Assembly: GCA_035544895.1 (NCBI GenBank) | Contig: DASZZM010000092.1 | Span: forward strand, 5,852 to 69,851 | Length of the DNA stretch: 64,000 nucleotides | From: Thermoanaerobaculia bacterium | Lineage (GTDB): Bacteria > Acidobacteriota > Thermoanaerobaculia > Multivoradales > UBA5704 | Direction of reading: 5' to 3' | Shown: positions 1 through 64,000 of the stretch, piece by piece | How the letters are laid out: each line of letters starts with the position of its first letter | Position numbering within the stretch: position 1 is the stretch's first letter | Notes under the pieces: generated by a model | The model's database searches: none | Seen by the model: the letters and a program-made list of their open reading frames with translations, nothing else | Told to the model about the DNA's origin: nothing | Made by a program: the position numbers and the translations under genes

Positions 1-1065
1 ACTTCACTCGACCGCGGAAGCCGCGGGGGGCGCGGCCGTGGGCGCGGAGCTGGCCGCAGGCGGCGCTGACGTCGTCGCCGCGGCGGCGGCGGATGGTTGC
101 GGTCATGCCGCGCTGGAGGAGGCGCTGGCGAAAGGCGTCGATGCGCCGGGCGTCGGGGGGTTGCAGGCGGTCGCCGAGGACAGGGTCGGGATTGACCGGG
201 ATCAGATTGACCTTGGCGCGCAGGCCGGAGAGCAGCTTGACCAGCTGGTCGGCGTCCGCCGGCGCCTCGTTGAAGTCGCGGATCAGGATGTACTCGAAAG
301 TGATCCGGCGCCCGTTCTCGAGCGGATAGCGGCGCAGGACCGCGATCAGATCGGCCAGGGGATGAGTGCGGTTGATCGGCATCACCTTGCCGCGGCGTTC
401 GTCGTCCGGGGCGTGCAGCGACACGGCCAGGTTCGGCCGGCGCTCCCACCGCGCCAGCTCCTCGATGCCCGGGATCACCCCCGCGGTCGACACCGTGATG
501 CGGCGAAGAGAAATCGACCCGGCAAGGATCTCGATGGCCGGCCGCAAGCTCGCCAGGTTGAGCAGCGGCTCGCCCATCCCCATGAAGACCAGGCGAAGGC
601 CGCTCGCCGGCAGGGGGCGGCCGGCGGCCAGCGTCAGCACCTGCGCCACGATCTCTCCGGCGGTCAGGTTGCGGCCGGCGCCCCAGAAGCCGGTCACGCA
701 GAAAGTGCAGCCGAGGGCGCAGCCCGCCTGGCTCGAAATGCAGAACGTGCGGCGACCGGGCTCCGGGATGTCGACCGCCTCGATAGTCGCTCCGTCCCGC
801 AGCTCGAGCAGGTACTTGCAAGTGCCGTCGTCAGACGTCACTTGCGACGACACCGCGGGCAGGCCGATCATGAAGTGCTCGGCGAGCTGGGCTCGCAAGT
901 CCTTCCCCAGATCGGTCATCTCGGCGAAGGCGCGCACGCCGCGGAGGTTCAGCGCCTGGTAGATCTGCTCGACGCGGTACGGACGATCCACCCAGGGCGC
1001 CAGCTCCTGGCGCAAACGGGCTCGCGGCAGTCCGAGCAGATCGACGCGCGGTTCCGCGGGTGCCA
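1..1065 (-). CDS. rlmN: 23S rRNA (adenine2503-C2)-methyltransferase RlmN, radical SAM; 3' end runs off window start
   Basis: My reverse-strand translation gives ...VDLLGLPRARLRQELAPWVDRPYRVEQIYQALNLRGVRAFAEMTDLGKDLRAQLAEHF...CISSQAGCALGCTFCVTG...VFMGMGEPLLN...SLHAPDDERR..., a typical RlmN/Cfr radical-SAM layout. GTG start at 1065. The listed + ORF 38..2575 is its antisense over this span. Confidence 0.8.
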
Positions 1066-1078
1066 CTTGGGATTGGGG

Positions 1079-1453
1079 TCAGACGCTGCGGCGCCGGCGC
1101 AGGCGTCGAGTCGGATCGATGCCGATCGATTTCAGGAACGAGAGGTCGCGGCCGTCGATTTGAAACACCGGATCGCCGGCGGGGAGCTTGCCGGCAGACA
1201 AGGGGAGCTGCTCCGGATCGTTCGCCTCTCGCTTGCAGTCCACGAGGAGGTAGAGCGAGTACCCCTCCTCGCGAATCTTGCGCAAGGTGCGACTCACCTC
1301 CGAGGACTCCGAGATGGCTTCGGAGAGCGCGCGACGCAGGTCGCGAAGCATGTGATGCAGCTTGTCGTCCAGCTCAAAAACCTCCCGGCAACCTTGCGGA
1401 GCCGACGCCGGATTATCCTCCGCTCCCAAGAGGGTGTCAAACCAGTCCCGCAT
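1079..1453 (-). CDS. hypothetical small protein (124 aa), co-oriented upstream of rlmN
   Basis: C-terminal 124 aa of minus ORF 1079..1750 from Met MRDWFDTLL...; protein-like composition (EVFELDDKLHHMLRDLRRALSEAISE...YLLVDCKRE). The N-terminal part of the listed ORF is low-complexity and overlaps the start of the next + gene. Confidence 0.45.
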   Translation of the reverse strand: MRDWFDTLLGAEDNPASAPQGCREVFELDDKLHHMLRDLRRALSEAISESSEVSRTLRKIREEGYSLYLLVDCKREANDPEQLPLSAGKLPAGDPVFQIDGRDLSFLKSIGIDPTRRLRRRRSV

Positions 1454-1561
1454 GCTAGCCTTGCAGACTTCCCGGGCCGTGCGCGGGGGGCGCGCATCGC
1501 CGCGCTTTGCGCGTTTGGCGCGTGTGGAGGCAGGGTCGAGAGACGCGGCCCGCGGGGCTGG

Positions 1562-2575
1562 ATGAGCCAAGGCATGAGAGACGAGCACGACCGCGCGCAC
1601 GCGGAGGTCGGCGATTGGCTTGCCGGGTGCGGCTTTCACCTGCGAGAGCTCGTGCCGCTTCCCGGCGACGTTTCGCCGCGACGTTACGCTCGGCTGGTGG
1701 CCAGGGATCGGAGCACCGCCATCCTCGCCACCTACCCGCCCGAAATCCACGCCGTCTGTCGACGCTTCCTGCGCACGACCGAGATCCTTGCCACCGCCGG
1801 CATCGCGGTGCCGCGCGTCCTCGCCGCCGCCTGCGAGCGCGGCTGGATGCTGCTCGAAGATCTCGGGTCACAAACGCTGGCGGACCTGAAGGAGCTGCCC
1901 TGGAGCGAGACCTCCGCCTACTTCGACGACGCGTCCGCGCTGGCCGGCCGCATCGCGCGTCTCCCTGCCGAAGCGCTGCGCGAGCTGAACCCGCCGCTGG
2001 GACGCGAGTTGCTGGAGCGCGAGCTCGCCCAGACCTGGGAGTTTTTTCTCGAGCCGCAAGGACTGGTCGGCGAGCGCTCCCTGGCGGCTGACCTCTCCGT
2101 CATCCTCGATTCGCTCTGCGCCGGCCTGGCGGCCGGGCCCCAGGTTCCCTGCCATCGCGATTTCATGGCGAGGAACCTGATGCCCTGCCGCGCGGGGAAG
2201 GTGGCGGTGCTCGACCACCAGGACCTGCGGCTGGGCCCATCCGCCTACGATCTGGCGTCGTTGCTCAACGACACGCTGTTCCCTCCGGCCGAGCTCGAAG
2301 AGAGATTGCTGGCCGGCTCCGCGTTCGTGGCCGACAGGACCTGCTATCACCGCGCCGCGGCACAGCGCACCCTCAAGGCGGTGGGCACCTACGCGGCCTT
2401 CGCCCGCAAGGGATCGTGCCGCCATCTGCCGCTGATCGCTCCGACGCTGCGCCGCTTCGTGAGCCATCTCGCGCGCCTGCCCGAGAGCGCAGCCCTGGCC
2501 GCCGACCTGGACCGCGCCTGGGCGCCCGCGCTGTCTTCATTACCCGGGGACGGGCGACAGCAGGCGATCTGCTAG
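1562..2575 (+). CDS. phosphotransferase-family kinase (aminoglycoside phosphotransferase/AmgK-like)
   Basis: Real portion of + ORF 38..2575 from MSQGMRDE...; contains the kinase catalytic motif CHRDFMARNLM and ...VLDHQDLRLGPSAYDLASLL (Brenner/DxxN-like), characteristic of the APH/choline-kinase-like fold. Confidence 0.7.
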   Translation: MSQGMRDEHDRAHAEVGDWLAGCGFHLRELVPLPGDVSPRRYARLVARDRSTAILATYPPEIHAVCRRFLRTTEILATAGIAVPRVLAAACERGWMLLEDLGSQTLADLKELPWSETSAYFDDASALAGRIARLPAEALRELNPPLGRELLERELAQTWEFFLEPQGLVGERSLAADLSVILDSLCAGLAAGPQVPCHRDFMARNLMPCRAGKVAVLDHQDLRLGPSAYDLASLLNDTLFPPAELEERLLAGSAFVADRTCYHRAAAQRTLKAVGTYAAFARKGSCRHLPLIAPTLRRFVSHLARLPESAALAADLDRAWAPALSSLPGDGRQQAIC

Positions 2576-2617
2576 ACTGGAAGGGGTCGGTCGAACGGAC
2601 CTCGTGGAGAACTGGTC

Positions 2618-2836
2618 ATGCTTCCTGGATTCCCAGTAGAACTGCTGCCGGCCGCCCTCATCATCAGCTTCAACGACCTGCTCATCATCGCCATCATCAT
2701 CGTCGTCCTGTTCGGATCGACGCGCCTGCCGGCTCTGGGCAAGGGCCTCGGGGAAGGCATCCGCAACTTCAAGAAGGGCCTGCAGGGCGGCGGCCACGAC
2801 GAGCCCCCGGAGCAACTCGACAAGAAGCGCGAATGA
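2618..2836 (+). CDS. tatA: twin-arginine translocase subunit TatA/E
   Basis: 72 aa; LLIIAIIIVVLFGSTRLPALGKGLGEGIRNFKKGL matches the TatA TM helix plus amphipathic helix signature; GGAGAA RBS before the ATG. Confidence 0.8.
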   Translation: MLPGFPVELLPAALIISFNDLLIIAIIIVVLFGSTRLPALGKGLGEGIRNFKKGLQGGGHDEPPEQLDKKRE

Positions 2837-2842
2837 GGCAGC

Positions 2843-3616
2843 TCACCTGCCGCGCTCGCTTCGCCCTTCGCCGGCCGACCCACGTTGCACGGCAGGTCCT
2901 CGGGCGACGAGAGCGAGCGACCTGCTGGCCACCTTCCGCTTGTGCTCCGCGTAGCGGGTCAGCACTCTCTTGACGAAGTCCCGGGTCTCGCGGTAGGGCG
3001 GTACGCCGCCGAAGCGGAGGACCACCTCGGGGCCGGCATTGTACGCCGCGACGGCGAGCTCCGGCCGGTGGCCGAAGCGCTCGAGCAAACCGCCCAGGTA
3101 GCGGCAGCCCGCATCCAGGTTGATGGAAGGATCGAGAAGGTTGCTCGCCCCGTAATCCGCGCCGGTCGAGGGGAGGATCTGCATCAGTCCCTCGGCCCCG
3201 CTTGGCGAGACCGCGTTCGGAATGAACCCCGACTCGGCCTCCACCACCGCGGCCAGCAGCAGGCCGTCCACGCGATTGCGCTCCGCCGTCTTCGCCATCA
3301 TCCGGCCGTATGGCAGTTTGCACAGCACGTCGCGCTGGGCCGCCAGGCTCGCCGGGCTCGGTTCGGCAAACAAGCTGAACCGTCGCGGCGTGGAGCCGAG
3401 CGCCGCGCTGAGATCACCGGGACTCACGACTCGCAGATCGGTGGTCGCGCCTTCCGCCAGCCAAGCCGCGAGATCCTCTCTGGCCAGGCTCTCCTCGGCC
3501 GGTGGAAAAGGCAGGCGGGAGTCGGGTTCGGCAATGTCGGACGGGACGGGTTGGGGAGAGATGACCAGCAGCAGGAAAAGCGCCAACGCGACTGCATGGC
3601 GTTCGATCTTCGTCAT
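2843..3616 (-). CDS. lytic transglycosylase (SLT domain), secreted
   Basis: AVVEAESGFIPNAVSPSGAEGLMQILPSTGADYG...AAYNAGPEVV SLT catalytic motifs; signal peptide MTKIERHAVALALFLLLV; start chosen at ATG 3616 with an AGGAGA RBS (listed ORF extends to 3715). Confidence 0.8.
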   Translation of the reverse strand: MTKIERHAVALALFLLLVISPQPVPSDIAEPDSRLPFPPAEESLAREDLAAWLAEGATTDLRVVSPGDLSAALGSTPRRFSLFAEPSPASLAAQRDVLCKLPYGRMMAKTAERNRVDGLLLAAVVEAESGFIPNAVSPSGAEGLMQILPSTGADYGASNLLDPSINLDAGCRYLGGLLERFGHRPELAVAAYNAGPEVVLRFGGVPPYRETRDFVKRVLTRYAEHKRKVASRSLALVARGPAVQRGSAGEGRSERGR

Positions 3617-3840
3617 AGTTCTCCTCTTGCTCGCATCTCGGCAGCTCGACATGAGCACGACCCCCAAGCCAAACCGGCCCTGGCCACGTCGAATGCTCCA
3701 ATGCGTACAAGCCATCCCCCGAGGAGCTGGGATGGCTCTTCACTAATTCTGCTCAAGAGTTATGCGATTCTTGTGCCAGACTGACCTTCTCGCTGGCGTG
3801 AACCGGGCGTGGTATTGGCGCCAGGGCGCGCCCGGTCTTC

Positions 3841-4179
3841 TCAGGAGCTCGGCATCGTCAAGTGCTTGCGGCGCGCCTGCCTGCGGCCAGGCAGATCGTA
3901 ATCCTCCGAACCGATGCCCAGGTCCGAGACCTTGTTGCGGAGTGTGTTGCGGTGCACGCCGAGGGACTTCGCCGAACGGCAGAAATTGCCCCGGTTCGAT
4001 TTCAGCGATGCGACGATGAACTGCCGCTCGAACTCCCGCCTGGCCTGCTCCAGCGTCAGGCCTCGGCGCACCAGCTCATCGACGATTTGGTAGAGACGTC
4101 CGTTGAGATTCTGTTCGGCCAAGGGAGCCCCCGCAGAAAAGCCACGAAAAAGACGAGCCCCTAGCCTACCACAGGACAC
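3841..4179 (-). CDS. Fis-family HTH DNA-binding protein
   Basis: C-terminal LEQARREFERQFIVASLKSNRGNFCRSAKSLGVHRNTLRNKV is a Fis-type helix-turn-helix; about 110 aa. Confidence 0.6.
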   Translation of the reverse strand: MSCGRLGARLFRGFSAGAPLAEQNLNGRLYQIVDELVRRGLTLEQARREFERQFIVASLKSNRGNFCRSAKSLGVHRNTLRNKVSDLGIGSEDYDLPGRRQARRKHLTMPSS

Positions 4180-4205
4180 GCGCAGGAGACCCTGGCGGCA
4201 GGCTG

Positions 4206-5411
4206 TTACTTCGGGTCCAGCCGGTCTCCCACGTAGATGGGATACCTGGACTCGGTGATCTTGGCGAGAGCGGACCTCTTCTGTACCGACAGCACGGCCA
4301 GCTCCCCGAGAACGATCGGCGGCAGGCCCGGGCGGTTCATCCGGTAGATGGTGAAGACATCCCCGGGCGTGAGCTCCTGATCAGCCCCGCGGTCGATGAA
4401 CACCATGTGGTCCTGGCCGAGCGTCACGATGTCGTCACGGGCGAAGAGGATGACCGGCGCATCCTTCAGCTTCTCGACGGTCGCCGGCAGGTTCACCGGC
4501 CGCATGCCGGTAGGCCGGCCCAGGGGCACCGGCTCGGGCTCGAAAGGCAGCAGGCGCGCTCCCACCCGGATGGCGTCGCAGGAGTGCACGATCTCGGCGA
4601 TCGCGCCGCTCTCCTGGACCGAGAGCACGCGAAGGCGGCCCAGATACTGGTAGTAGCGGCCGAACACGCCACGCTGGACCGGATGCACGACCTCGCGGCG
4701 GCTGGCCACGATGGTCAACAGCTTGCCCGCGGCGAGGCCTTGCGTCTGGCCGCCGCCGATATAGACGATGTCGCCGGTCGACAGGTCGAACTTGGCCGTC
4801 TCGGCCACTCCATAGATGCCGATCGGAGTCTTGCCGCTGTCGCCGATCAGCTTGGGGGTGAGCACCTCGTACTCGGAGCCCACGATGGCATAAGGGAACG
4901 CCTCGTCGCGGTCGCCGATGAAGCCGCTGCAGTAGATGTCGCTCTCGGCGCCCAGGGGCACCGGCGGCTTGGCGGCCATCCCCATGCCCGTCGCGCCCTT
5001 CTCGGCCGCGGGAGCTTCTGGCTCCGGGGCGGATTGCGGGGGCGCCAGGGCTGGAGAGCCGGCCGCGCCGACCGCGCTGACTGCAGCAAGGCTCTCGACC
5101 GGAGCCACCTTGATGCCGGTGACCAGCGGATCGCCCGGATAGATCCAGTGGGCATCCCTGATGTACTGGTTCTTCTCCCAGAGCTGCGGCCACAGGTACG
5201 GATTACCGTAGTAGCGCCTGGCCAGATCCCACAGTGTGTCGCCGCGGACGATGGTGTAGGTCTGAGTCCCTGCGTCCGGTGCGGGCGGGTTCCAGGCTGT
5301 CCAGTGATCGCCTTCGAGATGGAGGTTGTGCGGCGGCCGGTCCGCCCCGCGCAATGCGCCGAGCGGCAAAAGCAGAGTCGCGAGGATGAAACCTGAAAGC
5401 CGCACTCTCAT
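4206..5411 (-). CDS. LysM peptidoglycan-binding domain protein, secreted
   Basis: Signal peptide MRVRLSGFILATLLLPLGA; LysM motif YTIVRGDTLWDLARRYYGNPYLWPQLW...IYPGDPL. Confidence 0.75.
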   Translation of the reverse strand: MRVRLSGFILATLLLPLGALRGADRPPHNLHLEGDHWTAWNPPAPDAGTQTYTIVRGDTLWDLARRYYGNPYLWPQLWEKNQYIRDAHWIYPGDPLVTGIKVAPVESLAAVSAVGAAGSPALAPPQSAPEPEAPAAEKGATGMGMAAKPPVPLGAESDIYCSGFIGDRDEAFPYAIVGSEYEVLTPKLIGDSGKTPIGIYGVAETAKFDLSTGDIVYIGGGQTQGLAAGKLLTIVASRREVVHPVQRGVFGRYYQYLGRLRVLSVQESGAIAEIVHSCDAIRVGARLLPFEPEPVPLGRPTGMRPVNLPATVEKLKDAPVILFARDDIVTLGQDHMVFIDRGADQELTPGDVFTIYRMNRPGLPPIVLGELAVLSVQKRSALAKITESRYPIYVGDRLDPK

Positions 5412-5550
5412 AGGGTCCCCTCAAACGACCGAGGAATAGTGAAGTCTCTATGCTTTAAGCTACAGTGCCGGCTTTCTCCTGTCAAGTTTATCGCAGGACA
5501 CCTCAAGTGTTGCTTGAAGTTTCTAAGTGTCCCCCACCGGGTAGGGAGCA

Positions 5551-6636
5551 CTAGGGCAGCTTTGCCCGCCGCTCGTCGGCGACCGCGGCCACGGCAGTGC
5601 CGGGAAAACGGCGGATCACATCTTTGTAGCTTGCCCGCGCTCCCTCGAGGTCGCCCAGTCCCTCGAGCGACATTCCCGCCTTGAGCAGGGCATCCGGAGC
5701 CTTGCTGCCGTCCGGGTAACGCTCAACGGTTTCGCGAAACGCGGCCAGCGCACCCCGGAGGTCGCCGCGCGAATAGCGGCACTCGCCAATCCAGTACTGG
5801 GCGTTGTCGGCCAGCGCGCTCTTGGGGTTGGCCTGGAGGAAGCGCTGAAAGCTCGTCTCCGCATCGATAAAATGCTTCTGATGATAGAGGGTGTAGCCGC
5901 GGTCGTAGAGCGCCTGGATCGCCGGGGTAGGTGGCTCGGCCCCCGGCTGAGATTCCCCGCCCGCGGCTTTCGCGCCGCTCGCGCCGCTCGCGCCACCGGC
6001 GCCGCTGGCGACGCTGGCTCCAATCGTGCCGTGCGCCGGAGCCGCCGAGGGCGGCCGCCCTCCTCCAGGCGGCATCTCGATATCCGTCTCGCTGATTTCC
6101 GTCGCACCCGCCGTCGGCGGCGCCTCGGCGGCTCTCCGGGCCGGCGGGAGCTCCGCGGGCTTCGAGACCTCCGAGCTGGCGGCCCGCGGGCTCGGCGCGG
6201 CCGGCCGGGCGGGCTGGCCGGAAGGCGGCAGCGAGGCCGCCGGCGGGCTGGCGGGCGCCGCTGAGATCGCCATTCCTGCTTGAGGCGGCGCCGATTTGGC
6301 AGCGGACCGCTGGACGGGAGCCGAGCCCACGGGCTGGCGGCGGACCGGCGCCGACTTCGTCATCCGGTCCTGCGCGGCCCCCCGTGGCCCGGCATTCCCG
6401 GCGGACGGCGACGAGGTCCCGGCCAGGCGCGTCTCCAGATCGGCGACCTGTTGCCGCAACCGGGCCAGCTCGACCTCGCTGACCGCGGCTTTGCGCTGCA
6501 GCTCGAGGACCCGCGCCTGCAACTCGCGAATCTGGTCCTCCGGCGTGGGATCGGAACGGCTCCCCATGCTCGCGCAGCCGGCGCCGAGCAGCAGGACACC
6601 CGACAGGAGCAGCGGCGAAAGGCTGCGACGAATCAT
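5551..6636 (-). CDS. cpoB: Tol-Pal system protein CpoB/YbgF (coiled-coil plus TPR)
   Basis: Signal/lipo N-terminus, coiled-coil (QIRELQARVLELQRK...LARLRQQVADLETRL), Pro/Ala-rich linker, C-terminal TPR block (YDRGYTLYHQKHFIDAETSFQRFLQANP...AQYWIGECRY...). Confidence 0.75.
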   Translation of the reverse strand: MIRRSLSPLLLSGVLLLGAGCASMGSRSDPTPEDQIRELQARVLELQRKAAVSEVELARLRQQVADLETRLAGTSSPSAGNAGPRGAAQDRMTKSAPVRRQPVGSAPVQRSAAKSAPPQAGMAISAAPASPPAASLPPSGQPARPAAPSPRAASSEVSKPAELPPARRAAEAPPTAGATEISETDIEMPPGGGRPPSAAPAHGTIGASVASGAGGASGASGAKAAGGESQPGAEPPTPAIQALYDRGYTLYHQKHFIDAETSFQRFLQANPKSALADNAQYWIGECRYSRGDLRGALAAFRETVERYPDGSKAPDALLKAGMSLEGLGDLEGARASYKDVIRRFPGTAVAAVADERRAKLP

Positions 6637-7430
6637 AGCCCGGCCTTTCCTTCCGGGATCTCCCGGAGCAGCGGGCTCTTCGGGTACTCGGTGCGCAGCC
6701 GCTCGAAGGCTTTGCGGGCCTCGTCGGACTTCCGCATCTGCGCGTACGCGATTCCCAGGTTGTAGATGACCTTGTCTTTATCCGGATACTTGGGATAGGT
6801 TTGGAGCAGATACTCGAAGCGCTGGACCGCCGCGCCAGGGACTCCGTAACGCAGGTAGAACCGTCCGATCAGGAACTCGTGCTCGGCCAGCTTGGCTGCC
6901 ACGGCGCCGGCCTGCTCCTGGGCATGGGCCGCGTACTCGCTGGCCGGGTAGAGCCGGACCAGGTCCAGGAAGGCTTCGAGCGCCTTCCTGGTCACGGTCT
7001 GATCGCGGTCCGGCCGCTCCATGCGCTTGCTCAAGCTGTTGGCGATCTGGAACTGCACGTATGCCGCTTGCTCGCTGGTGGGAAAGCGGTTCAGGTAGTC
7101 GCGATACTTGGCCTCCGCCTGCACGTAGTTCGCGGAGCCCCCTTCCAGGTAGTAGGTGTCGGCGGCGAGCAGCAGGCTCTCCCGGCCGATCTTGGAATTC
7201 GGCTCGACCTCGAAGGCGTGCGAGAAATAGGGCCTGGCCCGAGAGTACTTCTCCTTGGCCAGCCACTGCTTGCCCTGAACGAGCGACTCCTCGGCCGAAA
7301 GCCGCAGGACCGGGTCCGCGGGCTTGCCTCCACCACCATGGCAGCCGCTGAGCGCCAGGGCGCCCAAACAAGCAAGACTGGCCAGGCGGACCAGCGCGGC
7401 GCACGGCGACAAAGGCCAGATCTTCTTCAT
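6633..7430 (-). CDS. bamD: outer membrane protein assembly factor BamD (TPR lipoprotein)
   Basis: MKKIWPLSPCAALVRLASLACLGALALSGC lipobox, then TPR repeats (YFSHAFEVEPNSKIGRESLLLAADTYYLEG...YVQFQIANSLSK...). Overlaps cpoB by 4 bp. Start taken at the internal Met (MKKIW). Confidence 0.8.
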   Translation of the reverse strand: MKKIWPLSPCAALVRLASLACLGALALSGCHGGGGKPADPVLRLSAEESLVQGKQWLAKEKYSRARPYFSHAFEVEPNSKIGRESLLLAADTYYLEGGSANYVQAEAKYRDYLNRFPTSEQAAYVQFQIANSLSKRMERPDRDQTVTRKALEAFLDLVRLYPASEYAAHAQEQAGAVAAKLAEHEFLIGRFYLRYGVPGAAVQRFEYLLQTYPKYPDKDKVIYNLGIAYAQMRKSDEARKAFERLRTEYPKSPLLREIPEGKAGL

Positions 7431-7539
7431 AGGCTCTCCAGGGCTCGGCGGGCCGGGGCGACGGAGCAACGCGCGCGCCTGGGGACCCCGACCGGCCGCT
7501 CTACATGTTACCGCGAACCGCGATCGACGGGAGAACTGG

Positions 7540-8313
7540 TCATGGCTCGCCCTCTGCCGTGGCCACCACCAGCGAGACCGGGTCGCCGCGGGTCAACGGA
7601 TGGCCGGGAAGCGGGAACTGCCGCAAGATCACTCCCGCCGCCACCCCTTCGTAGCGCTCGAATTTGACGCTGCCGAAACGAAAACCTCGGCGCTCGAAGA
7701 AGGGGCGCACCACGTCGTAATGGCGATACACCAGGTCCGGCATGAGATACCTCTCGCCCGTCGCCGTCATCGCCAGCAGCAGGTCCACCGTGGTGGCGGG
7801 AGCGACCGAGAAGCCGGGATCGGGATCCTGTTCCAGCACCGAGCCGGCCGGACGCCGCGCCTCGAACGCGCCGAGGATGCTGCCTACCCCGAGCCCGAGC
7901 GCCGAAAGGGTAACCTGCGCCGCGGGCAGCGCCTTGCCCGCGAGGTTGGGGACTTCGACCCGCCGCGGGCCCAGCGAGAGGACGAGCTCCACGCCGCTCC
8001 CCCGCTTGACGAACGTGCGGGCGTCCGGACTCTGACGGACCACGTGCCCGATCGGGATCTTGTCGTCGTAGCGTCCGGGATGGCTCACCTGGCGCAAGGC
8101 GAGCCCGCGGTCGGCGAGCAGGTTGGCGGCGTCGGTCCGCGACAGCCCCGTCACCTGGGGCACTGCAATGACGCCGCTGCGCACGAAGGAGCTGAAGGCG
8201 AAGTAGCCCGCCAGGATGAAAACGACCACGACGAGCAGCAGGTAAGCGACGAATCCGAGCGCGTGCAGGAGCTTCCGCAGCATGCCCGGCGAGTGTACCA
8301 AAGGGGGGCGCAC
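7540..8313 (-). CDS. membrane-anchored PASTA-domain protein
   Basis: N-terminal TM helix (LLHALGFVAYLLLVVVVFILAGYFAF) followed by two PASTA-like repeats (VPQVTGLSRTDAANLLADRGL...; VEVPNLAGKALPAAQVTLSALGL...). Confidence 0.6.
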   Translation of the reverse strand: MRPPLVHSPGMLRKLLHALGFVAYLLLVVVVFILAGYFAFSSFVRSGVIAVPQVTGLSRTDAANLLADRGLALRQVSHPGRYDDKIPIGHVVRQSPDARTFVKRGSGVELVLSLGPRRVEVPNLAGKALPAAQVTLSALGLGVGSILGAFEARRPAGSVLEQDPDPGFSVAPATTVDLLLAMTATGERYLMPDLVYRHYDVVRPFFERRGFRFGSVKFERYEGVAAGVILRQFPLPGHPLTRGDPVSLVVATAEGEP

Positions 8314-8342
8314 GGCAGGCGGGCGACGCTAGAATCACCACC

Positions 8343-9233
8343 ATGAAATTCAAGCCTGTCTTGGGCGCGCATGTCTCGGTGGCCGGCGGCGTCGCCTCGG
8401 CCTTCGGGCGCGCCGCGCGGCTCGGCTGCGATGCCATCCAGATCTTCGTCAAGAACGCCAACCAGTGGCGGGCCAAGCCGCTCGAGCACGCGGAAGCGGC
8501 CGCCTTCCGGCAGGCCCACGCCGCCAGCGCGGTCGGAGTCGTGGTGGCGCACGCCTCCTATCTGATCAATCTGGCCGCCGGCGACGGGCTCGTTCGCGAG
8601 AAATCGGCCGAAGCCCTGGCCGACGAGCTGGCGCGCTGCACGAAGCTTGGTCTCCGCGGTCTGGTCGTCCACCCTGGAGCGCATCTTGGAACCGGCGAAG
8701 AAACGGGCCTCGACCGCGCCGCCGCCGCGCTCGACCGCGTCCTGGCCGCGCTGCCCCGCGCCTCGTGCCGCCTCCTGCTCGAAAACACCGCCGGCCAGGG
8801 AAGCTGCCTCGGCTGCCGCCTCGAGCATCTCGCGGCGATCCGCGCCCGGCTGCCCGCGCCGCGCCGCCGGCGTGTGGGCTTCTGCATCGATACCTGCCAC
8901 GCCTTCGCCGCCGGCTACCCCATCCACCATGCCGCCGGCTGGAAAGCCTTCATGGCCGAGGTCGAGGCGCTCCTCGGCCTCGACGCCCTTGCCTGCATCC
9001 ACCTCAACGACTCGCTCCGCCCCTTCGCCTCGCGCCGCGACCGCCACGCCCACATCGGCGACGGCCAGATCGGCCTCGACGCCTTCGCCCGCTTCCTCGC
9101 CGAGCCGCGCCTCGCCGGCATCCCGATGATTCTCGAGACCGACCCCGGCAACGACCAGGAAGGCCACGCCCGCGACCTCGCCGTCCTCCGCGGCCTCACC
9201 CTCCCCGCCCGGCGCCGATCGTCGAAGAGATAA
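8343..9233 (+). CDS. nfo: deoxyribonuclease IV (endonuclease IV, AP endonuclease)
   Basis: MKFKPVLGAHVSVAGGV...AIQIF...VVHPGAHLG...LLLENTAGQG...GFCIDTCHAFAAGY...HLNDS... is a canonical Nfo TIM-barrel signature. Confidence 0.9.
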   Translation: MKFKPVLGAHVSVAGGVASAFGRAARLGCDAIQIFVKNANQWRAKPLEHAEAAAFRQAHAASAVGVVVAHASYLINLAAGDGLVREKSAEALADELARCTKLGLRGLVVHPGAHLGTGEETGLDRAAAALDRVLAALPRASCRLLLENTAGQGSCLGCRLEHLAAIRARLPAPRRRRVGFCIDTCHAFAAGYPIHHAAGWKAFMAEVEALLGLDALACIHLNDSLRPFASRRDRHAHIGDGQIGLDAFARFLAEPRLAGIPMILETDPGNDQEGHARDLAVLRGLTLPARRRSSKR

Positions 9234-9240
9234 GTCAGTA

Positions 9241-9345
9241 GTGCGTGAGAGGGCGGGGGCGTCCCCTTCCCCCCCGGAGGGGAGGGAAGGGGATCGAGGG
9301 GTTGCGGGGGGCGATCCAATAGATGCTTCGAGTAGTCCACCAGCG
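9241..9345 (-). repeat. REP/MITE-like hairpin repeat, copy A (inverted orientation)
   Basis: Reverse complement reads catctattggatcgccccccgcaacccctcgatccccttccctcccctccgggggggaaggggacgccccc, matching copies at 34971, 41984, 46841 and 54228. Lies between the convergent nfo and rseP ends. Confidence 0.7.
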
Positions 9346-9377
9346 CCACGTCGCAGCGCTGATTCGCCCTATGGGAT

Positions 9378-10691
9378 CTACGACCCCGGCGGGCCAGGCA
9401 GGTGCTTCGCGAGATCAAAATAAATCACCACCGCCATCAGCATCAGGATGAGCACGAAACCCACCTGGCTGATCACCTCCTTGACGCGCACGGAGAGGTC
9501 GCGGCGGATCACCTCCTCGATCAGCAGGATGAAGATCTGCCCGCCGTCGAGAATGGGAATCGGCATCAGGTTGAGCAGAGCGATGCTTATGCTAAAGAAG
9601 CCCATCAACTGCAAAAGGAACTTGAACCCGATGCGCGCCGCCTCCCCGCTCGCCTGGGCCATCCCGATCGGGCCGGCCAGGGCTCCCTTGGCCGACATCT
9701 CGCGGCGGAAGATCTTGCCCAGGATCCGGAAAGTGTCGCTGACGATCTGCAGGCTGTACCTTACGCTCTCGACCAGGGCCTTACCGGGCGGATAGCGCTG
9801 GAAGAAGCCCACTCCGACTCCGATCTTGCCCACCTTGCCCTCGGTCCGGGGGACTACGGCAAGGGAGAGGATCCTGCCGTTGCGCGCCACCTGGATGGTC
9901 ATCCGCTGGCCGGGCCGCTTCTCGATCGCCGCGATGAAGTCCCGGCGGTCGGCGATCGGACGCCCCTCGACAGACCGGATCTCGTCACCTGGGCGGAAGC
10001 CCGCCGCGGCGGCGGGGCTCCCTTTCTCGACCTGCATGATCTGCGGCCGGAAAGAGGGGATCAGGCCGGCGTAGTCCCCCATGCCGTACTTGGGCACCAT
10101 CTGGGGGACAACCCTGGCGGTGAACCGATGCCCGTCCCGCCGGGCTTCCAGCGCGACCGGGCGGTTTGGTGAAGTCATCAGCACGAACTCGACGTCTTGC
10201 CAGCTCGACACGTTCTCGCCATTGGCTCGCACGACGAGGTCGCCGCGCTGCAAGCCGGCCGCGGCGGCTGACGAGCCGGGTTCTACCCCGCCGACGAGCG
10301 GCGGCATGCCCGGGAGGTTCGGCAGCTCGATGCCGACCATGAAAAGGCCGGCGAACAGAGCGACCGCCAGCACCACGTTCATCGTCGGGCCGGCCAGGTA
10401 GACGAGCACCCGCTGCCAGCGCGGCTTGCTCAGGAACTCGCGTGGATCGCCGGTCGATTCCTCGGGGTTCTCGCCGCCCAGCCGCACGTAGCCGCCCAGG
10501 GGAACGAGCGAGATCCGGTATTCCGTCTCGCCGCGCGTGAAACCCACGAGACGCCTGCCGAAGCCGATCGAGAAGGTCATCACGCGGACCCCGAAGGCCT
10601 TGGCGACCATGAGGTGCCCGGCTTCGTGGACGATGACGATGACGCCGAGGGCGAAACCGAAGGCAAGGATGGTGATGAGGGTGTCGTTCAT
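9378..10691 (-). CDS. rseP: RIP zinc metalloprotease RseP (site-2 protease)
   Basis: HEAGHLMVAKAFGV HExxH in the first TM, PDZ region, LDGG motif (NLMPIPILDGGQI). Start taken at MNDTLITILAFG. Confidence 0.85.
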   Translation of the reverse strand: MNDTLITILAFGFALGVIVIVHEAGHLMVAKAFGVRVMTFSIGFGRRLVGFTRGETEYRISLVPLGGYVRLGGENPEESTGDPREFLSKPRWQRVLVYLAGPTMNVVLAVALFAGLFMVGIELPNLPGMPPLVGGVEPGSSAAAAGLQRGDLVVRANGENVSSWQDVEFVLMTSPNRPVALEARRDGHRFTARVVPQMVPKYGMGDYAGLIPSFRPQIMQVEKGSPAAAAGFRPGDEIRSVEGRPIADRRDFIAAIEKRPGQRMTIQVARNGRILSLAVVPRTEGKVGKIGVGVGFFQRYPPGKALVESVRYSLQIVSDTFRILGKIFRREMSAKGALAGPIGMAQASGEAARIGFKFLLQLMGFFSISIALLNLMPIPILDGGQIFILLIEEVIRRDLSVRVKEVISQVGFVLILMLMAVVIYFDLAKHLPGPPGS

Positions 10692-10802
10692 GATCGGTGG
10701 AGATCCGCGGCCTTCCGTTGCGAACGGCGGCATGCCTCCGCGCCGCGGCCGTCAGTCGAAAGGTCGATTATAGCGGAGCGCACCGGAGCGCCTGACAGGC
10801 GG

Positions 10803-11633
10803 CTACCATGCGGGAAGAGCGGTGGAAGGACCCAGGCGAAGCAGCCAGGCCCCGACGAACAGGACCGGGGCCGCGAACAGCAAGGCATCGCAACGGTCGA
10901 GTATGCCGCCGTGGCCGGGCAGGGCGTCGCCCGAGTCCTTGACGCCTAGCCCGCGTTTGAGCATCGATTCGACCAGGTCGCCGACCTGCGCGGCCACGGC
11001 GGTCAGCCCGGCCAGGGCTACCAGCCCGGGATCGAGGCGGCCGAGCCTCCAGATGCCCCACACCGCCGCGGCGAAGACGCCGGTGAGGAAGCCGGCGGCC
11101 GCCCCTTCCCAGCTCTTGAGCGGGCTGACCACCGGCGCCATCTTGTGGCGTCCGAACCGCGAGCCCACGTAGAAGGCGGCCGTGTCTCCCAGCCAGACGA
11201 TCGCCAGCAGCAGGAACACCAACCAGGGGTCGCGGTCCTGGAGCCGGTAAATGCTGGCGATCGGGACGGCGAAGTAGGGGATCCCGAAGCCGAAGATGCC
11301 GAAGCTCGCGATCGTCTCCTGGAGCGGCGTACGGCTGAGCAGCGCCAGGCTGCCGAGGCCCAGCGACACCACCATGCCGGCGATCAGGAGCTGCAACGGC
11401 CCGTCGGGAGCGGCCGGTTGACGCAGACTCATCGCCACCGCCGCCAGCGGCACCAGCGGCAGGAACAAGCCGAGCGGGGCATGGGGCGCGCGCGGCCGCA
11501 TCATGGCCAGGTACTCGCGCGCCGCCCAGGTGATGAAGAAGGCGTCGAAAACGAAGAACCAGACGCCGCGCAGCAGGAACACTCCTGCCAGCATCACGGG
11601 GGTGCCGATGGCGGCGGTCAGCAGTCGCTTCAT
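10803..11633 (-). CDS. cdsA: phosphatidate cytidylyltransferase
   Basis: Multi-TM; C-terminal CdsA signature SMLKRGLGVKDSGDALPGHGGILDRCDALLFAAP. Start at MKRLLTAAIG (the upstream extension of the listed ORF is low complexity). Confidence 0.85.
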   Translation of the reverse strand: MKRLLTAAIGTPVMLAGVFLLRGVWFFVFDAFFITWAAREYLAMMRPRAPHAPLGLFLPLVPLAAVAMSLRQPAAPDGPLQLLIAGMVVSLGLGSLALLSRTPLQETIASFGIFGFGIPYFAVPIASIYRLQDRDPWLVFLLLAIVWLGDTAAFYVGSRFGRHKMAPVVSPLKSWEGAAAGFLTGVFAAAVWGIWRLGRLDPGLVALAGLTAVAAQVGDLVESMLKRGLGVKDSGDALPGHGGILDRCDALLFAAPVLFVGAWLLRLGPSTALPAW

Positions 11634-11652
11634 CGCGGCGGCGGGAGAGCGG

Positions 11653-12471
11653 TCAGACCGGAAGGCTTCCCGAAGCGAAGAGGTCGACGCCGTCTTGCTC
11701 CCCGCCGGATTTGACGCCGCCGAAGCGGCGGTCGCGGCCCTGGAAATCGACGATGGCGGCAAACAGGTCGCCGCGGCGGAAGTCAGGCCAGAGCGTATCC
11801 GTCACCCAGATCTCGGTGTAGGCGAGCTGCCAGAGCAGGAAGTTGGAGATGCGCAGCTCGCCCGAAGTGCGGACCAGCAGGTCGGGGTCGGGCTGTCCCG
11901 AGGTGTAGAGGTAGCGGCCGAGCGTCTCCTCGTCGATGTCGACGTGCTTGCCCGCCGCCCAGTCCGCGACGATATGCCGGCAGGCGTCGACGATCTCGCA
12001 GCGGCCCGAGTAGTTCAGGGCCACGTTGAAGCACAGTCCCCGGCATGCACGGGTGGCGTCGAGGGCCTGCTCGAGCTCGGCGACGACCGAAGGATCGAGC
12101 TCCCGCCAGCGCCCGACGACGTTGAAGCGGATGTCGTTCTCGACCAGGGTGTCGCGCTCTCGCCGGACGTAATCCTTGAGCAGGTTCATCAGCGTCCACA
12201 CCTCGTAGCGCGGGCGCTTCCAGTTCTCGACCGAGAAGGCGTACAGGGTCAGCACCTCGAGTTTCAGCCTGGCGGCGGCCTCCACCGTGTCGCGGACCGC
12301 CTCCACTCCGGCCCGATGTCCCTCGACGCGGGGCAGCGAGCGGCGCTTCGCCCACCTGCCGTTGCCGTCCATGATGATTGCCACGTGGCGCGGCAGCCGG
12401 GTCATGTCGATCCGGCGGATGAGCAGCTCCTCGGGGGAGCCGGGCGCAGCAAGTGGAGGGAGCTCAGCCAT
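11653..12471 (-). CDS. uppS: isoprenyl transferase (undecaprenyl-diphosphate synthase)
   Basis: PRHVAIIMDGNGRWA...LTLYAFSVENWKRP...RTSGELRISNFLLWQLAYTE canonical UppS motifs; uppS-cdsA-rseP order matches the classical operon. Confidence 0.9.
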   Translation of the reverse strand: MAELPPLAAPGSPEELLIRRIDMTRLPRHVAIIMDGNGRWAKRRSLPRVEGHRAGVEAVRDTVEAAARLKLEVLTLYAFSVENWKRPRYEVWTLMNLLKDYVRRERDTLVENDIRFNVVGRWRELDPSVVAELEQALDATRACRGLCFNVALNYSGRCEIVDACRHIVADWAAGKHVDIDEETLGRYLYTSGQPDPDLLVRTSGELRISNFLLWQLAYTEIWVTDTLWPDFRRGDLFAAIVDFQGRDRRFGGVKSGGEQDGVDLFASGSLPV

Positions 12472-12579
12472 GGATCGAGGCGCGCCGGAGGAGAGGCAGG
12501 ACCCGTCGCCTCCGGTGAAATCGGCGGTGAACTTACCACAGGAGGGGAACTGTTCTAGTTGGAGCCGTGGGAGCTCGTT

Positions 12580-13347
12580 CTAGGCCGGGCCGAGGTCGAG
12601 GGGCTGCCATTCGGGAGGGAAGAGGACGCGCTCGAGGACCAGGCCGCGGGCGGGAGCGGTGGCGCCGGCTTCGCCGCGTGAGCGGCCCGCCAGCAGGGCG
12701 GCGAGCTCCTCGGGCGTGCGTCGCCCAAGGCCCACTTCCAGGAGGGTTCCCACCAGGGCGCGCACCATGCCGCGCAGGAAGCCTTCTCCGACGATGCGGA
12801 AACAGAGCTCCTCGCCGTGCTCCTCCCAGGCGGCGGACTGCATGGTGCGCAGGGGCTGGCGGTGAACGCCGCCGGCATTTGCGAAGGCGGAGAAGTCGTG
12901 TCTCCCGACGATCAGGCGGGCGGCGCGCGCCATGCGTTCGGGATCGATGCGCGCCGGCACGCGCACCGCGAAGGGGGCGTCGAGCGGCGACAGGACCGCG
13001 GCCCTGCTGACGCGATAGACGTACTCCTTGGCGACGGCACAGCCGCGGGCATGAAAGCCGAAGGGCATGTGCGCCGCCGCCAGGAGGCGTACGTCCTCGG
13101 GCAGACGATGATTGGTGCCGTGCAGCAGGCCGCCCAGCGGAAAGGGGTCCGCGAGCTCGAGGTGCGCCGCCTGGCCGCGGGCATGGACGCCGGCGTCGGT
13201 GCGGCTTGCCCCGACGACCCGCACCGGCCCGCCGAGAAGCCGCGCCAGGGCCTCCTCGACGACCTCCTGGACGGTGCGGGCGTTGTCCTGCCGCTGCCAG
13301 CCGGCATAGCCCGTGCCGCGGTAGCTGACGATCAGGCGGACGACCAT
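12580..13347 (-). CDS. truA: tRNA pseudouridine(38-40) synthase TruA
   Basis: MVVRLIVSYRGTGYAGWQRQ...GASRTDAGVHARGQAAHLE...FLRGMVRALVG is the TruA family; only the C-terminal 255 aa of listed ORF 12580..14055 is real. Confidence 0.85.
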   Translation of the reverse strand: MVVRLIVSYRGTGYAGWQRQDNARTVQEVVEEALARLLGGPVRVVGASRTDAGVHARGQAAHLELADPFPLGGLLHGTNHRLPEDVRLLAAAHMPFGFHARGCAVAKEYVYRVSRAAVLSPLDAPFAVRVPARIDPERMARAARLIVGRHDFSAFANAGGVHRQPLRTMQSAAWEEHGEELCFRIVGEGFLRGMVRALVGTLLEVGLGRRTPEELAALLAGRSRGEAGATAPARGLVLERVLFPPEWQPLDLGPA

Positions 13348-14810
13348 CGCCGCCCGGCCAGCGACAGGACGCCGAAAGGCGCCCAGATGGCAAGGAACAC
13401 CCAGGGCATCAGGTGAAGGCCTGTCGCCTGGGGCAGGTAAGAAAGGAGGATGAGACCGGACAGCGCCAGCCAGGCGGTGTGCCGGTACAACGCCGCCCAG
13501 GGCAAGACCCACAGCAGGTACCAGGGATAGACCGTGGCCGAGAGCAGCAGCAGCCAGGCGAACAACTTGCCGGTGCCGCGCGCCGGGCGGACCTGGCCGA
13601 GCGAGGCGGCGACCGCCGCGACCATACCGGCGCCGAGCAGGACCTTGGCCATGAGCTGCGGGTAGAGAAAGGGGTAGAGCGGATTGAACAGGGTATACTC
13701 GCCGCTCGCCCGCTTTGCCGCGTCGAGCAGCCTGGCGGCCGCGGGCGCGGCACCGGCGGCGTCGAGCAGGCGCCAGAGAGGCTCGAACAGCGGGCCGTTG
13801 AACTCCCACGAGACCGCATAGGTGACCAGGCCGCGCGGCAGCCCGCCGGTCGCTACCACGACCGGCAGGCCGGCGGCGGCCGCCATCACGAGCACGGCGA
13901 TCAGCACCCGCGCCGGCCGGCGGCTCTGCCGGCTCCACATGAGTAGGGCGGCCAGCGGCAGGAGCTTGGCGAGCACGCCCGCCGCCATCCAGGTGGCGGC
14001 GGCCCAGATGCCCCGGGCGGCACACGCATCCCGGGGAGAGGCGGCTGGCACGCATTTCTCATCAGTGGCCAGCGGTTGCCGCCGGGCGAGGCCGGTCAAG
14101 CAGAAAACCGCCCCCAGCGCCGCCGCTACCCCCAAGGCATCGACGTGTCCCATCCCGGCAACCTCCAGTGCCACCAGGGGGTTCCAGGCATACCAGACGG
14201 TCCTCTGCGGGGGTATGGAGAGCCGCCGGGCCAGGCCGAGCAGGAGCCAGCAGCCCAGGAGATCGGCCGCGGTGACCAGCGCTTTCCAGGCGAGGATTGG
14301 ATTGGGCAGCCGAGCCGCTATACTGAAGGCCGCGATCGAGAGCGGCGGATACACGGTCGGCACCTGAGGGTGGGGTACTCGCTGCCACGCCTCGTCGCGC
14401 AGGAGGGTGAGCGCCTCGGCTTGCGGCGTCAAGGCGTAAGGGTTATAGCCGGCCGCCGCCACCTTCCCATCCCAAAGGTAGCGCAGCGCGTCGTCCGACA
14501 GCGTCAAGGGCAGCGGCAGCATCGGCAGCCGTAAGAGCAGCGCTCCTGCCAGGACCGCTGCCGCGAAAGCGCGCCCGGAAGCGCGGGCCAGTTCCAGGCG
14601 GCGCGCTGACCAGGAGAGCCAGAGGAAAGCCGGCCCAAGAAGGGCCAGCACGAGGGGTAGATGATGAGCCAGGTCGAAGACGATCCACAGACCGACGTTC
14701 ACCGCAAGCAGCGGGAGCGCCGGGGCCAGCAGCGCCCAGGGCACCCTGGACCAGCCGGCCCGGAGCGCCGGCGATGAGCTTGGCCGTGGGAGGGCCGGCT
14801 CTGCTGGCAC
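13332..14810 (-). CDS. polytopic membrane glycosyltransferase-like protein (DUF2029/GT87-PMT-like)
   Basis: About 12 predicted TM helices, long hydrophobic protein with DUF2029-like pattern (…WNPLVALEVAGMGHVDALG…); overlaps truA by 16 bp. Start uncertain (divergent overlap with the next gene). Confidence 0.55.
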   Translation of the reverse strand: MPAEPALPRPSSSPALRAGWSRVPWALLAPALPLLAVNVGLWIVFDLAHHLPLVLALLGPAFLWLSWSARRLELARASGRAFAAAVLAGALLLRLPMLPLPLTLSDDALRYLWDGKVAAAGYNPYALTPQAEALTLLRDEAWQRVPHPQVPTVYPPLSIAAFSIAARLPNPILAWKALVTAADLLGCWLLLGLARRLSIPPQRTVWYAWNPLVALEVAGMGHVDALGVAAALGAVFCLTGLARRQPLATDEKCVPAASPRDACAARGIWAAATWMAAGVLAKLLPLAALLMWSRQSRRPARVLIAVLVMAAAAGLPVVVATGGLPRGLVTYAVSWEFNGPLFEPLWRLLDAAGAAPAAARLLDAAKRASGEYTLFNPLYPFLYPQLMAKVLLGAGMVAAVAASLGQVRPARGTGKLFAWLLLLSATVYPWYLLWVLPWAALYRHTAWLALSGLILLSYLPQATGLHLMPWVFLAIWAPFGVLSLAGRRWSSA

Positions 14811-16285
14811 TGTACTACCTCATTCTGGCGGTTCTCGCCTTCTATGGCGTGCATCGCCTGTGGATGGTGGTGCTCTACCTGCGCGCCCGCGGGCGCCAGC
14901 CGGCAAAGCCCGCCGACCCGCAGCAATGGCCCATCGTCACGGTGCAGTTGCCACTCTACAACGAGATGTACGTGGCCACGCGCCTGATCGACGCGGTCTG
15001 CAGGCTCGATTATCCGCGCGACCGGCTCGAGATCCAGATCCTCGACGACTCGACCGACGAGACCAGTGCCATCGTCGAGCGCCTGGTCGAGTTGCACCGC
15101 GGCCAGGGAATCGACATCAAGATGCTGCACCGCAACGACCGCACCGGCTTCAAGGCTGGCGCGCTCGCCGCCGGCCTGGACCATGCCAAGGGGTCGCTTC
15201 TCGCCGTCTTCGATGCCGACTTCGTGCCGCAGCCGGAGTTCCTCAGGGCGGCCGTTCCCTACTTCGCCGATCCCGCGATCGGCCTGGTGCAGGGACGGTG
15301 GATGCACATCAACCGCGCGTACTCGCTGCTCACGCGCGTGCAGTCCATCTTCCTCGACGGCCACTTCATGATCGAGCACATCGCGAGGAACCGCAGCAAC
15401 TGTTTCTTCAACTTCAACGGCACGGCCGGGGTCTGGCGCCGCGCCGCCATCGTCGAGGGCGGAGGCTGGGAGCACGACACGCTGACCGAGGATCTCGACC
15501 TTTCCTACCGCGCCCAGCTCATCGGGTGGAAGTTCCTTTACCTGCCCGACCTGGCCGTGCCCTCCGAGTTGCCGGTCGACGTCAACGGCTTCAAGACGCA
15601 GCAATACCGCTGGGCCAAGGGCGCCATCCAGACCGGGCGCAAGCTGACCGGGCGCGTGCTGCGCTCGAAGCTGCCGCGGCGGGTGAAGTTCGAGGCCTTC
15701 GTCCATCTCACCAACAACATCAGCTACCCGCTGATGCTGGTGCTGTCGCTGCTCATCTTTCCCGCCATGCTCCTGCGCCGCGGCACCTCGACGCGCATGC
15801 TGCTGCTGGTGGACCTGCCGTTCTTTCTGACGGCGACGCTGTCGGTGCTGCTGTTCTACCTGATGAGCCAGGTGGCCGGCGGCACGGGTTGGCGCCGGCA
15901 GATCCGTTACCTTCCCGCCCTCATGGGCATGGGAATCGGCCTCTCGGTGGTCAACGCGCATGCCGTGGTCACCGGATTGTTCCAGCGCGGCGGCACGTTC
16001 CACCGCACGCCCAAGTACAGCATCGAGGAGACCGGACAGGACTGGCGCGACAAACGCTACCGCGCCGGCGTGAGCGCTTCGTTCGTGGTCGAGGCGGTGC
16101 TGGCGCTCTACTTCATCGCCTGCACCACCTACGCCGTGGTGGCGGGTATGTGGATGTCCCTGCCCTTCCTCCTCCTCTTCGTGCAGGGGTTCGGCTATAT
16201 GGCGATTCTCTCGATCCTGCCGGCGCTGGACGCCATCCGGCTCGCGCGCACGAGCGTCCGCGGAGCGGGGGTTAATATGGGGTGA
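14774..16285 (+). CDS. family 2 glycosyltransferase (cellulose-synthase-like, processive)
   Basis: DDSTD...FDADF...QGRW.. D,D,D,QxxRW motifs (LDDSTDET, VFDADFVPQ, QQYRWAKG) plus C-terminal TM helices. Confidence 0.8.
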   Translation: MSLAVGGPALLALYYLILAVLAFYGVHRLWMVVLYLRARGRQPAKPADPQQWPIVTVQLPLYNEMYVATRLIDAVCRLDYPRDRLEIQILDDSTDETSAIVERLVELHRGQGIDIKMLHRNDRTGFKAGALAAGLDHAKGSLLAVFDADFVPQPEFLRAAVPYFADPAIGLVQGRWMHINRAYSLLTRVQSIFLDGHFMIEHIARNRSNCFFNFNGTAGVWRRAAIVEGGGWEHDTLTEDLDLSYRAQLIGWKFLYLPDLAVPSELPVDVNGFKTQQYRWAKGAIQTGRKLTGRVLRSKLPRRVKFEAFVHLTNNISYPLMLVLSLLIFPAMLLRRGTSTRMLLLVDLPFFLTATLSVLLFYLMSQVAGGTGWRRQIRYLPALMGMGIGLSVVNAHAVVTGLFQRGGTFHRTPKYSIEETGQDWRDKRYRAGVSASFVVEAVLALYFIACTTYAVVAGMWMSLPFLLLFVQGFGYMAILSILPALDAIRLARTSVRGAGVNMG

Positions 16286-16833
16286 TGTTTGCCGAGCGCA
16301 ACTCTTCGCCGGCGGTGAGTCTGCGGCCGGCGGCGCCGCGCGACGCGGACCTGCTGCGGCAGTGGCGCGCCGAGACCAGCGTGCGGCGCTACCAGCCGCT
16401 CAACGATTTGCCGACTTCGCAGCTGCGCGCCGACGTCTCCAATCAGCGCATCTCGGAGCTGTATCGCGGCCAGGGCGAGAAGTTCCAGTGGATCGTGCAG
16501 ATCGATGGGCAGCCGGCGGGCTGGATCACTCTGGTGGTGAGCAACTGGGAGCACGGCCTGGCGGAGGTCGGCTACGCGCTTTCTTCGACTTTCCAGACGC
16601 GCGGGCTGATGACCGAGGCGCTCGGGATGCTGGTGCACGACCTGTTCACCAATACTCCGCTCGAGCGTATCGAGGCGCGCTGCGCGGTGGACAACGTGGG
16701 CTCACGCCGGGTGCTGGAGAAGAATGGATTCCTGTGCGAGGGGCTGCTGCGCGGCTACTTCAAGCTGCGCGGCCGGCGGGTGGACAACTACCTCTACGCG
16801 TTGCTGCGCGAGGACTATAGGGCTCGGCGGTAG
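16285..16833 (+). CDS. GNAT family N-acetyltransferase (RimJ/RimL-like)
   Basis: LRPAAPRDADLLRQWR...IGYALSSTFQTRGLMTEAL...NVGSRRVLEKNGF is a GNAT fold; start overlaps the GT2 stop (ATGgggTGA). Confidence 0.75.
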   Translation: MFAERNSSPAVSLRPAAPRDADLLRQWRAETSVRRYQPLNDLPTSQLRADVSNQRISELYRGQGEKFQWIVQIDGQPAGWITLVVSNWEHGLAEVGYALSSTFQTRGLMTEALGMLVHDLFTNTPLERIEARCAVDNVGSRRVLEKNGFLCEGLLRGYFKLRGRRVDNYLYALLREDYRARR

Positions 16834-16865
16834 GGGAAGAGGGGGAGGGTGGTGGCAGTTGGCGG

Positions 16866-17834
16866 TCAGGGCAGGCGGGCGCTGACGGTGGCGGTGACGA
16901 GGGCGGCGGGCGCCAGGGCAGGGGCTGATGGGGCGGGGGCCGGAGCGGGGGATTTGCAGGCGGTCTGGGTGGCCGCGCGGAGCCAGGTGTGGTCGGCGGA
17001 GTAGGAGTAGACGAAGGTGCCGTCCTTGATGGTGTCGATCACGTGGTGGGCGATCTGCGGGGAAAGGGCGGGGCAGCCCCAGCTGCGGCCGAGGCGGCCG
17101 AGGCGCTGGGCTTGGGCGGTGCTGACGTACCAGGCGCCGTGGATGACGATCTTGCGCTGCTCGGCGCGCTCGTTGACGCCGGGGTCGAGGCCGCGCAGCT
17201 TGAGGGAGTAGCCGTTGCCGCCCTCGTAGGTGCCGGCGGTGAGGAAGAGGCCGAGGCTGGTCTGGCGGCTGTCGGCGGTGTCGGAGAAGCGGGTGGCGTA
17301 GTTGTCGCCGCTGCCGGAGCCGTGCGCCACGAGCTCGTGGAAGAGGACTTTGCCGTGCGCCAGGTCGAGCACCCAGAAGCGCGGAGTCGTCGAGGGCAGG
17401 GTGTAGTCGATGATGGTCAGCAGGTCGGCGTTGCCGGAGACGCCGCGGGCGCGCGCGCAGGAGACCGCCGCGAGCGCCATTCTGAGAGCGCGCGGCGAAA
17501 TCCCGGTGACCGCTGGGAGCGCCGGAAGGGCCGTCGCCGGCTTGGCGGAGTACTGGACGGCGCTGACGACAGGAAAAGCGTTGGCCGCGCTGACCGCGCC
17601 GACCGCAGGGGTGACGGCCGCCGCGGGAACGGTGCTCGCCACGGACCGGGTTGGCACGGATGCTGCTTTAAACGGGGATGCGGTGCCCGCCGGATCGGCG
17701 GCGCTTTCGGAGCCAGGGCCGCCCGGGCCGGCGGCGATCAGGAACGGGAGCGCGACGAGAAGGGCAATATTCCGGCGGCGGGAGAAGGGGCTCCTCGTGG
17801 ACGCGGCCTTGGCCGGGTGGCAGTTGTACTTCAT
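16866..17834 (-). CDS. L,D-transpeptidase catalytic-domain family protein (YkuD-like), secreted
   Basis: Signal peptide, Ala/Pro-rich linker, then ...HGAWYVSTAQAQRLGRLGRSWGCPAL..., with the conserved His and catalytic Cys of L,D-transpeptidase-like domains. Confidence 0.65.
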   Translation of the reverse strand: MKYNCHPAKAASTRSPFSRRRNIALLVALPFLIAAGPGGPGSESAADPAGTASPFKAASVPTRSVASTVPAAAVTPAVGAVSAANAFPVVSAVQYSAKPATALPALPAVTGISPRALRMALAAVSCARARGVSGNADLLTIIDYTLPSTTPRFWVLDLAHGKVLFHELVAHGSGSGDNYATRFSDTADSRQTSLGLFLTAGTYEGGNGYSLKLRGLDPGVNERAEQRKIVIHGAWYVSTAQAQRLGRLGRSWGCPALSPQIAHHVIDTIKDGTFVYSYSADHTWLRAATQTACKSPAPAPAPSAPALAPAALVTATVSARLP

Positions 17835-18049
17835 GCGAAGCGGGCCTCCAAGCTGGCGATTCTAGATGCTTGCCCAGCCGTGCGCAATGCTCGAGCTGGT
17901 GGGTTCTACCTATTAGACAATCCGTCGGCCTCGGCTATTCCCCATCTTCCAGCGGCTGGTGCGCCAACCGGCGACGCCGATCCTGAGGCTAAAAGGCTGA
18001 TCTTCCAAGACTTACGGTGAGCAAGCCCTCGCCGGGGCGTATTCTCGGC

Positions 18050-18223
18050 TCAGGAGCGGACCGTGACGAGAGGCCGGACCTGGCGAATGCGCTCGAAGTC
18101 CTCGTCCTCGTGCAGGAGCACGCAACCCGGTTGGACGAGTCGGGCGATGAAGCAATCAATGTAATTTAGGATTGTAAGTCCGCGTCGGCAGTCGAGGAAG
18201 ATTCGCGCAGAAAGGGGGCTGAG
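18050..18223 (-). pseudogene. PIN-domain (VapC-like) toxin C-terminal remnant
   Basis: Immediately after the uvrD TAG, in the same frame: LSARIFLDCRRGLTILNYIDCFIARLVQPGCVLLHEDEDFERIRQVRPLVTVRS*, which resembles the C-terminal strand-helix of VapC (…IDaliAA.A…LlTrDrDFeri…). No N-terminal PIN half and no antitoxin. Confidence 0.3.
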
Positions 18224-20554
18224 CTAGAGCATCTCCAGGTTGGCGTAACGGGCGATCAGCTTGCGCTTGCCGGCGTTCTGGAAGAAGACGGTGATCTTGG
18301 CGTCCTCGCCCTGGCCGTCGAGCTCCAGGACGACGCCCTGGCCGAGGGTGGGGTGGCGCACGCGGCTGCCGCGCTTGAGCGGCCGCCGGTAGGAGGCCGC
18401 CTGGGCTTCGCCCCTGTCGGGCTGGTCTTCCTCCCATGCCTCTTCGGCGAACCGGGCAGAGGCGCCGGAGCCCTGCCCGGCGGGTCGACCGGAAGCGCCG
18501 GGTCCCTGCCCAACTCGATTGGAAGCGCCGCCGAAAAAGGAATAGACGCCTTGCGCGCGGGAATCGAAGCGCCGGGCGCTTTCGGCTCCCGCCGAATAGT
18601 AGAGGGCCGGGCTGTGCCGCACCTCGAGCAGCTCGGCGGGCAGCTCGGACAGGAAGGCGGACTCCTCCTGGTCCTGGTAGCGCCCGGCGATGCGCCGCCG
18701 CCGGCAGCGGGACAGATACAGCCGCTCGCGCGCCCGCGTCATCCCGACGTAGAGCAGCCGGCGCTCCTCTTCGATGTCTTCCGGCAAGCCTTGCGAGTTG
18801 AAATGCGGCAGCAACCCCTTCTCCAACCCGGCCACCACGACGACCCTGAACTCCAGCCCCTTGGCGCTGTGCAGGGTCATCAGCGACACACCGCGGTCGG
18901 CCGCGAGCAGGTCGAGGTCGGTCACCAGCGAGACGTGGTCGAGAAAGGCGGTCAGCAGATCCGCGTCGCCGGCGTTGTAGCTGTTCTTCTCGGTGAACTC
19001 CTGGGCCGCCGAAAGGAACTCCCGGATGTTCTCCAGGCGCGCCTGGTCTTCGGGATCGTCCTTCTTGTAGAGGTCGTCGTAGCCGGTGGCGGCGAGCAGG
19101 CGGTCGAGCAGGGCGGGCAGCGGCAGCTCGGCGGCGGCTTGCTGCAAGTCCACGATCAGGTCGCGGAAGCGCCGCAAGGCAGTGGCGCTGCGCGCCGGCA
19201 GCCCACCCAGCTCGTCCAGGTAGAGGACGTCCCACAGCGGCTGACCGAGCTGCACGGCCTGGTCGCGCAGAAGCTCGAGCGTTGCCTTGCCGATGCCGCG
19301 CGGCGGCTGGTTGAAGATGCGGGCGAGCGAGAAATTGTCGCGCGGGTTGCGCAACACCCGCAGGTAGGCCACCAGGTCCTTGATCTCGGCGCGATCGTAG
19401 AAGCGCACTCCGCCGACGAGCGAGTAGGAGACTTCCTGCTTGAGCAGCTCGTCTTCGAGGGCCCGGGTCTGCGCGTTGGTGCGCACCAGGATCGCCATGT
19501 CCGCCAGCTTGTAACGCCCGCGCAGCCCTTGCAGCGTCTCAACCGCCCACCGCGCCTCGTCCCCTTCGTCGAGGGCGCGATAGAGCTCCACTTTGGCGCC
19601 CGCGCCGCTATCGGTCCACAAGCGCTTGCCGCGGCGGTTCACGTTGTGGGCAATGAGCGCCCCCGACAGGTCCAGGATGCTCTGGGTAGAGCGATAGTTG
19701 CGCTCGAGTTTCCTGACCACTGCGCCGGGAAAGGACTTTTCGAAGTCCAGGATGTTGTCGAGGTCGGCGCCGCGCCAGCGGTAGATTCCCTGGTCCTCGT
19801 CACCGACCGCGGTCAGGTTGCCTGCCGCGCCGGTCAGCTCCCGGATGAGCCTGAGCTGCGCATGATTGGTGTCCTGGTACTCGTCGACGAGCAGGTAACG
19901 GGTGCGCGCGCACACCCGGGCCCGTACCTCCTCGTCGGAGGCCAGCAGCTTGACCGACAGCGCGATGAGATCGTCGAAATCGACTCCGGAAGCCTGGTGC
20001 AGCAGCCCCTGGTAGCGGCGGTAGACGGCGGCGTGCTTGCGGTCGGTGAAGCCTTGGGCCGACGCCTCGAAGGCGGCCGGCTCGATCAGCAGGTTCTTGG
20101 CGCTACTGATCCTGGCGAGCACCGAGCGGGGCGAGAACGCGGTCTCGGAAAGGCCCTCGCCGGCCAGCGCCTCCTTGACCAGCGCGAGCTGGTCGGCAGC
20201 GTCGTGGATGGCGAAGTCGCGCTTGAGGCCGACGCGCTCGCCGTAGCGGCGTAGCAACAGCAGCCCAAAGCGGTGGAACGTGCCGACCGAGGCGGCCAGC
20301 GGATGCGTGCCCAGGAGGTTCTCGACGCGCTCGCGCATCTCGGCCGCCGCCTTGTTGGTGAAGGTCATGGCCGCGATGTGCCCGGGGTCCACGCGGCGCT
20401 CCTCGGCCAGCCACCAGATGCGGTAGGTGATGACCCTGGTCTTGCCCGACCCGGCGCCGGCGAGCACGAGCTGCGGCCCTTCGCCGTGGGTCACGGCGGC
20501 GATCTGCTCGGGGTTGAGATGTCGCTCCAGGCGGGCGGTGACGCTCTCGCTCAC
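18224..20554 (-). CDS. uvrD: ATP-dependent DNA helicase UvrD/PcrA family
   Basis: LNPEQIAAVTHGEGPQLVLAGAGSGKTRV (motif I), LLVDEYQDTNHAQ (II), ...ERNYRSTQSIL (IV), ...TLHSAKGLEFRVV..., plus C-terminal Tudor-like tail. GTG start at 20554 gives MSESVTARLERHLNPEQ. The listed 1218-aa ORF is extended upstream through antisense of the next gene. Confidence 0.9.
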   Translation of the reverse strand: MSESVTARLERHLNPEQIAAVTHGEGPQLVLAGAGSGKTRVITYRIWWLAEERRVDPGHIAAMTFTNKAAAEMRERVENLLGTHPLAASVGTFHRFGLLLLRRYGERVGLKRDFAIHDAADQLALVKEALAGEGLSETAFSPRSVLARISSAKNLLIEPAAFEASAQGFTDRKHAAVYRRYQGLLHQASGVDFDDLIALSVKLLASDEEVRARVCARTRYLLVDEYQDTNHAQLRLIRELTGAAGNLTAVGDEDQGIYRWRGADLDNILDFEKSFPGAVVRKLERNYRSTQSILDLSGALIAHNVNRRGKRLWTDSGAGAKVELYRALDEGDEARWAVETLQGLRGRYKLADMAILVRTNAQTRALEDELLKQEVSYSLVGGVRFYDRAEIKDLVAYLRVLRNPRDNFSLARIFNQPPRGIGKATLELLRDQAVQLGQPLWDVLYLDELGGLPARSATALRRFRDLIVDLQQAAAELPLPALLDRLLAATGYDDLYKKDDPEDQARLENIREFLSAAQEFTEKNSYNAGDADLLTAFLDHVSLVTDLDLLAADRGVSLMTLHSAKGLEFRVVVVAGLEKGLLPHFNSQGLPEDIEEERRLLYVGMTRARERLYLSRCRRRRIAGRYQDQEESAFLSELPAELLEVRHSPALYYSAGAESARRFDSRAQGVYSFFGGASNRVGQGPGASGRPAGQGSGASARFAEEAWEEDQPDRGEAQAASYRRPLKRGSRVRHPTLGQGVVLELDGQGEDAKITVFFQNAGKRKLIARYANLEML

Positions 20555-20701
20555 CTCCGCAGTCTCGCCGAGCCCGCGGGGCTTGGCAAGCCCGCGCAAG
20601 GCGCCGGCGGCGCTGCAGGCCGGACGGCGGGAATCCGCCCCTGCCAATGGCGCGTTGCGTGTGTTGTAGTACTGTACGCGGCCGGGCGCCTGTCTAGGCG
20701 C

Positions 20702-20734
20702 CGATGTCCGCCCGATGTCCGCCCGATGTCCGCC
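20702..20734 (+). repeat. perfect 11-bp tandem repeat x3 (cgatgtccgcc) spanning the candidate start codons of the ClpX-like gene
   Basis: Sequence ...gcg ccgatgtccgc ccgatgtccgc ccgatgtccgc cgccattgtg...; each unit carries an ATG in a different frame. Only the third (20726) is in frame with the downstream ORF. Confidence 0.85.
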
Positions 20735-21844
20735 GCCATTGTGAGCCAGCCAGCCATGAAACCGGTCGAGATCTACAACTTCCTGGAACAGCACGTCATC
20801 GGCCAGCAAGAGACGCTGCGCTACGTCTCGGTGGCCATCTTCAAGCACCTCCAGGGCGAGAAGTACGGCAACCTGCTGCTGATCGGCAACTCCGGCACCG
20901 GCAAGACCACGATCATGCGCGCCGTGGAGGCGCTCTACGGCGCCTACCCGGAGTTCAGCGAATACCGCGTGGTCCTCATCATGAACGCGAGCACCCTCGC
21001 CGCCGAGGACGGGTCGGTCGATACCAGCCGCCTGTTCAGCCGCCTCGAAGAGCGCGTCCGCCTGCTCCTCGGTGGCGCCGCCTCGGCCGAGGAGGTCGTG
21101 CGGGCGATGGAGCGCGCCACCATCTGCCTGGACGAGATCGACAAGATCTCCGGAGTGATCGGCGGCAAACCCTACGTGACCGGGATCAACATCCAGCAGG
21201 CCCTGCTGACGCTGATCGAAGGCGAGCGGGTGCCGCTTGCGCTGACCGCGGTCCGCGGCGGGATCCCCGAGTCGACGTCGCTGTGGATCGATACCAGCAG
21301 GATGCTCTTTCTGTGCGCCGGAGCGTTCGAGAACCTCTACGACCAGGTTTTCGCGCGCGTCACCTCGGCCAAGAGCGGTGTCAAGCTGCCGACCACCACT
21401 ACTTATGTCAACGGCAAGATCCAGATTCGCGAGTACTTCACTCTGCGCAACCATTTCCGTCAGGAGGATCTTTTCGAATACGGGATGCAGCCCCAGTTCC
21501 TGTCCCGCTTCGACAACGCCGTCATTCTCGACGATCTCAACCCCGGCGTGCTCTGCCGTATCTTCAAGGAGCCGGCCAGCGGCGTCTTGCAGCTGTCGCG
21601 GAATTTTTTCCGCAAGTACGGGATCGATCTCGAGATCACCGACGACGCCGTGCAGAAGATCGCCGAGGAAGCTGCCAGGAGCAGCCGCATCGGCGCGCGC
21701 GCCTTGAAATCGGTCTATGGGCGGGTCATCAAGCCTTTCGAGTTCGATCCCTTCGCCCAGGGACAGATCGAGGCGGCCGGCGGACGTCACCGCCTGGTCA
21801 TCGACGAGTCCCTGGTGAGCAGCGCTCTGAAGCCGCCGGTTTAG
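20726..21844 (+). CDS. ClpX-like AAA+ ATPase lacking the N-terminal zinc-finger domain
   Basis: KPVEIYNFLEQHVIGQQETLRYVSVAIFKHLQ...NLLLIGNSGTGKTTIMRAVE...ICLDEIDKISG...ARALKSVYGRVI... follows the ClpX/HslU family layout, but there is no C4 zinc ribbon. Alternative start at ATG 20756 (MKPVEIY). Confidence 0.7.
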   Translation: MSAAIVSQPAMKPVEIYNFLEQHVIGQQETLRYVSVAIFKHLQGEKYGNLLLIGNSGTGKTTIMRAVEALYGAYPEFSEYRVVLIMNASTLAAEDGSVDTSRLFSRLEERVRLLLGGAASAEEVVRAMERATICLDEIDKISGVIGGKPYVTGINIQQALLTLIEGERVPLALTAVRGGIPESTSLWIDTSRMLFLCAGAFENLYDQVFARVTSAKSGVKLPTTTTYVNGKIQIREYFTLRNHFRQEDLFEYGMQPQFLSRFDNAVILDDLNPGVLCRIFKEPASGVLQLSRNFFRKYGIDLEITDDAVQKIAEEAARSSRIGARALKSVYGRVIKPFEFDPFAQGQIEAAGGRHRLVIDESLVSSALKPPV

Positions 21845-21861
21845 CAGCCGGCCTCCCAATC

Positions 21862-23922
21862 TTGGCCCTCCCCGATCCATCGCCGCGCGCGCGGAGCGCG
21901 ATCACCGCCGAGGTGGCGCGGCAGACCGCCGACGCGTTGGCCGCCAAGCACGGCAGCGGTCATGCCGAGCGCATCCGGCTCGGCGTCGAACAGGCGGCGC
22001 GCCACTGGTGGGCCGAAGATGGCGGCGCCGGGGACTTCAGCGCTTTCTGCCTGGCCAACTTCCTGGCCGACGAAGCCGCCCTGGCGAAGTGCTTCGCCCG
22101 GGTCGAACAGGTTCTCGAGCAGGTGGACGGGCATCTCTTCGAGGCGAGGCGCGAGCTCACCACCCCGCTCGATCTCGATACCGGCCCCCTGTCGCAGGTG
22201 GACCGCCTGTTCGCCGACGTCGACCTCGCGCCGCACGTCGACGAAAACCTGTTCCGCGCCAGGGTGGCATTCGTGGCGCTCCTCAACTTTCCGGTGCATA
22301 CGCTGGGCGAGCGCCTGGCGGGCGGCGCGGCATGGGACCGCGAGACCTGGGCGCGGTCGCGCATGATGGACCGCTTCGCCGCGCGCGTGCCGGCGGAGGT
22401 GCAGCAGCACGTTTCCCTGGCCTTCACCGCGGCCGAGGAGTACGTCGGCTCGTACAACATCCGCATGGACCGCCTGATCGACGCGCAGGGCCGACCGCTC
22501 TTTCCTCCCGGACTTCGCCTCCTCTCCCACTGGGGGCTGCGCGACGAGCTCGCGGCGCACTACGCCAACTCCGACCGCCGGGCGGCGCTCGCCCGGCAAC
22601 GCCTGATCGCCCGTGTCATGGAACGGATCGTGCGCCAGGAGATTCCGGCGGCGGTCGTCGACAACCCCGAGCTGCTGTGGGAGCCCGAGAGCAATCGAGT
22701 GCGGCCGGCGGGCGGCGGCGAGGCGGCCGGCGGCGCTGGCGGCGCTGGCGGCGATGGTGGCGAGCGTGAAGCGGACCGCCGCTACGCGCACCTTCTGGCC
22801 ATCTGCCGCGCCGTGCGCCAGGTCGATCCCTACAGCCCGGCGGCGCCCACCTACATCGCGCGCAAGTTCGAGCGCGAGCGGCAGATTCCTGAACGGGAGG
22901 TCGAGGCGCTGCTCGTCTCGGTGCTCGAAGCGCCGGAGGCCGAGCGGCTGGCGCGGCTGATCGAACGCCGCCTCGGCCGGCCACTCGAGCCGTTCGACAT
23001 CTGGTACTCCGGCTTCAAGAGCCGCGCCGCCCATGGCGAGGAAGAGCTCGACGCACGGACGCGGGCGCTGTATCCGACGCTCGAGCGGTTCCAGGCCGCG
23101 GTGCCGGAGATCCTGGAGCGGCTAGGCTTCGCGCCCGACAAGGCGCGCTGGCTGGCCGAGCGCATCATGGTGGACCCGGCGCGCGGCGCAGGCCACGCGC
23201 TGCCCGCCATACGCCGGCAGGACCGCGCTCACCTGCGCACCCGCCTCGGCCGGGACGGCATGGACTACAAGGGATTCAACGTCGCGCTGCACGAGATGGG
23301 GCACAACGTCGAACAGGTGTTTTCGCTCAACGGCATCGACCACTGGTGGCTCGCCGGCGTGCCCAACACCGCCTTCACCGAAGCCTTCGCCTTCGTCTTC
23401 CAGAAGCGCGACACGGAGCTGCTCGGCCTCGCCCCGCCCGCCGAGGAGGCGCGTCGCGCCGATGCCCTCGGCACCCTGTGGAACACCTTCGAGATCGCCG
23501 GCGTCTCTCTGGTCGACATGCAGGTGTGGCACTGGCTGTACGACCATCCGGAGGCGGCGGCGGCGGAGCTGCGGCAGGCCGTGCTGGCCATCGCGCGCGA
23601 CGTCTGGAACCGTTACTTCGTTCCTCTCTTCGGGGCGGCGACCCGCGACGCGGAAATCCTGGCCATCTACTCGCACATGATCGCCTATGGGCTCTACCTG
23701 CCCGACTACGCGCTCGGCCACATCATCGCTTCCCAGGTGGCGGGCCGTCTGCGCGAAGGCGACTTCGCCGGCGAGCTCGAGCGCCTGGCGCGGCAAGGCC
23801 GCCTCACCCCCGATGCCTGGATGCAAGGCGCCGTCGGCGGCCCGCTCTCCGCCCGCCCCCTGCTGGACGAAGCACGCCAGGCGCTGGACGCCCCCGGGCT
23901 GAGCAGTTCCGCCGCCGGCTGA
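21862..23922 (+). CDS. putative zinc metallopeptidase (HExxH...E, gluzincin-like), about 690 aa
   Basis: Long frame-1 ORF continuing from a TTG at 21862, 18 bp after the ClpX-like stop; ALHEMGHNVEQVF...(about 26 aa)...FTEAFAFVF fits HExxH plus a downstream Glu ligand. The listed ORF 20704..23922 is spurious upstream of 21862. Confidence 0.6.
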   Translation: MALPDPSPRARSAITAEVARQTADALAAKHGSGHAERIRLGVEQAARHWWAEDGGAGDFSAFCLANFLADEAALAKCFARVEQVLEQVDGHLFEARRELTTPLDLDTGPLSQVDRLFADVDLAPHVDENLFRARVAFVALLNFPVHTLGERLAGGAAWDRETWARSRMMDRFAARVPAEVQQHVSLAFTAAEEYVGSYNIRMDRLIDAQGRPLFPPGLRLLSHWGLRDELAAHYANSDRRAALARQRLIARVMERIVRQEIPAAVVDNPELLWEPESNRVRPAGGGEAAGGAGGAGGDGGEREADRRYAHLLAICRAVRQVDPYSPAAPTYIARKFERERQIPEREVEALLVSVLEAPEAERLARLIERRLGRPLEPFDIWYSGFKSRAAHGEEELDARTRALYPTLERFQAAVPEILERLGFAPDKARWLAERIMVDPARGAGHALPAIRRQDRAHLRTRLGRDGMDYKGFNVALHEMGHNVEQVFSLNGIDHWWLAGVPNTAFTEAFAFVFQKRDTELLGLAPPAEEARRADALGTLWNTFEIAGVSLVDMQVWHWLYDHPEAAAAELRQAVLAIARDVWNRYFVPLFGAATRDAEILAIYSHMIAYGLYLPDYALGHIIASQVAGRLREGDFAGELERLARQGRLTPDAWMQGAVGGPLSARPLLDEARQALDAPGLSSSAAG

Positions 23923-24195
23923 GCAGGCCCGCGCCTGACACCCGGCGTTCGCCGCGCGGAGGCGCCGGAGCCGGCGTCGTCCGCGCCGTCCGCAGCGGTC
24001 CTACGCCAGCAAGCGGCTTTCGCCTATTGAAGCAAGCCAGGAAGGTCAATACCCTCAAGGAGTTAGAGAGGCGCGTGTGGTCCGGATGTGCTAGGATGGG
24101 CCGCTCGCTACAGTGAGATTCCCGCATAGTCGAGGCGATGCAGCGGTAGACCACGCGCGATCCCTGGCTATGAGAGGTGAAACGAGGAGATCGTC

Positions 24196-27100
24196 ATGAG
24201 CGTTCGCTGCCATTGCCTTTTCGCCAAATTCCTGGCCTGCGGCCTTGCTGTCGTCTTTTCCCACTCCGCGCCGGCGGCGCCACTGTGCGCGACTCCCGGA
24301 AAGGATGGAGTCGGCACGGCGATCACGGGCATCGTCAACAGCTACTTCCCGGGGACCGGCACGCCGGCGGCAGGAAACACCAGCCTCACTGTTGGAGCGC
24401 GTGCGGGCGCGGCAGCCAACATCGCGTCGGGCGATCTGGTGATGGTCATCCAGATGCAAGACGCCACGATCAACGGTTCGAACGATACCGACTACGGCCG
24501 GACGGGCGGCAATGGAGCCGGCTCTACGATCAACAATTCGGGCCTCTACGAGTTCGTCAAGGCGACGAGCGCGGTGGGGGCGGGGGGCGGAACGCTCACT
24601 TTTGTCGGCGCGGGTGCCAACTCGGGTCTGGTCAACTCCTATGCCACCGCGGCCGCGAGCGCGACGCGAGGTCAGCGCACCTACCAGGTGATTCGAGTGC
24701 CGCAGTACACCGGCGTGTCGCTAGCCGGCGGGTTGACCGCGCTGGCCTGGAACGGGTCCGCCGGTGGAGTGCTGGCGATCGACGCGAGCGGCCCCTTGTC
24801 TTGGAATGGCGCTACCGTGGACGTCTCCGGCCTGGGCTTCCGGGGCGGTGGCGGCGTGCTCAAGACGGGTGGGGCAGGGGGCGCCAACACGGACTATCGC
24901 ACCGTGTCCACGAATGCCTTCAATGGCGCCAAGGCGGAAGGGATCGCCGGCACCCCAATCGACATGTGGAGCGGTACCGCATTGGTCCATGGCCCGGCGG
25001 AAGGGTACCCCAACGGCGCCTACGCCCGGGGCGCTCCCGGGAATGCCGGAGGCGGCGGAACCGACGGCGACCCGCCTGCCAACGACGAGAATTCGGGCGG
25101 TGGCGGCGGGGGCAATGGAGGTGTGGGCGGGCAGGGCGGGAATAGCTGGAGATCGAATTTGGCTGTCGGCGGCCTCGGCGGCGATGCGTTTGCCAATGCC
25201 GGCGGCAGGCTGGCGATGGGCGGCGGTGGCGGCTCGGGAACGCTCAACAACGGTGACGACAACGCCGGCAACACGGGTCTGCTGAGCAACGGCGGGCTGG
25301 GTGGCGCGCTCGTTCACTTTCGCTTCAACACCACCGCTGGGACCGGCACGCTCCGCTCCGACGGCACGGCCGGTGCCAATATCGGGCGCGACGGCGCCGC
25401 CGGGGGAGGGGCCGGCGGGACCATCTTCGCGGCCGGTTGCGCCGGCCTCTCGGGGCTCACCGCCCAGGCGCGCGGAGGCGCCGGCGGCAACGTTCATTGG
25501 GCACTGTCTGACGGTAACGACCCTCCGGGCTATTCGCGGGACGATCACGGTCCTGGGGGTGGCGGCGCCGGCGGCGCGGTCCTGACGTCGGCGGCAGCTA
25601 CGACCGCGGTGACGGGTGGGGCCCACGGCGGCTCTGGCAAGCCGGAGAGCGGCATCGCCAACGTGGCCTATGGTTCTACCTCCGGTGCCGCCGGGACGGT
25701 CTCGGCGACGATCACGGCGGCCTCGCCCTCCGGCGTCGCCGCCGGTTGCACCTGCAGCCCGACGGCGGCCGTCGTGGTGTCGCTGCGAGCGGTCGAGGAG
25801 CCGGGAGGCGTCGTCGTGCACTGGGAGACTAGAGGGGAGGACGGCACCGCGGGCTTCGACCTCTACCGCTTGAGCTCTGAGAGCGGGCAGTTCGAACGCG
25901 TCAACGACAGCCTGCTGGTGGCGCCTCCGGGCGAAGTCCAGGGCGGTGCCTACAGCCTCGTCGATCCTCAGGCGCAGCCGGGTGCGGCCCATACCTACCG
26001 GCTGATCGAGCGCGAGGCCGGCGGGGTTGAGCGGGTGTTCGGACCCTGGCAGGTCGAAATCGAAAGACCGGTCGCGGCCCCGGATGCCGCCCGCGCCGGC
26101 AGGGAATACGGCGCCTCGCCGCGCGAGCGCGATGCGGCTCTGCTGGAGCGCCTCGCGGCGGCGGAGCGCGACTTCGCGGCGGAGAGCGGCTTCGCGATGT
26201 TCGCGACGAGGGAGAGCGGCGAGCTCCGCGGCGCCGCGCTCGATTCTCCACAGGCGAAGGATCTTCCCCGGCTGAGGCTTGCCGTAGACGGCGACGGGAT
26301 TTACTTCGTCTCGTCGCTCCACGCGGGTCAGCAGCTCGGATTGACCGAGTCCCAGGTGGCCTCGCTCATCAGCGCGGGTTCGTTGCGCCTCACCAGCCGT
26401 GGCCAGGAGGTGGCCTGGCTGCCCGTAGCCGGCGGCTTCTACTTCTACGCGCAGGCGATCGACAGCATCTACACTCGAACCAATGTCTACATGGCGCAGT
26501 TCGGACAGAAAGGCAAGCAGATCGTATCGAGCGCGCCTCCGCCGGCGCGACCGGCGACGGCGTCGCAGAGCTTCCTCGAGCGGCTTCACGCCGAGCAGGA
26601 GAACTTCGCCGCCACGGCCGTGGCTCGCGATCCGGCGTCGGACTACTGGTTCTGGGACTTTGTGATCGCCGGGGACCCGACCTACGGCACGCGCACCTTT
26701 ACGATCGACGTGCCCGATCTCGCCGGCGCCTCTCCAGGGGCCTTGCAAGTCTCGCTTTTCGGCGCTACCGATACTCCGGCGGCCCAAGACCATCACGCCC
26801 ACATGAGACTGAACGGTGCTGATGTAGGGGACGTCCGTTTCGACGGCATCGGCAGCTTCAGCAGCAGCTTCTCGCTGCCTCCTGGCCTCTTGCGGGCTGG
26901 AGCGAACTCGGTTGAGGTGAGCGGGATTCTCGACAGCGGCGCACCCTACAGCATCTTCTACGTCGATTCCTTCGACCTGACCTACCCGCGTCTCTACCGG
27001 GCGCGGTCGGACCGGCTCGAGCTGACCGCCAGCAGCGATGCGGTGGCAACGATTGCCGGCTTCAGCTCCGGCAAGATCACGGTCTTCGACGTCTCGAACG

Positions 27101-28338
27101 CGCGTTTTCCAACACGCGTGGAGTCCATTACCGACCAGGCGGACGGCTTCCGGGCCAGCTTCACTCAAAGGGCGGGCGGGCGTTACTTCGCCGCGGGCGC
27201 CAGTTCGATCGTCGAGCCGGGTCTGGGCATCACGCGAGCGACGAAGTTGCAGGTGCAGGACACCGACTATCTGATCGTAGCTCCTCGTTCACTCGTCAGC
27301 GCGGCCGGCGATCTTGCGAAATACCGGCGAAGCAGCGGTTTCTCGCCCCTCGTCGTCAGCCTCGAGGACGTTTATGACGAGCTCGGGGAAGGCATCGCAA
27401 GCCCGGAAGCCCTCAAGTCGTTTCTTGCGCAATTCAGCTACTCCGCGCAAGGGGAAGTGCGCTACGTGGTGCTGGTCGGCAAAGGCACCTTCGACTACAA
27501 GGACTATCTCAAAGTGGGTGGGAACTTGATGCCGCCGTTGCTCGGGTCGACGCCCTTCGGTCTTTACGCTGAGGACAGCCTTTTTGCACCGCTCGCAAAT
27601 GGGGCGCCCACGCTCAGCATCGGCCGGTTGCCGGTCGTCGGCGCGGCAGAGCTGACGGGGTACGTGGCGAAGCTGCAGGCCTATGAGCATGGAGCGCATC
27701 AGCCGTGGATGTCCCGGATCGTCTTGTCGGCCGACAGCGCCGGCGCCAGTGGAAATTTCCCGAGTGACAGCGAGGCGTTGGTGCCGTTACTACCAGCCGG
27801 CTTGGCCGTCGATCGCGTGTATCTGACGGGCGATCCGGCACAGATCGGCGCAGAGCGCTCAGCCCTTCTCAACGACCTCGCCAAGGGAGCCTTGCTCTGG
27901 AACTACGTGGGGCACGGTGCGCTGGATCGCCTTTCGGCGGAGAGCCTTTTCACCAATGCCGATGCACCCGCCCTGAACAACGCCGGCAGGCTGCCCGCTT
28001 TGGTCGCGATGACGTGTTCGGTCGGTCGATTCGAGGTCCCGGGCTTCGTGTCCCTGGCCGAGACCCTGGTCGTCGGCCAGGACAAGGGCGCAATCGTTGC
28101 CTGGGTTCCCGCCGGCTTGTCGGTCGATGCGGAGGCGGCGACGCTCAATCGAGCTCTCTTCGAGCAGCTTTTCGGTGCCCGTAACTCTCCGGTGAGCTTC
28201 GGCCAGGCGGTGGTGGCGGTGCTCCGGAAGTATGGACAGTCCGCGGCCCCTGAGCCATTCATGCGGACGCTGTACAACGTGATCGGCGATCCCGCGGTGC
28301 ATCTGCGAACCGGCGCCCGCAGCAACGTTGTACAGTGA
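24196..28338 (+). CDS. giant secreted protein: Gly-rich N-terminal repeat region plus C-terminal peptidase C25 (gingipain-like) domain
   Basis: Signal peptide MSVRCHCLFAKFLACGLAVVFS; about 550 aa of GGxGG/Asn-rich repeats; C25 hallmarks DTDYLIVAPRSL...LAKYRR..GFSPLVVSLEDVYDE, catalytic His WNYVGHGALDRL and Cys LPALVAMTCSVGRFE about 34 residues apart (clan CD spacing); AGGAG RBS. Confidence 0.8.
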   Translation: MSVRCHCLFAKFLACGLAVVFSHSAPAAPLCATPGKDGVGTAITGIVNSYFPGTGTPAAGNTSLTVGARAGAAANIASGDLVMVIQMQDATINGSNDTDYGRTGGNGAGSTINNSGLYEFVKATSAVGAGGGTLTFVGAGANSGLVNSYATAAASATRGQRTYQVIRVPQYTGVSLAGGLTALAWNGSAGGVLAIDASGPLSWNGATVDVSGLGFRGGGGVLKTGGAGGANTDYRTVSTNAFNGAKAEGIAGTPIDMWSGTALVHGPAEGYPNGAYARGAPGNAGGGGTDGDPPANDENSGGGGGGNGGVGGQGGNSWRSNLAVGGLGGDAFANAGGRLAMGGGGGSGTLNNGDDNAGNTGLLSNGGLGGALVHFRFNTTAGTGTLRSDGTAGANIGRDGAAGGGAGGTIFAAGCAGLSGLTAQARGGAGGNVHWALSDGNDPPGYSRDDHGPGGGGAGGAVLTSAAATTAVTGGAHGGSGKPESGIANVAYGSTSGAAGTVSATITAASPSGVAAGCTCSPTAAVVVSLRAVEEPGGVVVHWETRGEDGTAGFDLYRLSSESGQFERVNDSLLVAPPGEVQGGAYSLVDPQAQPGAAHTYRLIEREAGGVERVFGPWQVEIERPVAAPDAARAGREYGASPRERDAALLERLAAAERDFAAESGFAMFATRESGELRGAALDSPQAKDLPRLRLAVDGDGIYFVSSLHAGQQLGLTESQVASLISAGSLRLTSRGQEVAWLPVAGGFYFYAQAIDSIYTRTNVYMAQFGQKGKQIVSSAPPPARPATASQSFLERLHAEQENFAATAVARDPASDYWFWDFVIAGDPTYGTRTFTIDVPDLAGASPGALQVSLFGATDTPAAQDHHAHMRLNGADVGDVRFDGIGSFSSSFSLPPGLLRAGANSVEVSGILDSGAPYSIFYVDSFDLTYPRLYRARSDRLELTASSDAVATIAGFSSGKITVFDVSNARFPTRVESITDQADGFRASFTQRAGGRYFAAGASSIVEPGLGITRATKLQVQDTDYLIVAPRSLVSAAGDLAKYRRSSGFSPLVVSLEDVYDELGEGIASPEALKSFLAQFSYSAQGEVRYVVLVGKGTFDYKDYLKVGGNLMPPLLGSTPFGLYAEDSLFAPLANGAPTLSIGRLPVVGAAELTGYVAKLQAYEHGAHQPWMSRIVLSADSAGASGNFPSDSEALVPLLPAGLAVDRVYLTGDPAQIGAERSALLNDLAKGALLWNYVGHGALDRLSAESLFTNADAPALNNAGRLPALVAMTCSVGRFEVPGFVSLAETLVVGQDKGAIVAWVPAGLSVDAEAATLNRALFEQLFGARNSPVSFGQAVVAVLRKYGQSAAPEPFMRTLYNVIGDPAVHLRTGARSNVVQ

Positions 28339-28383
28339 TTGCAAAGCCGCCGGAGGCCGCACCGCCTCCTATAATACGGCCCC

Positions 28384-28809
28384 ATGGGTGCGGAGGCGGA
28401 GAAGATCGAGGAGAGACTGCGCAGCTTCCTCTCCGCCAGGGCTGAGGCGGAGGGGCTCGCCGCGGCATATCTCTTCGGCAGCGTCGCTCGCGGGACCGCC
28501 CGCCCGGAAAGCGACATCGACGTCGGGGTGCTGTACCGCGACGATCCACCCGCTTCTCTCGAAGGTCTTCCCGTTCGTCTCGAGGCCGATCTCGCAAAGC
28601 TCCTCCACCGTCCGGTGCAGGTGGTCGTCCTCAACCGTGCCCCGGTAGACCTTGTCCAGCGAGTGCTTCAGCACGGCAAGCTGCTGCTCGACCGCGACAG
28701 CTTCCGTCGCATCCGCTTCGAGGTCCGGACGCGCCAGGAGTTCTGGGATCTGGAGCCATACCTGCGCCAGTACCGCAGGATGGGTGGCGGAGACCGTGAC
28801 CGGTCCTGA
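28384..28809 (+). CDS. nucleotidyltransferase-domain antitoxin (MNT)
   Basis: AAYLFGSVARGTARPESDIDVGVLY is the GSxxRGxxxxxSDxD minimal nucleotidyltransferase motif. Confidence 0.75.
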   Translation: MGAEAEKIEERLRSFLSARAEAEGLAAAYLFGSVARGTARPESDIDVGVLYRDDPPASLEGLPVRLEADLAKLLHRPVQVVVLNRAPVDLVQRVLQHGKLLLDRDSFRRIRFEVRTRQEFWDLEPYLRQYRRMGGGDRDRS

Positions 28810-29230
28810 TCTCGCACTCGTCGCCAAGAAGCTGGCGCTGATCGAGACGTGCGTCGAGGAGCTGCGCACGCTGGGTCATCCTGAGCGTATTCGCTCCGAC
28901 CTTCGCGAGGAGCGTTTCTTCGAGCACACTCTCCAGATCGCCATTCAATCCATTCTCGACGTCGCGTCCCACATCGTTTCCGAGCGGCGCCTAGGCGAGC
29001 CGCGCAGCAACCACGAGCTCGTGGATCTGCTGGCTCGCCACGCTTGGATCGACATGGATCTGGCCTCCACCCTGCACCAGATGATCGGCTTTCGCAACAT
29101 CCTGGTCCATGGCTACGATAGCGTCGATCTCTCGATCCTCGAGGAGGTCGTGCGCAACCGGCTGGACGATCTCCTTGCCTTTGCAAGCGCAATCAGGAGG
29201 CGGATCTCTCATTCACCCGGTAACGGGTGA
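28784..29230 (+). CDS. HepT-like ribonuclease toxin (DUF86)
   Basis: MIGFRNILVHGYDSVD contains the HepT Rx4HxY motif; GTG start overlapping the MNT stop (coupled pair). Confidence 0.7.
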   Translation: MAETVTGPDLALVAKKLALIETCVEELRTLGHPERIRSDLREERFFEHTLQIAIQSILDVASHIVSERRLGEPRSNHELVDLLARHAWIDMDLASTLHQMIGFRNILVHGYDSVDLSILEEVVRNRLDDLLAFASAIRRRISHSPGNG

Positions 29231-29260
29231 GCTCGCCCAGGAGGAGCCCCAACAGGAGCC

Positions 29261-30259
29261 ATGAAAGCGGTGCGCGGGGATAAGACGGAGGCGGGACCAG
29301 TCGTCGACGGCGCGGGCATCGCCGGCGCCTATGAGGTCATCAAGCCGTACGTGCGGGTGACCCCAACCGTCGCCGCCGGCGGCGCGGACTTCGGGCTGCC
29401 GCCCTTCCCGCTGACCCTAAAGCTCGAGCAGCTGCAATACGCCGGATCGTTCAAGACGCGCGGCGCCTTCGCGAACCTTCTCCTGCGCGAGGTTCCAGCG
29501 GCGGGGGTCGTCGCCGCTTCGGGCGGCAATCACGGCGTCGCCGTGGCTTATGCCGCGATGCGCCGAGGCGTGCGCGCCAAGATCTTCGTCCCCGGCGTCG
29601 CCTCGCCCGCCAAGACCGCGAGCATCCGGGCCTATGGCGCCGATCTGACCATCGTCGGCGAGCGCTATGCGGACGCGCTGGAGGCGGCGGACGCCTGGGC
29701 CGACCGGACGGGGGCGCTCTCCGTGCACGCTTTCGACCAGGTGGAGACGATGCTGGGCGCGGGGACGGTCGGCATGGAGCTCGCGAGGCAGGTCCCCGGC
29801 CTCGACACCGTCCTGGTCGCCGTCGGAGGCGGCGGGTTGATCGGCGGGATCGCCGCCTGGTACGCGGCGCAAACCACAGGCGGCAGCCGAGCCGTCCGGA
29901 TCATCGGCGTCGAGCCCGAGGCCGCACCGACCTTGACCGCGGCGCTCGCGGCCGGCCGGCCGGTCGACGCCCCTGCGGGCGGCATCGCCGCGGACTCTCT
30001 CGCGCCCCGCCGCGTCGGCGAGCTGATGTTCCCGATCGCGCGGTCTCACGTCGATTCCGTGCTTCTGGTCGGCGACGACGCGATCCGCCGCGCCCAGCAG
30101 GCCCTCTGGGACGGCGTCAGGGTGGTCGTCGAGCCGGGGGGCGCGGCTGCTCTCGCCGCGCTGCTTTCCGGCGCCTACGAGCCGGCGGCGGCGGAACGGG
30201 TCGGCATCGTGGTCAGCGGCGGAAATACCACCGCGGTCGATTTCTCCACCCGGCGATGA
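29261..30259 (+). CDS. PLP-dependent threonine/serine dehydratase family protein
   Basis: AGSFKTRGAFANLL (PLP lysine motif), GGNHG, GGGGLIGG glycine loop. Confidence 0.8.
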   Translation: MKAVRGDKTEAGPVVDGAGIAGAYEVIKPYVRVTPTVAAGGADFGLPPFPLTLKLEQLQYAGSFKTRGAFANLLLREVPAAGVVAASGGNHGVAVAYAAMRRGVRAKIFVPGVASPAKTASIRAYGADLTIVGERYADALEAADAWADRTGALSVHAFDQVETMLGAGTVGMELARQVPGLDTVLVAVGGGGLIGGIAAWYAAQTTGGSRAVRIIGVEPEAAPTLTAALAAGRPVDAPAGGIAADSLAPRRVGELMFPIARSHVDSVLLVGDDAIRRAQQALWDGVRVVVEPGGAAALAALLSGAYEPAAAERVGIVVSGGNTTAVDFSTRR

Positions 30260-30265
30260 CCCCCA

Positions 30266-30961
30266 TCAGCGGCAACAGTGGGCGAGGGCGGCACGGTCGA
30301 GGACGCGGATGCGGTGGTCGCCGTCCACCGCGATGTAACCGCGCTGCTTGAAGTCGCCGATGGCCTGGTTGACGCGCTCGCGCGAGGCGCCCACGATCTC
30401 GCCCAGGTCGCTCTGGGTGAGGCGCAGCGGGATGCGGGCTTCCCCGCCGGCGCCCGGCCTGCCGTAGCGGTCGGCCAGCGCCAGGATCTGGCGCGCCACA
30501 CGGCCCGGCACGTCGAGGGTGCAGAGCGCCAGAATCTGCTCGTTGGCAAAACGCAGGCGATGCGACAGCAGGCGGACCAGGTTATTGGCCAGAGGAGCGA
30601 GGCTGCGGACGCAGGCGTGGAAAGTCGAGCGGTCCAGCCACAGCAGTTGCGACGGCTCCGTGGTCACCACGTTGGCGGAGCGCCCGGCGCTGTCCATCAG
30701 GCTCATCTCGCCGACCGTGTCACCCGGCCCGAGAAAGGCCAGGATCACCTCGCGGCCATCCGCCCGGCTGACGTAGATCTTCACCGTCCCGTCGAGCAGC
30801 ACGTACACGACCTCGCCCGGCTGCTCGGCGGTGATGAAGTGGGCTCCCGCCGGCACCGCCGAGGCATGCAGCAGCCCGTTGAGATGGGCGAGCTCCTCCG
30901 TGCTGAGCCCCTGGAACAGCTCCAGCTCTCCCAGCCGATTCGCGTCTTTCACCGCGGGCAT
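30266..30961 (-). CDS. Crp/Fnr family transcriptional regulator
   Basis: cNMP-binding beta-barrel (GEVVYVLLDGTVKIY...GPGDTVGEMSLMD) plus C-terminal HTH (LRLTQSDLGEIVGASRERVNQAIGDFKQRGYI). Confidence 0.8.
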   Translation of the reverse strand: MPAVKDANRLGELELFQGLSTEELAHLNGLLHASAVPAGAHFITAEQPGEVVYVLLDGTVKIYVSRADGREVILAFLGPGDTVGEMSLMDSAGRSANVVTTEPSQLLWLDRSTFHACVRSLAPLANNLVRLLSHRLRFANEQILALCTLDVPGRVARQILALADRYGRPGAGGEARIPLRLTQSDLGEIVGASRERVNQAIGDFKQRGYIAVDGDHRIRVLDRAALAHCCR

Positions 30962-31068
30962 CGTTTGCCTCTATCGTAGAACAAAAAGGGCGCTGCTCTC
31001 GCTCTGCGGGCGGTCCCTGCCCCAGCACCGTCCCGGACCTGAGAAACCCCTTCGCTGACTCTTTACTG

Positions 31069-32220
31069 CTACCGCCCCAGCAGGCCGGCGAGCACTTCGA
31101 CGCCGCGCTCGACGACGTCGGGGGGGGCGGCGGTGAAGCAGAGGCGGACGTGGTGGGGGTAGGGGCCGAAGCTGGGGCCGGGGGCGACGAAAAGGCCGCG
31201 CTCGACGCAGTCCTCGAGGAAGCCGCCCAGGCCGCGCTCGTCGAGACGGTCCGCGACGTCGAGGAACAGGAAGGTGCTGCCGCCCGGCGGCTCGAGCCCC
31301 AGGCGCGCCGCGACGCGCTCGCCGATGGCCTGGTATTGCGCACGGGCCTGGGCGATCCACGGCTCTCCGAGGCCGGAGAGCACCCGCAGGGCGGCGATCT
31401 GCGACGCGGTCGGCGTGCTGTAGAAGCTGTGCAGACCGACCTTGCGCAGCTCCACCATGGCGGTGGCAGGACCGATCACGAAGCCGCAGCGGTTGCCCGC
31501 CATGCCGTAGGCCTTGGAGAAGGAGTGGACCGCGAAGGTGCGCTCAGGGGCGAGCGGCCGGCTGTAGGTGTGCTCGCCGCCATAGACATAGTCCTCGTAG
31601 ACCTCGTCGGCCATCACCCAGAGGTCTTGCCGCGATGCCCAGGCGATCAGGGCCTCGACCCAGGTGCGCGGCAGGACCTGCCCGGTGGGATTGCAAGGAG
31701 TGTTCAGGTAAAGCGCAATCGTGCGCTCGCCCAGGTAGGAGGCCGCCACTTCCACGGCGCTCTCCGGCGAGTCGGCGACGCCGAAAAACGGAACCTCGAC
31801 CGGCACGCCGCGGAACGAGCGGACGATGCCGGAGATCAGCGGCCAGTGCGGCGAGAGCACCAGCACTTCGTCGCCGGGGCCGACAATCGCCCCGGCCACG
31901 GCGCCCAGGGCACCGGTGGCTCCAGTGGCGATCAAGACGTTGTCCCGCTCGGTGGGAACGCCGCTGCGCCCGCGGGTCTGTTCGACGATCGCGTCGAGCA
32001 GCGCCGGCATACCTTGGGGCGGAGCGTAACGATGCATTCCGGGCCACTCGGCCACTTTGAGGTCCTCCATGCGGCATCCTTCCGGAGGCTCCATCCAGGT
32101 ATCTCCGACGTGCAGCGGATAGACCTCGCCCTGGTGGCAAGCCAGGCGGTGGGCGAGCGCCGAATAGACGTTGCCGGCGATATCGCCCACCGAAGGGGAG
32201 AATGCGGGGTGGCGCGGCAT
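31069..32220 (-). CDS. pyridoxal-phosphate-dependent aminotransferase (class I/II)
   Basis: ...ADEVYEDYVY...HSFSKAYGMAGNRCGF... carries the PLP lysine in the SFSK context. Confidence 0.85.
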   Translation of the reverse strand: MPRHPAFSPSVGDIAGNVYSALAHRLACHQGEVYPLHVGDTWMEPPEGCRMEDLKVAEWPGMHRYAPPQGMPALLDAIVEQTRGRSGVPTERDNVLIATGATGALGAVAGAIVGPGDEVLVLSPHWPLISGIVRSFRGVPVEVPFFGVADSPESAVEVAASYLGERTIALYLNTPCNPTGQVLPRTWVEALIAWASRQDLWVMADEVYEDYVYGGEHTYSRPLAPERTFAVHSFSKAYGMAGNRCGFVIGPATAMVELRKVGLHSFYSTPTASQIAALRVLSGLGEPWIAQARAQYQAIGERVAARLGLEPPGGSTFLFLDVADRLDERGLGGFLEDCVERGLFVAPGPSFGPYPHHVRLCFTAAPPDVVERGVEVLAGLLGR

Positions 32221-32352
32221 CGCCAGATGCTATCGCAAGAGCTCTTTGCGCGGTCGAAGCTCCGGGTTGCCCGGGAGCTCCGCGATCTCACCGGCGCGGG
32301 CAGAAAGATGCCGCGGTTTCAGGTAGGATTCCGAATAACTACCTTGTTCGCA

Positions 32353-34626
32353 ATGAGATCGCAATTGCGCGCCAATCGAAACATCCGAACCACACTCGCC
32401 CTGATGCTGATCCCTGGCATCGCGCTCCTGCTGTACTTCCAGGGGGTGTACGCCGTTTCGAGCGCCGCGCGGCGGGTCGGTTTCCTGCCAGCCGAGTCCC
32501 CGGGAGGGCTGCGCGTCGGCGCGCTCCAGCCGGGGTTGCCGGCAGAACGCGCGGGCCTGCGCCGCAACGACCTGATCGTGGCCGTCGACGGCAGGGCAAT
32601 CGAAGGCGACCTCTCCTACCAGCGGGTGGCGCGCCAGTACCAACCGGGCAAGCCGGTCCACATGCGCATCCTCCGGCAGGGACGGCCCCTGGACATCACG
32701 GTCCGCCCCGGAGTCCCTTTCCCGTACTTGACCTTCTCGCTCAACCTTTTGGCCGCGCTGGGGTTCCTCGCCGTCGGTCTGCTCGCCCTCGGCCAGGGCT
32801 TGCGCGACCTGCGCACCCGGCTCCTCTTCGGATTCACCGCGGCCGTGGCCGTCGAGCTGGTCTTGCCAATCAACGTCATCGGCAGCGCCTGGCTGCGCGC
32901 CGCCGCGCTGTGCGCCTGGTACCTGCTGACCGGACTGCAGATCGGCCTCGAGCTGCACATGGCTTCGCTGATCCCCGAGCGGCACGCCTGGCTGCGCGGC
33001 CGCCGCTGGGTGGTCCCGCTCTACTACCTGGTCGGGCTCGGCCTGGGCGGCGCAAGCTGCGCCTCCTATGTCGCCGACGAGATCCTGGGCGCCCGCGTCT
33101 TGCCCTGGACCTCGGATCAGATCGATTCGCTGCTCTCGAACTTCGGGCTGCCGCTCTGGGGCGCCGTGGTCTCGCTCCTGCTGGCGAGCCAGGCGCTGCG
33201 CTATCCCGAGCCCCGGGGGCGGCACCAGGCCGGCCTGGTCCTCTCCGCGGTGATTCCCTGGTTTCTCCTGGCAACCACCCAGTCGGCGCTCAACCTGCTC
33301 GGGCTGCCGAGCCCGAACTGGCTCAACGCGGCCCAGTCGCTGATCCTGCTCCTCTATCCGCTGGCGCTGTTTGCGGCCGTCTACCTTTACAACCTGTTCG
33401 ACATCGAGCTGGTGGTCCGCCGTAGCCTGCTTTTCTCCACGCTTTCCGGCGCCCTCGTCGTGGTCTTCTATGCCGCCCTGGGCGGCGCGGGCCTGCTTTT
33501 CCCGCGCCTGGCACGCGGCACCCACTCGGTATCGGCGGTCGCCGTCGCCATGCTGCTGCTCGGGCTGCTCTTCGCTCCGCTGCGGCGCATTGCCCACCGG
33601 CTGATCGACCGCCAGTTCTTTCCCGAGCGCCACGAGATGCGCCAGCGCCTCATCGGCCTCGCCGGCGAGTTGCCGGCGCTCGGCAAGCTGCCGCGCATGG
33701 GGCAATACCTGGTGTCGCGGCTGGCCGAGATCTTCCACTCGCGTTCGGTGGTTCTCCTCATCGCCAGCCCCGAGACCGGCCTGCTCGACCTCCTGGCGAC
33801 CACCGGCGACGAGTGGCACGAGGCGGCGCGCAAATCCCTCCTGGCGCCGCTCGACGATCCCGGTATCGAAGCGCTGATGAGGAGCCCGCGGCCTCTCTCG
33901 GCGGCACAGCTGGCGCGCCGCAGCCCGACCCTCGCCCACCGCCTGGCCGGGCTCGCTCCAAGCGGCCTGGCCGTGCCGCTGCTCAGAAACGATCGTTTGA
34001 TCGGCGCCCTGGTGGTGGGCGACAAGGCCGGCGGCCAGGGCTATCCTTCCGAAGAGCAGGATCTGCTGACGCTGCTCGCCCACCACGTGGCCTCGGTGTT
34101 CGAGAACGCGCGTCTGTTCGAGTCGGCGACCTACGAGAGCCTGACCGGCCTGCTGCGCCGCGAGGCCATCCTCGAGCAGCTGGAGCGCGAACTGGAGCGC
34201 GCGCTGCGCTACGGCCGGCCGCTCACCCTGGCGATGGCCGACCTCGACTATTTCAAGGGCGTCAACGACCGCTACGGTCACCTCGCCGGCGACACGCTGC
34301 TCAAGGCCATCGCTCAGGCAGTCGCGGCCGGAGTGCGCAGCACCGACCTGATCGGGCGCTACGGCGGCGAGGAGTTCCTGCTGGTGCTGCCGGAAACCGA
34401 TATCGCCGGGGGGGCAAGCGTGGCCGAGAAGATCCGCACCCTGGTCCAGAAGACCGCCGTGCCGATGGACGACGGCTCTCTCTTGCGGGTCACCATCTCG
34501 ATCGGTCTGGCCGCGGTCAGCGATCACGAGAAACTCACGGCCCGCCACCTCATCGCGGCAGCCGACCGTTCCCTCTACGAGGCCAAGAACAGCGGCCGCA
34601 ACCGCGTCTACCCCCTGGTCGCTTAA
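32353..34626 (+). CDS. membrane sensor diguanylate cyclase (PDZ plus multi-TM plus GAF-like plus GGDEF)
   Basis: Real part of listed ORF 31150..34626 from MRSQLRANRNIRTTLALMLIP; PDZ (GLRRNDLIVAVDGRAI), about 8 TM helices, C-terminal GGDEF (RYGGEEFLLVLPETD...SIGLA..., DxLTGL). The opposite-strand ORF 32230..34638 is antisense. Confidence 0.8.
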   Translation: MRSQLRANRNIRTTLALMLIPGIALLLYFQGVYAVSSAARRVGFLPAESPGGLRVGALQPGLPAERAGLRRNDLIVAVDGRAIEGDLSYQRVARQYQPGKPVHMRILRQGRPLDITVRPGVPFPYLTFSLNLLAALGFLAVGLLALGQGLRDLRTRLLFGFTAAVAVELVLPINVIGSAWLRAAALCAWYLLTGLQIGLELHMASLIPERHAWLRGRRWVVPLYYLVGLGLGGASCASYVADEILGARVLPWTSDQIDSLLSNFGLPLWGAVVSLLLASQALRYPEPRGRHQAGLVLSAVIPWFLLATTQSALNLLGLPSPNWLNAAQSLILLLYPLALFAAVYLYNLFDIELVVRRSLLFSTLSGALVVVFYAALGGAGLLFPRLARGTHSVSAVAVAMLLLGLLFAPLRRIAHRLIDRQFFPERHEMRQRLIGLAGELPALGKLPRMGQYLVSRLAEIFHSRSVVLLIASPETGLLDLLATTGDEWHEAARKSLLAPLDDPGIEALMRSPRPLSAAQLARRSPTLAHRLAGLAPSGLAVPLLRNDRLIGALVVGDKAGGQGYPSEEQDLLTLLAHHVASVFENARLFESATYESLTGLLRREAILEQLERELERALRYGRPLTLAMADLDYFKGVNDRYGHLAGDTLLKAIAQAVAAGVRSTDLIGRYGGEEFLLVLPETDIAGGASVAEKIRTLVQKTAVPMDDGSLLRVTISIGLAAVSDHEKLTARHLIAAADRSLYEAKNSGRNRVYPLVA

Positions 34627-34946
34627 TGGATCCGGCAAAGCTTCTCACCGAGGTGCGGCGCCTGCCGGACGAACGGCACCTGCAGCTGACCTGGAGCGAC
34701 GGGCACAGCGCGGAGTACGCCTACGACTTCCTGCGCGGCTGGTGCCCGTGCGCCGCCTGCCAGGGGCACTCCGGCCTCGAGATCCTCTATCATCCGCCGC
34801 CGTCGCCGGTCACCGCGCGATCCATTCAACCCGTCGGCAACTACGCGATCTCCATCGGCTGGTCGGATGGGCATGGTACAGGCATCTACCGCTTCGAGTT
34901 CCTGCGCGAGATCTGTCCCTGCGGCCAGTGCTCAACTACTTCTTAA
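34626..34946 (+). CDS. DUF971 zinc-binding small protein
   Basis: MDPAKLLTEVRRL...WSDGHSAEYAYDFLRGWCPCAAC...GWSDGHGTGIYRFEFLREICPCGQC has two CxC/CxxC pairs typical of DUF971; ATG overlaps the GGDEF stop (TAATG). Confidence 0.7.
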   Translation: MDPAKLLTEVRRLPDERHLQLTWSDGHSAEYAYDFLRGWCPCAACQGHSGLEILYHPPPSPVTARSIQPVGNYAISIGWSDGHGTGIYRFEFLREICPCGQCSTTS

Positions 34947-34970
34947 TTGGCGCCGCCCAGTGGCCCCGAA

Positions 34971-35095
34971 GCATGAAACAGCGCTCGCTAGCTGGCGATG
35001 GCGGCCTCAGATCTATCGGATCGCCCCCCGCAACCCCTCGATCCCCTTCCCTCCCCTCCGGGGGGGAAGGGGACGCCCCCACCCCTGACGCACGA
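34971..35095 (+). repeat. REP/MITE-like hairpin repeat, copy B (full length)
   Basis: catgaaacagcgctcgctagctggcgatggcggcctcagatctatcggatcgccccccgcaacccctcgatccccttccctcccctccgggggggaaggggacgcccccacccctgacgcacg; stem CCCCTTCC/GGAAGGGG. Confidence 0.75.
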
Positions 35096-35104
35096 ACGAG
35101 ATTA

Positions 35105-35689
35105 CTGATCGGAGTCGCGCTCGCCGGCGGGGACTCGCGGCGCATGGGAAGCGACAAGATGGCTCTCGATCTGGGCGGAGAGACGCTGCCCGCCCTGGCC
35201 GCCGGGCGGCTGGCGGCGGTCTGCTCCGAAGTGGCGATCGCCGACCGCGGCCGGCGCCTGGTGCCCGGCTACCGTTCCCTGGAGGACGCTGCCGTCGAGG
35301 GACCAGCCGCCGGTATCCTGGGGGCGGCGCGAGCTTATCCAGGGAGCCTCCTGCTCGTCCTCGCCTGCGACCTGCCGCGCATCCCCCTCGCTCTCCTCGC
35401 AGAGCTGGCCGCCTCCTCGGACTGCGACTGGGCCGTGCCCCGCTGGCGCCGCGGCCTCGAGCCCCTCTGCGCCCTCTACGGCCCCGCCGCCCTGGACGCC
35501 CTCGCCCGCCTCGCCGCGCGCGGCCTGCCCGCTCCCCATCGCCTCGGCGACGCCGGCGGCCTCGCCATCCGCTACGTCGACGAGCCCGAGCTTGCCCGCC
35601 ACGGAGCGCTCGAGGACCTCTTCCTCAATGTCAACACCCCCGCCGATCTCGCCCGCTGGCGCCGGCTCGACCCTGCGGACGCCAGGTAG
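35105..35689 (+). CDS. mobA: molybdenum cofactor guanylyltransferase MobA (start codon unresolved)
   Basis: LLIGVALAGGDSRRMGSDKMAL...LLVLACDLP matches the MobA N-terminal GxxLAGGxSxRMGxDK motif. No ATG/GTG/TTG between the repeat and the motif; the only in-frame ATG lies inside the repeat (34973). Confidence 0.7.
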   Translation: MIGVALAGGDSRRMGSDKMALDLGGETLPALAAGRLAAVCSEVAIADRGRRLVPGYRSLEDAAVEGPAAGILGAARAYPGSLLLVLACDLPRIPLALLAELAASSDCDWAVPRWRRGLEPLCALYGPAALDALARLAARGLPAPHRLGDAGGLAIRYVDEPELARHGALEDLFLNVNTPADLARWRRLDPADAR

Positions 35690-35770
35690 TGCTACGATGC
35701 CGACCCGATTTGCCGGCGCTCTGCGAGAGGACGGCGCCGGATCCGTCACGAGATCACAAGGAGAATACGC

Positions 35771-36352
35771 ATGGACCTCAGCCTGACCTTTCTCGTCTGC
35801 CTCCTCGCTTTCGCCGGTGCCGCCCCGGGGGCCGCCCCCGCCAAGCCCGCCAAGACCAATCCCAAGGTCACGCTCGACACCTCGAAGGGCAAGATCGTCA
35901 TCGAGCTCTATCCCGACAAGGCGCCCAAGTCCGTCGAGAACTTCCTCGCCTACGTCCGCTCCGGCACGTACAATGGCACCATCTTCCATCGCGTCATCCC
36001 CGGCTTCATGGTCCAGGGCGGCGGCTATGACGCCAACGGCGAGCAGAGGCCCACGCGCGCCCCCATCCAGAACGAATCGGACAACGGCCTCGCCAACGAG
36101 CGCGGCACCGTCGCCATGGCGCGGACCAACGATCCGAACAGCGCCACGGACCAGTTCTTCATCAACGTCAAGGACAACGCCTTCCTGAACCGGGGGGCGC
36201 AGGGCGCGGGCTACGCGGTGTTCGGCAAGGTGATCGAGGGCATGGACGTGGCCGACAAGATCGTCGCCGTTCCGCGTGGGCACGGCAGCATCGGCGACGA
36301 TCAGCCCAACGAGCCGGTGGTCCTCAACAAGGCGGTGGTGTCGAGCAAGTAG
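35771..36352 (+). CDS. ppiA: peptidyl-prolyl cis-trans isomerase, cyclophilin type, periplasmic
   Basis: Signal peptide, then GTIFHRVIPGFMVQGGG...GTVAMARTNDPNSATDQFFIN...GYAVFGKVIEGMDV cyclophilin signature. Confidence 0.85.
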   Translation: MDLSLTFLVCLLAFAGAAPGAAPAKPAKTNPKVTLDTSKGKIVIELYPDKAPKSVENFLAYVRSGTYNGTIFHRVIPGFMVQGGGYDANGEQRPTRAPIQNESDNGLANERGTVAMARTNDPNSATDQFFINVKDNAFLNRGAQGAGYAVFGKVIEGMDVADKIVAVPRGHGSIGDDQPNEPVVLNKAVVSSK

Positions 36353-36384
36353 GGTCGCTGGTCTTCCCGAAGCCTGCAAGAGTC

Positions 36385-36503
36385 CGGGGGCCGCAGGAGG
36401 TCTCCCGCAGGTTCCCCTTTCGCGGCGGCTCGCATCACAAGACAGGTTCGGGTACACACCGCAGAGCCGCCAGCGAAAGGGGAACCTGCGGGAGACCTCC
36501 TGC
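36385..36503. terminator. long near-perfect hairpin (about 40-bp arms, about 33-nt loop) between ppiA and tRNA-Leu; bidirectional terminator or structured RNA
   Basis: ccgcaggaggtctcccgcaggttcccctttcgcggcggctc ... gagccgccagcgaaaggggaacctgcgggagacctcctgcgg; the arms are reverse complements with one indel. Confidence 0.6.
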
Positions 36504-36581
36504 GGCCCACCACCGTTCACGCTCAGCGCGCGACCCACCGGCCTCAGACACCGCCAGTGAAGCTAGAATTTCTAGGAGGGA

Positions 36582-36666
<85 letters not shown>

Positions 36667-36741
36667 TCAAAGAATAGTCTAGCAAGCCCACCGGCCGGCG
36701 CCCCGATCTAGGGCCCGTCCCGAGTGGGGACCCGAGAGACT

Positions 36742-37128
36742 CTAACGCGGCGGCGGCCCTCCTGGACGGCCGGGAGCTGCCGGCGCGGGCCGCGAGCCGC
36801 CCACCGGCGCGCCGGTCTTGCCGGGAACGGAGACCGGAGCGGTGGCAGGGCTCTTGGCGGGCTTGCCGGCGTTGGTCCTCGCGCCCTTCATCACCGAGCC
36901 CCCGGTCAGCTGTGGGATGCCGATCGCCAGCGTGGTCAAGATGAAGATGATGAACGAGGTGACGGTCAGCTTGTGCAGCAGCGTCGTTGCGCCGCGCGCG
37001 CCAAAGGCGGTCTGCGTGCTGCCGCCGCCGAAGACCGACAGGTCCGCCCCTTTGCCCTGCTGCAGCAAGACCACCAGGATCAAGAACACGCAGACCAGGA
37101 TATGCAGCACATACAGCAGATAGATCAC
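36742..37128 (-). CDS. secG: preprotein translocase subunit SecG (with Pro/Ala-rich C-terminal tail)
   Basis: [46 protein letters not shown]...LTTLAIG is the SecG signature; GTG start at 37128 (the listed ORF is extended upstream). Confidence 0.75.
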
Positions 37129-37240
37129 GGGTCGGGCCTCCAGCGCGGGGTAGGGACCCGGCGCTTTCCAGGGAAAGAGACGATCGAGTGCCGGCACGGC
37201 TGCGACGACTGCGACGACCGCAGCAGGGAGCGGCGGGCCG

Positions 37241-38020
37241 TCAGCCGGAAACACGAATGATAGCAAGGAATCGATGCGGGTCCAAACTGGCGCCGCCGAC
37301 GAGAAAGCCGTCGATGGCCTCCTGCTCAATCAGCCCGTCCGCGTTCTCCGGCGTGACCGAGCCTCCGTAGACGATGGGAATGGCGGGTGCCCCTTCGCCC
37401 ATCAGCTCCTCCACCACTCCGCGCATGAAGGCATGGGCCTCCTGAGCCATCTCGGGAGTCGCCGTGTCGCCGGTACCGATGGCCCAGACCGGCTCGTAGG
37501 CAATTGCCACCGGCTCCGGCCTGCCGGCGAGCGCGCGGCGCAGCTGGCGCCCGAGCACCTCGAACGTGCGACCGGCCTTGCGCTGGGTCCGGGTCTCCCC
37601 CACGCAGAGCATGGGAGTGAGCCCAAGCCGGACGGCCGTGGCCACCTTGCGGGCGATCAGCTCGTCGCTCTCGCCATGATCCCGCCGCCGCTCGCTGTGG
37701 CCGCACAGCACCCAGGAGCAGCCCGCGTCGGCAAGCTGGCGCCCTGAGACGTCGCCGGTGTGCGCCCCCTTGTCCTCGGGGTGCAGGTCCTGCCCGCCCA
37801 CGGCCACCTCGTTGTCCACCAGCTCACGCGCCACCACCGGGATGAGCGGGAACGAAGGAAAGATCACGATCCGCGCCGTCTGCTCGAGCAGGGCGTCGGA
37901 AGCCGCCAGGCCGCGGCGCAGCGCCCGGCAGAAGTCGATGGCCTCGGCCTTGAGCAGGTTCATCTTCCAGTTGGCCGCCACCACCGGCCGGCGTCTGCTC
38001 GGAGGGCGCTCGGCGCTCAT
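37241..38020 (-). CDS. tpiA: triose-phosphate isomerase
   Basis: VVAANWKMN...AYEPVWAIGTG...VYGGSV TIM motifs. Confidence 0.9.
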   Translation of the reverse strand: MSAERPPSRRRPVVAANWKMNLLKAEAIDFCRALRRGLAASDALLEQTARIVIFPSFPLIPVVARELVDNEVAVGGQDLHPEDKGAHTGDVSGRQLADAGCSWVLCGHSERRRDHGESDELIARKVATAVRLGLTPMLCVGETRTQRKAGRTFEVLGRQLRRALAGRPEPVAIAYEPVWAIGTGDTATPEMAQEAHAFMRGVVEELMGEGAPAIPIVYGGSVTPENADGLIEQEAIDGFLVGGASLDPHRFLAIIRVSG

Positions 38021-39273
38021 TGCCCGCGCTCCAGGACCGCGACGCCGGGAAGCTCCTTGCCGGCCAGGAGTTCCAGGGCCGCTCCGCCGCCGGTCGACAC
38101 ATGACCGATGCGGCCCGCCACTCCCGCCTGGCGCGCAGCGGCCACGGTCTCGCCGCCGCCGATCACCGAGTACCCCGCGCAGCCGGCCAGAGCCTGTGCC
38201 ATCTCACGCGTACCGGCATCGAAAGGCGGCTTCTCGAAGACACCGAGCGGGCCGTTCCAGAGCAGGGTGCGCGCCCCTGCCATCGCCCGCGCGAACGCCT
38301 GCCGAGTGGCCGGGCCGATATCCACCGCCCTGGTGCCCGGAGGCACCCGGTCAGCCGGCACCGTCTCGATCCGCCGCGGCTGGTCGAGGTCGTCGGTCAC
38401 CACCAGGTCGAGCGGCAGCAGCACCTCGACGCCGCGGGCGGCGGCGCGCTCCAGGATCTCGCGCGCCAGCGGAACCCGGTCCTCCTCGAAGAGCGAGGCG
38501 CCAAGCTGGTACCCGCGAGCCCGCAGGAAAGTGTTGGCCATGCCGCCGCCCAGCAGCAGGACGTCGAGCCGGGGTAGAAGGTTGGCGAGGGTATCGATCT
38601 TGCCTTCGATCTTGGCGCCTCCGAGCAGAGCGACAAAGGGCCGCTCGGCGTCACCGAGAAGCCGGGCCAGGGATGCGACCTCTCTCGCCATCAGGCGGCC
38701 GGCGGCCCTGCGGGTCAGCTGGCGCGTGATCCCGACCACCGAAGCGTGGGCGCGGTGGGCGCTGCCGAAGGCGTCGTCCACGTAGACCTCGGCCAGGGCT
38801 GCGAGCTGCGCCGCGAAGGCCGGATCATTGCGCGTCTCGCCGGCATGGAAACGCAAGTTTTCCAGCAGCAGCACCTCGCCGCGGCCCAGCGCGGCCGCCG
38901 CGGCCGCGGCCTTCTCGCCGACGCAGTCTTCGGCGAAGCCGATTTCCTGGCCGAGCAGCTCCGCGAGCCTTTCGGCCACCGGGCGCAGGCTGAACCGCGC
39001 GTCGCGCTCGCCCTTCGGCCGTCCACAATGGGAAGCGAGCAGCAGGCAGCCGCCCGCCGCTGCGAGCTCGCGCAGGGTCGGCAGCGCTTCGATCAGCCGG
39101 GAATCGTCCAAGACCCTGCGGCCGGTGCCGGCCGCGGCCTCGCCGCCGGTCCCGGCGTCCTCCGCCTTCCCGGACGGCTGGGCGAGAGGAACGTTGAAAT
39201 CCACGCGGACGAACACCCGCTTGCCCCCGAGAGCTCCGAGGTCGAGGTCCTCCAGGGTCAGCAGATCGCTCAT
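38017..39273 (-). CDS. pgk: phosphoglycerate kinase
   Basis: RVFVRVDFNVP...LLENLRFH...LLGGAKI..GKI...GGGMANTFL...NGPLGVFE...VIGGGET Pgk motifs; overlaps tpiA by 4 bp. Confidence 0.9.
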   Translation of the reverse strand: MSDLLTLEDLDLGALGGKRVFVRVDFNVPLAQPSGKAEDAGTGGEAAAGTGRRVLDDSRLIEALPTLRELAAAGGCLLLASHCGRPKGERDARFSLRPVAERLAELLGQEIGFAEDCVGEKAAAAAAALGRGEVLLLENLRFHAGETRNDPAFAAQLAALAEVYVDDAFGSAHRAHASVVGITRQLTRRAAGRLMAREVASLARLLGDAERPFVALLGGAKIEGKIDTLANLLPRLDVLLLGGGMANTFLRARGYQLGASLFEEDRVPLAREILERAAARGVEVLLPLDLVVTDDLDQPRRIETVPADRVPPGTRAVDIGPATRQAFARAMAGARTLLWNGPLGVFEKPPFDAGTREMAQALAGCAGYSVIGGGETVAAARQAGVAGRIGHVSTGGGAALELLAGKELPGVAVLERGQ

Positions 39274-39343
39274 GGATGCGCGTCCTTCTCAGTGGGCACC
39301 GGCTGTGCCGACCCGAAGGATGAGATGGTACTGCGAGTTCTTC

Positions 39344-40357
39344 TTAGAGACATAGCGTAGCCTGGCGGCTCAGCAGATCGGCAAGCCGATGGGCGTAGCC
39401 CCACTCGTTGTCGTACCAGGCCACGACCCGCGCCAGGTCGCCGACCGTCTGCACCAGGGCAAGGTCGACGACGGCCGACCGGGGATCGCCGACGAAGTCG
39501 GACGAGACGAGCTCTTCGTCGCTCACTCCCACGAGCCCCGCGAGAGGCCCCTCCGCGGCATCGCGGAACGCTTGCCGCACCTCTTCCAACGTCACTCGCC
39601 GGTCGAGCGACGCCACCAGGTCGAGCATGGCGACTGCCGGCGTCGGCACGCGCGCCGAGAATCCCTCGATCCGGCCGGCGAGCTCCGGACAGATGAGCCC
39701 GACGGCATGCGGCGCGGTCGTGGAAGTGGGAATGATGTTGAGCGCCGCCGCGCGCGCCCGCCGCGGCTCCGGGTGCGCGAGGTCGAGCAGCCGCTGGCTC
39801 TCGGTGTAGCTGTGCACGGTGCTGGCAAGCGCTCCACGCAACCCAAACCGCTCGTGCAGCACGCGAGCCACCAGCGCCAGGCAGTTGGTCGTGCACGAGG
39901 CGTTGCTGACCACGCTGTGAAGGCGCGGGTCGTAGTCGCGCTCATTGATTCCCTGGCAGACCGTGATATCGGCTGGATCGTCCGGATCGGCATTGGCCGA
40001 GATGACGACCGAGAGGGCGCCCGCCGCCAGATGGGCCGCCGCCCGGCCGCGCCCGGTGAAGCGGCCCGTGGCCTCGATCACCACCGTGACGCCGGCTTTC
40101 CGCCAATCGATCCTCGCCGGCTCCGGCTGGTGGCTGACCGGGACGTCGCGGCCGTCGATGCGCAGCGCCTCCGCCGCGGCCGCAACCGTGGCGCGGAAAG
40201 GCCCATGCACCGTGTCACGGGCCAGGAGGCGCGCCAGCACCGGTATCTCGACGATATCGTTGATCGCCGCGAGCTCGAGCTCGGGCCGGTCCCAGGCGAT
40301 GCGCAGGAGAGCACGGCCGATGCGGCCGAAGCCGTTGATGGCGTAGCGGAGGGGCAT
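39344..40357 (-). CDS. gap: glyceraldehyde-3-phosphate dehydrogenase (type I)
   Basis: INGFGRIGRALLR...SNASCTTNCLA...WYDNEWGY; start at MPLRYAING (the listed ORF is extended). Confidence 0.9.
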   Translation of the reverse strand: MPLRYAINGFGRIGRALLRIAWDRPELELAAINDIVEIPVLARLLARDTVHGPFRATVAAAAEALRIDGRDVPVSHQPEPARIDWRKAGVTVVIEATGRFTGRGRAAAHLAAGALSVVISANADPDDPADITVCQGINERDYDPRLHSVVSNASCTTNCLALVARVLHERFGLRGALASTVHSYTESQRLLDLAHPEPRRARAAALNIIPTSTTAPHAVGLICPELAGRIEGFSARVPTPAVAMLDLVASLDRRVTLEEVRQAFRDAAEGPLAGLVGVSDEELVSSDFVGDPRSAVVDLALVQTVGDLARVVAWYDNEWGYAHRLADLLSRQATLCL

Positions 40358-40485
40358 GGTCTCGGTGGGCGAGTCGGCAAACCGCCAAGCCACTCTATCA
40401 GCGGTGTCACGGGCCGGCACTTCGGGGCACTGATAGAATGGGCTGTGGCTCGCCGAGCGCGGCCTTCTATTACAGGAGGACGACA

Positions 40486-40848
40486 ATGGAAATGGGCAAG
40501 TATTGCAAGGCCTATCTCGCCAAGGACTTGCGGCAGTATCCCGGATGGAGCGAGAACAAGGCCAACGTGCGCAAGGAAAAGAAGGAGGTCGACGGCAAGG
40601 AAATCGAGGTCGACCGCGAGCTGGACGACGAGTCCATCCTCTACATCCAGGAGAACTATGTCGTCACCGACGACATCTTCAAGGACGAGCACATCATCTT
40701 CGACAACGTGACCGACGAATGGAAGCAGTTCTGCCACGAGACTCTCCACTTCGAGATCCCGGTCTATGAGCCGATCGAGATCCCGCGGGCCGAGGAGCCT
40801 GCTCCAGCGGCCGCCGCCGACACCGAGCCGGCACCCAGCAACGGATAG
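40486..40848 (+). CDS. conserved hypothetical protein (120 aa, acidic)
   Basis: AGGAGGA RBS, ATG, coding-like composition (MEMGKYCKAYLAKDLRQYPGWSENKANVRKEKKEV...); no recognisable domain. Confidence 0.5.
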   Translation: MEMGKYCKAYLAKDLRQYPGWSENKANVRKEKKEVDGKEIEVDRELDDESILYIQENYVVTDDIFKDEHIIFDNVTDEWKQFCHETLHFEIPVYEPIEIPRAEEPAPAAAADTEPAPSNG

Positions 40849-40852
40849 AGGG

Positions 40853-40897
40853 CGCGGGGGGGAAGGGGACGCCCCCACCCCTGGCGCACGCACCTTC
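40853..40897 (+). repeat. REP/MITE-like repeat, partial copy C (3' half only)
   Basis: gcgcgggggggaaggggacgcccccacccctggcgcacgcacc matches the 3' arm of copies B/D; directly abuts the conserved TsaD N-terminus. Confidence 0.6.
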
Positions 40898-41947
40898 GTT
40901 CTTGGCATAGAGACGTCGTGTGACGATACCGCCTGCTCCGTCCTCGATGGCGAGGGGCGGGTGCTCTCTTCGGTCGTCTCGAGCCAGCTCGCCGCCCATC
41001 GTCCCTACGGCGGTGTCGTTCCCGAAATCGCCTCGCGCGAGCATCTGGCCAACTGGCTGCCGGTGAGCGGGGAGGCGTTGGCGCTCGCCGGCGTCACACC
41101 CGCGCAGTTGGAGGTGGTGGCGGCGACGCGCGGCCCCGGGCTGGTCGGCGCGCTGCTGGTCGGCCTGGCCCTGGGCAAAGCCTTCGCCTTCGCGCTCGGC
41201 CGTCCCTTTCACGCCATTCACCATCTGGAGGGCCACCTCTACTCGCCTTTCCTCAGCGCGCCGGATCAGATCGCCGTGCCGGCCGAGCCGCCGCCGGCGC
41301 GCTTTGCCGGGCTGGTGCTCTCGGGCGGACATACCAGCCTGTTCGCGGTTTCGGAAGGGCGGATCGAGACGCTCGGCGAGACACGCGACGACGCCATTGG
41401 AGAAGTCTTCGACAAGCTGGGCAAGCGGCTCGGCCTGCCCTACCCGCAAGGGCCGCGGCTCGATGAGCTGGCCGAGCGCGGCGACCAGCAATCGCGCCGC
41501 TTGCCGGTCCCCGCCTGCGGCGGCACCCTCGACTTCTCCTTCTCCGGGTTGAAGAGCCACGCCCTGGTCGAGGTCGAAAAGTTGGAGCGCCGCCTCGGCC
41601 CGCTCTGGCTGGGCGGCCCGCGGCCGGACGCGCCGCAGGAGCTTCTCGACCTGCTCGCCGCCTTTCGCGCCGCCGCGATCGCCCAGGTGTTCGACCGCCT
41701 CGACCGCCTGCTGGATCGCCAGCCGGTCGAGCTCCTGGCAGTGTCGGGCGGCGCCGCCGCCAACCGTCTCCTGCGCCGCGAGCTCCCTTCCTGGGCCGCA
41801 CGCCGCGGCCTCGCCCTCCGCCTCGTGCCCCTCGCCTACGCCGGCGACAACGCCGCCATGATCGCCCACGCCGCCCTCCTCCGCCATCACCGTGGCCTGG
41901 CGGACGATCCCTTCACCGCGGAAGCCGAGAGCCGGATTCGGATCTAG
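40895..41947 (+). CDS. tsaD: tRNA N6-adenosine threonylcarbamoyltransferase TsaD (start codon unresolved)
   Basis: FVLGIETSCDDTACSVLDGEG...HHLEGHLYSP...GLVLSGGHTSL...LSGGAAANRLLR is the Kae1/TsaD family. No canonical start between the repeat and VLGIETSCDD; the listed ORF starts at 40766, reading through the repeat and overlapping the upstream gene. Confidence 0.8.
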   Translation, partial: FVLGIETSCDDTACSVLDGEGRVLSSVVSSQLAAHRPYGGVVPEIASREHLANWLPVSGEALALAGVTPAQLEVVAATRGPGLVGALLVGLALGKAFAFALGRPFHAIHHLEGHLYSPFLSAPDQIAVPAEPPPARFAGLVLSGGHTSLFAVSEGRIETLGETRDDAIGEVFDKLGKRLGLPYPQGPRLDELAERGDQQSRRLPVPACGGTLDFSFSGLKSHALVEVEKLERRLGPLWLGGPRPDAPQELLDLLAAFRAAAIAQVFDRLDRLLDRQPVELLAVSGGAAANRLLRRELPSWAARRGLALRLVPLAYAGDNAAMIAHAALLRHHRGLADDPFTAEAESRIRI

Positions 41948-41983
41948 CTAGTCTTAGCTGCCACCGCCTGCTGCGACTCCGAG

Positions 41984-42107
41984 GCATGAACAGCGCTCGC
42001 TAACTGGCGATGGCGGCCTCCGATCTATCGGATCGCCCCCCGCAACCCCTCGATCCCCTTCCCTCCCCTCCGGGGGGGAAGGGGACGCCCCCGCCCCTGA
42101 CGTACGG
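41984..42107 (+). repeat. REP/MITE-like hairpin repeat, copy D (full length)
   Basis: catgaacagcgctcgctaactggcgatggcggcctccgatctatcggatcgccccccgcaacccctcgatccccttccctcccctccgggggggaaggggacgcccccgcccctgacgtacgg; upstream of lrp. Confidence 0.75.
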
Positions 42108-42189
42108 AGAGTTTCGTCTTAACCTGGGGCCCGGCCTGCCAGATTTCTCCTGGGCTGGGTTATGATCGGGAGGGGGAGGGAGAGAGCGC

Positions 42190-42690
42190 ATGATCGACGG
42201 TATTGATGTGGAAATCCTGAAGATCCTTCAGCAGAATGCCCGGATCTCCAATGCGGAGATCGCTCGGAAGGTAGGAATGGCGCCGTCGGCGATACTCGAG
42301 CGCATTCGCAAGCTCGAGGGGAGAGGGGTCATCCAGGGATATGAGGCGAGGATCGACCCAGCGGCCCTGGGCCTGCATCTGCTGGCCTTCGTCTTCGTGC
42401 GTTCCGACGAGCTGGCCGGCGAGGCGCAGACGGCACAGGAGCTGGCGCGGATTCCGGAAGTGCAGGAGGTCCATCACATCGCCGGGGAGGATTGTTTCCT
42501 GCTCAAGGTGCGGGTCACCGATCCGAAGTCGCTCAGCCGCCTGCTGCGCGAGGGGCTGGGCAAGGGACAGGGGATCCGCTCGACCCGCACCACCATCGTC
42601 CTGGAGACGGCTCTCGAGAGCGCCCGGCTGCCGGTCACGGCGGTTGGCGCCACGGCGAAGCTGGAGGTGCTCCATGCCGACCAGCGCTGA
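42190..42690 (+). CDS. lrp: Lrp/AsnC family transcriptional regulator
   Basis: MIDGIDVEILKILQQNARISNAEIARKVGMAPSAILERIRKLE (HTH) plus RAM domain (…LLAFVFVRSDE…FLLKVRV…). Confidence 0.85.
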   Translation: MIDGIDVEILKILQQNARISNAEIARKVGMAPSAILERIRKLEGRGVIQGYEARIDPAALGLHLLAFVFVRSDELAGEAQTAQELARIPEVQEVHHIAGEDCFLLKVRVTDPKSLSRLLREGLGKGQGIRSTRTTIVLETALESARLPVTAVGATAKLEVLHADQR

Positions 42691-43678
42691 AACCCCGGCC
42701 CTTCGCGTGGCGCAATGGCGCATTGCCCTCGCCCTGGCGGCGGTCTACGTTGTTTGGGGATCGACCTATCTGGCCATGCGCGTCAGCATCGAGACGCTGC
42801 CGCCCTTGACGGCTGCCGGCCTGCGTTACCTCGCCGCCGGGGGCCTGGTCTACGGGTGGGCGCGCTGGCGCGGCGCGCCTCCCGCGAGCGCGCGCCACTG
42901 GCGCTCGGCGGCGGTGATCGGCGCCCTTCTCCTGCTCGCCGGCAACGGCGGCGTGATGTGGGCGGAGCAGCAGGTGCCGTCGGGGCTGGCGGCGCTGGTC
43001 ATCTCCACCGAGCCCCTGTGGATCGTTCTCCTGGTCTGGATGAGGCGGGGAGGAAGACGGCCGAGCTCTCGGGTCGCCATCGGCCTGGTGATCGGCTTCG
43101 CCGGCCTGGCGCTCCTGGTGCGCCCGAGCGCCGGCAATGGCCTGCCGCTCGCCGGCACCGTCGTGCTGGCGGTTGCCTCGGTCTGCTGGGCAGCCGGCTC
43201 GGTGTACTCGCAGCGCGCTCCGCTCCCCGCCTCCCCGCTGCTGGCCACCGGCATTCAGATGCTGTGCGGTGGCGCGCTCCTCTTCCTCGCGGGCGCCGTG
43301 GCGGGAGAGCCCGCACGCTTCGCCGTCGCCGCGGTCTCCTCACGCTCGGTCCTGGCCCTGCTCTACCTGATCGTCTTCGGCTCCATGGTCGCCTTCACCT
43401 GCTACAGCTGGCTCCTCCGCGTCGCCTCGCCGGTCCTCGTCTCCACCTACGCCTACGTCAATCCCGTCATCGCCGTCTTCCTCGGCTGGGCCCTCGCCCA
43501 CGAGCCCATCACCTCCGGCACCCTCCTCGCCGCCGCCGTCATCCTCGCCGGCGTCGTCCTCATCACCACCGCCGAAGCCACCCGCGCCCGTCGCCCCGCG
43601 CCCCACCGGCCGCAACCCTCCACCATCCCCACCCATCCGGCGGAGGAGCTCGTCGAAGCCGAGACCTGCCCCAGATAA
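42674..43678 (+). CDS. EamA/DMT-family transporter
   Basis: Ten TM helices with two EamA-like halves (…VYVVWGSTYLAMRV…; …LLYLIVFGSMVAFTCYSWLL…). Start at MPTSAETPALR; the listed ORF 42341.. is extended through lrp. Confidence 0.75.
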   Translation: MPTSAETPALRVAQWRIALALAAVYVVWGSTYLAMRVSIETLPPLTAAGLRYLAAGGLVYGWARWRGAPPASARHWRSAAVIGALLLLAGNGGVMWAEQQVPSGLAALVISTEPLWIVLLVWMRRGGRRPSSRVAIGLVIGFAGLALLVRPSAGNGLPLAGTVVLAVASVCWAAGSVYSQRAPLPASPLLATGIQMLCGGALLFLAGAVAGEPARFAVAAVSSRSVLALLYLIVFGSMVAFTCYSWLLRVASPVLVSTYAYVNPVIAVFLGWALAHEPITSGTLLAAAVILAGVVLITTAEATRARRPAPHRPQPSTIPTHPAEELVEAETCPR

Positions 43679-43725
43679 CCCCCCCCATTTTCTGGGGCGA
43701 CAACGGGGCCCTCTAGAATAAGCCT

Positions 43726-45540
43726 GTGTCTGACCTGACTCCGCCTCCGCACGAGCGCATCCGCAACTTCTCGATCATCGCCCATATCGACCACGGCAAG
43801 TCGACCCTGGCCGACCGCATCCTCGAGCTCACCGGCGCCGTCGCTCAGCGCGACATGATGGAACAGGTGCTCGACGACATGGACCTCGAGCGCGAGCGCG
43901 GCATCACCATCAAGGCGCGCGCCGTGCGCCTGGCCTACCGCGCGCGCGACGGCGAAACCTACCAGCTGAACCTCATCGATACCCCCGGGCACGTCGACTT
44001 CAGCTACGAAGTCTCGCGCAGCCTTGCGGCTTGCGAAGGCGCCCTGCTGGTCGTCGACGCCGCGCAGGGAGTCGAGGCGCAGACCCTCGCCAACGCCTAC
44101 CTGGCCATCCAGAACGACCTCGCAATCATTCCGATCCTCAACAAGATCGATCTCCCCGCCGCCGACCCCGAGCGCGTCCGCGAGCAGATCGAAAACGTCA
44201 TTGGCATCGACGCCCACGACGCCCTCCTGGTCTCTGCCAAGGCAGGCACCGGTGTGCAAGAAGTGCTCGAGCGCATCGTGCGCGACCTCCCGGCGCCGCG
44301 GGGCGATCCGCAAGCGCCGCTCGAGGCCCTGCTGTTCGACTCCTGGTACGACCCCTACCGCGGCGTCGTGTGCATGGTGCGCGTCTTCAACGGCACCCTG
44401 CGGCGGGGAGACAAAGTCCAGTTCATGGCCTCGAAGCGCGTCTACGAGGTGGCCGACCTCGGCATCTTCACTCCCAAGACGGGTGCCGTCGAGCAGCTCT
44501 CGGTCGGCGAAGTCGGATTCATCTTCGCCGGCATCAAAGACCTCATCCAGGCCAAGATCGGCGACACCATCACCCACGCCAACCGCCCCGCGGCCACTCC
44601 CTATCCCGGCTTCCAGGAGGTCAAGCCGATGGTCTTCGCCGGGCTCTATCCGCTGAGCGCCGACGACTACGAGGGGCTGCGCGACGCCGTCGAGAAGCTG
44701 CGCCTCAACGACGCCGCTTTCTCCTTCGAGCCGGAGAGCTCGTCAGCCCTCGGCTTCGGCTTCCGCTGCGGCTTCCTCGGCCTTCTTCACATGGAGATCG
44801 TGCAGGCGCGCCTGGAGAGGGAATTCAACCTCGATCTTCTCACCACCGCTCCCGGTGTGCGCTACCGGGTCCACACCACCGGCGGCAAGGTCGCCGAGAT
44901 CGACAGTCCGGCAAAGCTTCCCGATGCTGCCAAGATCGACTTCCTGGAAGAGCCCTACATCCAGTCGACCATCATCACCCGCGCGGATTTCGTCGGCGGC
45001 ATCCTCGGGCTGGCCGAGGAGCGCCGCGGCCAGCAGCGCAGCCTGCAGTACGTGTCGGCCGACCGGGTGGTCATCGAGTACGACTTCCCGCTGGCGGAGG
45101 TCATTCACGACTTCTACGACCGCCTCAAATCGGTCTCCCGCGGCTACGCGTCGCTCGACTACTTCTTCTCCGGCTACCGGCGCAGCGAACTGGTCAAGCT
45201 CGACATCCTGGTCAACGGCGAGCCGGTCGACGCTCTCTCGCTCATCATCCACCGCGACAAAGCGTACGGCCGCGGCAAGCTTCTCGCCGAGAAGATGAAG
45301 GAGCTCATCCCGCGCCAGCTCTTCGAGGTCGTCGTGCAGGCTGCCATTGGCTCTCGCGTGATCGCCCGCGAGACCATCCGGCCCATCAGCAAAAATGTCG
45401 TCGCCAAATGCTATGGCGGCGACATCACGCGCAAGCGCAAGCTCATCGAGAAGCAGAAAGAAGGCAAGAAGCGGATGAAGCGCGTCGGCCGCGTCGACAT
45501 CCCGCAGGAGGCCTTCCTGGCCGTCCTGCGGGTGAATTGA
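43726..45540 (+). CDS. lepA: translation elongation factor 4 (LepA)
   Basis: [20 protein letters not shown]...[10 protein letters not shown]...NKIDLP GTPase motifs plus LepA-specific C-terminal domain (…[16 protein letters not shown]…). Confidence 0.95.
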
Positions 45541-45582
45541 ATCAGCCCCACATGATGCGCGGGGTTCGCGGGAGGCAGGGCC

Positions 45583-46149
45583 TTACTTTCCGCCTGCGAG
45601 TTGCATCAGCTTCTTCGGGTGCTCGGCCATGGCTTCGGCGAACAGGCGGTCCAGGCGGCCGTTGATGCGGATCAAGGCGAGCTCGTCGCCGTCGAGCGCG
45701 ACCAGGTAGAGGTCGCTGATGGCGGCGCCCTGGTCGCCGCGGTAGAAGAGCCAGGTGCGGTCGCCTTGCTCGGCCACACGCAACACGGCAGTCCAGCCCG
45801 CCTGCGCCAGCCGCCGCTCGAAGCCAGGGGACCAGCGCATCTCGTCCGCCGCCTGCAGGGATCGGACCTTGTAGGTGGCGATCTCCACGCGGTGGATGGC
45901 GCGCGCCATCGCCAGGTTCTTGTCGTTCGGCTCGCCGGCCATGCCGGCCAGCCAGTGCACCAGACCCATGCTGATGGGGCCGAGTCGGAGGTGGACGTCC
46001 GGCTCGAAGCTGGCGCCGGGAAACCGCTCCTCGATCTCCGCCCTCACCTCGTCGACCGAAGGTGTCGCCTTGCACGCCCCGAGCTGCAGGGCAAGGAGGA
46101 GCGAGAGAACGAGGACGATCAGACCACGGTGCAGCGCTGTATGGTGCAT
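45583..46149 (-). CDS. DUF4252-like lipoprotein
   Basis: Lipobox LALQLGAC; …WLFYRGDQGAAISDLYLVALDGDELALIRINGRLD…; paralogous to the next gene. Confidence 0.55.
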   Translation of the reverse strand: MHHTALHRGLIVLVLSLLLALQLGACKATPSVDEVRAEIEERFPGASFEPDVHLRLGPISMGLVHWLAGMAGEPNDKNLAMARAIHRVEIATYKVRSLQAADEMRWSPGFERRLAQAGWTAVLRVAEQGDRTWLFYRGDQGAAISDLYLVALDGDELALIRINGRLDRLFAEAMAEHPKKLMQLAGGK

Positions 46150-46181
46150 GGTGCCATCTCCCGTGTGACTGCCGGCGCGTG

Positions 46182-46834
46182 TCAATGCTTGTCTTCCCGT
46201 TGCGGGACGCGCTCGAGCTGGCGCATGTGGAGGCCGCGGCCGAGGCGGCCGATCTCGGCGGGGTCGAGGCGGCCGACGATGTTGATCAGCGCTGCCTCGT
46301 CCCCGGGCTCGAACGAGAGGACGGTGAGGCCCACGATCTGACCGCCGACCTCCTTGAGGTAGATGTAGCTCTCGTCTTTCTCGCGCACCCGTACGACCAC
46401 CTGCCAGCCCCTGGCTTCGAGCCAGCGCACCGCGTCGTCGATACGGGCGCGAATCCTCTCATGGTCGGGACCCTTGAGCGGGGCGATCTGCACCCGGATC
46501 GCCTCGAGGCCGGAGATCAGCTTCGCGAACTCGGGATCATCCTGCCTGGCGGCCTCGGCGACCAGCTTGAGGATGGCGCCATCCAAGTGGATCTCGGTCG
46601 TCAGCTCCTGCCGCGAGAAGATGCCCAGCTCGCCGATCGGCACGTAGCCGGGAGAGTCCTCCAGGCGTGGCTGGGCCGGCGGCGGCGCGGCCCATGCCGC
46701 CGCGCCGGCAGACAGCCCTAGCGCGAGGGCGAGAGCGAACAGACGGAGCGAACCGGATGCCCCGACTCCGGGCGTTCGCGGGCTCCTCGGATTGCTCGGG
46801 CGCAGTGGACTTCTCGAGCTCATCGGACGCATCG
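46182..46834 (-). CDS. DUF4252-like secreted protein (paralog)
   Basis: Signal LRLFALALALGLSAGAAAWA; …YIYLKEVGGQIVGLTVLSFEPGDEAALINIVGRLDPAEI… parallels the upstream paralog. Start at ATG 46834 or GTG 46840. Confidence 0.55.
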
Positions 46835-47206
46835 TCACGGAGCATCTATCGGATCGCCCCCCGCAACCCCTCGAGAGGCCGCGGGCCGCCGGCAGAACGC
46901 CGGATCGAGCTCGCCGCTCGGCCTCGCCGCCGATTCGTCCGGGCCGATGGCGACGATCGCGACCATGCCGGCGCCGGCCGAGCGGCGCCGGCGCAGCAGG
47001 TCGAAGCAGGCGTTGCGGGTGACTCGTAGCAGCCATCCTGTCAGCATCTCGGGGTCGAGGCTTTCGCCGTGGCGCCACAAGCGCAGCAGCACCTCCTGGG
47101 TCACGTCCTCGGCCTCCTCGCGGCTGGCGAGGAGGTAGCGGGCAAAGGTGTAGACCCTGCGCTGGTGCCGCCTGACCGCCGCCTCGAAGTCCATCGGCAC
47201 CTCCAT
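46835..47206 (-). pseudogene. ECF sigma-70 factor, region 2 only (truncated; region 4 missing)
   Basis: MEVPMDFEAAVRRHQRRVYTFARYLLASREEAEDVTQEVLLRLWRH...LTGWLLRVTRNACFDLLRRRR is a canonical sigma-2 domain. The ORF then runs about 45 aa with no sigma-4 HTH and terminates in the repeat translation (…RGVAGGDPIDAP). Confidence 0.55.
46841..46875 (+). repeat. REP/MITE-like repeat, partial copy E (5' half)
   Basis: agcatctatcggatcgccccccgcaacccctcgag matches the 5' arm of the family; embedded in the 3' end of the sigma-factor ORF. Confidence 0.6.
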
Positions 47207-47292
47207 CTGAGCAGAACGCAAGACCGCCCACGGAAGTTACAAGACGGCCAAGACGCCAACCGCGCCGAGGTCGAAGCTCCCGCGCGGGCTGC

Positions 47293-48474
47293 TCAGACGC
47301 GATGCGAGAACTGGCTGCGGGGCGCCGCGGCGGGGATGTCGCGCAGGCGAGCGAGTGAGAGTTGCGGGTTGGGCACGGCTCGGCCGAGCACCAGGTCCGC
47401 CACGTGCTCGCCCAGGGCCGGCCCGAGCTTGAAGCCGTGCCCCGAGCCGCCGCCCACCAGCCAGACGTTGCCGGCCCGCGGATGGCGATCGATCAGCAGA
47501 TGGCCGTCCGGGCTGTTCTCGTACTGGCAGACACGGGCCTCGAGGAGTGGCGCGCCGGCAAGCTCGGGGAAGCGCCGGCCAAGGTGGCCGCGCACCCGCT
47601 CGAGGCCGAGCGGGCTCGCGATCCTCTCGCCGGAGGTGGGATCGAAGGGCTCTCCGCGCGTGTCGTCGGCCACCTTGAAGCCGCGGAGCTCGTTGCCAGG
47701 GATGCCATAGAACACTCCCCGCTCGCCGAGCTCCATCCAGACGGGAAAGGAGCCCTCGCCGAAGCGCGCGCCGCTGCCAGCCGGTGTCCCGAAGAAGAAA
47801 ACCTCCTGGCGCGTCGGCAGGATGAGCTGGCCGAGGACGTCGGGGAAGAGCTCGGCCAGCCAGGGGCCGCAGGCGAAGACGAAGACGTCGGCGGCGAGGC
47901 CGCCGCCGTCCGCGAGGTCGAGCCGCCTCATCGCGCGGCCTGCGATCTCTCCCGGCCGCGCCGCAAGCTCGCGCACCTCTCCTCCCTCCGCAGCGACCGC
48001 ACCGGCCACCGCCTGGCAGGCCCGCCTGGCCGCGAGATAGCCCGCCCGCTCCTCGTAAAAGACGCTCTCGATACCGTCGAAACAGACCTGGGGAAACCGC
48101 CGTCTGGCATCGGCCGGCGACAGTTCGGCGGCAGGCAGTCCGGCGGCGTGCAGCAGCGGCAGCGCGGCGCGGGCGTAGCCGTCCTCGCCGCCGAACATCC
48201 ACAGCGCGCCGGTCGGGAAGCACAGCCTCTGCCCCCAGCGCACCTCGCTTTCCTGCCAGAGATCGAAAGCGCGCGCCACCCAATCGACGTAGATGCGGTC
48301 GGGGCCGTAGATGCCGCGGATGATCCGCGTCTCGCCGCCGGAGCTGGAGCGCGAGTTGCCAGGTCCCCAGGCATCGACCAGGGTGACCCGCGCGCCAGCG
48401 CGCCGCAGCCAGAGCGCCGTCCAGCCGCCGAAGGCGCCGGCGCCCACGACCACGACCTTCAACTCTCGGACCAT
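47293..48474 (-). CDS. FAD-dependent oxidoreductase (DAO family; glycine/D-amino-acid or sarcosine oxidase-like)
   Basis: KVVVVGAGAFGGWTALWLRRAGARVTLVD Rossmann dinucleotide motif; …LLIDRHP…VWLVGGGSGHGFKLGPALG C-terminal FAD motif. Confidence 0.8.
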   Translation of the reverse strand: MVRELKVVVVGAGAFGGWTALWLRRAGARVTLVDAWGPGNSRSSSGGETRIIRGIYGPDRIYVDWVARAFDLWQESEVRWGQRLCFPTGALWMFGGEDGYARAALPLLHAAGLPAAELSPADARRRFPQVCFDGIESVFYEERAGYLAARRACQAVAGAVAAEGGEVRELAARPGEIAGRAMRRLDLADGGGLAADVFVFACGPWLAELFPDVLGQLILPTRQEVFFFGTPAGSGARFGEGSFPVWMELGERGVFYGIPGNELRGFKVADDTRGEPFDPTSGERIASPLGLERVRGHLGRRFPELAGAPLLEARVCQYENSPDGHLLIDRHPRAGNVWLVGGGSGHGFKLGPALGEHVADLVLGRAVPNPQLSLARLRDIPAAAPRSQFSHRV

Positions 48475-48502
48475 GTCGCGGCGCGCCTGCTCGCGGCGGG
48501 TG

Positions 48503-50209
48503 TCAGGATTGGCGGCGCCCGCCGGTCATCGCGTCGCCGCTCTTGGCAAAGCCGGTGACGATGTAGGTGCCCGAGCGCTGGTCCTTCTTGAGCTTGATGA
48601 TGTTCTTGCGCTCGGCATCCTCGAGCAGCTCCGAGAACGTGCTGTAGCCGTAATAGCCCTCGTTGAAAGAAGGCTTCTTGCGCTGCATGGTCTGCTTGAT
48701 CATCGAGCCCCAGAGCACGTCCTTGTTCTCGCGCAGCAGGGCCTGGATCGATTCGACCATCAGACTGAAAGCCTCGGCGGTCTTCTTGTTGAGGCCGTCC
48801 AGCTTCGGGCCCTTCTGCGCGTCGCGCCAGACGTCCTCGTAGTAGATGAACTCGTCGCAGTTGTCGACCAGCAGGTTCGACGACGAGTTCTTGACTCCGA
48901 TGCCGATGACGTATTTGTTGTTCTCCTTGAGCTTCGAGACCAGGGGAGAGAAGTCGCTGTCGCCCGAGAGAATCACGAAAGTATCGAGGTGCTCCTTGGA
49001 GTAGGAGAGGTCCATGGCGTCGACGACCATCTTGATATCAGCGCTGTTCTTGCCCGAGTAGTACTTCTGCGGAATGTCGATCAGCTCGATCGCCGCCTCA
49101 TGGAAAGGACGCTTGTAGTCGCTATAGCGCTCCCAATCCGCGTATGCCTTCTTGACGATGATCTTCCCCTTCTCGAGCAGCCGCTCGAGGATGAGTCCGA
49201 TGTCGAACTTGCTGATCTCGGAGTCGCGGACGCCCAGGGCGATGTTCTCGAAGTCGCAGAAGACGGCGATCTTGCGCTCTTCGTGGACCGCACGTTGCCG
49301 GTCGGGGACCGAGATGACGATCTCCCTCATGCTGTCCAGGTCGCTGGGCGAGATCACGTAGCTTTCGCTGCCGCGGCCGGCGCGGGAAGAAGCGAAGCCT
49401 TCGCCTGTCTCCCAGCGGCGCGCCACTGGCAGGGGCGGACCGCTTTCTCGGCCCGCCGCGGCGGGTCCTACCGCGGTGAAGCGCGGAGCCGGCTCGTCGT
49501 GAAGCGGCGCCTCGTCCTCCTCGTCTTCCGCGGCCGGCTCGGCTGGAGCCGCCGCGCGGCCATTCTTGCGCCGGCCGCCGCGGCCGCGCCGCGAGCGCTT
49601 TCTCTTGCCTTCGGACCGAGCCTCCTCTTCCTTGTCTTCCGCGTCTTCCGCCCGGGCCTCGCCGATCTCGCCCCTCTCCTCGCCGGCGCCGGGGCTGGCG
49701 AGGTCGGCGATGTCGTAGACCCGGGCCGTACCGGCCCCGGCCTCGAGCTCGTCCGCGGCGCCAGGGCCGGCGGCCATGGGCTCGCCGGGACGCCAATCCG
49801 CATCCGTCTCGCCGGCGGAGCCGGTCGGGGCAGAGTCGTCTTCGCGTCCCCAGCTCTCGCCGGAATGGAGCGCCGGGGGGACCGGGGCCTCGCCGCGCCA
49901 GACGTGCCAGGGTTCCTGCACGGACTGAGGAGCGGGGGAATCGGCTGCAGGCGCCGGAGCGGCCGAGACGATCTCGGCCGGCGGAGCGAACCCGCGCGAG
50001 GACGGCTCCGGCCGAGGCGCGTCGTGCTCATGGGCACTCTCGGGAAAGGCGTTCTCGGGGATGCTGCCGGCGGCTGTGCTCCCAGGGACTGTCTGATCTG
50101 GGGTGCTGCTCGAGGAGGAGCTTTCAGGGGTTTCCCGGCCGGATCTCTCCTGCTCGGATTTGTCTTCGTCTGCGCCCTCGGATGTGGGGCGTAGCCACCA
50201 TGGAGTCAA
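48503..50209 (-). CDS. NYN (LabA-like) domain plus OST-HTH/LOTUS domain protein with long acidic disordered N-terminus
   Basis: C-terminal 250 aa: IAVFCDFENIALG...KKAYADWER...SGKNSADIKMVVDAMD...VILSGDSDFSPLVSKLKE..YVIGIGV (NYN), then a LOTUS-like winged helix (SLMVESIQALLRENKDVLWGSMIKQTM...GYSTFSELLEDAE). N-terminal 300 aa is Ser/Pro/Ala/Glu-rich. Confidence 0.7.
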   Translation of the reverse strand: MTPWWLRPTSEGADEDKSEQERSGRETPESSSSSSTPDQTVPGSTAAGSIPENAFPESAHEHDAPRPEPSSRGFAPPAEIVSAAPAPAADSPAPQSVQEPWHVWRGEAPVPPALHSGESWGREDDSAPTGSAGETDADWRPGEPMAAGPGAADELEAGAGTARVYDIADLASPGAGEERGEIGEARAEDAEDKEEEARSEGKRKRSRRGRGGRRKNGRAAAPAEPAAEDEEDEAPLHDEPAPRFTAVGPAAAGRESGPPLPVARRWETGEGFASSRAGRGSESYVISPSDLDSMREIVISVPDRQRAVHEERKIAVFCDFENIALGVRDSEISKFDIGLILERLLEKGKIIVKKAYADWERYSDYKRPFHEAAIELIDIPQKYYSGKNSADIKMVVDAMDLSYSKEHLDTFVILSGDSDFSPLVSKLKENNKYVIGIGVKNSSSNLLVDNCDEFIYYEDVWRDAQKGPKLDGLNKKTAEAFSLMVESIQALLRENKDVLWGSMIKQTMQRKKPSFNEGYYGYSTFSELLEDAERKNIIKLKKDQRSGTYIVTGFAKSGDAMTGGRRQS

Positions 50210-50392
50210 GGTCTGTTCCCTTTCCTGGGCCCGTCGCGGGCCGGTCTAGCGAGATCTTCGGTTTTGAGCTGGGGCACAAGGACAACGGGGAGTGCACAAA
50301 GCACAAGAAATTGTACCACATCGACCACTTGGTACCGGAAATTACCCGATCGGACCGCCCGGCGGGTGCGGCTGCACCCGCGCTCTCGTGTT

Positions 50393-50701
50393 CTAGTCGA
50401 GGTCGAAGGGGCGGAGGGGAGGGCCCTCGTCGGGCTCTTCTTCGGCGCGGCGCATGGCCTCGCGGAATTTCTCTTCGAGAAGGCGGTCGCGGTCTTTCAT
50501 GGCGGCGACCTCGCGCTGGAACACGTCCTCGGCCCTGGCCTTGTCCTGGTCGAGGCCCTTGAGCAGCGCCTCCAGATCCTTGCCTCCCGCCGGCGGCTGC
50601 TTGGCTCGGCGGTGAGAGAGCACCTCGCCCGTCGCGGCGTCGATCACCAGATCGGAGCCGCATTCAGGACAGCGCACAGTCAGCTTCCGCGTCTCGCTCA
50701 C
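50393..50701 (-). CDS. small zinc-ribbon-like protein (103 aa)
   Basis: GTG start; MSETRKLTVRCPECGSDLVIDAATGEVLSHRR… then coiled-coil acidic tail. The overlapping + ORF 50264..50740 is antisense. Confidence 0.45.
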   Translation of the reverse strand: MSETRKLTVRCPECGSDLVIDAATGEVLSHRRAKQPPAGGKDLEALLKGLDQDKARAEDVFQREVAAMKDRDRLLEEKFREAMRRAEEEPDEGPPLRPFDLD

Positions 50702-50773
50702 CCCCCTATTGTAGCGCCTACTGACCCCCGGCTGCCTTGACACTCGTTCGGGGCTGTAGGAAAGTCGCCGCGG

Positions 50774-51583
50774 ATGTTCCGGGTCGCCCGCCAGCTTTTC
50801 CGCTTTCGCGGTCTCCTGGCGACCCTCACCGCCCGGGAGCTCAAGGCGCGGTACCGCGGATCGGTGCTCGGCTTCCTCTGGTCGTTGGCCAATCCCCTTC
50901 TGCTGCTCGCAACCTATACCTTCGTCTTCAGCGTCATCTTCGATCCGCGCATCAAAGGCATCGATCCCTACGCCCTGTTCGTCGTGAGCGGGCTCTTCCC
51001 CTGGATCTGGCTGGCTTCGTCGACCCTCGAAGGCTCGATATCGCTGACCGCCAACGCCGGGCTGATCCGCAAGGCGGTCTTCCCCGCCGAAGTCCTGCCC
51101 ATGGTCGCCGTGCTCTCCAATGGCGTCCACCTGCTGCTCGCCATACCGATCCTCGCCGCCGGTCTCGCCACCGGGCGGCTGCTTGGCTACCCGGTCGGCG
51201 GGCTCGCGGGCCTGCTGCTGCCGGCGATCCTGCTCATCGAGCTGCCCCTGGTCGCGGGACTCGCGGTCGGCGCCGCGGCGCTCACCGTCTACTTCAAAGA
51301 CACCCGTGACTTGCTCGCCAACCTGCTCAATCTGCTGTTCTTCGTCACGCCGATCATCTACTCGCTCGACACCCCTGCCCTGGTCGCGCGGCCGATCATC
51401 TGGTGGCTGGTGCGGCTCAACCCCTTCACGCCTTTCACTCTCGCCTACCAGAGGACACTGTTCTTCGGCCAGCCGCCGACCACGTCCCTTTGGGTGCAGA
51501 TGGGCCTGGTCAGCCTGGCCGCCTGGATCTGCGGCGCCGGGCTGTTCGACCGCCTGCGCGAAACCCTGGTGGAGGCGGCATGA
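50774..51583 (+). CDS. ABC-2 type transporter permease (Wzm/TagG-like polysaccharide exporter)
   Basis: Six TM helices; N-terminal LTARELKARYRGSVLGFLWSLANPLL is the ABC-2 permease signature. Confidence 0.8.
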   Translation: MFRVARQLFRFRGLLATLTARELKARYRGSVLGFLWSLANPLLLLATYTFVFSVIFDPRIKGIDPYALFVVSGLFPWIWLASSTLEGSISLTANAGLIRKAVFPAEVLPMVAVLSNGVHLLLAIPILAAGLATGRLLGYPVGGLAGLLLPAILLIELPLVAGLAVGAAALTVYFKDTRDLLANLLNLLFFVTPIIYSLDTPALVARPIIWWLVRLNPFTPFTLAYQRTLFFGQPPTTSLWVQMGLVSLAAWICGAGLFDRLRETLVEAA

Positions 51584-52896
51584 CCGAGGCCGCCGCGGCC
51601 ATCCAGGTCGAGCAGGCGAGCAAGCTCTACCGCCGCTCCCTGCCGGGCGACCGGCTGCGCACGTTGAAGAGTGCTCTGCTCGGCGGCGGCCTGGTCCGCG
51701 ACCTGGCGCGCGAGAACGCCATCGTGGCGCTCGAACAGGTGAGCTTCACGGTCGGGCGCGGAGAGGCCTTCGGGATCATCGGCGGCAACGGCTCGGGCAA
51801 GTCGACCCTGCTCAAGCTGGTGGCCGGCATGCTGAAGCCGACCTCCGGGCGCATCCAGGTCGCCGGCCGGGTGGCGGCGTTGATCGAGCTGGGAGCCGGA
51901 TTCCACCCGGAGATCTCGGGGCGGGAGAACGTCTACATCAACGGCGCCGTGCTCGGGCTGTCGCGCCGCCAGGTCGCCGAGCGCTACGACGCGATCGTCG
52001 AGTTCTCCGGCCTTGGCCGTTTCATGGAGGAGCCGGTCAAGAACTATTCCTCCGGCATGTACGTGCGCCTGGGTTTCGCGGTGGCGATCCATACCAGCCC
52101 CGACGTGCTGCTGGTCGACGAGGTTCTGGCGGTCGGCGACGAGGCGTTCGCCCACCGTTGCGTGCGGCGGATCGAGGAGTTCCTGGCGAGCGGCAAGACG
52201 CTGCTGCTGGTCAGCCACTCCCTCGATCTGGTCGCCGAGCTCACTGACCGGGCGCTCTGGCTCGACAACGGACAGCAGCGCCTGCTGGGGTCTCCGCGGC
52301 GGGTGGTCGACGCCTATCGCCAGGCGGTCGCCGAAGCCGAAGGCGAGGCGCATCTCACCGCCAAGCAGCACCGTGATCCCGCTCCTGGCGGCCCCGAAGC
52401 TGCCGCCGGCACCGCGGACGAGCCCTTGCGCTGGGGATCGGGCGAGGCCGAGATCGCGGCGATCCGCCTGGTCGGGGGCGACGGCGCCGAGCGCTACCAC
52501 CTGCGCAGCGGCGAGCCGGCGATTTTCGAGATGCGGGCCCGGGCCGCGCGGCCGCTGTCCGATTTCGTGTTCGGCATCGCGATCGCGACGCCGCGCGGCT
52601 TCGAATGCTGGGGCACCAATACCGACCTCGAGGGCTTCGTTCCCGCGAGCTTCGAGGGAGAGGCAACCGTGCGCTTGACCTGCCCGGCGCTCCGCCTCGC
52701 TCCCGGCGAGTACGCGGTCGACGTCGCCGTGCACAGCCGGTCAGGCGCGCCCTATGACTACCGCCGCCGCGCCCTCACCTTCACGGTGACGGCCGCGACT
52801 GGCGGGGTCGGCGTCTACTTCCCCGAGCACCGATGGGACTTCGCCGGCGGCGTGCGCTGGCAAGACCCCGCAGCGGCCGCCGGGCAGGAGGGTTAG
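51580..52896 (+). CDS. ABC transporter ATP-binding protein (Wzt/TagH-like) with C-terminal carbohydrate-binding extension
   Basis: GIIGGNGSGKSTLLKL (Walker A), YSSGMYVRLGFAVA (signature), LLVDEVLAVGD (Walker B); about 180-aa C-terminal extension. ATG overlaps the permease stop (ATGA). Confidence 0.85.
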   Translation: MTEAAAAIQVEQASKLYRRSLPGDRLRTLKSALLGGGLVRDLARENAIVALEQVSFTVGRGEAFGIIGGNGSGKSTLLKLVAGMLKPTSGRIQVAGRVAALIELGAGFHPEISGRENVYINGAVLGLSRRQVAERYDAIVEFSGLGRFMEEPVKNYSSGMYVRLGFAVAIHTSPDVLLVDEVLAVGDEAFAHRCVRRIEEFLASGKTLLLVSHSLDLVAELTDRALWLDNGQQRLLGSPRRVVDAYRQAVAEAEGEAHLTAKQHRDPAPGGPEAAAGTADEPLRWGSGEAEIAAIRLVGGDGAERYHLRSGEPAIFEMRARAARPLSDFVFGIAIATPRGFECWGTNTDLEGFVPASFEGEATVRLTCPALRLAPGEYAVDVAVHSRSGAPYDYRRRALTFTVTAATGGVGVYFPEHRWDFAGGVRWQDPAAAAGQEG

Positions 52897-52928
52897 CTTT
52901 AGTGTCCCTAGCTCTCCCAGAGCCGGCC

Positions 52929-54203
52929 ATGCGGGATCTCGTGGACCTTGCCCGGCGGATGGCCGCCACGGCGCTCGCCGCCGTCGATCCGGAGCGGCTT
53001 GTCCGCGAGCCGCTGGCGCGGCGCGGCGAGCGCTTTCCGGCGGTCCTGGCGGTGGGCAAGGCGGCCCCGGCGATGGCGCGCGGCGCCCTCCCCTTCCTCG
53101 AGCCCGCGGCGCGGCGCTTGCTGATCCGGCCGCACACCAGCCCCGGCCTGCTCGACCCCGCCTGGGAGCAGCTCTCCGGCGGCCATCCGCTGCCCGACCG
53201 TCAGAGCCTTGCGGCCGGGGCGCGCCTCCTCGGCTGGCTGGCCGAGCTGCCGCCGCCGCGGCCGCTTCTGGCGCTGATCTCCGGCGGCGCGTCGGCCTGC
53301 CTGGAAGCGCCCGCCGCCGGCCTCACTCTCCACGACCTGGCGGCGACCCAGGAAGCGCTCCTGGGCTCCGGGCTGGCAATCGATCGCGTCAACGCCGTGC
53401 GCAAGCACCTCTCGGCGCTCAAGGGGGGCGGCGCCCTGCGCGCCACGCGTACCCGAGTCGTCGCGCTCCTGCTCTCCGACGTGCCCGGCGACGATCCGGC
53501 CACGATTGCCTCCGGACCCTTCGCCGCGGATCCCACCACCTTCGCCGAGGCGCTGGCTTCAGTCAGCACGATCGGCGGCCTCCCCGGGGTGCCCGAGGCC
53601 GTGCGCCGGCACCTGGCCCGCGGCGCTCGCGGCGAGCTGCCGGAGACGCTCGAGCCGGGAGATCCGGCGCTCGAGCGTGTCGAGAGCCTGCTGATCGGCA
53701 GCGTTGCCACGGCCATGGCCGCCGCGGTGGCCGAGGCGCGGCGGCGCGGCATGACGGTCGGGGAAGGGGAGCTCACCGGCGAGGCGGCGGAGGCAGCGTG
53801 CCTGATGGTGGCCAAGGGACGGGCCATGCCGGGTCCTCGGGTGGCGCTGGTCTTGGGCGGCGAGACCACCGTGACGCTCGCCGGTGCCGCGGGCAGCGGC
53901 GGCCGCAATCAGGAGCTGGCCCTGGCCGCGGCACGAGAGCTGGCGGGCAGCGGCGACGAGGTCGCCGTGGCGCTTGCCTCGGACGGCGTGGACGGTCCGA
54001 CCCGCTTTGCCGGCGGCCTGGTTCACGGCGGGACCTGGGAGGCCATCCGGCGGGCCGGGCTCGATCCGGCTAGTTCCCTCGCCCGGCACGACGCGCAGCG
54101 GGCACTTGCCGCCGTCCCCGGGGCCCTCCTCGAGACCGGCCCCACCGGGACCAACGTCAGCGATTTAGCCATTTATTTGAGGATGGCCCCCAGCACAGGC
54201 TAG
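52929..54203 (+). CDS. glycerate kinase / hydroxypyruvate reductase family (MOFRL)
   Basis: …AVGKAAPAMARGA…LISGGASACLE…KHLSALKGGG…LLSDVPGDDP…GGETTV…GGRNQELALAAA… is the MOFRL/GckA family. Start at MRDLVDLARR; the listed ORF is extended upstream into the ABC gene. Confidence 0.75.
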   Translation: MRDLVDLARRMAATALAAVDPERLVREPLARRGERFPAVLAVGKAAPAMARGALPFLEPAARRLLIRPHTSPGLLDPAWEQLSGGHPLPDRQSLAAGARLLGWLAELPPPRPLLALISGGASACLEAPAAGLTLHDLAATQEALLGSGLAIDRVNAVRKHLSALKGGGALRATRTRVVALLLSDVPGDDPATIASGPFAADPTTFAEALASVSTIGGLPGVPEAVRRHLARGARGELPETLEPGDPALERVESLLIGSVATAMAAAVAEARRRGMTVGEGELTGEAAEAACLMVAKGRAMPGPRVALVLGGETTVTLAGAAGSGGRNQELALAAARELAGSGDEVAVALASDGVDGPTRFAGGLVHGGTWEAIRRAGLDPASSLARHDAQRALAAVPGALLETGPTGTNVSDLAIYLRMAPSTG

Positions 54204-54227
54204 CGCTGCGATGTGGCGGTAGATGAC

Positions 54228-54352
54228 TACTCAATGCATCTATCGGATCGCCCCCCGCAACCCCCGCAGATCCCCTTCCCGGTTTTCCAGAGCCGCCGGG
54301 TCCCTGCCCGGCGGTAGCCGGAGGGGAAGGGGACGCCCTCTCCCCTGGCGCG
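54228..54352 (+). repeat. REP/MITE-like repeat, copy F (variant with internal insertion)
   Basis: atgcatctatcggatcgccccccgcaaccc..gatccccttccc…ggaggggaaggggacgccctctcccctggcgcgc shares both arms with the other copies. Confidence 0.65.
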
Positions 54353-54470
54353 CTAATCGTTTCGCTCTTGTTTTAGGCCCGGCTGGTTGGCTGGGGCTGG
54401 ACTAGCCCGCCCTCGCCACAGATGCGGTAGCATCGGAGGGCCAGCCCGCCCACAGGACAAGGAGGCAGTG

Positions 54471-54752
54471 ATGGCTGAGCCCGCCGAGGGACTCAACGTC
54501 AAGATCAGTGACGAGGAGCTGAAGGGCCGTTACTCCAATCTTCTCCGCATCACGCATACGCGCGAAGAATTCATCCTCGACTTCATCAACTTGCTGCCGC
54601 CGCAAGGCATCGTCACCGCGCGCATCGTTTGCAGCCCGGGTCACCTGAAACGGATCATCCGCGCCCTTTCCGCCAATCTCGAGCGCTACGAGCAGGCGTA
54701 TGGCACGATCGACGAGGCCCCCGAGCCGGCCGGCGACAGCAGCATTCACTAG
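54471..54752 (+). CDS. DUF3467-like small protein
   Basis: AAGGAGG RBS; MAEPAEGLNVKISDEELKGRYSNLLRITHTREEFILDFINLLPPQGIVTARIVCSPGHLKRIIRAL. Confidence 0.6.
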   Translation: MAEPAEGLNVKISDEELKGRYSNLLRITHTREEFILDFINLLPPQGIVTARIVCSPGHLKRIIRALSANLERYEQAYGTIDEAPEPAGDSSIH

Positions 54753-55404
54753 CCGCCCGGCGGCCGCTCTGGCCCTGCTTTTCTGCCCGCTGGCCGGCTG
54801 GCTCGCCGGCGCGCTGGCCGCGGGCTGCCGCTCGACGGACGAGCGCCCCCAGCCCGCGATGGCCGATGCCTTGACCGATGGGCCGATGCGCTGGCTGCTG
54901 CTGCCCGAGGAGCGCCGGCAAGCGCGGCGGTTGCACAACTCCGCCGAGGCCGTCGAGTTCATCGGGAATTTCTGGCGGCGCCGCAACCCTGACCCGCGGT
55001 CGCCGCAGAACGACTTCGCGCGCGTGTTCTACGAGCGGGTCGAAAGCGCGGACCGCCTGTACGGCGAAGACGGCAGCCGCGGCAGCCTGACCGACCGCGG
55101 GAGGGCGTTGATCGTGCTCGGTCCGCCGCCGGAGCTGCGCTATGGCCAGAGGCGCCTCCCTTCCTGGGAGCCCGGCCAGCCGAGCTCCCGGCCTGCCATC
55201 CACACCCGCAACGTCGGAGTCGAGACGTGGAAGTACGAGTGGTCCGATCTGCCGCCGAAACTGGTCGCCCTGCTCGCCGCCGAGGCGCCGGGCCAGGAGG
55301 TGGTCCTGGTCTTCCTCGTCGACACCCACCACACCCGTCTCATCGAAGGCGGCCATCTCCTCGACCTTGCCGCCCGCGCCGCCGTCCACGACCCGATCCG
55401 CTAG
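54700..55404 (+). CDS. GWxTD-domain lipoprotein
   Basis: Lipobox LAGALAAGC; FWRRRNPDPRSPQNDFARVFYERVESADRLYG…SLTDRGRALIVLGPPPELRYG…ETWKYEW fits the GWxTD family. Confidence 0.65.
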   Translation: MARSTRPPSRPATAAFTSRPAAALALLFCPLAGWLAGALAAGCRSTDERPQPAMADALTDGPMRWLLLPEERRQARRLHNSAEAVEFIGNFWRRRNPDPRSPQNDFARVFYERVESADRLYGEDGSRGSLTDRGRALIVLGPPPELRYGQRRLPSWEPGQPSSRPAIHTRNVGVETWKYEWSDLPPKLVALLAAEAPGQEVVLVFLVDTHHTRLIEGGHLLDLAARAAVHDPIR

Positions 55405-55554
55405 TGTCCCGTCTGTGAAGGGCAGATGGAGACGCTGATGATAACTCAATATCATAGAGTAAGTTGCGAGATTCAAGGTGAAGACGCAGTAGACCCTGGG
55501 GAAGCGCCGGGGAAGCACGCGGAAGGCAATGAAAGCGCAGTGTGGAGCATGCGA
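55405..55554 (+). repeat. left arm of about 150-bp inverted repeat pair (IR-L)
   Basis: tgtcccgtctgtgaagggcagatggagacgctgatgataactcaatatcatagagtaagttgcgagattcaaggtgaagacgcagtagaccctggggaagcgccggggaagcacgcgg…gtggagcatgcgagcgtagctgag is about 95% identical to the reverse complement of 62660..62810; contains an IS66-like GTAAG terminus motif. Confidence 0.8.
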
Positions 55555-55570
55555 GCGTAGCTGAGCCCGA

Positions 55571-55888
55571 TTGGCCGCCATCGCCGGGCAAGTGACACGC
55601 TATGTCGAGGACGGCATCCTCGACATCGACAACAACCGCGCCGAACGAGCACTGCGGCGCGTGGCGGTGGGTCGCAAGAACTGGATGTTCGCCGGCAGCG
55701 ATGAGGGTGGGCGCCGAGCGGCGATCATCTACAGCCTCGTCGCCAGCTGCGCTCTGCTGAAGGTGAATCCGTTTGCCTACCTTCGCAACGTCCTGGAGCG
55801 CTTCCCCTCCTGCTGCCCTGCCGACCTCAGCCAGCTCACGCCGAAGGTCTGGCAAGAGAGCCACACCAACCCTGCCACGACCGTCTGA
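55571..55888 (+). mobile_element. IS66-family transposase (TnpC) C-terminal remnant, about 105 aa, 5' about 80% deleted
   Basis: VEDGILDIDNNRAERALRRVAVGRKNWMFAGSDEGGRRAAIIYSLVASCALLKVNPFAYLRNVLERF…LTPKVW matches the conserved C-terminus of IS66 TnpC (IDNNxAERALRxxAxGRKNWLFAGS…YSLxxTCKLNGVNPxxYL). Confidence 0.75.
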
Positions 55889-56137
55889 GCCGGCTGCTCG
55901 ACCCGGCTCCTCCGTTCGCCGGTCCGCCAGCAGGTGGTCAGCGGACCACCCTGGTTACTTGTGGTTGGCCGGACGGTTACCGAAGTCTCACAAACGGGTA
56001 AGCTTCGGGTAAACACTCGGGATCTCATCGAAGGGTGGTGTAGGGTAGGCGTGCGGGTGAGCCCGGCCAGCACGCGAGGCGCCGGGGTTGCCAGTGCGCG
56101 CGTTACCTTTTACGCACCCCGAAGGCCGCTTTCTAGA

Positions 56138-56836
56138 TCAAATCAGTTGTTTTATAGCTCCCGCTAATATTTGTATGCCGCGTGTTACGTAAGGCGCCAC
56201 AAAGACGCTGTGTAGCGCCAAGACAGGAAAGGCAATTAGCACGAATGCAGCGAATGTCCGAAGCAGACTGATCCCCTGAACATCCGCCAACCATCTCGCG
56301 ACAATGGGCGCGCCAAATATTACTATAATAGCAAATGTTGCGAAGCCGAAGATCATGGCCCATGCAGGGACAGCTGCCGTGGGGGCATGGCTTGTGTCTA
56401 TGAAATCGGTTGGCGAAAGGTACCAAAGCATTGGAAAAGAGCAAATTAGCATCAACGGTCCAGAGAAACTTACCCAGATGCAATATGCCACGAATGTTCG
56501 ACCGATGGGGGCGGTCCCGCGAAACGCTCTCAACGCCAGATGAACAACCAGGACGAGCAGGAGCTGGCCATACAAGAACTGAAGCAGGAAGGAGATTTTG
56601 TCCAATTCCAGTTTCTTGTGTAAAATTATTGGTATATAAATAACAAATGATATCGCAACGCTATAGAGAAAAATCTTCAGCGCTTTAGAGACACAGAAGA
56701 GTTCTAACCTCCGCTTTGCAAACTGGCCCCGAAGCCGTACGATTTCTACTACGGTCGCGTAATACATTCCAAATCCCTCGAGAATATTCGTAGGACTTAT
56801 CGCATCCGCGAAAGGATCCATATCCGTTTCTTTCAT
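56138..56836 (-). CDS. hypothetical polytopic membrane protein in AT-rich (about 48% GC) segment
   Basis: MKETDMDPFADAISPTNILEGFGMYYATVVEIV… with five or six hydrophobic helices; local GC about 20 points below the surroundings; GGGGAG RBS. Confidence 0.5.
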   Translation of the reverse strand: MKETDMDPFADAISPTNILEGFGMYYATVVEIVRLRGQFAKRRLELFCVSKALKIFLYSVAISFVIYIPIILHKKLELDKISFLLQFLYGQLLLVLVVHLALRAFRGTAPIGRTFVAYCIWVSFSGPLMLICSFPMLWYLSPTDFIDTSHAPTAAVPAWAMIFGFATFAIIVIFGAPIVARWLADVQGISLLRTFAAFVLIAFPVLALHSVFVAPYVTRGIQILAGAIKQLI

Positions 56837-58698
56837 TCTGACTCCCCGTCCCTCGCGGGATCTTGCGTTGCTTTCACGCCACCTAAGAAGCAAAGATGTC
56901 GTGCTCGCTTGTCGCGAGCTCGGGCCGGGTCTCCCAAGACTCGAGTAGAACATCACGGGCAATCTTGCGCTCCGTCGCTACGTCGGAAGGAGAAGCAATG
57001 AAGACTTTGAAAACCGTTGCGCCGTAGGGCACGCTCAACTCTCCTATCTTCGGAGTATGTCTCGCCGTCGAACGCACTCGAGACGATGGCGTGACTTCTG
57101 GGCCTGCCCGCAAAGTGCGCCCGGTCTTTCCTATTGTCAACCTCCAAGGTAGAGGATAGTGCCCGCTATGTGGTTAAGACAAATAGCAATTTGCGTATGG
57201 ACGAAGAAGCAGCCGGGATCCGAGTTTGGAGGATCTCGGAATCTTGCCTGGCTGGCTGGTCGGCCTTCTCCTATTTTCCCAGAGATGGCTGTTCCTCGAT
57301 CGGTACCGGGTCGGGGTTACGGGTACCGCCATAAACGTCAGTGCCCGCGAGCGAAGCGAGCGTGGCACAACAACCCGGCGGCGATCCGGCCTCGACCCTT
57401 ACGAGAAGCGGGGTGCAGGGGGGAAGCCCCCCTGCTCCGATTGGCCCGGCCGGGGCGCTGACCGTTGCAGGAGCGAAGAAGGGTGCGGGGTGAGGGGGGG
57501 AGCGCCGGGCTGCCGGGACGGGCCTTGGAAATGGACGCCTACGGCCAGCTGGTGCGGCCGGTGCTCGGGATCGACGGCGAGTTCGCCGCACCAGCACCGG
57601 CGGCGACTTACACCGCTTTCGTGCCTCTGGCCAGCCTACCAACGCCGGGTGGCCGGGCGTCAAGGGTGAACCGCGCTGCGCGCGGCGGCTGCGCCGCCCT
57701 TGACCCCCGGCCACTCGGCGTGGTGCAAGTAGACTGTGGCGAGGGGGGGAGAAGCCGGCTCAGGAAGGAAGATCACCTTCCCCCGCCCACCCACCCTCTC
57801 TCCTAATCCCGACTGCGAGGGGGCCGGCGCGGTCCCCGCGGCGGCCCCCGCCACCGTCCGTAGGGAGTCCACACCGAGCGGCGGCCGAGCCGCTGCCGCG
57901 ATCACCAGCCGGCACGCCGCCGCACTCTGCCGGCACCGCCATCTGTACCGAGCCGGCACACCTGCGCAGAGCGCTCGCAGTCTGCCGGCAGGCTGCCGCA
58001 GAAACCGGGATGCAAGCGGCAAGGCAATCCCGCCTGGTCGACGGCATAAAACCCGGTGCTCGCGTGCGGGCGGTCACCAGGCCGAACTGGACGTGGGCGC
58101 CCCGGCCTTCTGCTGGGGCGACCTTCGCCGCGTTCGTGCCTCCTGTTCGTTCGTACGGTGAGGTTTCGTGAAGCTCACGACCCCCATCACCCGTGAAACC
58201 GCACCAGGATGCGCGCTCGGACGCCGTCCCCTCCCCGATTCCGACCTCCGCCGCCTCTACGGCCGACAATCCCTCGCGCTCGGATCTTTCCCGATTCATG
58301 GCGAGCGAGAAAATGGGGTGCCCCGTGAAGGCGAGATTCCACGCCTCCACGTCAGGAGAATGAGAATGGCGCCGGCAGCTCGAGTCCGAGACGCTCTCTT
58401 GCAGGGTGAGTAGCAAGCCGGGTTCCTGTGCTACGCACAGGAACCGCTCGCTTCGCTCGCGATAGCTTGGCGGCTCACTTCGTTCGCCAACAACGGTTCC
58501 TCCGACGGGGCTGGCGCCCCGCCTCCGGTCGCTTCAAGTGACGCGTCCGCTGGCCTCCTCGTGCTCTCTCTAGTCGCGGCACAGCGCCGCCCGGGCGGTG
58601 TTAAGGTAGAGACTCGGCCGATACGGGAATCACGCACGTTCGAGCCTGCCAGATTTCCGCAAGCTGCGAATCGAGACCTGTCCGCAAGGACCGAGGAC

Positions 58699-61600
58699 AT
58701 GCCGCCGCTCCTCTTGCTCCACCTCTCCGACCTTCATTTCGGTCCTCACAGTCGCTTCGTTAGCGAGAGCCCCGAGCGGCTGGGCGAGAGCTTCCACCGC
58801 GCGTTGGTCGCCGCCCAGGACAAGATCGGGCTTGCCGATCACAGAATCGAGTTGGTGTTGGTCACGGGCGATGTCGCTGAGGCGGGGAAGCGCTCCGAAT
58901 TTGAGAACGCCCGGCGCTTCCTCGCGGCCCTCGCCGGTGGACTCGGCCTCGTCGCCGGCCGATTCGTCTTCGTTCCCGGTAACCACGACATCAACTGGGC
59001 CTCCTGCAAGCGGGTCGAGGCCGAACTTGAGGAGCGGGAGGAACTCGCCCCCGAGCTTCTGCGGCGCCGCCTTGACGAGGTCAAGCTCGACATCTACTTC
59101 GAGTTCCTCAGATCCTTCTATGGCGTCGCGGACCTCGCGGAAGTAGCCGCGCCGCTGGGCCGGGGCGCGAATCTTTTCCGCTTCCCCCAACTTCGACTTG
59201 CCGTGGCCGCGCTCAACTCCTGCGAGAAGGAATCTCATCGCCCGGCGGACCACGCGGGCCTGGTGAGCCGGGAACAGGCCGAGGCTGCGCTTTCGGCCTT
59301 GAGGGGTGCCGAGGTCGCCGCGTGGCTCAAGCTCCTCGCGGTCCACCACAATCCGGTTGTCACGACGCCCGGCAACCTCGCAGCTTGGCGACGATTCCTC
59401 GAGGTGAAAGGCGGGTTCGACGCCGAACTTCTCGCTCGCTATGAGAGCGACGCCCTCGGTTTTGATGGGCGAGGGCTCCGAGCGGTAGCGGCGGATGCCA
59501 GAGTCCAGCTCGTCCTCCACGGTCACCATCACGCCCAGGACAAGCAGACCTGGGACTGGAGCGGACCTGGGCACACGCACGTGCTCTCAGCGGGTAGTCT
59601 GGGTCTCCAGCCCGAGGTGCTCCCCAAAGACGAACCTGCCTCCGCCCGCCTGATCGTGCTTGACATTGAGCGGCAGGAGATCCGCGCCCATTCGGTCGTC
59701 TACATCGCCTGGCACCGCCCGGCAGGCGCGGTCGAGTGGGGCGCCTTCGCTCCAGACCCGGCCGGCTGGATGGTCCAGCGCCTCGATCTGCCAGAGGGAT
59801 ATGCAACCGCCGCAACCGCGGCGGCCCACGCGCCGCCTCCTGCCCTCGATACCGACTTCCTTCGCACCTTCCGCCAGCGCCTCCGCGACACCTATAGCCG
59901 TTGGGACATCGGGTCGCTCGGCGCGCTCCGGCCAGGTGGCGTTCAGGCCGGCGACGCCCCGCTCGATGACATGTATCTCGAGCTTCGCTTCACCTCCTGG
60001 CTCGATCCGATAAACACCTTTGACAATCGACCTCTGCGCCCGGACGACCTTCTCGGCCGGAACCGACCGCTTGTGCTTCGGGGCGCCGGCGGCTCCGGCA
60101 AGACCACCTGGGCACGTTTCACCTTCAGCCAGCTGGCGCTCGACGACCGAGCCCTGCCGCTGATGCTCGTTCTGCGCGATGTCGCGCGGCGGTGGCAGCT
60201 CCCGGAGAGCGCGGGCGAGGAACGCTCGATTGACGCAGCGCTCGACGCCTGGATCGGCAGCCAGATGGGGATCGGCTGGCGCGGCCGCCTTGCGAGCCTT
60301 CTCAAGGCCGGGGACGGCCCGCGGCCCATCCTTCTGGTGGACGGTTGGGACGAACTCGGCCCGCTCGGCAGCGAACTGCGGGGCAAGCTTCTCGGTTTCA
60401 TCCGTGAGCACCCGCGCGTTCTCGCTGTCGTCACCAGCCGGCCCTACGGGCAGGACCCGCCTTCGCATAGCGAGGGCTTCGAGGTCGTCGACCTCCAACC
60501 GCTCTCGGACAGCGACATCAAGCAGCTGACCCGCAAGTTCTTCCGCCGCTTCGCGAGCGGCGGCGAGGCCAGCGTAGGCGACGAGTGCTGGCGCTTCCTT
60601 GAGGCGCTCGAACACAACCGCGACGCTCAAGATCTTGCGCGGACGCCGCTGCTGCTCACCATGCTGCTCCTCGTCGGGCACTCTCAACCGCTTCCCGACA
60701 AGCGGCACCTGCTCTACGAGAAGTGCGTCGACGCGCTCCTCCACGCTAGGCCGGAGCAGAAGACTGCTGAGGGCGCCCTCGCAGGTAGCCACCTCTGGAC
60801 TCCGCCGGACCTCGACCGCCGCCGGCGGTGGGTCGCCACCCTCGCATACAACGTTCAAAGCGCCGGGTACAGGGAGACTTCCCGTGGTCCCATCGTCCGT
60901 TCCTGGGAGGAGATGAGGACACTGCTACCCGAAGAGTGCGCGCGTGATCGCCGCGACGGCTTCCTCGCCTGGCTCGTCGAGACCGCGGGCCTCCTCTCCG
61001 ACCGCGCCGATGGTACTCTTGCCTTCTCCCACTTAAGCTTTCAGGAGTACCTCGCCGCTTACCATCTGGAAACCACCGCCGCAGATGCCGGCGAGCGGCG
61101 CGCGGCCTTCGGTCAAAGGATCCCGGATTTCCAGTGGTGGGAAACGCTCCGCCTGCTCGGCGCGCAGATCGAGACGCGAAACCCAGCCTTTCTCGATGCC
61201 GTGCTTGACGGCCTTGTTCAGGCGCCGGCCTCCGAGTACGCGCTCGCCTTCGCAGGCACTGTCTTCGCCGACGGCCTCGGTCCTGTCCTCCTTTTCCAGG
61301 AATGGCTGTCGCTCTGGTTGAAGGCTCTCGCGCGCGCGTTCCCACCGGGGGTCGGCTACTGCTGGGGAGCCTGGCGCTCTTCACGACAGGAGAAGCGTAA
61401 GGGTCTTCTGCGGGAGGCGCTCTCCACACAAGCCTCAGGACAGACCTGGCTCGGTTGGGTGCGATTCGAGGAATTCGACCCGGCGTCGTACACTGTCCTC
61501 TCCAGGCCCACGGGCAGGCTCGCACGCCTCCTGATCGATGGGCTCAAGGATGGACCGCTGACTCAGGAGGGCATCGCCGCCGGGCGTGTGCTGGCCGGCT

Positions 61601-62571
61601 TCGAGCCTTTGTGGCCAACCTGGGAGGAGGTTGGGCACCTTCAAGCGTGGCCTTCGCGGCGGCGGCGGTTCGGCCTTCAGCTGCAGGCCTTTCTCGCCGC
61701 GGGAGTTCCAACCAGTTCCCTCGTTAAGCTTGCGCGTGCGATTGCACCGCAGGCCTTGGACGCCGCGAGTCGCGGCTTGGCTCGAGATTTGGCGCGCAAC
61801 TTGGCTCACGAGTTGGCTCTGGACCTGGCGCCTCACTCCGGGGCTGACAAAGTTGGCGAGGCAATTGGCTACTTGGCGTGCGACTGGGCTTCGCACTTGG
61901 CTTCGCACTTTACTTCGGACCTGGAGACCCGCCAGTTGCCTTTCCACTGGCCTCCCCGATTCGGCCAGATCTGGGTTTTCAGCCAGCTTTTCCCGGGCTT
62001 TGCTTCCTTTATGGCTCGCAACTTGGTTCGGGAAGATCCTGACAAACCGTCTTTCCTCTGGGCCGGCGCCTGGGCTCGCGGCTTGGCCTCCAAGCTTGCT
62101 CTCGATCCGATTCCGGACTTCACCCTCAGCTGGGTCCTCTCCTCTGGATTTGCCGCTGGCCGTGCATTCCTCGCCGCCCAGCGAGATTTCAGTCATCCCG
62201 AAACGTTATCAGCGTTATCGCGCCTCCTTTCTGCGGCCTGCTGCCTCTCGTTCCGCCCGGAGAGTCAAAGCGAGCTCCCAGTCTCAGTCGGCCCTCACTT
62301 AGATTGTCTTTGGCCCGCGCTAGCGCGGCACCTCGCGCGGCGCAGCACTGCCCAAGATCGCGAGCTCCTTGTCGATCTCGCTCGCGATCCCGCAAAACGC
62401 GAGCCGCCGCTGCAATGGGGTCTCCGCTTCATCGTCCGCGGTGATCTGCTTCTAGACGACGGTTCGTTCCTGGCCCTCGACGAGCTAACTGACCAGGCCG
62501 GCATCGAGCGCCTTCCTCTGCTTGACGAGATGGAGCCCGAGCTGGACGTGGCCTGGGAAAACGGCTCTTGA
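58699..62571 (+). CDS. STAND NTPase: N-terminal calcineurin-like metallophosphoesterase plus NACHT P-loop NTPase plus C-terminal helical repeat region (1290 aa)
   Basis: MPP motifs LHLSDLHFG (DxH), LVTGDVAEAG (GD), FVPGNHD (GNHD), LAVHHNP (H), VLHGHHHAQ (GHxH). NACHT: Walker A LRGAGGSGKTTWA, Walker B ILLVDGWDELG, VVTSRP (NACHT TSR motif). C-terminus has LARDLARNLAHELALDLA-type repeats. Start at ATG 58699 (MPPLLLLHLSDL). Confidence 0.8.
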   Translation: MPPLLLLHLSDLHFGPHSRFVSESPERLGESFHRALVAAQDKIGLADHRIELVLVTGDVAEAGKRSEFENARRFLAALAGGLGLVAGRFVFVPGNHDINWASCKRVEAELEEREELAPELLRRRLDEVKLDIYFEFLRSFYGVADLAEVAAPLGRGANLFRFPQLRLAVAALNSCEKESHRPADHAGLVSREQAEAALSALRGAEVAAWLKLLAVHHNPVVTTPGNLAAWRRFLEVKGGFDAELLARYESDALGFDGRGLRAVAADARVQLVLHGHHHAQDKQTWDWSGPGHTHVLSAGSLGLQPEVLPKDEPASARLIVLDIERQEIRAHSVVYIAWHRPAGAVEWGAFAPDPAGWMVQRLDLPEGYATAATAAAHAPPPALDTDFLRTFRQRLRDTYSRWDIGSLGALRPGGVQAGDAPLDDMYLELRFTSWLDPINTFDNRPLRPDDLLGRNRPLVLRGAGGSGKTTWARFTFSQLALDDRALPLMLVLRDVARRWQLPESAGEERSIDAALDAWIGSQMGIGWRGRLASLLKAGDGPRPILLVDGWDELGPLGSELRGKLLGFIREHPRVLAVVTSRPYGQDPPSHSEGFEVVDLQPLSDSDIKQLTRKFFRRFASGGEASVGDECWRFLEALEHNRDAQDLARTPLLLTMLLLVGHSQPLPDKRHLLYEKCVDALLHARPEQKTAEGALAGSHLWTPPDLDRRRRWVATLAYNVQSAGYRETSRGPIVRSWEEMRTLLPEECARDRRDGFLAWLVETAGLLSDRADGTLAFSHLSFQEYLAAYHLETTAADAGERRAAFGQRIPDFQWWETLRLLGAQIETRNPAFLDAVLDGLVQAPASEYALAFAGTVFADGLGPVLLFQEWLSLWLKALARAFPPGVGYCWGAWRSSRQEKRKGLLREALSTQASGQTWLGWVRFEEFDPASYTVLSRPTGRLARLLIDGLKDGPLTQEGIAAGRVLAGFEPLWPTWEEVGHLQAWPSRRRRFGLQLQAFLAAGVPTSSLVKLARAIAPQALDAASRGLARDLARNLAHELALDLAPHSGADKVGEAIGYLACDWASHLASHFTSDLETRQLPFHWPPRFGQIWVFSQLFPGFASFMARNLVREDPDKPSFLWAGAWARGLASKLALDPIPDFTLSWVLSSGFAAGRAFLAAQRDFSHPETLSALSRLLSAACCLSFRPESQSELPVSVGPHLDCLWPALARHLARRSTAQDRELLVDLARDPAKREPPLQWGLRFIVRGDLLLDDGSFLALDELTDQAGIERLPLLDEMEPELDVAWENGS

Positions 62572-62659
62572 GGAGAGGGAGCATTTTGAGGCCGTGGTGA
62601 TGGCGCCGCGGGCGGTTGCCCTGTCCGCAGCTGTCTCTCGAAAGGAGCCCCGCATCGAC

Positions 62660-62810
62660 CTCAGCTACGCTCGCATGCTCCACACAGCGCCTTCATTGTC
62701 TCCCGCGTGCTTCCCCGGCGCTTCCCCAGGGTCTAGTGCGTCTTCACCTTGAATCTCGCAACTTACTCTATGATATGGAGTTATGATCAAGGTCTCCTTC
62801 AGCCCTTCAC
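62660..62810 (-). repeat. right arm of about 150-bp inverted repeat pair (IR-R)
   Basis: Reverse complement of 62660..62810 aligns with 55405..55554, including tgtcccgtctgtgaagggc…ataactc(a/c)atatcatagagtaagttgcgagattcaaggtgaagacgca…ggaagcacgcgg…gtggagcatgcgagcgtagctgag. Confidence 0.8.
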
Positions 62811-62870
62811 AGACGGGACACCAGTACCTCGCTCTACCCCTCGCCCACGTCGCCAGCGAGGCTCGAGTGT

Positions 62871-63395
62871 CTATCCGGGCTGAGCGATCTTGAGCAGCTC
62901 GACTTCGAAGCGCAACGAGGCGCCGGGGGGAACGATGGCGCCGGCGCCTTGCCGGCCATAGCCGAGCTCGGGGGGAACGACCAGTCGCCGCTTGCCGCCC
63001 ACGCGCATGCCGGCGATGCCCTCGTCCCAAGCCTTGATCACCTGGCCCTTGCCGAGCTGGAAACGGTACGGCTGCTTGGGATCGAGACTCTCGTCGAACT
63101 TGCGCCCATCGCTTTCGAGCCAACCGGTGAACAGGACCTCGACGATGCTTCCGGACTTCGCTTCCGCGCCTTCGCCGACCTTGAGATCGAAATACTTCAA
63201 GCCCGAAGGAGTGACGATCTCCTTGGCCTCTTCTTTCGCCGGTTCCACCGGCTTGAGCTCCTGCTGCGCCACGCCAGTGGCCGGCGGCGTGGATTGCACG
63301 GCCATCGCGGCCATCGCAGCCATCGCGGTCATCGCAGCCATCGCAGCCATGGCGGTCGCCAGGAGAGCAGGCGCCAAAAACCGGAAATGACTCAT
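62871..63395 (-). CDS. FKBP-type peptidyl-prolyl cis-trans isomerase, secreted
   Basis: …GLKYFDLKVGEGAEAKSGSIVEVLFTGWLESDGRKFDES…FQLGKGQVIKAWDEGIAGMRVGGKRRLVVPPELGYG…GASLRFEVELL is an FKBP domain; signal peptide carries (AMA)n. Confidence 0.85.
   Translation of the reverse strand: MSHFRFLAPALLATAMAAMAAMTAMAAMAAMAVQSTPPATGVAQQELKPVEPAKEEAKEIVTPSGLKYFDLKVGEGAEAKSGSIVEVLFTGWLESDGRKFDESLDPKQPYRFQLGKGQVIKAWDEGIAGMRVGGKRRLVVPPELGYGRQGAGAIVPPGASLRFEVELLKIAQPG
63301..63354. repeat. 9-bp tandem repeat x6 (gccatcgcr) inside the FKBP signal-peptide coding region
   Basis: gccatcgcg gccatcgca gccatcgcg gtcatcgca gccatcgca gccatggcg encodes AMAAMAAMTAMAAMAAMA on the minus strand, in frame. Confidence 0.8.
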
Positions 63396-64000
63396 GACGG
63401 ATCTCCCTTCCGCGAGCGATGGCGGGCTGGCAAGCCAGGATCATACCCCGCCGGGCGCGCGCGCGGCTTTGCGTCCGGGCCGCCCGTGTTCGCCACCGGG
63501 CCCCGGCGGTGCGCCACTCTCCCTCGCTTGACCACCGCGGCGACCGGGTTGATGCCGAAGTGATAAGCGAGGTGCAGAAGGTTGGGCGCGTCGAGCAGCA
63601 CCAGATCGGCCTGCTTCCCCGCCTCGATCGATCCCAGCCGGTCGCCCAGCCCGAGGCAGCAGGCGGCGTTGAGAGTGGCGGCGGTGAGGCTCTCCTCGAC
63701 CGACAGGCCGAGCTCGAAAACGGCGAGCACCAGAACCATTGGCATCGACTCGGTGTGCGACGACCCCGGGTTGCAATCCGTCCCCAGCGCCACCGGCACA
63801 CCCGCCTCGATCAGCCGCCTTGCCGGAGCATAGCGGTGCTGGCGCAGGAAGAAACTCGTGCCGGGCAGCAGCACGGCGGTGACCTGCGAGCACGCCAGTG
63901 CCTCGATGCCGGCGGGCGACACCGCCATCAGATGGTCAGCCGAGAGGGCGCCGAGCTCGGCCGCCAGCCGCGCGCCACCGGAATCGACGAACTCGTCGGC
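63392..64000 (-). CDS. amidohydrolase, imidazolonepropionase (HutI)-like; 5' end beyond window
   Basis: …VALGTDCNPGSS…LGSIEAGKQADLVLLDA… are C-terminal HutI/amidohydrolase motifs; ATG-TGA overlap with the FKBP gene. Confidence 0.65.
   Translation of the reverse strand, partial: ADEFVDSGGARLAAELGALSADHLMAVSPAGIEALACSQVTAVLLPGTSFFLRQHRYAPARRLIEAGVPVALGTDCNPGSSHTESMPMVLVLAVFELGLSVEESLTAATLNAACCLGLGDRLGSIEAGKQADLVLLDAPNLLHLAYHFGINPVAAVVKRGRVAHRRGPVANTGGPDAKPRARPAGYDPGLPARHRSRKGDPS

Follow-up and report, generated by a model that had tools for sequence, protein, structure and literature searches.

Among known systems, the locus described here is closest to variable-number and short tandem-duplication polymorphisms of bacterial intergenic DNA, such as those used in strain typing, to the repeat tracts of phase-variable genes and, in its neighborhood, to ECF promoters; direct repeats bound by regulators are a further comparison. 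Haemophilus influenzae lic1, which has alternative ATGs, and the Neisseria opa genes carry many-copy tracts, (CAAT)n and (CTCTT)n respectively, that follow the start codon or codons within the translated sequence. In H. influenzae hifA/hifB, with (TA)n, and N. meningitidis nadA, with (TAAA)n, the tract separates the -35 and -10 elements or immediately precedes them. Response regulators of the OmpR/PhoB family bind direct repeats one helical turn apart, and PHO boxes are 11-nt direct repeats. Phase variation is high-frequency, reversible switching within a clonal population, at about 1e-5 or more (PMC11868660), and phase-variation surveys (PhasomeIt) apply a cut-off of at least five copies for units of 4 nt or longer (PMC6321876). 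The consensus of sigmaH/SigR-type ECF promoters is GGAAT-N18-19-GTT (PMC10012870).

We analyzed a 64-kb stretch of DNA (the window) from the metagenome-assembled genome (MAG) of an uncultured soil member of the Thermoanaerobaculia (Acidobacteriota), in which a short tandem repeat lies between two divergent genes. Coding frames were assigned by third-position GC content (GC3). The repeat and the genes around it are as follows:

18227..20554, minus strand, uvrD/pcrA helicase gene, 776 aa from GTG 20554, with UvrD-helicase, UvrD_C and Tudor domains
20701..20734, plus strand, perfect tandem repeat of an 11-bp unit (CCGATGTCCGC / CGATGTCCGCC), detected by TRF
20756..21844, plus strand, ClpX-like AAA+ ATPase gene, 362 aa, start MKPVEI, identified by domain searches and alignment to ClpX
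21862..23922, plus strand, gene of the operon partner, 686 aa, with a HEMGH motif, conserved downstream of the ATPase

A 201-bp divergent spacer separates uvrD/pcrA from the ATPase gene, and the repeat lies within it, as the earlier note on this DNA had placed it. The uvrD start differs among annotations: that of NCBI gives 776 aa (GTG 20554) and that of Logan 791 aa (TTG 20599). No significant Pfam, NCBIfam or PDB match was found for the 686-aa protein, whose gene is followed by one for a 1380-aa Peptidase_C25 protein.

Protein relatives of the ATPase were found at 80 loci in species-representative genomes, with 67–80% identity and all from MAGs of Thermoanaerobaculia or other Acidobacteriota, and JGI metagenomes gave 80 further ATPase loci with at most 80% identity. 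No relative above 80% protein identity was found in the one-genome-per-species set or the JGI metagenome contigs. Of 124 loci, 90 had uvrD as the divergent neighbor, and the ATPase gene was followed by that for the 686-aa protein in 107 of 125. One member of the uvrD cluster (P0011) proved to be only the C-terminal part of the protein, on a short contig of unrelated sequence, and was set aside. The ATPase aligned from its own residue 3 to Escherichia coli ClpX from about residue 64, an alignment start that coincides with the beginning of the AAA+ module, just past the zinc-binding domain. Its match to the ClpX model began at position 61 and scored 150 bits, against an NCBIfam equivalog cut-off of 359. 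Canonical ClpX has the zinc-binding N domain, a GYVG pore-1 loop and an IGF ClpP-docking loop and scores above that cut-off, whereas the window ATPase has no zinc-binding N domain and, in the E. coli ClpX alignment, carries DGSVD in place of GYVG and GVKLP in place of IGF. The ATPase and the HExxH protein may form an uncharacterized ATPase/metalloprotease module.

The exact unit CGATGTCCGCC begins at 20702, 20713 and 20724 in both the pattern search and the repeat search, and TRF reported period 11, 3.1 copies, 100% matches and a score of 68 for 20701-20734. The sequence of 20700-20760 reads g CCGATGTCCGC CCGATGTCCGC CCGATGTCCGC cgccattgtgagccagccagcc ATG, with a perfect lag-11 self-match run of 23 bases. 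The window was simulated 100 times under a first-order Markov model; over periods 7–15 the longest run was 13, and no simulation reached 22 at any of these periods. Since simulated runs were far shorter than the observed one (13 versus 23), the repeat is a real duplication and not an effect of composition, and a chance origin was ruled out. TRF, unit search and simulation thus agreed with the earlier note that an exact three-copy 11-bp repeat occupies 20702-20734.

The array is the sole perfect one in the window with at least three copies and a period above 6. No further 11-bp units beyond chance were found in the 64 kb (two extras with one mismatch versus four expected), and a dispersed motif or repeat family was therefore ruled out. 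The Logan assembly SRR12277192 was 100% identical over 11 kb, the three copies included, although it was probably built from the same reads; with two assemblies in agreement and a tract of merely 33 bp, an assembly artefact is unlikely. The top TRF score in the window belonged to a different array, a 9-bp unit in 6.3 copies at 63299-63357, which is in frame and encodes (AAM)n in the signal-peptide-like N-terminus MSHFRFLAPALLATAMAAMAAMTAMAAMAAMAVQS... of a minus-strand gene from ATG 63395, whose product we take, by eye, to be FKBP-like.

A 90%-identity cluster of the ATPase protein had five members, namely the 372-aa HVT18910.1, the 362-aa form and proteins from three other strains, represented by contigs L162 (SRR12277193), L163 (JGI 3300086543) and L164 (JGI 3300062721). 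All three contigs have the same gene order of uvrD, ATPase and 68x-aa gene as the window, and nucleotide identity to the window in the ATPase gene was 99.0% (L162), 95.2% (L163) and 98.3% (L164). With the intergenic regions aligned, the window shows three 11-bp copies, L164 two, and L162 and L163 one each. From the GGCGCC hairpin to the ATG, the four leaders read as follows:

Window, three copies: GATGTCCGCCC GATGTCCGCCC GATGTCCGCC GCCATT GTGAGCCAGCCAGCC
L164, two copies: GATGTCCGCCC GATGTCCGCC GCCATT GTGAGCCAGCC
L162, one copy plus a 10-bp duplication: GATGTCCGCC GCCATCCGCC GCCATCC GTGAGACAGCCAGCC
L163, one copy: GATGTCCGCC GCCATCC GCGAGCCAGCC

Strains therefore differ by whole units (1, 1, 2 and 3 copies) instead of holding a constant three, in keeping with the gain or loss of units that the earlier note had envisaged. 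The two-copy allele equals the one-copy allele plus exactly one CCGATGTCCGC duplication, and the simplest history is therefore one, then two, then three copies by successive tandem duplication. The sequences flanking the tract, GTAGTACTGTACGCGG and ATGAAACCGGTCGAGATCTAC, are conserved. Whole-unit copy differences between conserved flanks in close strains are expected of a neutral variable-number tandem repeat (VNTR), and the alleles here show them, with flanking genes 95–99% identical. The repeat was absent from all of about 160 more distant loci.

Other short duplications were observed in the same 55-nt leader. One of them is present in the window:

20744..20751, plus strand, AGCC AGCC, a 4-bp tandem duplication that is a single unit in L164 and L163

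The 10-bp duplication in the L162 leader is of GCCATCCGCC. L163 carries a second 11-bp slippage event of the intergenic region, a tandem duplication GACGGGAATCC GACGGGAATCC at about 2480-2505 of its contig (aligned to about 20622-20630 of the window), which doubles the putative -35 GGAAT motif. In the three pairwise alignments from which indel density was taken (L162, L163 and L164 against the window), the ATPase leader had two or three gaps per comparison, with three gaps in 53 bp against L162. In the roughly 150 bp at 23891-24037, L162 showed 11 gaps and L164 about five, and the spacer at 21843-21855 had one to three indels in every strain. Over these three comparisons, indels were not in excess in the leader when set against non-coding DNA elsewhere in these genomes. 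The non-coding DNA of this species is generally indel-rich, and the leader is not exceptional, because other non-coding stretches are equally indel-dense. Strain indels were also seen in coding sequence: the uvrD linker before the Tudor domain (18466-18530) has in-frame indels of 15–33 bp, and a Gly/Ala-rich low-complexity stretch of the 686-aa protein (22701-22762) is itself a 9-bp repeat array and has a 9-bp strain indel (22726).

The leader pattern is not fully tree-like, since the window has the AGCC duplication in common with L162 but shares GCCATT and the 11-bp duplication with L164. Such a pattern indicates that the leader has changed repeatedly or recombined. Because all four strains differ there and the pattern is not tree-like, some elevation of its mutability is likely.

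Each repeat unit contains an ATG. They lie at 20704 (frame 1), 20715 (frame 0) and 20726 (frame 2), in three different frames, and the third alone is in frame with ATG 20756 and the ATPase ORF, exactly as the earlier note had stated. The three upstream ATGs are as follows:

20704..20706, plus strand, upstream ATG 1, frame 1, opening a 1072-codon ORF that is a high-GC artefact
20715..20744, plus strand, upstream ATG 2, frame 0, with a 9-codon uORF MSARCPPPL and stop, also in L164 and absent from L162 and L163
20726..20755, plus strand, upstream ATG 3, in the ATPase frame, which would add MSAAIVSQPA; the start in HVT18910.1, with its equivalent in frame in 2 of 4 strains

The 1072-codon ORF (20704-23922, plus strand) crosses two real genes and is in the wrong frame for the ATPase gene. 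We call it an artefact because of its GC3 profile, which is 0.35–0.48 in that frame across the ATPase gene.

The earlier note had placed the repeat on the start codon of the ClpX-like gene. The conserved start is instead ATG 20756, and the repeat lies 22–54 nt upstream of it. An ATG at this position (MKPVEI) was present in 125 of 137 distinct relatives, and the AAA+ module begins there. No in-frame ATG occurred within 12 codons upstream of the MKPVEI start in 101 of the 137, and an in-frame stop was found within 10 codons upstream in 23. N-terminal extensions of 9–10 codons are confined to the window and L163. Given the conservation of this ATG in the family and the ClpX alignment from residue 3, ATG 20756 is the most probable, and ancestral, start of the ATPase. 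The 372-aa NCBI model HVT18910.1, which alone starts the ATPase on the third repeat ATG, is probably an over-extension, with the 362-aa form favored by these comparisons; the analysis thereby corrects a probable start-codon over-extension in public annotation (372 versus 362 aa).

A rival reading takes the third repeat ATG as the true start in this strain; the last unit of the repeat would then be translated (MSAA...), with the array reaching partly into the ORF. We consider this unlikely. The 372-aa form and the shared frame of ATG 20726 and the ATPase favor it, as does the comparable in-frame 9-codon extension of L163, and in many distant relatives, which begin ATGTCC-ATGAAG (an in-frame ATG exactly two codons upstream in 28 of 137), a Shine-Dalgarno sequence is positioned to serve the first ATG. 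The same ATG is, however, out of frame in L162 and L164, the start of the family lies at or two codons from the MKPVEI position, and the gene calls of both Logan and JGI start at 20756 (362 aa; the JGI calls are from the related strains). The extension also falls outside the ClpX alignment, and no Shine-Dalgarno sequence was recognizable before any ATG of the repeat, 20726 included. None was recognizable before ATG 20756 or before the downstream 686-aa gene either; 95 of 137 relatives have one at the ATPase gene.

With the start at 20756, a change in unit number cannot put the ATPase out of frame, because the repeat stands in front of the conserved start. The earlier note had expected such a shift, which the four strains did not bear out. 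The proximal upstream ATG is 30 nt from the MKPVEI ATG and in frame in the window, and 27 nt and in frame in L163 (a 9-codon extension). In L164 the distance is 26 nt and out of frame, with a uORF MSAAIVSQP* that ends as an ATGA overlap with the main start, and in L162 it is 41 nt and out of frame, with the uORF stop 11 nt upstream. All upstream ATGs are out of frame in L162 and L164, and the 362-aa ORF from MKPVEI is nonetheless intact in all four strains, across the one-, two- and three-copy alleles. The proximal upstream ATG (ATGTCCGCCGCCAT; ATGTCC) is itself retained in all four and resembles the ATGTCC-ATGAAG start of the 28 relatives; it could be a remnant start still in use.

Two promoter-like motifs and a hairpin precede the repeat:

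20630..20656, plus strand, GGAAT-N19-GTT, putative ECF-type promoter-like motif, the single such site in 64 kb
20666..20679, plus strand, GTAGTACTGTACGC, putative promoter element, invariant in the four strains and aligned with CGTAnAA of the relatives; GTAGTACTGTAC at 20666-20677
20685..20702, plus strand, GC hairpin or palindrome GGCGCC-N6-GGCGCC (tgtcta loop) abutting the 5' side of the repeat; stem invariant and loop variable in the four strains

GGAAT[GC]C was found upstream of the orthologous gene on the coding strand in 87 of 154 relatives, versus 6 on the other strand. In relatives (loci L003-L151) the extended motif is cGGGAAT[GC]CC, located 90–140 nt before the ATPase start. After GGAAT[GC]C, about 18–19 nt are followed by CTTAGGATA or GTT, and further downstream by a -10-like CGTAnAA element and then a GC-rich hairpin. 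Distant relatives have different GC-rich hairpins at the equivalent relative position. The window motif at 20630-20656 fits the sigmaH/SigR consensus in sequence and spacing (GGAAT-N19-GTT against GGAAT-N18-19-GTT; PMC10012870), whereas most relatives have CTTAGGATA rather than GTT at the -10 position, and the likeness is one of resemblance only. The motif suggests that the ATPase operon may be under stress-sigma control across the Thermoanaerobaculia.

A simple scan of 20300-21000 found no sigma-70 consensus promoter and no terminator. The GGCGCC hairpin may be a 5'-leader stem-loop, and no significant RNA fold was found in the leader besides it (z = -0.24; -0.24 to +0.97 in the four alleles); a structured RNA leader or riboswitch-like element was dropped for want of a folding signal in the four alleles. 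In E. coli, uvrD is an SOS gene, which was the motive for considering a LexA/SOS box at the invariant GTAGTACTGTAC. That candidate was also dropped: there was no second half-site, and a literature search gave no acidobacterial LexA motif.

The repeat directly follows the hairpin, with both conserved promoter-like motifs upstream of it, and is most likely transcribed leader, with the transcription start placed by prediction from these motifs. A change of promoter spacing is unlikely because the repeat is downstream of the promoter-like motifs and not between them. The altered spacing of an upstream element that the earlier note had offered as a second effect would thus probably not occur.

Taken together, the array is likely to be a recent, lineage-specific 11-bp tandem triplication in the untranslated 5' leader of the ATPase operon, VNTR-like and probably near-neutral. 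Replication slippage or unequal alignment would have made it from the single-copy sequence GGCGCC-GATGTCCGCC-GCCAT, and copy number would then drift between strains (1, then 2, then 3), alongside the other short leader duplications. The ATPase would still be made from ATG 20756, the repeat altering only the length of the leader and the number and phase of upstream ATGs. The tract would then be transcribed and not translated, and its polymorphism near-neutral. The copies are perfect, and therefore indicate a duplication of recent date, not a set of binding sites maintained by selection. Against this reading stand the differences among all four strains in so short a leader, in a pattern not fully tree-like, the retention of the proximal upstream ATG and the lack of a Shine-Dalgarno sequence before ATG 20756.

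The same strain differences can be read as those of a contingency or tuning locus, in which each unit gained or lost puts the upstream AUGs into a different phase and heritably switches or grades translation of the operon, an interpretation that we regard as improbable. Its outcomes would be an in-frame extension (window, L163), an ATGA-overlap uORF (L164) and a uORF ending 11 nt upstream (L162). It draws on the copy number that differs among 95–99% identical strains and on four alleles that amount to four uAUG configurations, with the L164 uORF MSAAIVSQP* overlapping the main start. The missing Shine-Dalgarno sequence at ATG 20756 and the precedent of lic1, with several ATGs and a repeat, also speak for it. 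The upstream ATGs, however, lack a Shine-Dalgarno sequence as well, and so does the downstream gene, so its absence at the ATPase is not special. The first upstream ATG would drive the 1072-codon nonsense ORF, which argues for poor initiation. The uORF peptides are not conserved, the indel density equals that of other intergenic DNA, and in-frame alleles (2 of 4) are close to the chance expectation of 1 in 3.

The earlier note had called the arrangement a classic phase-variation configuration. Identical tandem units (3.1 x 11 bp), copy number that differs between strains and ATGs in three frames are indeed features of contingency loci, and this part of the description stands. The rest does not: the tract is off the functional start, being neither in a translated ORF nor, as far as the predicted promoter placement goes, between core promoter elements, and its three copies are below the cut-off of at least five for longer units (PMC6321876). 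A modest effect on translation, by N-terminal extension, uORF coupling or interference, is possible, because there is no Shine-Dalgarno sequence and the proximal ATGTCC is kept in four strains. That a free-living soil acidobacterium has here a genuine tuning or contingency element, with re-phased uAUGs in front of a stress-promoter-driven operon of a non-canonical ClpX-like ATPase and an HExxH protein, seems to us very improbable. If true, SSR-type phase variation would come to include an 11-bp unit, a cytoplasmic ATPase and a non-host-associated phylum, and bacteria that are not host-associated would offer an unusual example of expression tuned by a repeat.

It is most improbable that the direct repeats are an operator for an OmpR/PhoB-type regulator controlling the ATPase operon or the divergent uvrD: the 11-bp periodicity would set the copies on one helix face, the location is a divergent regulatory region and the architecture resembles the 11-nt direct repeats of PHO boxes, but the unit is present only once in L162 and L163 and the array is missing from about 160 relatives, contrary to the conservation expected of an operator, the perfect identity of the copies suggests that they were duplicated recently, the 64 kb contain no further units above chance level, and the repeat has its place in the leader, past the promoter-like motifs.

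As a probable recent leader triplication, the array documents a small variable-number repeat in the conserved operon leader of an uncultured member of the Thermoanaerobaculia and has little importance in itself. Its neighborhood, a class-wide operon of a ClpX-like ATPase and an HExxH protein behind a conserved ECF-like motif, is of greater interest.

Compared with the described systems, the array shares with lic1 and opa a unit length not divisible by 3, several ATGs spread over different frames and a copy number that varies between strains. It differs from them in lying upstream of a conserved start, in having three copies and in leaving the ORF intact at any phase. With hifA/hifB and nadA it has in common a position inside a divergent intergenic region, whereas the window tract is downstream of the GGAAT...GTT and CGTAnAA-like motifs and of the leader hairpin. 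Relative to VNTR typing loci, the tract is very short (33 bp, three copies) and is known from four metagenome-derived alleles. It is like them in that its copies are perfect and head to tail, strains differ by whole units, the flanks are conserved and the position is non-coding, and further in that the array is not conserved beyond the species. A small leader VNTR is a kind of feature that is already known.

Follow-up and report, generated by a model that had tools for sequence, protein, structure and literature searches.

[quoted passage not shown] It can be said with considerable assurance that the protein consists of five parts, namely a signal peptide, a Gly-rich 'tip' domain, an FN3-like beta-sandwich, a linker and a PorU-like cassette; possibly this is a surface protein with its anchoring enzyme built in. 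The features are listed below, numbered within the window (i.e. the whole 64,000-nucleotide stretch of DNA that was analysed), with the evidence for each in brackets.

24184..24189, + strand: Shine-Dalgarno-like GAGGAG, with the ATG 6 nt downstream (direct sequence reading)
24196..28338, + strand: open reading frame of 1380 aa with an ATG start, C25-family peptidase gene
24196..24282, + strand: signal-peptide-like N-terminus, aa 1–29 (MSVRCHCLFAKFLACGLAVVFSHSAPAAP), no lipobox (translation, hydrophobicity)
24283..25785, + strand: Gly-rich globular 'tip' module, aa 30–530, autonomous, ~490–500 aa (NCBIfam NF047640, AF2, conservation)
25786..26070, + strand: FN3/Ig-like beta-sandwich, aa 531–625 (Foldseek matches to FNIII domains)
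26071..26307, + strand: variable Ala/Arg-rich linker, aa 626–704, ~80 aa (composition, alignment of 76 relatives)
26308..27267, + strand: 'mid' region, aa 705–1024, made up of beta-sandwich domains with homology to PorU's N-terminal ~390 residues (NCBIfam, profile, Foldseek)
27268..28335, + strand: C25 catalytic domain (clan CD, caspase-like), aa 1025–1380 (Pfam PF01364, Foldseek, phmmer)
27913..27915, + strand: codon of catalytic His1240 in NYVGHG (aligned to His211 of RgpB and to the GHG motif of PorU)
28015..28017, + strand: codon of catalytic Cys1274 in AMTCSVG (aligned to Cys244 of RgpB and to the TATC motif of PorU)

That the reading frame is real, as a preliminary description of this DNA had claimed, is borne out by the ATG start, the upstream GAGGAG and a GC3 of ~0.80 along its length. 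The same description spoke of an uncharacterised type, which holds to the extent that we know of no characterised member of this architecture, but the protein is no one-off: NCBI already has an identical 1380-residue sequence, taken from a Thermoanaerobaculia MAG and named "C25 family cysteine peptidase", relatives number in the thousands, and proteins of the same domain architecture are widespread in Acidobacteriota. The N-terminal leader is the chain's only hydrophobic 19-mer, there being no other TM segment, and in all homologues a hydrophobic leader lies immediately upstream of a conserved C(A/G)TPG(K/R)DG. This is what one would expect of a Sec-exported envelope protein with a putative signal peptide, in line with the earlier proposal that this multi-domain protein is secreted. 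No conserved partner gene was found at the locus, no T9SS genes were found among the ~18 neighbours scanned in the 64-kb window, and no PorV/Q/Z partners were seen near the gene; in several relatives, too, the gene stands alone, without conserved partners.

The catalytic domain gives a match to Pfam Peptidase_C25 (PF01364) with E=6.3e-65 and 220.3 bits against a cutoff of 23 bits, extending over residues 1025–1369 and model positions 1–373 of 374, so that the protein was rightly recognised from the outset as a C25 peptidase; its core had been placed from about residue 900, whereas the Pfam domain starts at about residue 1025 and the PorU-homologous region at about residue 705. The fold is of the caspase-like alpha/beta type (Foldseek TMt 0.62–0.68 to RgpB and Kgp, with separase and the CHAT protease also matched), and the AF2 model has a pLDDT of 94.2 for the PorU-like region. 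The two residues originally picked out as catalytic, the His of NYVGHG (His1240) and the Cys of AMTCSVGRF (Cys1274), do align with RgpB His211 and Cys244 and are, together with their flanking glycines, invariant in all 76 of the 76 aligned relatives. Since the dyad is conserved to this extent, the enzyme is probably active, a prediction made from sequence conservation.

The relationship to PorU emerges from several kinds of search. Among NCBIfam models the top match is T9SS_sortase (NF033707), with 225.2 bits over residues 757–1372 and model positions 105–734 of 1095, the score lying below the curated cutoff of 420 bits; the PorU2 model is also matched. When the family profile is compared with the PDB, profile positions 667–1360 align to PorU 8–786 with E=8.8e-49, while Foldseek finds PorU with E=3e-31 over ~800 columns. 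PorU is the only PDB sequence match, whether the query is the whole protein or just the catalytic domain (the latter by phmmer, E=1.7e-7), although the 'mid' region taken by itself has no single-sequence PDB match. Given that the homology spans the N-terminal and the catalytic domains of PorU, the domain order follows that of PorU, except that a passenger has been added at the N-terminus and the C-terminal domains are missing. The two proteins thus share the C25 His/Cys dyad and the N-terminal beta-sandwich domains in the same order, and differ in that ~370 C-terminal residues of PorU, including the CTD, are missing here, while ~700 N-terminal residues (Gly-rich module, FN3-like domain and linker) have been added. 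They differ also in their hosts, PorU belonging to the Bacteroidota T9SS and this protein to Acidobacteriota, from which no T9SS is known. To our knowledge PorU is the sole C25 enzyme with a recognised sortase role, and work on it has been confined to the Bacteroidota T9SS; the other characterised C25 enzymes of which we are aware are proteases (the gingipains).

Two ways of placing the protein within this family can be weighed at this point. It is very improbable that we are dealing with a genuine PorU orthologue, processing many CTD-bearing cargo proteins in trans within a T9SS or T9SS-like system: T9SS_sortase PorU is indeed the best curated model, PorU2 is matched too and PorU is strongly matched in structure, but a score of 225 falls well short of the cutoff of 420, true PorU proteins have no Gly-rich passenger, and the ~18 neighbouring genes scanned include none of the T9SS. 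The absence of a T9SS CTD, already remarked on in the preliminary description, is upheld, there being no Por_Secre_tail match even at E<=1 (the same tool readily picked up CTDs in the Bacteroidota relatives) and the chain stopping ~10 residues past the C25 domain. In PorU itself the CTD (A1054–Q1158) is uncleaved and is required for secretion and PorV binding, and residues ~787–1158, needed for both, are absent here (PMC11285876), while according to the literature the T9SS is restricted to Bacteroidota (PMC10202324, PMC5445135). No more probable is a reading along the lines of the original framing, in which the enzyme would be a rearranged relative of the gingipains, specific for Arg/Lys and serving in virulence or degradation. 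The catalytic fold and the dyad positions are certainly shared with RgpB and Kgp (PDB 1CVR, 4IEF, 4RBM, 6I9A), as the TMt values above and Foldseek E-values of 1e-17 to 1e-14 over ~380 columns attest, and the family profile matches RgpB at E=2.6e-28; but this similarity is limited to the catalytic domain, and single-sequence searches with the whole protein or (by phmmer) with the catalytic domain alone find no gingipain at E<=10. There is no match to Propeptide_C25 (PF08126) at E<=1, no IgSF domain follows the catalytic domain, and the HA and CTD regions of gingipains are likewise missing. In RgpB, Asp163 is the acidic S1 residue that gives Arg/Lys specificity; the position aligned to it is weakly conserved in the family consensus, with an indel in the nearby alignment, and the position of Glu152 is not conserved. 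Sequence searches, propeptide scan and profile alignment between them therefore largely refute a rearranged gingipain, and the supposed reversal of domain order gives way to PorU as the nearest characterised relative.

Turning to the N-terminal module, the first 500 residues are, as previously stated, Gly-rich (25% G, with 12 GGxGG), but the description of them as a Gly/Asn-rich repeat region can be kept only in its first half: NG dipeptides occur at chance frequency (9 observed, 8.3 expected), there are no internal repeats or tandem repeats of note at the DNA level, and self-BLASTP of the protein gives no off-diagonal match. Instead of a repeat array, the region forms a conserved globular domain, which is 46–57% identical to 75 relatives, as compared with 26–42% for the peptidase half, and has many invariant columns, the invariant motifs including QMQ, K..E, RGAPGNAGGG..D and HGPGGG; Cys31 and Cys520 are conserved in at least 90%. 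Structural modelling gives a confident AF2 fold (pLDDT 89.8, pTM 0.85), though one without a counterpart in the PDB, since Foldseek finds nothing at E<=1e-3 besides the FN3 domain; in BFVD the module matches a prasinovirus PA14-domain protein (E=4e-14). A repeat-type beta-helix or RTX-like adhesin region was considered and rejected, there being neither tandem repeats nor any beta-helix or beta-roll fold match, so that of the two earlier suggestions 'beta-helix' has to be dropped and 'adhesin-like' is supported. No Pfam model matches the module, and the only curated model to recognise it is NCBIfam NF047640 (gliding_AgmC_N), which represents the N-terminal domain of AgmC, an adventurous-gliding protein of Myxococcus; it gives 101.9 bits (E=3.7e-29, model positions 36–408 of 412) and also matches the module in 9 of 9 proteins tested from other phyla. 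All of these scores (100–173 bits) are far below the curated cutoff of 275 bits, implying a related domain and not AgmC or an equivalog.

The module occurs in 3,223 representative clusters at E<=1e-3, from many phyla, and the company it keeps there is informative. The Bacteroidota proteins that carry it, from Adhaeribacter (L066), Hymenobacter (L070), Pontibacter (L079), Chitinophagales (L080) and Paracnuella (L084), terminate in a T9SS CTD in all five cases, which makes them PorU substrates; they share the module with the present protein but, unlike it, have their own CTD, lack a C25 domain and depend on a separate PorU acting in trans. A second recurrent family, with at least 60 clusters in Dormibacterota and Chloroflexota, joins the module to DUF11 and a sortase (e.g. 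L015, L047 and P0121–P0174, labelled 'sortase' by their sources). Across the junction, L015 and L047 show in turn LPNTSG, a TM segment, an Arg-rich tail, a second TM segment and the sortase, an order that puts cargo, sorting signal and transpeptidase into one chain. As in the present protein, the module (~50% identity) comes directly after the signal peptide and is followed by a beta-sandwich stalk and a C-terminal cysteine transpeptidase domain, which in the present protein is a putative one; the sortase, however, is of unrelated fold, there are a canonical sorting signal and two TM helices, and the hosts do not have the acidobacterial type of envelope, so that the likeness is one of homology only at the N-terminus and of analogy at the C-terminus. 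The module is also joined to stalks of the pilin or adhesin type (DUF11, SpaA_4 and isopeptide D2 domains). Elsewhere, then, the module looks like sorted surface cargo, as judged from domain composition. The C-terminal tail of one further protein, L006, resembles by eye an IPTL-CTERM sorting signal, which no family scan called.

Between module and cassette, the FN3-like domain always stands immediately before the linker and the PorU-like cassette, and every full C25 fusion has it according to the module HMM. The family's FN3-like domain also lies ~20 residues ahead of the T9SS CTD in four cargo proteins of Bacteroidota, among them L070 and the products of neighbouring cargo genes, these matches being modest (E 1.5e-5 to 1.5e-9). 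The linker is the proposed, though unproven, processing site. It is poorly conserved across the 76 aligned relatives, with just a weak, short, semi-conserved xLL(S/E)xL element; the PorU site is itself loose ([TEDN]|[GAS]) and cannot be picked out specifically. In an L012 paralogue the FN3-mid-C25 cassette sits behind a different passenger, which indicates that it is portable.

The reading we prefer, which is unproven and to which we would give somewhat less than an even chance, is of a cargo–sortase fusion in which the PorU-like cassette would work on its own passenger, in cis or between copies. Downstream of the FN3-like domain, Cys1274 would attack one of the linker's peptide bonds to give a thioester, from which either water would release the passenger or an amine acceptor on the envelope would anchor it. 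This draws on the PorU lineage (as found by NCBIfam, PDB sequence search, profile and Foldseek), the invariant dyad, the module's apparent role as sorted surface cargo in other phyla, and the portability of the cassette. It draws also on the position of the FN3-like domain, before the linker here and before the CTD in Bacteroidota cargo, as PorU cuts immediately before the CTD (PMC10202324, PMC11285876), and on the established chemistry of PorU, in which a thioester is followed by transfer to A-LPS or free amines (PMC10202324, PMC8545088). On the other side, nothing in this protein takes the role of the CTD recognition domain, the PorU model score is 225 against 420 bits with the domains past residue ~786 missing, the linker is ill-conserved with its weak xLLSxL element, the FN3-like matches before the CTD are modest, the locus has no conserved partner gene, one enzyme per cargo is a costly design, and the parallel with sortase fusions is an analogy across unrelated enzymes and not homology.

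It must also be remembered that a His/Cys dyad fits plain hydrolysis equally well, and nearly as likely as a cargo–sortase fusion is an ordinary secreted or surface hydrolytic endopeptidase, active in nutrient acquisition or envelope remodelling, with the module and FN3-like domain as a binding appendage. The strong C25 match and invariant dyad, the signal peptide without a membrane anchor, and a gene that stands alone in several relatives would all suit such an enzyme, and appendages of this kind occur in many multidomain bacterial proteases. Less easily accommodated are the similarity that runs through PorU-specific N-terminal domains missing from gingipains, the weakly conserved S1 Asp163 position beside its indel, and the fact that the same passenger serves as T9SS cargo in Bacteroidota and in other phyla is joined to true sortases with a sorting signal, which would be unexpected of a mere appendage. 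Were the protein instead primarily an adhesin, with the C25 domain a non-catalytic structural or anchoring module, one could understand why the N-terminal module is the better conserved half and why its partners elsewhere are adhesin stalks, but the invariance of His1240, Cys1274 and their glycines argues for retained catalysis and makes this most unlikely.

While the domain identification as a whole is very unlikely to be wrong, the strongest form of the cargo–sortase fusion, that the Acidobacteriota FN3-linker-PorU-like cassette is a built-in single-chain sortase which both cleaves its own passenger and transfers it to an envelope acceptor, is itself doubtful. The cassette could be an evolutionary source or a relic of PorU. 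What has come to light is a large family of PorU-like cassettes outside Bacteroidota, fused in cis to a Gly-rich passenger, and with it a ~500-residue domain in ~3,200 protein clusters that has a confident predicted structure but neither a Pfam model nor a solved structure. If the protein were a plain secreted protease, the outcome would be a routine refinement of annotation from gingipain-like to PorU-like. If, on the other hand, the strongest form of the cargo–sortase fusion were correct, it would be a third independent solution to surface anchoring, beside Gram-positive sortases and the Bacteroidota PorU complex, with one widespread Gly-rich tip domain serving as cargo in all three systems. 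The family of fused cassettes offers a concrete, testable hypothesis for surface decoration in the abundant Acidobacteriota of soil.

The target joins a peptidase of the PorU type to a Gly-rich surface-protein domain that is widespread and uncharacterised. Its gene, at 24196-28338 on the + strand, begins with an ATG that has GAGGAG 6 nt upstream of it, and encodes 1380 residues; its GC3 is about 0.80 over the full length, in a window of about 69% G+C, and a promoter and terminator scan gave nothing above chance. NCBI already contains an identical 1380-aa protein, derived from a MAG of the Thermoanaerobaculia (Acidobacteriota) and named "C25 family cysteine peptidase". Over 2,600 relatives were scored, many of which match along their whole length (coverage 97-99%, identity 35-45%, 1,320-1,600 aa; from Acidobacteriota and Competibacter/Contendobacter), so that the gene is no artefact and is not the only one of its kind; the family to which it belongs is large, automatically annotated and unstudied. 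Residues 1-29 form a hydrophobic, signal-peptide-like leader, and the rest of the protein contains no stretch whose hydrophobicity would suit a TM helix. The idea that Cys31 might be a lipoprotein cysteine was rejected on inspecting the target and its homologues by eye, because the residues before it (…AAPL-C, …AAQP-C, …AQT-C) do not match the lipobox L-[AS]-[GA]-C.

As regards its surroundings, the target appears to stand alone: five homologue contexts have nothing in common with its neighbourhood, and they reveal no conserved one for genes of the query type.

Genes flanking the target
18224 to about 20540, - strand: uvrD, upstream of the target, called as an over-extended 1218-aa ORF
20273-21844, + strand: AAA_2/ClpB-D2-like ATPase, upstream of the target, abutting the convergent-looking uvrD
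21862-23922, + strand: unannotated ORF of about 680 aa, directly upstream of the target, its coding status supported by the GC3 frame plot
28384-28809, + strand: MNT (Pol-beta nucleotidyltransferase), directly downstream of the target
28652-29230, + strand: HepT (HEPN RNase), forming a toxin-antitoxin pair with MNT

The uvrD call is considered over-extended because the UvrD domains begin only at about aa 455. An HEMGH (HExxH) motif of the zinc-metallopeptidase kind occurs in the ORF of about 680 aa, which has no significant Pfam match and no obvious signal peptide. Further downstream lie genes for a PLP enzyme, a Crp regulator and a PDZ-GAF-GGDEF protein. Homologues of the target have toxin-antitoxin genes beside them too, in three loci (L003, L004 and L005). 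Elsewhere in the window, the segment 56001-58000 has a G+C of 0.595 as against about 0.68, and may be foreign or non-coding.

Turning to the peptidase half, this is of the PorU type, PorU being the T9SS C-terminal signal peptidase/sortase, and not of the gingipain type. The single Pfam match in the target is Peptidase_C25 (aa 1025-1369; 220 bits, where the gathering score is 23; E=6.3e-65), and the two catalytic residues named in the preliminary description, His1240 and Cys1274, are invariant in 76 of 76 aligned sequences, bearing out its call of a C25 peptidase with a His/Cys dyad; in a profile of 76 relatives they align with His211 and Cys244 of the gingipain RgpB. Its remark that there is no T9SS CTD (C-terminal sorting domain) also holds, Por_Secre_tail being undetected in the target by Pfam even at E<=1; nor, at that threshold, was there any sign of Propeptide_C25 (PF08126), the propeptide for which it had suggested a scan. 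The gingipain label itself does not survive. The best NCBIfam model is the T9SS sortase PorU (225 bits, below the 420-bit cutoff; aa 757-1372 on model positions 105-734 of 1095), and the sole PDB sequence match, whether the query was the whole protein or the catalytic domain alone (E=1.7e-7), is PorU (6ZA2), while the catalytic-domain sequence search found no gingipain in the PDB at E<=10. The profile of 76 relatives matches PorU over residues 8-786 (E=8.8e-49) and RgpB over the catalytic domain only (E=2.6e-28). When a confident AlphaFold model of aa 690-1380 (pLDDT 94.2, pTM 0.92) was searched with Foldseek, PorU came top (E=3e-31, about 800 columns), followed by RgpB and Kgp (about 380 columns, TMt 0.62-0.68). 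The domain order, which had been described as reversed relative to gingipains, is better seen as that of PorU, to which a passenger has been added at the N-terminus and in which the C-terminal domains are absent. What had been observed at the outset thus largely stands, as do the C25 peptidase and the Gly-rich fusion from its interpretation, the gingipain type being the part that falls.

The module occupying aa 30-530 had been taken for a Gly-rich repeat region with NG repeats and a beta-helix-like fold. It contains 25% Gly and 12 GGxGG motifs, with NG dipeptides at chance; since there are neither tandem repeats at the DNA level (TRF) nor internal repeats at the protein level (self-BLASTP), the label of repeat region must be given up, and what is present instead is a conserved domain. 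It is in fact more conserved than the peptidase half (46-57% versus 26-42% identity), with invariant motifs that include QMQ, K..E, RGAPGNAGGG..D and HGPGGG, and with C31 and C520, at its two ends, at least 90% conserved. Pfam searches with the separate pieces (module, FN3-like domain, mid region) gave nothing even at E<=10; the NCBIfam AgmC N-terminal domain recognises the module, below threshold. The open-access literature yielded no paper on AgmC of Myxococcus, and none on acidobacterial C25 proteins of the PorU-like kind. A confident AF2 model of the module (pLDDT 89.8, pTM 0.85) is nearly all strand and coil, and Foldseek matched it to no beta-helix or other known PDB fold, the only part matched being the FN3-like domain that follows. 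Its BFVD matches are to prasinovirus and pandoravirus proteins of unassigned function, and are uninformative; for a model of aa 28-640 they comprise a Bathycoccus virus PA14-domain protein (E=4e-14) and an Ostreococcus virus protein, both predicted structures, and also a Pandoravirus 'collagen' protein.

When 1.84 billion representatives were searched in full with HMMER, the module was found in 3,223 clusters at E<=1e-3 (786 at E<=1e-30), nearly always full-length and at about 50% identity, and roughly two-thirds of the matches begin directly behind a signal peptide. The genome scan yielded 80 loci from many phyla (Acidobacteriota, Chloroflexota, Dormibacterota, Cyanobacteria, Deinococcota, Actinomycetota, Bacteroidota, Gemmatimonadota, Eremiobacterota and Proteobacteria), which module-specific HMMs divide into two groups. 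About 35 of them, nearly all from Acidobacteriota, have the arrangement module-(DUF11)n-FN3-mid-C25; in the remainder the module's partners are DUF11, SpaA-like, isopeptide-pilin D2, GEVED, Big_9 and cadherin-like stalks. All five Bacteroidota module proteins end in a T9SS CTD and are therefore PorU substrates, and the tail of an acidobacteriotal one (L006) resembles by eye an IPTL-CTERM sorting signal, which was called there by no family scan. Proteins of Chloroflexota and Dormibacterota have a sortase domain behind the module and DUF11, and this fusion is a recurrent family, PF04203 being present in at least 60 of the top 120 clusters.

Module-sortase fusions of Dormibacterota/Chloroflexota (signal peptide, module, DUF11, LPNTSG, TM, Arg-rich tail, TM, class F-like sortase)
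L015, 5854-9102
L047, 5854-9129
L048, 5833-8610
P0121-P0174

At the junction in L015 and L047 there follow in order LPNTSG, a spacer, a TM helix, RFRRRRRR, a second TM helix and the sortase (…LVLITC…), so that a single chain holds a sortase substrate in full together with the sortase for it; we know of no described substrate-sortase fusion of this kind. The module also occurs twice in one protein in L071 and in P0092 (1072 aa, with a hydrophobic tail at its end and no C25 domain), and in two adjacent genes in Pseudanabaena (L063).

In every complete C25 fusion, whatever the number of DUF11 repeats, the linker and cassette (mid region plus C25 domain) are immediately preceded by the FN3-like domain, whose HMM also matches four Bacteroidota cargo proteins (L070, neighbours of L066 and L079, and the M4 peptidase in L084; i-E 1.5e-5 to 1.5e-9) at 18-20 residues upstream of the CTD. 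PorU itself cuts its cargo shortly before the CTD, at a loosely defined [T/E/D/N]|[G/A/S] site, by way of a thioester, and then passes it on to A-LPS or to free amines (PMC10202324; also PMC8545088, PMC11285876). Alignment of the linker revealed no conserved cleavage motif, only a weak and unconvincing xLL(S/E)xL element. That the cassette is portable follows from L012, which has two tandem C25 genes (1253-5527 and 5863-9984): in the first, a Thr/Ser/Gly-rich passenger replaces the module and the FN3-mid-C25 part is kept.

There are also long forms of 2,000-3,300 aa, in which an N-terminal signal-peptidase-I/S24-like domain and a TM helix precede the DUF11 repeats, so that processing enzymes may be present at the N- and C-terminal ends alike. 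Radical SAM/SPASM and ScmC-like genes adjoin the C25 gene, mainly that of a long form, in 27 of 34 loci; the maturase, a PqqD protein and the ScmC-like (SynChlorMet-cassette, HprK-related) gene are on the same strand as the C25 gene.

Features of the long forms and of the loci, mainly theirs, with the linked cassette
L013, 4246-5800, and P0099, P0107, P0118: N-termini with the signal-peptidase-I/S24-like domain
L013, 1700-4340; L001, 7315-9908; 25 further loci: radical SAM/SPASM-PqqD-ScmC-like cassette

This linkage points to a system, RiPP-like or protein-modifying, that goes with the C25 family. The radical SAM/SPASM-ScmC-like cassette is absent from the whole window, and for that reason is not used to explain the target.

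While the identity of the target's parts is well supported, its function is something that we infer. The reading tentatively preferred, as quite possible if short of probable, is a sortase-like one, in which the PorU-like cassette would act, in cis or from one copy to another, on the passenger to which it is joined, so as to release or anchor it. The argument is one of analogy, and three points taken together lead to it: in three lineages the passenger is surface cargo that undergoes sorting; in one of the three it is fused to its own transpeptidase; and in the target it is fused, together with an FN3-like domain of the type found before CTDs, to a PorU-type enzyme. A serious, if somewhat doubtful, contender is a hydrolytic secreted protease for which the module would serve as a binding module, and the His/Cys dyad fits a plain hydrolytic protease equally well.

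Other readings can be given very little weight. For all its likeness to PorU, the target would be most improbable as a true T9SS PorU: PorU residues ~787-1158, including the CTD (A1054-Q1158; PMC11285876), are missing, since the chain does not extend beyond the catalytic domain. A gingipain-like enzyme, with which the target shares the catalytic domain, is scarcely to be expected either; the position aligned with the S1 residue Asp163 of RgpB is weakly conserved in the target family, with an indel close by in the alignment, and no equivalent of Asp163 is evident; Glu152 of RgpB is replaced, and a nearby Asp, D1180, is shared with PorU's AAD motif. It would be similarly surprising if the target, with its invariant dyad, were an adhesin with a dead enzyme. 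Were processing of its own passenger by the cassette to be confirmed experimentally, a cargo-sortase of this kind would be considerably more interesting than the present finding.

Follow-up and report, generated by a model that had tools for sequence, protein, structure and literature searches.

Repeat copies in the window and the genes around them

The window, the whole stretch of 64,000 nucleotides analysed here, has a G+C content of 69% and contains four full copies (about 150-177 nt) and two fragments of a repeat. The contig of the window, from an NCBI MAG of a Thermoanaerobaculia bacterium, carries the proteins HVT18900-18934, and the Lrp homologues nearest to that of the window likewise bear Thermoanaerobaculia or Acidobacteriota names. 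The genes flanking these copies are ordinary housekeeping genes: those for an nfo-like AP endonuclease, RseP, a DUF971 protein, MobA, cyclophilin, TsaD and Lrp, and further those for an ECF sigma factor, a DUF4252 protein and a glycerate-kinase-like protein. A sequence-only reading of the window had listed the repeat at six places, and it was recovered at all six, far above chance in shuffle controls: a 31-nt hairpin core has three exact matches in the window versus none in 100 shuffles, and a 33-nt core from the 5' part has four matches with at most three mismatches versus none in 100 shuffles. A repeat search of the window returned a pair of 118 nt with 97% identity (34977-35094 and 41989-42106) and repeat families of 31 and 39 nt; the search links all six sites, which can be aligned with each other. 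The features are as follows (a slash marks a junction).

41948 to 42122, plus strand: the best-defined full copy, 175 nt, delimited by filled versus empty alleles
34934 to 35103, plus strand: full copy with an alternative 5' end (TTAA/TTGGCGCCGCCCAGTGG...) and a degenerate 3' end, delimited by the limits of strain-alignment blocks
35043 to 35073, plus strand: central GC-rich hairpin of the preceding copy, CCCCTTCCCTCCCC-TCC-GGGGGGGAAGGGG, located by exact matches
about 9231 to 9380, minus strand: copy between two convergent stop codons
about 54200 to 54376, plus strand: copy with a 5'-truncated or degenerate start and an extended hairpin tip
40849 to 40905, plus strand: 3' fragment, consisting of the right hairpin arm and the tail ...CACCTTCGTTCTTGG, common to all three strains compared below
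46838 to 46874, plus strand: 37-nt internal fragment AGCATCTATCGGATCGCCCCCCGCAACCCCTCGA, at a deletion junction
8329 to 8332, no strand: unoccupied CTAG target, at which a sister strain carries a truncated minus-strand copy

The unit had been put at about 120 bp; comparison of filled and empty alleles sets it at about 175 nt. Likewise, the limits 41984-42107 proposed for one copy fall inside an insertion of 175 nt at 41948-42122, as a near-identical strain with an empty site shows. This copy (the 42k copy) starts with CTAGTCTTAG-CTGCCACCGCC..., ends with ...GAGAGTTTCGTCTTAA, and lies directly 3' of the stop codon of tsaD (ATC TAG, 41945-41947) and upstream of lrp/asnC (42190-42690). The copy at 34934-35103 (the 35k copy) has the DUF971 gene (34626-34946) on one side and mobA on the other. 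The minus-strand copy (the 9k copy) is abutted on its 5' side by the TAG of rseP, which encodes an M50 protease (9378-9380), and its 3' terminal TTA coincides with the TAA of the nfo-like AP endonuclease gene (9231-9233). The start of the remaining full copy (the 54k copy) overlaps the TAG (54201-54203) of the glycerate-kinase-like gene and its 3' end is ...TTTCGCTCTTGTTTTAG; this site is occupied in strain SRR12277193 too. The placement of copies in intergenic regions or at gene termini had thus been read correctly, yet several copies overlap annotated coding sequence, and ORFs do contain repeat-derived peptides, among them those of the annotated proteins HVT18920.1 and HVT18933.1.

Distribution beyond the window

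A scan of one genome per species with the 20-mer core GGATCGCCCCCCGCAACCCC found at least 61 loci, at least 58 of them on 37 contigs of one Thermoanaerobaculia MAG, DASZZP01, in which at least 71 distinct copies are present on those 37 contigs. The repeat is therefore not confined to the window, and the copies scattered over this related genome bear out the earlier description of a dispersed, high-copy, REP/MITE-like hairpin family. DASZZP01 belongs to another species, with 78-83% identity to the window across syntenic genes; its copies are at non-orthologous positions relative to those of the window, and its intergenic regions are too diverged from the window's for empty-site comparison. Multiple, scattered copies are present in at least two species, and hundreds of copies genome-wide are plausible.

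A metagenome scan for the right hairpin arm yielded at least 120 loci, on soil and sediment contigs. The family hairpin is carried by at least 84 of the 123 metagenome matches listed, all on contigs with a G+C content of 0.66-0.78, and many of the hairpin-bearing contigs share genes with DASZZP01 at 70-83% identity. On some metagenome contigs the element is complete, its 5' and 3' modules being the same; other contigs have only a core of about 65 nt with different flanks, or tandem cores. No family members were found in viral contigs.

Modular structure and folding of the element

From its 5' end, the element consists of a flanking YTAG, 3-8 variable nucleotides and a small GC palindrome, of which the form is kept while the sequence differs between subfamilies (CACCG-G-CGGTG, CCGCC-T(GC)-GGCG(G) or CGCCC-AGT-GGGCG, the last belonging to a second 5' subfamily that begins with TTGGCGCC). 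The palindrome is followed by ...CCCGAGGSATGAAAC-GGCGCTGCGATGTGGCGG...CTACTCGAAGCATCKATC and then by the core GGATCGCCCCCCGCAACCCCTCGATC, and the 5' part includes a conserved ATGAAAC. The central hairpin, which is the family's most conserved module, has a 14-bp stem, CCCCTTCCCNCCCC/GGGGGGGAAGGGG, and is followed by ACGCCCCC, not by a T-run; hairpins identical to that at 35043-35073 are present at 42055-42085 (plus strand) and 9262-9292 (minus strand). In many copies a second small hairpin, CTCCCC...GGGGAG, comes next and is followed by TTTCGTCTTAG. The 3' module is ...GGGGAGTTTCGTCTTAG, and the element terminates in (A/G)GTTTCGT(C/T)(C/T)TAG, with the 3' end ...GTTTCGTCTTAG. Palindromes are thus present near both termini, the 5' one at 3-8 nt from the junction and the 3' small hairpin at 11 nt from the element end, with short subterminal stems of 4-6 bp. 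Alignments of 5' ends and of whole copies revealed no terminal inverted repeats, and the first 35 nt or so, compared by eye with the reverse complement of the last 35 nt or so, have no similarity to it; the two ends share a direct GTCTTAG-like motif instead.

Because the hairpin tip carries extra palindromic modules, the DASZZP01 copies listed form size classes, in which core and 3' motif are about 51, 82, 94, 121 or 166 nt apart. One of the modules, palindromic and 31 nt long, is the extension of the 54k hairpin tip (GCCGCCGGGTCCCTGCCCGGCGG at 54292-54314). It was considered as an independent mobile unit, which is ruled out by its occurrence only inside family members. Adjacent copies are arranged head-to-tail with a shared YTAG at four loci (L019, L005, L014 and L060), and inverted pairs of copies 1.4-2.4 kb apart are found around ordinary genes. 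A separate REP-like unit of 39-44 nt, a GCCG...CGGC hairpin followed by ACTYCCSGSAGGTCG, is abundant in DASZZP01, where it occurs alone, in tandem, or nested in elements in both orientations; it is absent from the window.

The CCCCTTCCC...GGGAAGGGG hairpin has a folding energy of -31.3 kcal/mol (z = -2.87, about -2.9) and is nearly equally stable on the other strand, and the extended hairpin of the 54k copy folds at -46.2 kcal/mol. The statement that all copies fold holds for the four full copies; it fails for the two fragments because each of them is without one hairpin arm. The whole-element consensus fold is unremarkable (z = -1.3 as RNA and -1.7 as DNA), with z = -2.4 for the whole 42k copy. 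In the consensus structure of 27 copies obtained with RNAalifold, only the central hairpin is robust, compensatory changes were found at none of the 25 predicted pairs, and mutated copies break pairs in the fold, which is taken as a sign of neutral decay. No Rfam 15 family corresponds to the element: the only gathering-level match in the window is a tRNA, and the element's best hits have E > 1. A scan of positions 34000-43000 called no intrinsic (T-run) terminator at either copy, and a promoter scan at the copies found nothing. The suggestion that the repeat acts as a terminator or mRNA-stability element consequently gains no support from T-runs, Rfam matches or compensatory pairs among the 27 copies.

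Presence and absence of copies in closely related strains

Three strains were compared, recovered by exact-protein look-ups: the strain of the window (also represented by Logan SRR12277192), SRR12277193 and JGI 3300062721. The two sister strains are 95-99% identical to the window at the nucleotide level, and the three differ by presence or absence of a copy at at least four sites.

Between tsaD and lrp, window: 175-nt insert at 41948-42122, ...ATCTAG/CTAGTCTTAGCTGCC...GTTTCGTCTTAA/CCTGGGG
Between tsaD and lrp, SRR12277193 (L183): empty, ...GGATCTAG/CCTGGGCCCGG, with the upstream flank 99% identical
Between tsaD and lrp, JGI strain: 5' half alone, of the other 5' subfamily, with about 20 nt of flank deleted
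Between the DUF971 gene and mobA, window: copy; the last DUF971 codons are rewritten and mobA's own ATG is removed
Between the DUF971 gene and mobA, SRR12277193 (L187): empty, ...GCCTAG/ATCCCTGCCCTCGATGACACCGATCGG, with a 13-nt spacer to the mobA ATG
Between the DUF971 gene and mobA, JGI strain (L188): long-tip copy, with the element body and 21 nt of flank inverted
Upstream of nfo: window empty, with a CTAG at 8329; JGI strain with a truncated copy
Downstream of the cyclophilin gene: copy in SRR12277193; no copy in the window or the JGI strain
Between rseP and nfo (the 9k copy): window with a short-tip copy; JGI strain (L189) with an orthologous copy that has a long tip and a linked 2-nt change

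The site between tsaD and lrp thus exists in three states: full copy, 5' half and empty. Upstream of nfo, nucleotides 2853-2984 of the JGI contig are inserted between window positions 8317 and 8329, with the 5' junction GATTCTAG/TGGCCTGCGG on the element strand. The family has been gained or lost between strains of one species, and since copies are polymorphic between strains with near-identical flanks, the proposal of a transposition substrate stands. The three strains are roughly equidistant, so that either polarity, insertion or precise excision, is compatible with them.

The orthologous 9k copies have identical flanks and idiosyncratic ends common to both. Orthologous copies differ by swaps of whole modules, namely the hairpin tip and the 5' end, and the comparisons at the 9k and 35k sites point to gene conversion between dispersed copies, by which modules are apparently exchanged after insertion.

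Target site and junctions

All three junctions that could be read from empty alleles have the form ...CTAG/element, and in two of the three the CTAG includes a stop codon. CTAG is five-fold depleted in the window (39 observed versus 188 expected), and the surviving occurrences mostly coincide with ORF ends, as TAG stop codons; insertion next to them places copies, in either orientation, at the ends of genes. With its 3' end, ...GTTTCGT-YTAG, the element provides a new stop codon to a gene that reaches it from the opposite strand. Among the DASZZP01 copies listed, the 5' junction is the stop codon of a long, co-oriented ORF of high GC3 in 10 of 61, and the 3' terminus (CTA, TTA or TCA on the plus strand) coincides with the stop codon that ends a long opposite-strand ORF in 9 of 58. 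Landing at gene ends in either orientation, together with the stop-preserving YTAG, accounts for the excess of copies between convergent over divergent genes (15 versus 7 of those listed) and for the weak bias of orientation relative to genes (40 versus 25 of the 65 copies listed). The same preference for gene ends, partly with chance, accounts for all four full copies of the window following a co-oriented gene.

In most copies, YTAG or TTAA is present at either end. Within a copy, the tetranucleotide on the left does not vary together with that on the right, nor the left flank with the right end beyond TA(G), and the freshest insertion, that of the 42k copy, is bordered by CTAG on its left and by TTAA on its right, with no 4-nt duplication; any target duplication is therefore at most TA(G). 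A longer duplication was considered and rejected on the lack of co-variation of the tetranucleotides, and a duplication of 2-3 nt (TA or TAG), as in IS630 or some IS5-group elements, is possible. The 10-nt leader of the 42k insert, CTAGTCTTAG, is similar to the 3' end of that insert; more generally, the sequence directly left of the element, over 5-10 nt, is often similar to the element's 3' end, (T)TCGTCTTAG. This likeness may reflect an extended target preference, decayed tandem insertions or a leader that travels with the element. At the mobA site, 5-10 nt of flank are rewritten.

Other mobile-element features were observed in the window: a 7.4-kb island with 171-nt inverted ends lies inside a CTAG, its flanks being TAG...CAG, and an IS66 fragment belongs to a separate island.

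Consequences for genes and genome structure

Through the 35k copy, the C-terminus of the DUF971 protein is altered from QCSPA* to QCSTTS*, and MobA (HVT18920.1, 238 aa) is annotated from the conserved ATG of the element at 34973, with 42 residues encoded by the repeat; MobA of the sister strains has 196 or 181 aa. TsaD (HVT18927.1, 393 aa) is annotated from the ATG at 40766, with the 3' fragment 40849-40905 in frame in its N-terminus. There is no start codon between 40766 and the conserved LGIETSCD motif, and TsaD reads through the fragment in all three strains. The ECF sigma factor gene call ends in a copy: at 46838-46899, 62 nt replace 903 nt that are present in both sister strains and include sigma-70 region 4 and a zf-HC2 anti-sigma gene, leaving a 119-aa sigma stub. 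Copies mark one inversion and one 0.9-kb deletion, and in these instances have seeded such rearrangements. Short-read contigs repeatedly end inside the repeat, as five Logan contigs do.

Relationship to known repeats

The PATEs of Haloquadratum walsbyi are non-autonomous derivatives of IS200/IS605-type transposons, and their description includes nested small repeats, deletion derivatives that retain only the termini, and repeats at the same site in opposite orientation (PMC3119063). The element described here agrees with that description in almost every point. It is too short to encode a protein and has no inverted terminal repeats and no target duplication beyond a possible TA(G); it has palindromes near both termini, a conserved short terminal oligonucleotide and heterogeneity in the outermost 20-50 nt; its insertions are strain-specific, and frequent internal deletions produce 'terminal-only' copies; other small repeats have inserted within it, and copies occupy the same site in opposite orientation. 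In contrast to PATEs, its host is an acidobacteriotal bacterium rather than a haloarchaeon, its dominant feature is a large central hairpin, no IS200/IS605 partner (TnpA/TnpB) with matching ends was found in the 1.2 Mb examined, and no replication-strand bias was detected with a noisy GC skew proxy (38 versus 33).

Acidobacteria carry RAYT-like TIRYT genes with their own flanking 'TIR' repeat families, which share a GGGGWSAS motif (PMC3733652). The core of the present family contains GGGGACGC, which matches this motif at seven of eight positions; unlike RAYT and TIRYT systems, no such gene was flanked by copies among the loci examined. With REP, BIME and REPIN sequences the family has in common that its GC-rich palindromes are extragenic, number in the tens to hundreds and mostly follow genes, with a tetranucleotide tag by the palindrome (GTAG in REPs, CTAG or TTAG here) and, as in BIMEs, mosaic combinations of modules. 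However, the unit here is about 175 nt with three hairpins, whereas a REP is a stem-loop of 20-40 nt, and only the 5' terminal module here resembles a tag with its palindrome; clusters here are head-to-tail, whereas REPINs are head-to-head or tail-to-tail dimers. ERIC sequences are palindromic over their whole length, and MIRUs are direct tandem units inside operons. The size classes that arise from internal modules recall ERIC and BOX, and the overlap of the ends with neighbouring stop and start codons recalls MIRU, but the family has no sequence relationship to ERIC/IRU, BOX or MIRU. It is a PATE/REP-like selfish repeat, new as a family and of a known type, not a new biological system.

Probable mode of spread

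The family is a recently mobile one in a soil bacterium of the Thermoanaerobaculia and its relatives, and its copies probably represent a non-autonomous, non-coding mobile element of about 175 nt that depends for its movement on an enzyme supplied in trans from a gene elsewhere. Such an enzyme would insert the element immediately 3' of a CTAG, usually a stop codon, after which the copies would exchange modules and seed inversions and deletions. The architecture of the ends (no inverted repeats, little if any duplication and, on the left, a fixed tetranucleotide), the terminal oligonucleotide at the right end, the subterminal palindromes and the head-to-tail tandems suggest, as one tentative possibility, single-strand movement by HUH/tyrosine transposases, as for IS200/IS605-type PATEs or for REPs with a RAYT or TIRYT.

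No transposase was found adjoining the copies or in the 1.2 Mb examined, a sample that covers a fraction of a genome, too little for its absence to be concluded. Approximate query sequences for the IS200 TnpA and the E. coli RAYT gave no match by tblastn against 0.53 and then 1.2 Mb, and no RAYT gene flanked by repeats was present in the window, at 58 DASZZP01 loci or at 120 metagenome loci. No transposase was encoded by ORFs between inverted pairs of copies or beside copies with only a left end, and no transposase-bearing version was found where 5' and 3' ends of the element are 0.35-4 kb apart. RAYTs are usually single-copy. IS200/IS605-type elements usually show an orientation bias relative to replication; the orientation of copies versus local GC skew was 38 versus 33 (p = 0.64), the 8-kb skew being a noisy proxy. 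The untidy junctions (the leader and the rewritten flank) are unexplained by a simple, precise 'peel and paste', and site-specific recombination of a circular form that integrates the element is possible. A further point against the mobile-element reading is that the 65-nt core is nearly invariant between species and more conserved than coding genes, which differ by about 20%. This conservation could reflect selection for a host function, or alternatively selection by a transposase, gene conversion or transfer.

Cut-and-paste transposition is the next alternative: the family would be a conventional MITE, mobilised by a DDE transposase with CTAG as its target and TA or TAG as the duplicated sequence, so that the YTAGs at the ends are target duplications. 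IS630 targets TA within CTAG, and some IS5-group elements target YTAR or TNA, as would fit the strong preference for CTAG here (three of three fresh junctions) and the YTAR that borders most copies left and right, as YTAG or TTAA; the 7.4-kb island in a CTAG indicates that some CTAG- or TAG-targeting transposition system is active in the organism. Nevertheless, this alternative is unlikely. In contrast to IS630-type or IS5-group MITEs, there are no terminal inverted repeats at either plausible boundary, the tetranucleotide is not faithfully duplicated at the cleanest fresh insertion (CTAG versus TTAA, with at most TA duplicated), the first base of the tetranucleotide lacks left-right co-variation in individual copies, and no DDE transposase adjoins any copy. 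The element is accordingly not the classical MITE that the sequence-only reading allowed for, having neither terminal inverted repeats nor a target duplication of more than 2-3 nt.

Somewhat less probable still is an element adapted to gene termini, integrated at CTAG stop codons by an enzyme new to such repeats, with harmless ends and a core that the host uses. The enzyme might be an HUH protein resembling RAYT or TIRYT, or a site-specific recombinase whose substrate is a circular form with the junction GTCTTAG; the 3' YTAG would restore the stop codon of the antisense gene; ATGAAAC could supply a start to the downstream gene, as in MobA HVT18920.1 and the N-terminus of TsaD, and at the 35k copy the stretch after ATGAAAC has no stop codon in the single frame examined; and the 65-nt core would be kept almost invariant across genera through use by the host, for example as a DNA or RNA hairpin signal.

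A signal in RNA or DNA selected by the host (a terminator or stabiliser in 3' untranslated regions, an sRNA-like anti-Shine-Dalgarno sequence or a protein-binding site), with spread as a secondary matter, is improbable. The near-invariant core and the exceptional stability of the central hairpin on both strands would agree with it, as would the position of all four full window copies after co-oriented genes, and REP-type repeats are reported to be mostly downstream of genes and to act in RNA (PMC3733652). The anti-Shine-Dalgarno idea derives from CCUCC in the hairpin loops, but in many copies this loop is replaced wholesale by unrelated modules. Orientation is only weakly biased (40 versus 25) and stop-codon placement is about as frequent in antisense as in sense (9 and 10 of the copies listed); no T-tract terminator, Rfam family or compensatory pair was found; the whole-element consensus fold is ordinary (z = -1.3, with -2.4 for the 42k copy); and strains of the same species differ in copies at housekeeping genes. 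Effects of so stable a hairpin on transcripts that carry it in a 3' untranslated region are likely to be by-products rather than the reason for the family. Lastly, a local segmental duplication or assembly artefact confined to the contig, which might be imagined from four plus-strand copies clustered within 20 kb, can be dismissed: another genome has copies on 37 of its contigs, many metagenome contigs contain them too, they recur in assemblies made independently (NCBI MAG, Logan and JGI), and short-read contigs break inside them.

Implications for Thermoanaerobaculia

REP-, PATE- and MITE-like repeats being familiar, these results change no general concept. In common, uncultured Acidobacteriota of soil and sediment, the repeat fragments short-read assemblies and contaminates gene calls. 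It also drives differences between strains, as the inversion and the 0.9-kb deletion of an anti-sigma gene at its copies indicate. The family could serve as a marker for this clade of Thermoanaerobaculia, and the occurrence of three alleles at single sites in public samples provides a natural system for finding the mobilising enzyme, which would be one that moves CTAG-directed elements lacking inverted repeats.

Coding sequences and rearrangements at repeat sites

In the window, repeat DNA (the ~175-nt non-coding mobile hairpin element inserted 3' of CTAG) contributes to the predicted reading frames of the essential gene tsaD and of mobA. In the N-terminal part of tsaD (window 40766-40905), which contains a 3' repeat fragment, no ATG, GTG or TTG occurs between 40766 and the conserved LGIETSCD motif, and the codons for F-V-L-G come from the 3' end of the fragment. 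The PGAP model of TsaD is 393 aa long, with a 45-residue extension that is partly repeat-encoded and overlaps the preceding gene, against 328 aa in the JGI gene call. At the DUF971|mobA site, the frame of mobA is open across the entire repeat element, and in the strain with an empty site (SRR12277193) mobA starts at its own ATG, 13 nt past the DUF971 stop codon. The same site is rearranged in the other sister strain, JGI 3300062721, where, compared with the outer flanks, the body of the element lies in inverted orientation together with 21 nt of adjoining flank that contain the ATG of mobA.

Window 34973-35689: mobA (HVT18920.1), annotated as starting at the conserved ATGAAAC of the repeat
L188 3322-3534 (Ga0599163_0007510 of JGI 3300062721): inverted segment at the DUF971|mobA site

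Another rearrangement is found at 46838-47221, which has a 903-nt deletion compared with the two sister strains and carries a 62-nt patch that includes a 37-nt repeat fragment. Of the ECF sigma factor located here, 119 aa remain, with region 2 alone, and the gene for the anti-sigma factor is absent.

Other mobile and repetitive elements

Further elements of the window, and a small repeat of the related-species MAG DASZZP01, are the following.

Window 55406-62822: 7.4-kb island of lower GC content, with terminal inverted repeats at 55401-55571 and 62654-62824
Window 55571-55888: IS66 transposase fragment, inside the island
Window 58561-62571: 1336-aa protein with NACHT and metallophosphatase domains, inside the island
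Window 36388-36508: perfect palindrome of 121 nt (36-nt arms, 100% complementarity, 49-nt spacer)
Window 63299-63352: tandem 9-nt repeat, CGGCCATCG-like, about six units
DASZZP01 L046 ~4208-4330, L002 289-348 and L018 1510-1569: examples of a 39-44-nt REP-like unit

The island, bounded by 171-nt terminal inverted repeats of 92% identity, has its insertion site at the CTAG stop codon of a gene with a GWxTD domain, where its flanks read TAG...CAG; the SRR12277193 strain lacks it. The 1336-aa protein of the island resembles a defence-type STAND NTPase. The palindrome separates a cyclophilin gene from a minus-strand tRNA (36585-36666) and is found in neither sister strain; it probably represents a second MITE-like insertion, unrelated to the ~175-nt element, in a hypervariable spacer.

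The REP-like unit of DASZZP01, absent from the window's species, is a distinct one, in which a variable hairpin (GCCG...CGGC) precedes a conserved tail, ACTYCCSGSAGGTCG. It occurs singly, in tandem (three units in L046) or nested in the large element in either orientation, always adjoining G-R-R-R-C.

Open reading frames lie on both strands of the 9-nt tandem repeat region (62665-63801, minus; 62949-63563, plus). Neither a glycerate-kinase-like gene (with the domains DUF4147 and MOFRL) nor the repeat copy on its 3' side (52851-54450) has an equivalent in the related-species MAG, in which the neighbours of this gene are only 126 nt apart (L057 1648-1774). The cumulative GC skew of the window rises to ~32 kb and declines steadily beyond. 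The sole minus-strand repeat copy lies to the left of this turn and every plus-strand copy to the right. The turn, at ~30000-34000, may represent a terminus of replication or a point where gene-strand bias switches.

Follow-up and report, generated by a model that had tools for sequence, protein, structure and literature searches.

The window, by which we mean the whole 64-kb stretch of Thermoanaerobaculia DNA analyzed here, carries a short DUF971 gene followed on the same strand by mobA, with a copy of a multi-copy repeat element at the junction of the two (Table 1). The 238-amino acid product of the mobA reading frame is 100% identical to GenBank HVT18920.1, annotated as 'molybdenum cofactor guanylyltransferase' in a Thermoanaerobaculia MAG. 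NCBI's deposited mobA annotation already uses the repeat-borne start. The exact 238-residue product was present on none of the indexed contigs.

Table 1. Features of the DUF971-mobA junction and further copies of the repeat element in the 64-kb window
Feature	Position	Strand	Basis or context
Upstream gene, DUF971/GBBH-like_N, 106 aa	34626..34946	+	Translation; PF06155 recorded for orthologues
173-nt segment replacing 31 nt (GCCCGCCTAGATCCCTGCCCTCGATGACACC) of the empty allele	34934..35106	+	Alignments against L001 and L018
Element copy at mobA (c35k)	34947..35106	+	5' module 34947-35010 (with ATG), core 35011-35084, 3' module 35085-35106; family alignments
mobA ORF	34973..35689	+	NCBI annotation HVT18920.1, 238 aa; residues 1-44 element-encoded, 45-238 MobA fold
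Element-borne ATG, family motif SATGAAAC	34973..34975	+	26 nt past the DUF971 TAA; unpaired in predicted local folds
36-codon ORF, +1 frame, within the element	34998..35108	+	TGA stop overlaps CTG 35105 and ATC 35108; no sign of function
Core hairpin CCCCTTCCCTCCCC-TCCG-GGGGGGAAGGGG	35043..35072	+	Stem of ~14 bp; within the putative N-terminal coding extension
CTG 35105 and ATC 35108	35105..35110	+	Only near-cognate in-frame candidates beside the MobA core; products M-I-G-V or M-G-V
Closest paralogue (c42k)	41958..42122	+	Between tsaD and an Lrp/AsnC regulator gene
Copy c9k	~9234..9377	-	Directly past the TAG of an rseP-like gene (9378-10733, minus strand); without the ATG motif
Copy c54k, long-loop variant	54169..54376	+	Gives the last 12 codons and TAG to a glycerate-kinase-like gene (52833-54203)
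Partial copy, 5' core fragment	46838..46874	+
Partial copy, 3'-half fragment	40855..40893	+

Domain and signature place the gene in the MobA family, with guanylyltransferase activity (MGD formation) predicted. Pfam NTP_transf_3 (PF12804) matched residues 47-184 (E=6.9e-24; 85.3 bits against a cut-off of 27), the domain beginning at G47, position 35111. Residue 45 pairs with residue 7 of E. coli MobA (1E5K) at the start of the alignment. The nucleotide-binding signature G-x-x-L-A-G-G-x-S-x-R-M-G-x-D-K is present (GVALAGGDSRRMGSDK against 1E5K residues 7-23, E=4.6e-13), and its columns are invariant or nearly so among 40 homologues. The protein shares with the E. coli MobA structures (1E5K, 1FRW) the NTP_transf_3 domain, the LAGGxSRRMGxDK loop and a confidently modelled alpha/beta fold. 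It differs in its leader, which comprises 45 non-homologous residues compared to six in E. coli and three in the native allele described below. An AlphaFold model of the 238-residue product gave a mean pLDDT of 87, with a confident core (~95) in which strand beta-1 begins at residue 45, the CTG codon. Residues 1-44 were modelled without secondary structure and at low pLDDT (50-63 over residues 1-40); this poorly modelled, Pro/Ser/Gly-rich tail is probably disordered. Among 110 homologues, annotated N-terminal leaders are between 1 and 64 residues long (median 15), which indicates that leaders are tolerated and makes a floppy one plausible. At 46 residues, the window leader lies in the upper tail of the length distribution; just 4 of the 110 homologues reach 30 residues or more.

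Immediately 5' of the conserved core, the mobA frame reads ...GAC GCA CGA ACG AGA TTA CTG(35105) ATC(35108) GGA GTC GCG CTC GCC GGC GGG. Reading of the codons from 34976 to 35110 revealed no ATG, GTG or TTG in this frame, in agreement with the initial annotation, which had claimed that no such start separates the repeat from the MobA core. That annotation had also described an in-frame ATG within a fully open repeat. This reading holds: the frame is open from the ATG at 34973-34975 as far as the mobA stop at 35689, and this repeat-borne codon is the sole canonical start remaining for mobA. The other two frames of the copy are closed by TGA codons (35086-35088 and 35106-35108). Both predicted folds (MFE and centroid) leave the ATG unpaired. 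No Shine-Dalgarno sequence was found at normal spacing before it; such sequences are used elsewhere in the genome, as with AAGGAG, which precedes the PPIase gene at 35771. Scanning 34500-35900 for promoter and terminator consensus sequences gave nothing relevant. A 45-residue extension had been proposed, which is correct as the number of residues preceding I46, whereas the gain over the native protein (MTPIGV...) is 42 residues. Tryptic peptides diagnostic of the element-encoded extension would be SLAGDGGLR, SIGSPPATPR and SPSLPSGGEGDAPTPDAR.

The repeat itself, as initially proposed, is genuine. Its 30-nt hairpin core occurs exactly three times in the window against zero expected, and four full and two partial copies are present. 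The mobA copy is 97% identical over 118 nt to positions 41989-42106 in its closest paralogue, and its 3' module is without the terminal CTTAG typical of the family. Among GTDB genomes, a 27-nt core was confined to two Acidobacteriota MAGs, the Thermoanaerobaculia MAG SMAG_U6239 (at least 13 loci) and one other, and metagenome contigs yielded 11 further copies. Comparison of 33 copies defined a multi-copy element of ~170-210 nt whose left flank ends in YTAG or TTAA. Its 5' module is variable, with SATGAAAC in approximately 16 of the 33 copies. The core is strongly conserved (...CTCGAAGCATCTATCGGATCGCCCCCCGCAACCCCTCGATCCCCTTCCC-loop-GGGAAGGGGACGCCCCC), its hairpin tip being either short or expanded by a nested insert of 30-70 nt, and the 3' module terminates in ...GTTTCGTCTTAG. 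Most copies have YTAG or TTAA at both the left flank and the right end, conserved between loci; this may be a target motif, a duplicated CTAG target or a part of the element. Tandem copies have one CTAG or TTAG in common. The junction motif includes TAG or TAA, and several copies, among them those next to DUF971 and to the rseP-like gene at 9378, start exactly at a stop codon. On contig L018 a copy starts at the 3' end of a tRNA. Within 64 kb the element rearranges gene ends at several sites.

Terminal inverted repeats were not found: in the full copy at 41935-42140, the central 14-nt hairpin is the sole inverted repeat of 8 nt or longer. Rfam returned only tRNA for the whole window at the gathering threshold, and no match for 34900-35160 at a permissive E<=1. 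A riboswitch or known small RNA was rejected on these negative results at both thresholds. Filled and empty alleles were recovered at two loci. The family is thus short, non-coding, present in many copies and found both filled and empty, as are classical MITEs, but has none of their terminal inverted repeats. In our reading, the family is a MITE-like, non-autonomous mobile element that has no terminal inverted repeats. A literature search on Thermoanaerobaculia repeats returned nothing relevant among titles and abstracts and, with no Rfam match either, the family appears to be undescribed.

Comparison with relatives that lack the repeat at this junction, which the initial annotation had suggested, identified the native layout. 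On contig L001 (Logan, run SRR12277193), which shares 98% nucleotide identity with the window in both flanks, the empty site reads ...TGC TCG CCC GCC TAG ATCCCTGCCCTCG ATG ACA CCG ATC GGA GTC. This contig encodes a 99%-identical MobA of 196 aa (P0001) that starts MTPIGVALAGG. Contig L018, ~95.6% identical to the window, has the same empty layout (TAG, 13 nt, ATG ACA CCG [A/G]TC GGA). The native mobA ATG therefore lies 13 nt past the DUF971 TAG and is without a Shine-Dalgarno sequence, a layout typical of translational coupling from DUF971 to mobA. The 31 nt missing from the window comprise the last DUF971 codons and stop, the 13-nt spacer and ATG ACA CC of mobA. A search of the whole window for the native 23-nt junction, allowing up to three mismatches, found no match. 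Derivation of the window ATT ACT from ATG ACA CC by point changes was rejected, the similarity being at chance level and the ATT at 35101 out of frame. Two positions ahead of G-V-x-L-A-G-G, 71 of 110 homologues have Pro, as does L001, and the window has Leu, which indicates that the window state is derived. The native start was very probably lost through an element-associated rearrangement, much as first supposed.

The limits of the repeat had been drawn too narrowly, with its 5' end at the ATG. The element body begins directly past the upstream TAA, and the segment that differs from the empty allele extends further still, into the DUF971 gene, whose last codons and TAA are also supplied by the element. 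The window DUF971 gene ends ...CAGTGCTCAACTACTTCTTAA and is followed at once by the repeat. Past ...CPCGQCS, the DUF971 tail differs by allele: TTS* in the window, PA* in L001, PV* in L018 and PGT* in L016.

A third allele was found on contigs L016 and L017, from two JGI samples. Their flanks are ~98% identical to those of the window, and their element copy, at the same junction, points the opposite way. Positions 2763-2785 of L016, on the DUF971 side, match the reverse complement of the native spacer plus ATGACACCG at all but one position (0 such matches expected by chance). The two breakpoints carry an inverted duplication of ACCG/CGGT. The element body has been inverted, and the native spacer and start codon were flipped along with it. 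The IMG mobA call for this allele uses the internal Met of RRMGSDK and gives a protein of 181 aa; such a start would delete the nucleotide-binding (LAGG) loop. Taken together, the alleles indicate that the mobA start has been lost twice within one population or species, by different routes. The second start-less allele may mean that mobA is dispensable in the species and the window gene newly dead.

The L016 allele also allows its element ends to be compared with those of the window. Its unflipped left end, TACTTAG|TTGCGCCGCC, resembles the window left end, TACTTCTTAA|TTGGCGCCGCC. Flipping its right end back yields an inferred forward element with an intact start, ...CTTCTTTCTGG ATCCCTGCCTTCG ATG ACA CCG ATC GG, relative to which the window has lost ~23 nt between two GATC sites (...TCT[GGATCCCTGCCTTCGATGACACC]GATCGG). 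A metagenome scan with a 31-mer of the mobA 5' region did not recover this predicted intermediate, in which a forward element precedes an intact native start; the scan gave 0 matches and hence no further alleles. In the mobA core, L001 and L016 differ by nine synonymous and no non-synonymous codon changes, and the window and L001 by five synonymous and two non-synonymous changes, both conservative. These differences fit purifying selection but cannot date the rearrangements. An intact mobA ORF says little if the event is recent.

We propose that the element inserted at or beside a CTAG overlapping the DUF971 stop codon, as suggested by the YTAG/TTAA left junctions of the family and the ...GTTTCGTCTTAG end of the element. 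Some 23-26 nt between two GATC sites, covering the last bases of the element, the spacer and mobA nucleotides 1-8, would then have been deleted. Simple insertion does not account for the left junction, which has AACTACTTCTTAA instead of GCCCGCCTAG. This unclean junction, and element bodies only ~80% alike between the window and L016 (by eye, not computed) where the flanks are 98% identical, argue against a simple history shared by the two alleles. Ribosomes terminating on DUF971 would most likely re-initiate at ATG 34973, 26 nt past the new TAA. MobA made in this way would have an intact catalytic fold preceded by a tail 42 residues longer. We give an even chance to ATG 34973 being the start actually used.

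The initial annotation had raised the possibility that the repeat is being co-opted as a 5' coding extension. The family comparison does not bear this out, as the mobA copy is the only one of 33 in which the element ATG is fused to a downstream gene. The fusion itself was observed in the window allele alone, two Logan fragments of a single run being the only other matches to its junctions. Of nine other copies tested, six keep the ATG frame open over 44 codons or more; with a one-in-three chance of the correct frame, an open in-frame fusion would be expected in about one fifth of events. The fusion is therefore not strongly beyond chance. ATG-frame ORFs run to 5, 12, 40, 46, 61, 62, 67 or 111 codons in different copies, and indels of 1 nt, 8 nt and 30-70 nt among the copies leave no conserved reading frame. 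The closest paralogue, c42k, reads ATG-AACAG, with a 1-nt deletion relative to the mobA copy that reduces its ATG frame to just five codons. A protein database search with the 43-residue repeat peptide gave no match in other protein representatives, and a recurrent coding module was rejected on this result. A mini-ORF running from the element ATG to the terminal TAG, preserving translational coupling, was likewise rejected, since lengths and frames vary among copies. With one fusion in 33 copies, no conserved frame and the peptide in no other protein representative, the fusion appears to be an accident of the mobA locus and not a function of the family. It is best read as a recent, strain-specific and tolerated accident rather than an evolved function of the repeat. 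The account as a whole, namely element-linked loss of the native start, initiation at the element ATG and an accidental fusion, is in our judgement slightly favoured.

Another reading, which we consider possible if rather unlikely, is that mobA is effectively dead in the window strain: the coupled start is gone, no useful MobA is made, and the ORF is intact because the event is recent. The independent loss of the native start in L016 and L017 suggests that such loss is tolerated, and the IMG gene caller found no acceptable upstream start there and fell back on the internal Met. The missing Shine-Dalgarno sequence ahead of ATG 34973 points the same way, as does the fact that both non-synonymous changes are specific to the window lineage. 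Against this, the gene is conserved across Thermoanaerobaculia (504 homologues at E<=1e-10), the L001-L016 differences are exclusively synonymous, and the two conservative replacements between the window and L001 are fewer than neutrality predicts. An accessible in-frame ATG also lies 26 nt past the upstream stop.

Translation could instead begin at the near-cognate CTG 35105 or ATC 35108, giving a near-native MobA at low level and reducing the repeat to a 5' leader; we consider this improbable. It would be consistent with a modelled beta-1 strand that begins at the CTG codon, with the single residue that precedes G-V-x-L-A-G-G in 4 of 110 homologues, and with a weak ACGAGA motif 6 nt before the ATC. 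The TGA of the 36-codon upstream ORF overlaps both codons, and could deliver terminating ribosomes to them. However, CTG and ATC serve as starts in E. coli at no more than about 1% of the rate of ATG, the Shine-Dalgarno-like motif is a poor one, and the site lies 158 nt past the upstream stop and 3' of the 14-bp G+C hairpin.

The coexistence of three structural alleles at ~98% identity (empty; forward with the start deleted; inversion with a flipped start and the 4-nt ACCG/CGGT inverted duplication) also suggests a further reading. The DUF971-mobA junction might be a recurrent target of the element, and rearrangement a population-level on/off or dosage switch for MobA, hence for all bis-MGD molybdoenzymes. 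Were this quite improbable reading true, the conserved ATG and terminal stop codons of the element would allow partial rescue of expression.

It is very unlikely that the family is operon-compatible by design, its own stop (in the 5' YTAG) and its own ATG keeping neighbouring genes translatable, with the mobA extension an evolved and recurrent use. The ATG motif is kept in about half of the copies, elements sit directly at the stop codons of the DUF971 and rseP-like genes and at a tRNA 3' end, and the glycerate-kinase-like gene takes its stop codon from the element. These observations are outweighed by the single fused copy, the wide spread of ATG ORF lengths (5-111 codons) with indels and no conserved frame, the absence of the repeat peptide from other protein representatives, and the different frame of the ATG in the closest paralogue.

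An assembly or base-call artefact concealing an ordinary start, as initially allowed for, is highly implausible: the window derives from a short-read MAG and contigs of other assemblies break within the repeat, but two Logan contigs from run SRR12277192 (a different assembler, though the same reads may underlie both assemblies), each with one end inside the element, reproduce the left (L040) and right (L041) junctions of the window with 100% identity, and both flanks are syntenic with L001, L016 and L018. Exact junctions and syntenic flanks together make such an error unlikely. An artefact or a designed module, taken jointly, has only a slight probability.

The preferred reading, an accidental fusion to a mobile repeat, has precedents. 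Repeats fused in frame to gene 5' ends, and repeats carrying a ribosome-binding site and ATG, have been described (Delihas 2011, PMC3184786). In-frame fusions to gene ends are known for pneumococcal BOX, RUP and SPRITE (Croucher 2011) and for Bordetella BRE (Hot 2011), reviewed in PMC3184786. Like these, the window element is a small, non-autonomous, hairpin-forming multi-copy repeat at a gene boundary whose open frame joins an annotated ORF, at the 5' end of mobA and also at 3' ends (the c54k gene and DUF971). It differs in phylum (Acidobacteriota, Thermoanaerobaculia) and in its unrelated sequence. Furthermore, the empty-site allele shows that the native start was physically removed, so the repeat ATG is not a mere upstream alternative. 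REP2-like repeats resemble it in having a consensus ATG that can act as the start of the downstream gene. They are marked by recurrent use of that ATG and a ribosome-binding site or promoter in the repeat, whereas the window family has no detected promoter or Shine-Dalgarno consensus and only 1 of its 33 copies is so used, which indicates that the family as a whole does not supply starts.

Rickettsia palindromic elements (RPE; Ogata 2000) have reportedly inserted internally and recurrently in many genes. They and the window element have in common a repeat-encoded peptide tolerated in functional proteins outside the catalytic fold, translation of the fusion being a prediction here; unlike RPE, the window shows a single N-terminal fusion following loss of a start codon. 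The MITE Chunjie of Geobacter uraniireducens (Chen 2008) is said to insert into an operon without disturbing it, and to have 21-bp terminal inverted repeats and 9-bp direct repeats. Both elements lie between co-transcribed genes, whose frames are closed and opened by element sequence, but the window element has no terminal inverted repeats and its junctions are of the YTAG type. Closer in anatomy are the IS200/IS605-derived PATE and REP/BIME elements, which likewise combine a strong internal hairpin with a lack of terminal inverted repeats and with a fixed short motif (here YTAG) at left flank and right end. In addition, tandem copies share one junction, and the orientation of the element is often that of the upstream gene. 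The window element is much longer than REP, and its junction anatomy is suggestive of a possible kinship with PATE. The locus is thus a repeat-to-gene fusion of known type, in an apparently undescribed Thermoanaerobaculia repeat family. The unusual point, as judged from the alleles compared, is that the same start codon was knocked out twice in one population.

For annotation, HVT18920.1 holds 45 repeat-derived residues and the IMG 181-aa call is without the nucleotide-binding loop, so that neither represents the N-terminus of the family. The locus offers a clean natural case, with the empty-site allele known, in which a mobile repeat removes a coupled start and offers its own ATG. If the fusion is translated, a housekeeping enzyme readily tolerates a repeat-encoded leader; if it is not, mobA is being lost in part of a Thermoanaerobaculia population.

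The repeat family also rewrites the 3' ends of genes, since the 5' module of the copy at 54169-54376 supplies the terminus of a glycerate-kinase-like gene. The MOFRL domain of this gene stops at residue 444 of 456, and the repeat module encodes the final 12 codons and the TAG stop. The DUF971 tail (TTS*) is another gene 3' end rewritten by the family. An ECF-type sigma factor gene has Sigma70 region 2 only, without region 4, and a partial repeat copy, read as its reverse complement, codes for roughly the last 12 residues of the protein. This gene looks to have been truncated by an element-associated rearrangement.

Features associated with the repeat family and its insertion sites (window coordinates unless a contig is named)
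Feature	Position	Strand	Relation
Glycerate-kinase-like gene (DUF4147 + MOFRL)	52833-54203		3' end overlaps element copy 54169-54376 (region 54165-54203)
ECF-type sigma factor gene, 128 aa	46835-47221	minus	overlaps partial repeat copy 46838-46874
36-codon ORF (MAASDLSDRPPQPLDPLPSPPGGKGTPPPLTHERDY*)	34998-35108		+1 frame of element
Non-family hairpin element	36353-36584		between PPIase stop and tRNA (36585-36666, minus strand)
Inverted element allele	L016 2750-2965; L017 about 340-552

At the mobA junction, two contigs (L016 and L017) carry the element inverted. The native spacer and mobA start codon were inverted along with the element body, and the breakpoints show a 4-nt ACCG/CGGT inverted duplication. 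Both contigs share an in-frame TTG 17 codons 5' of I-G-V; IMG annotates mobA in this allele from an internal Met (181 aa). Within the window copy at this junction, the putative 36-codon ORF ends in a TGA that shares bases with the CTG and ATC codons next to the MobA core.

The PPIase-tRNA gap is the second site with polymorphic insertions; it lies 1.3 kb from the mobA junction. In the window it holds a hairpin element of a different kind, whose arms (36388-36423 and 36473-36508) form a perfect inverted repeat of 36 nt. The same site is occupied by a reverse-oriented GGATCGCCCCCCGCAACCCC-family element in L018 and L001, and just a ~20-nt remnant is left in L016. Separately, a 171-nt inverted repeat (92% complementary; 55401-55571 and 62654-62824) flanks ~7 kb of the window.

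The empty mobA allele of L001 (SRR12277193) and the filled window allele of L040/L041 (SRR12277192) come from runs with adjacent accessions, probably from one study, so related samples seem to harbour both alleles. Tandem element copies (L036, minus strand, ~181; L034, ~208) have one common CTAG or TTAG at their junction (...GTTTCGTTCTAG|TTGGCGCCGCC...). This single shared motif suggests that new insertions favour the 3' end of the element itself as a target.
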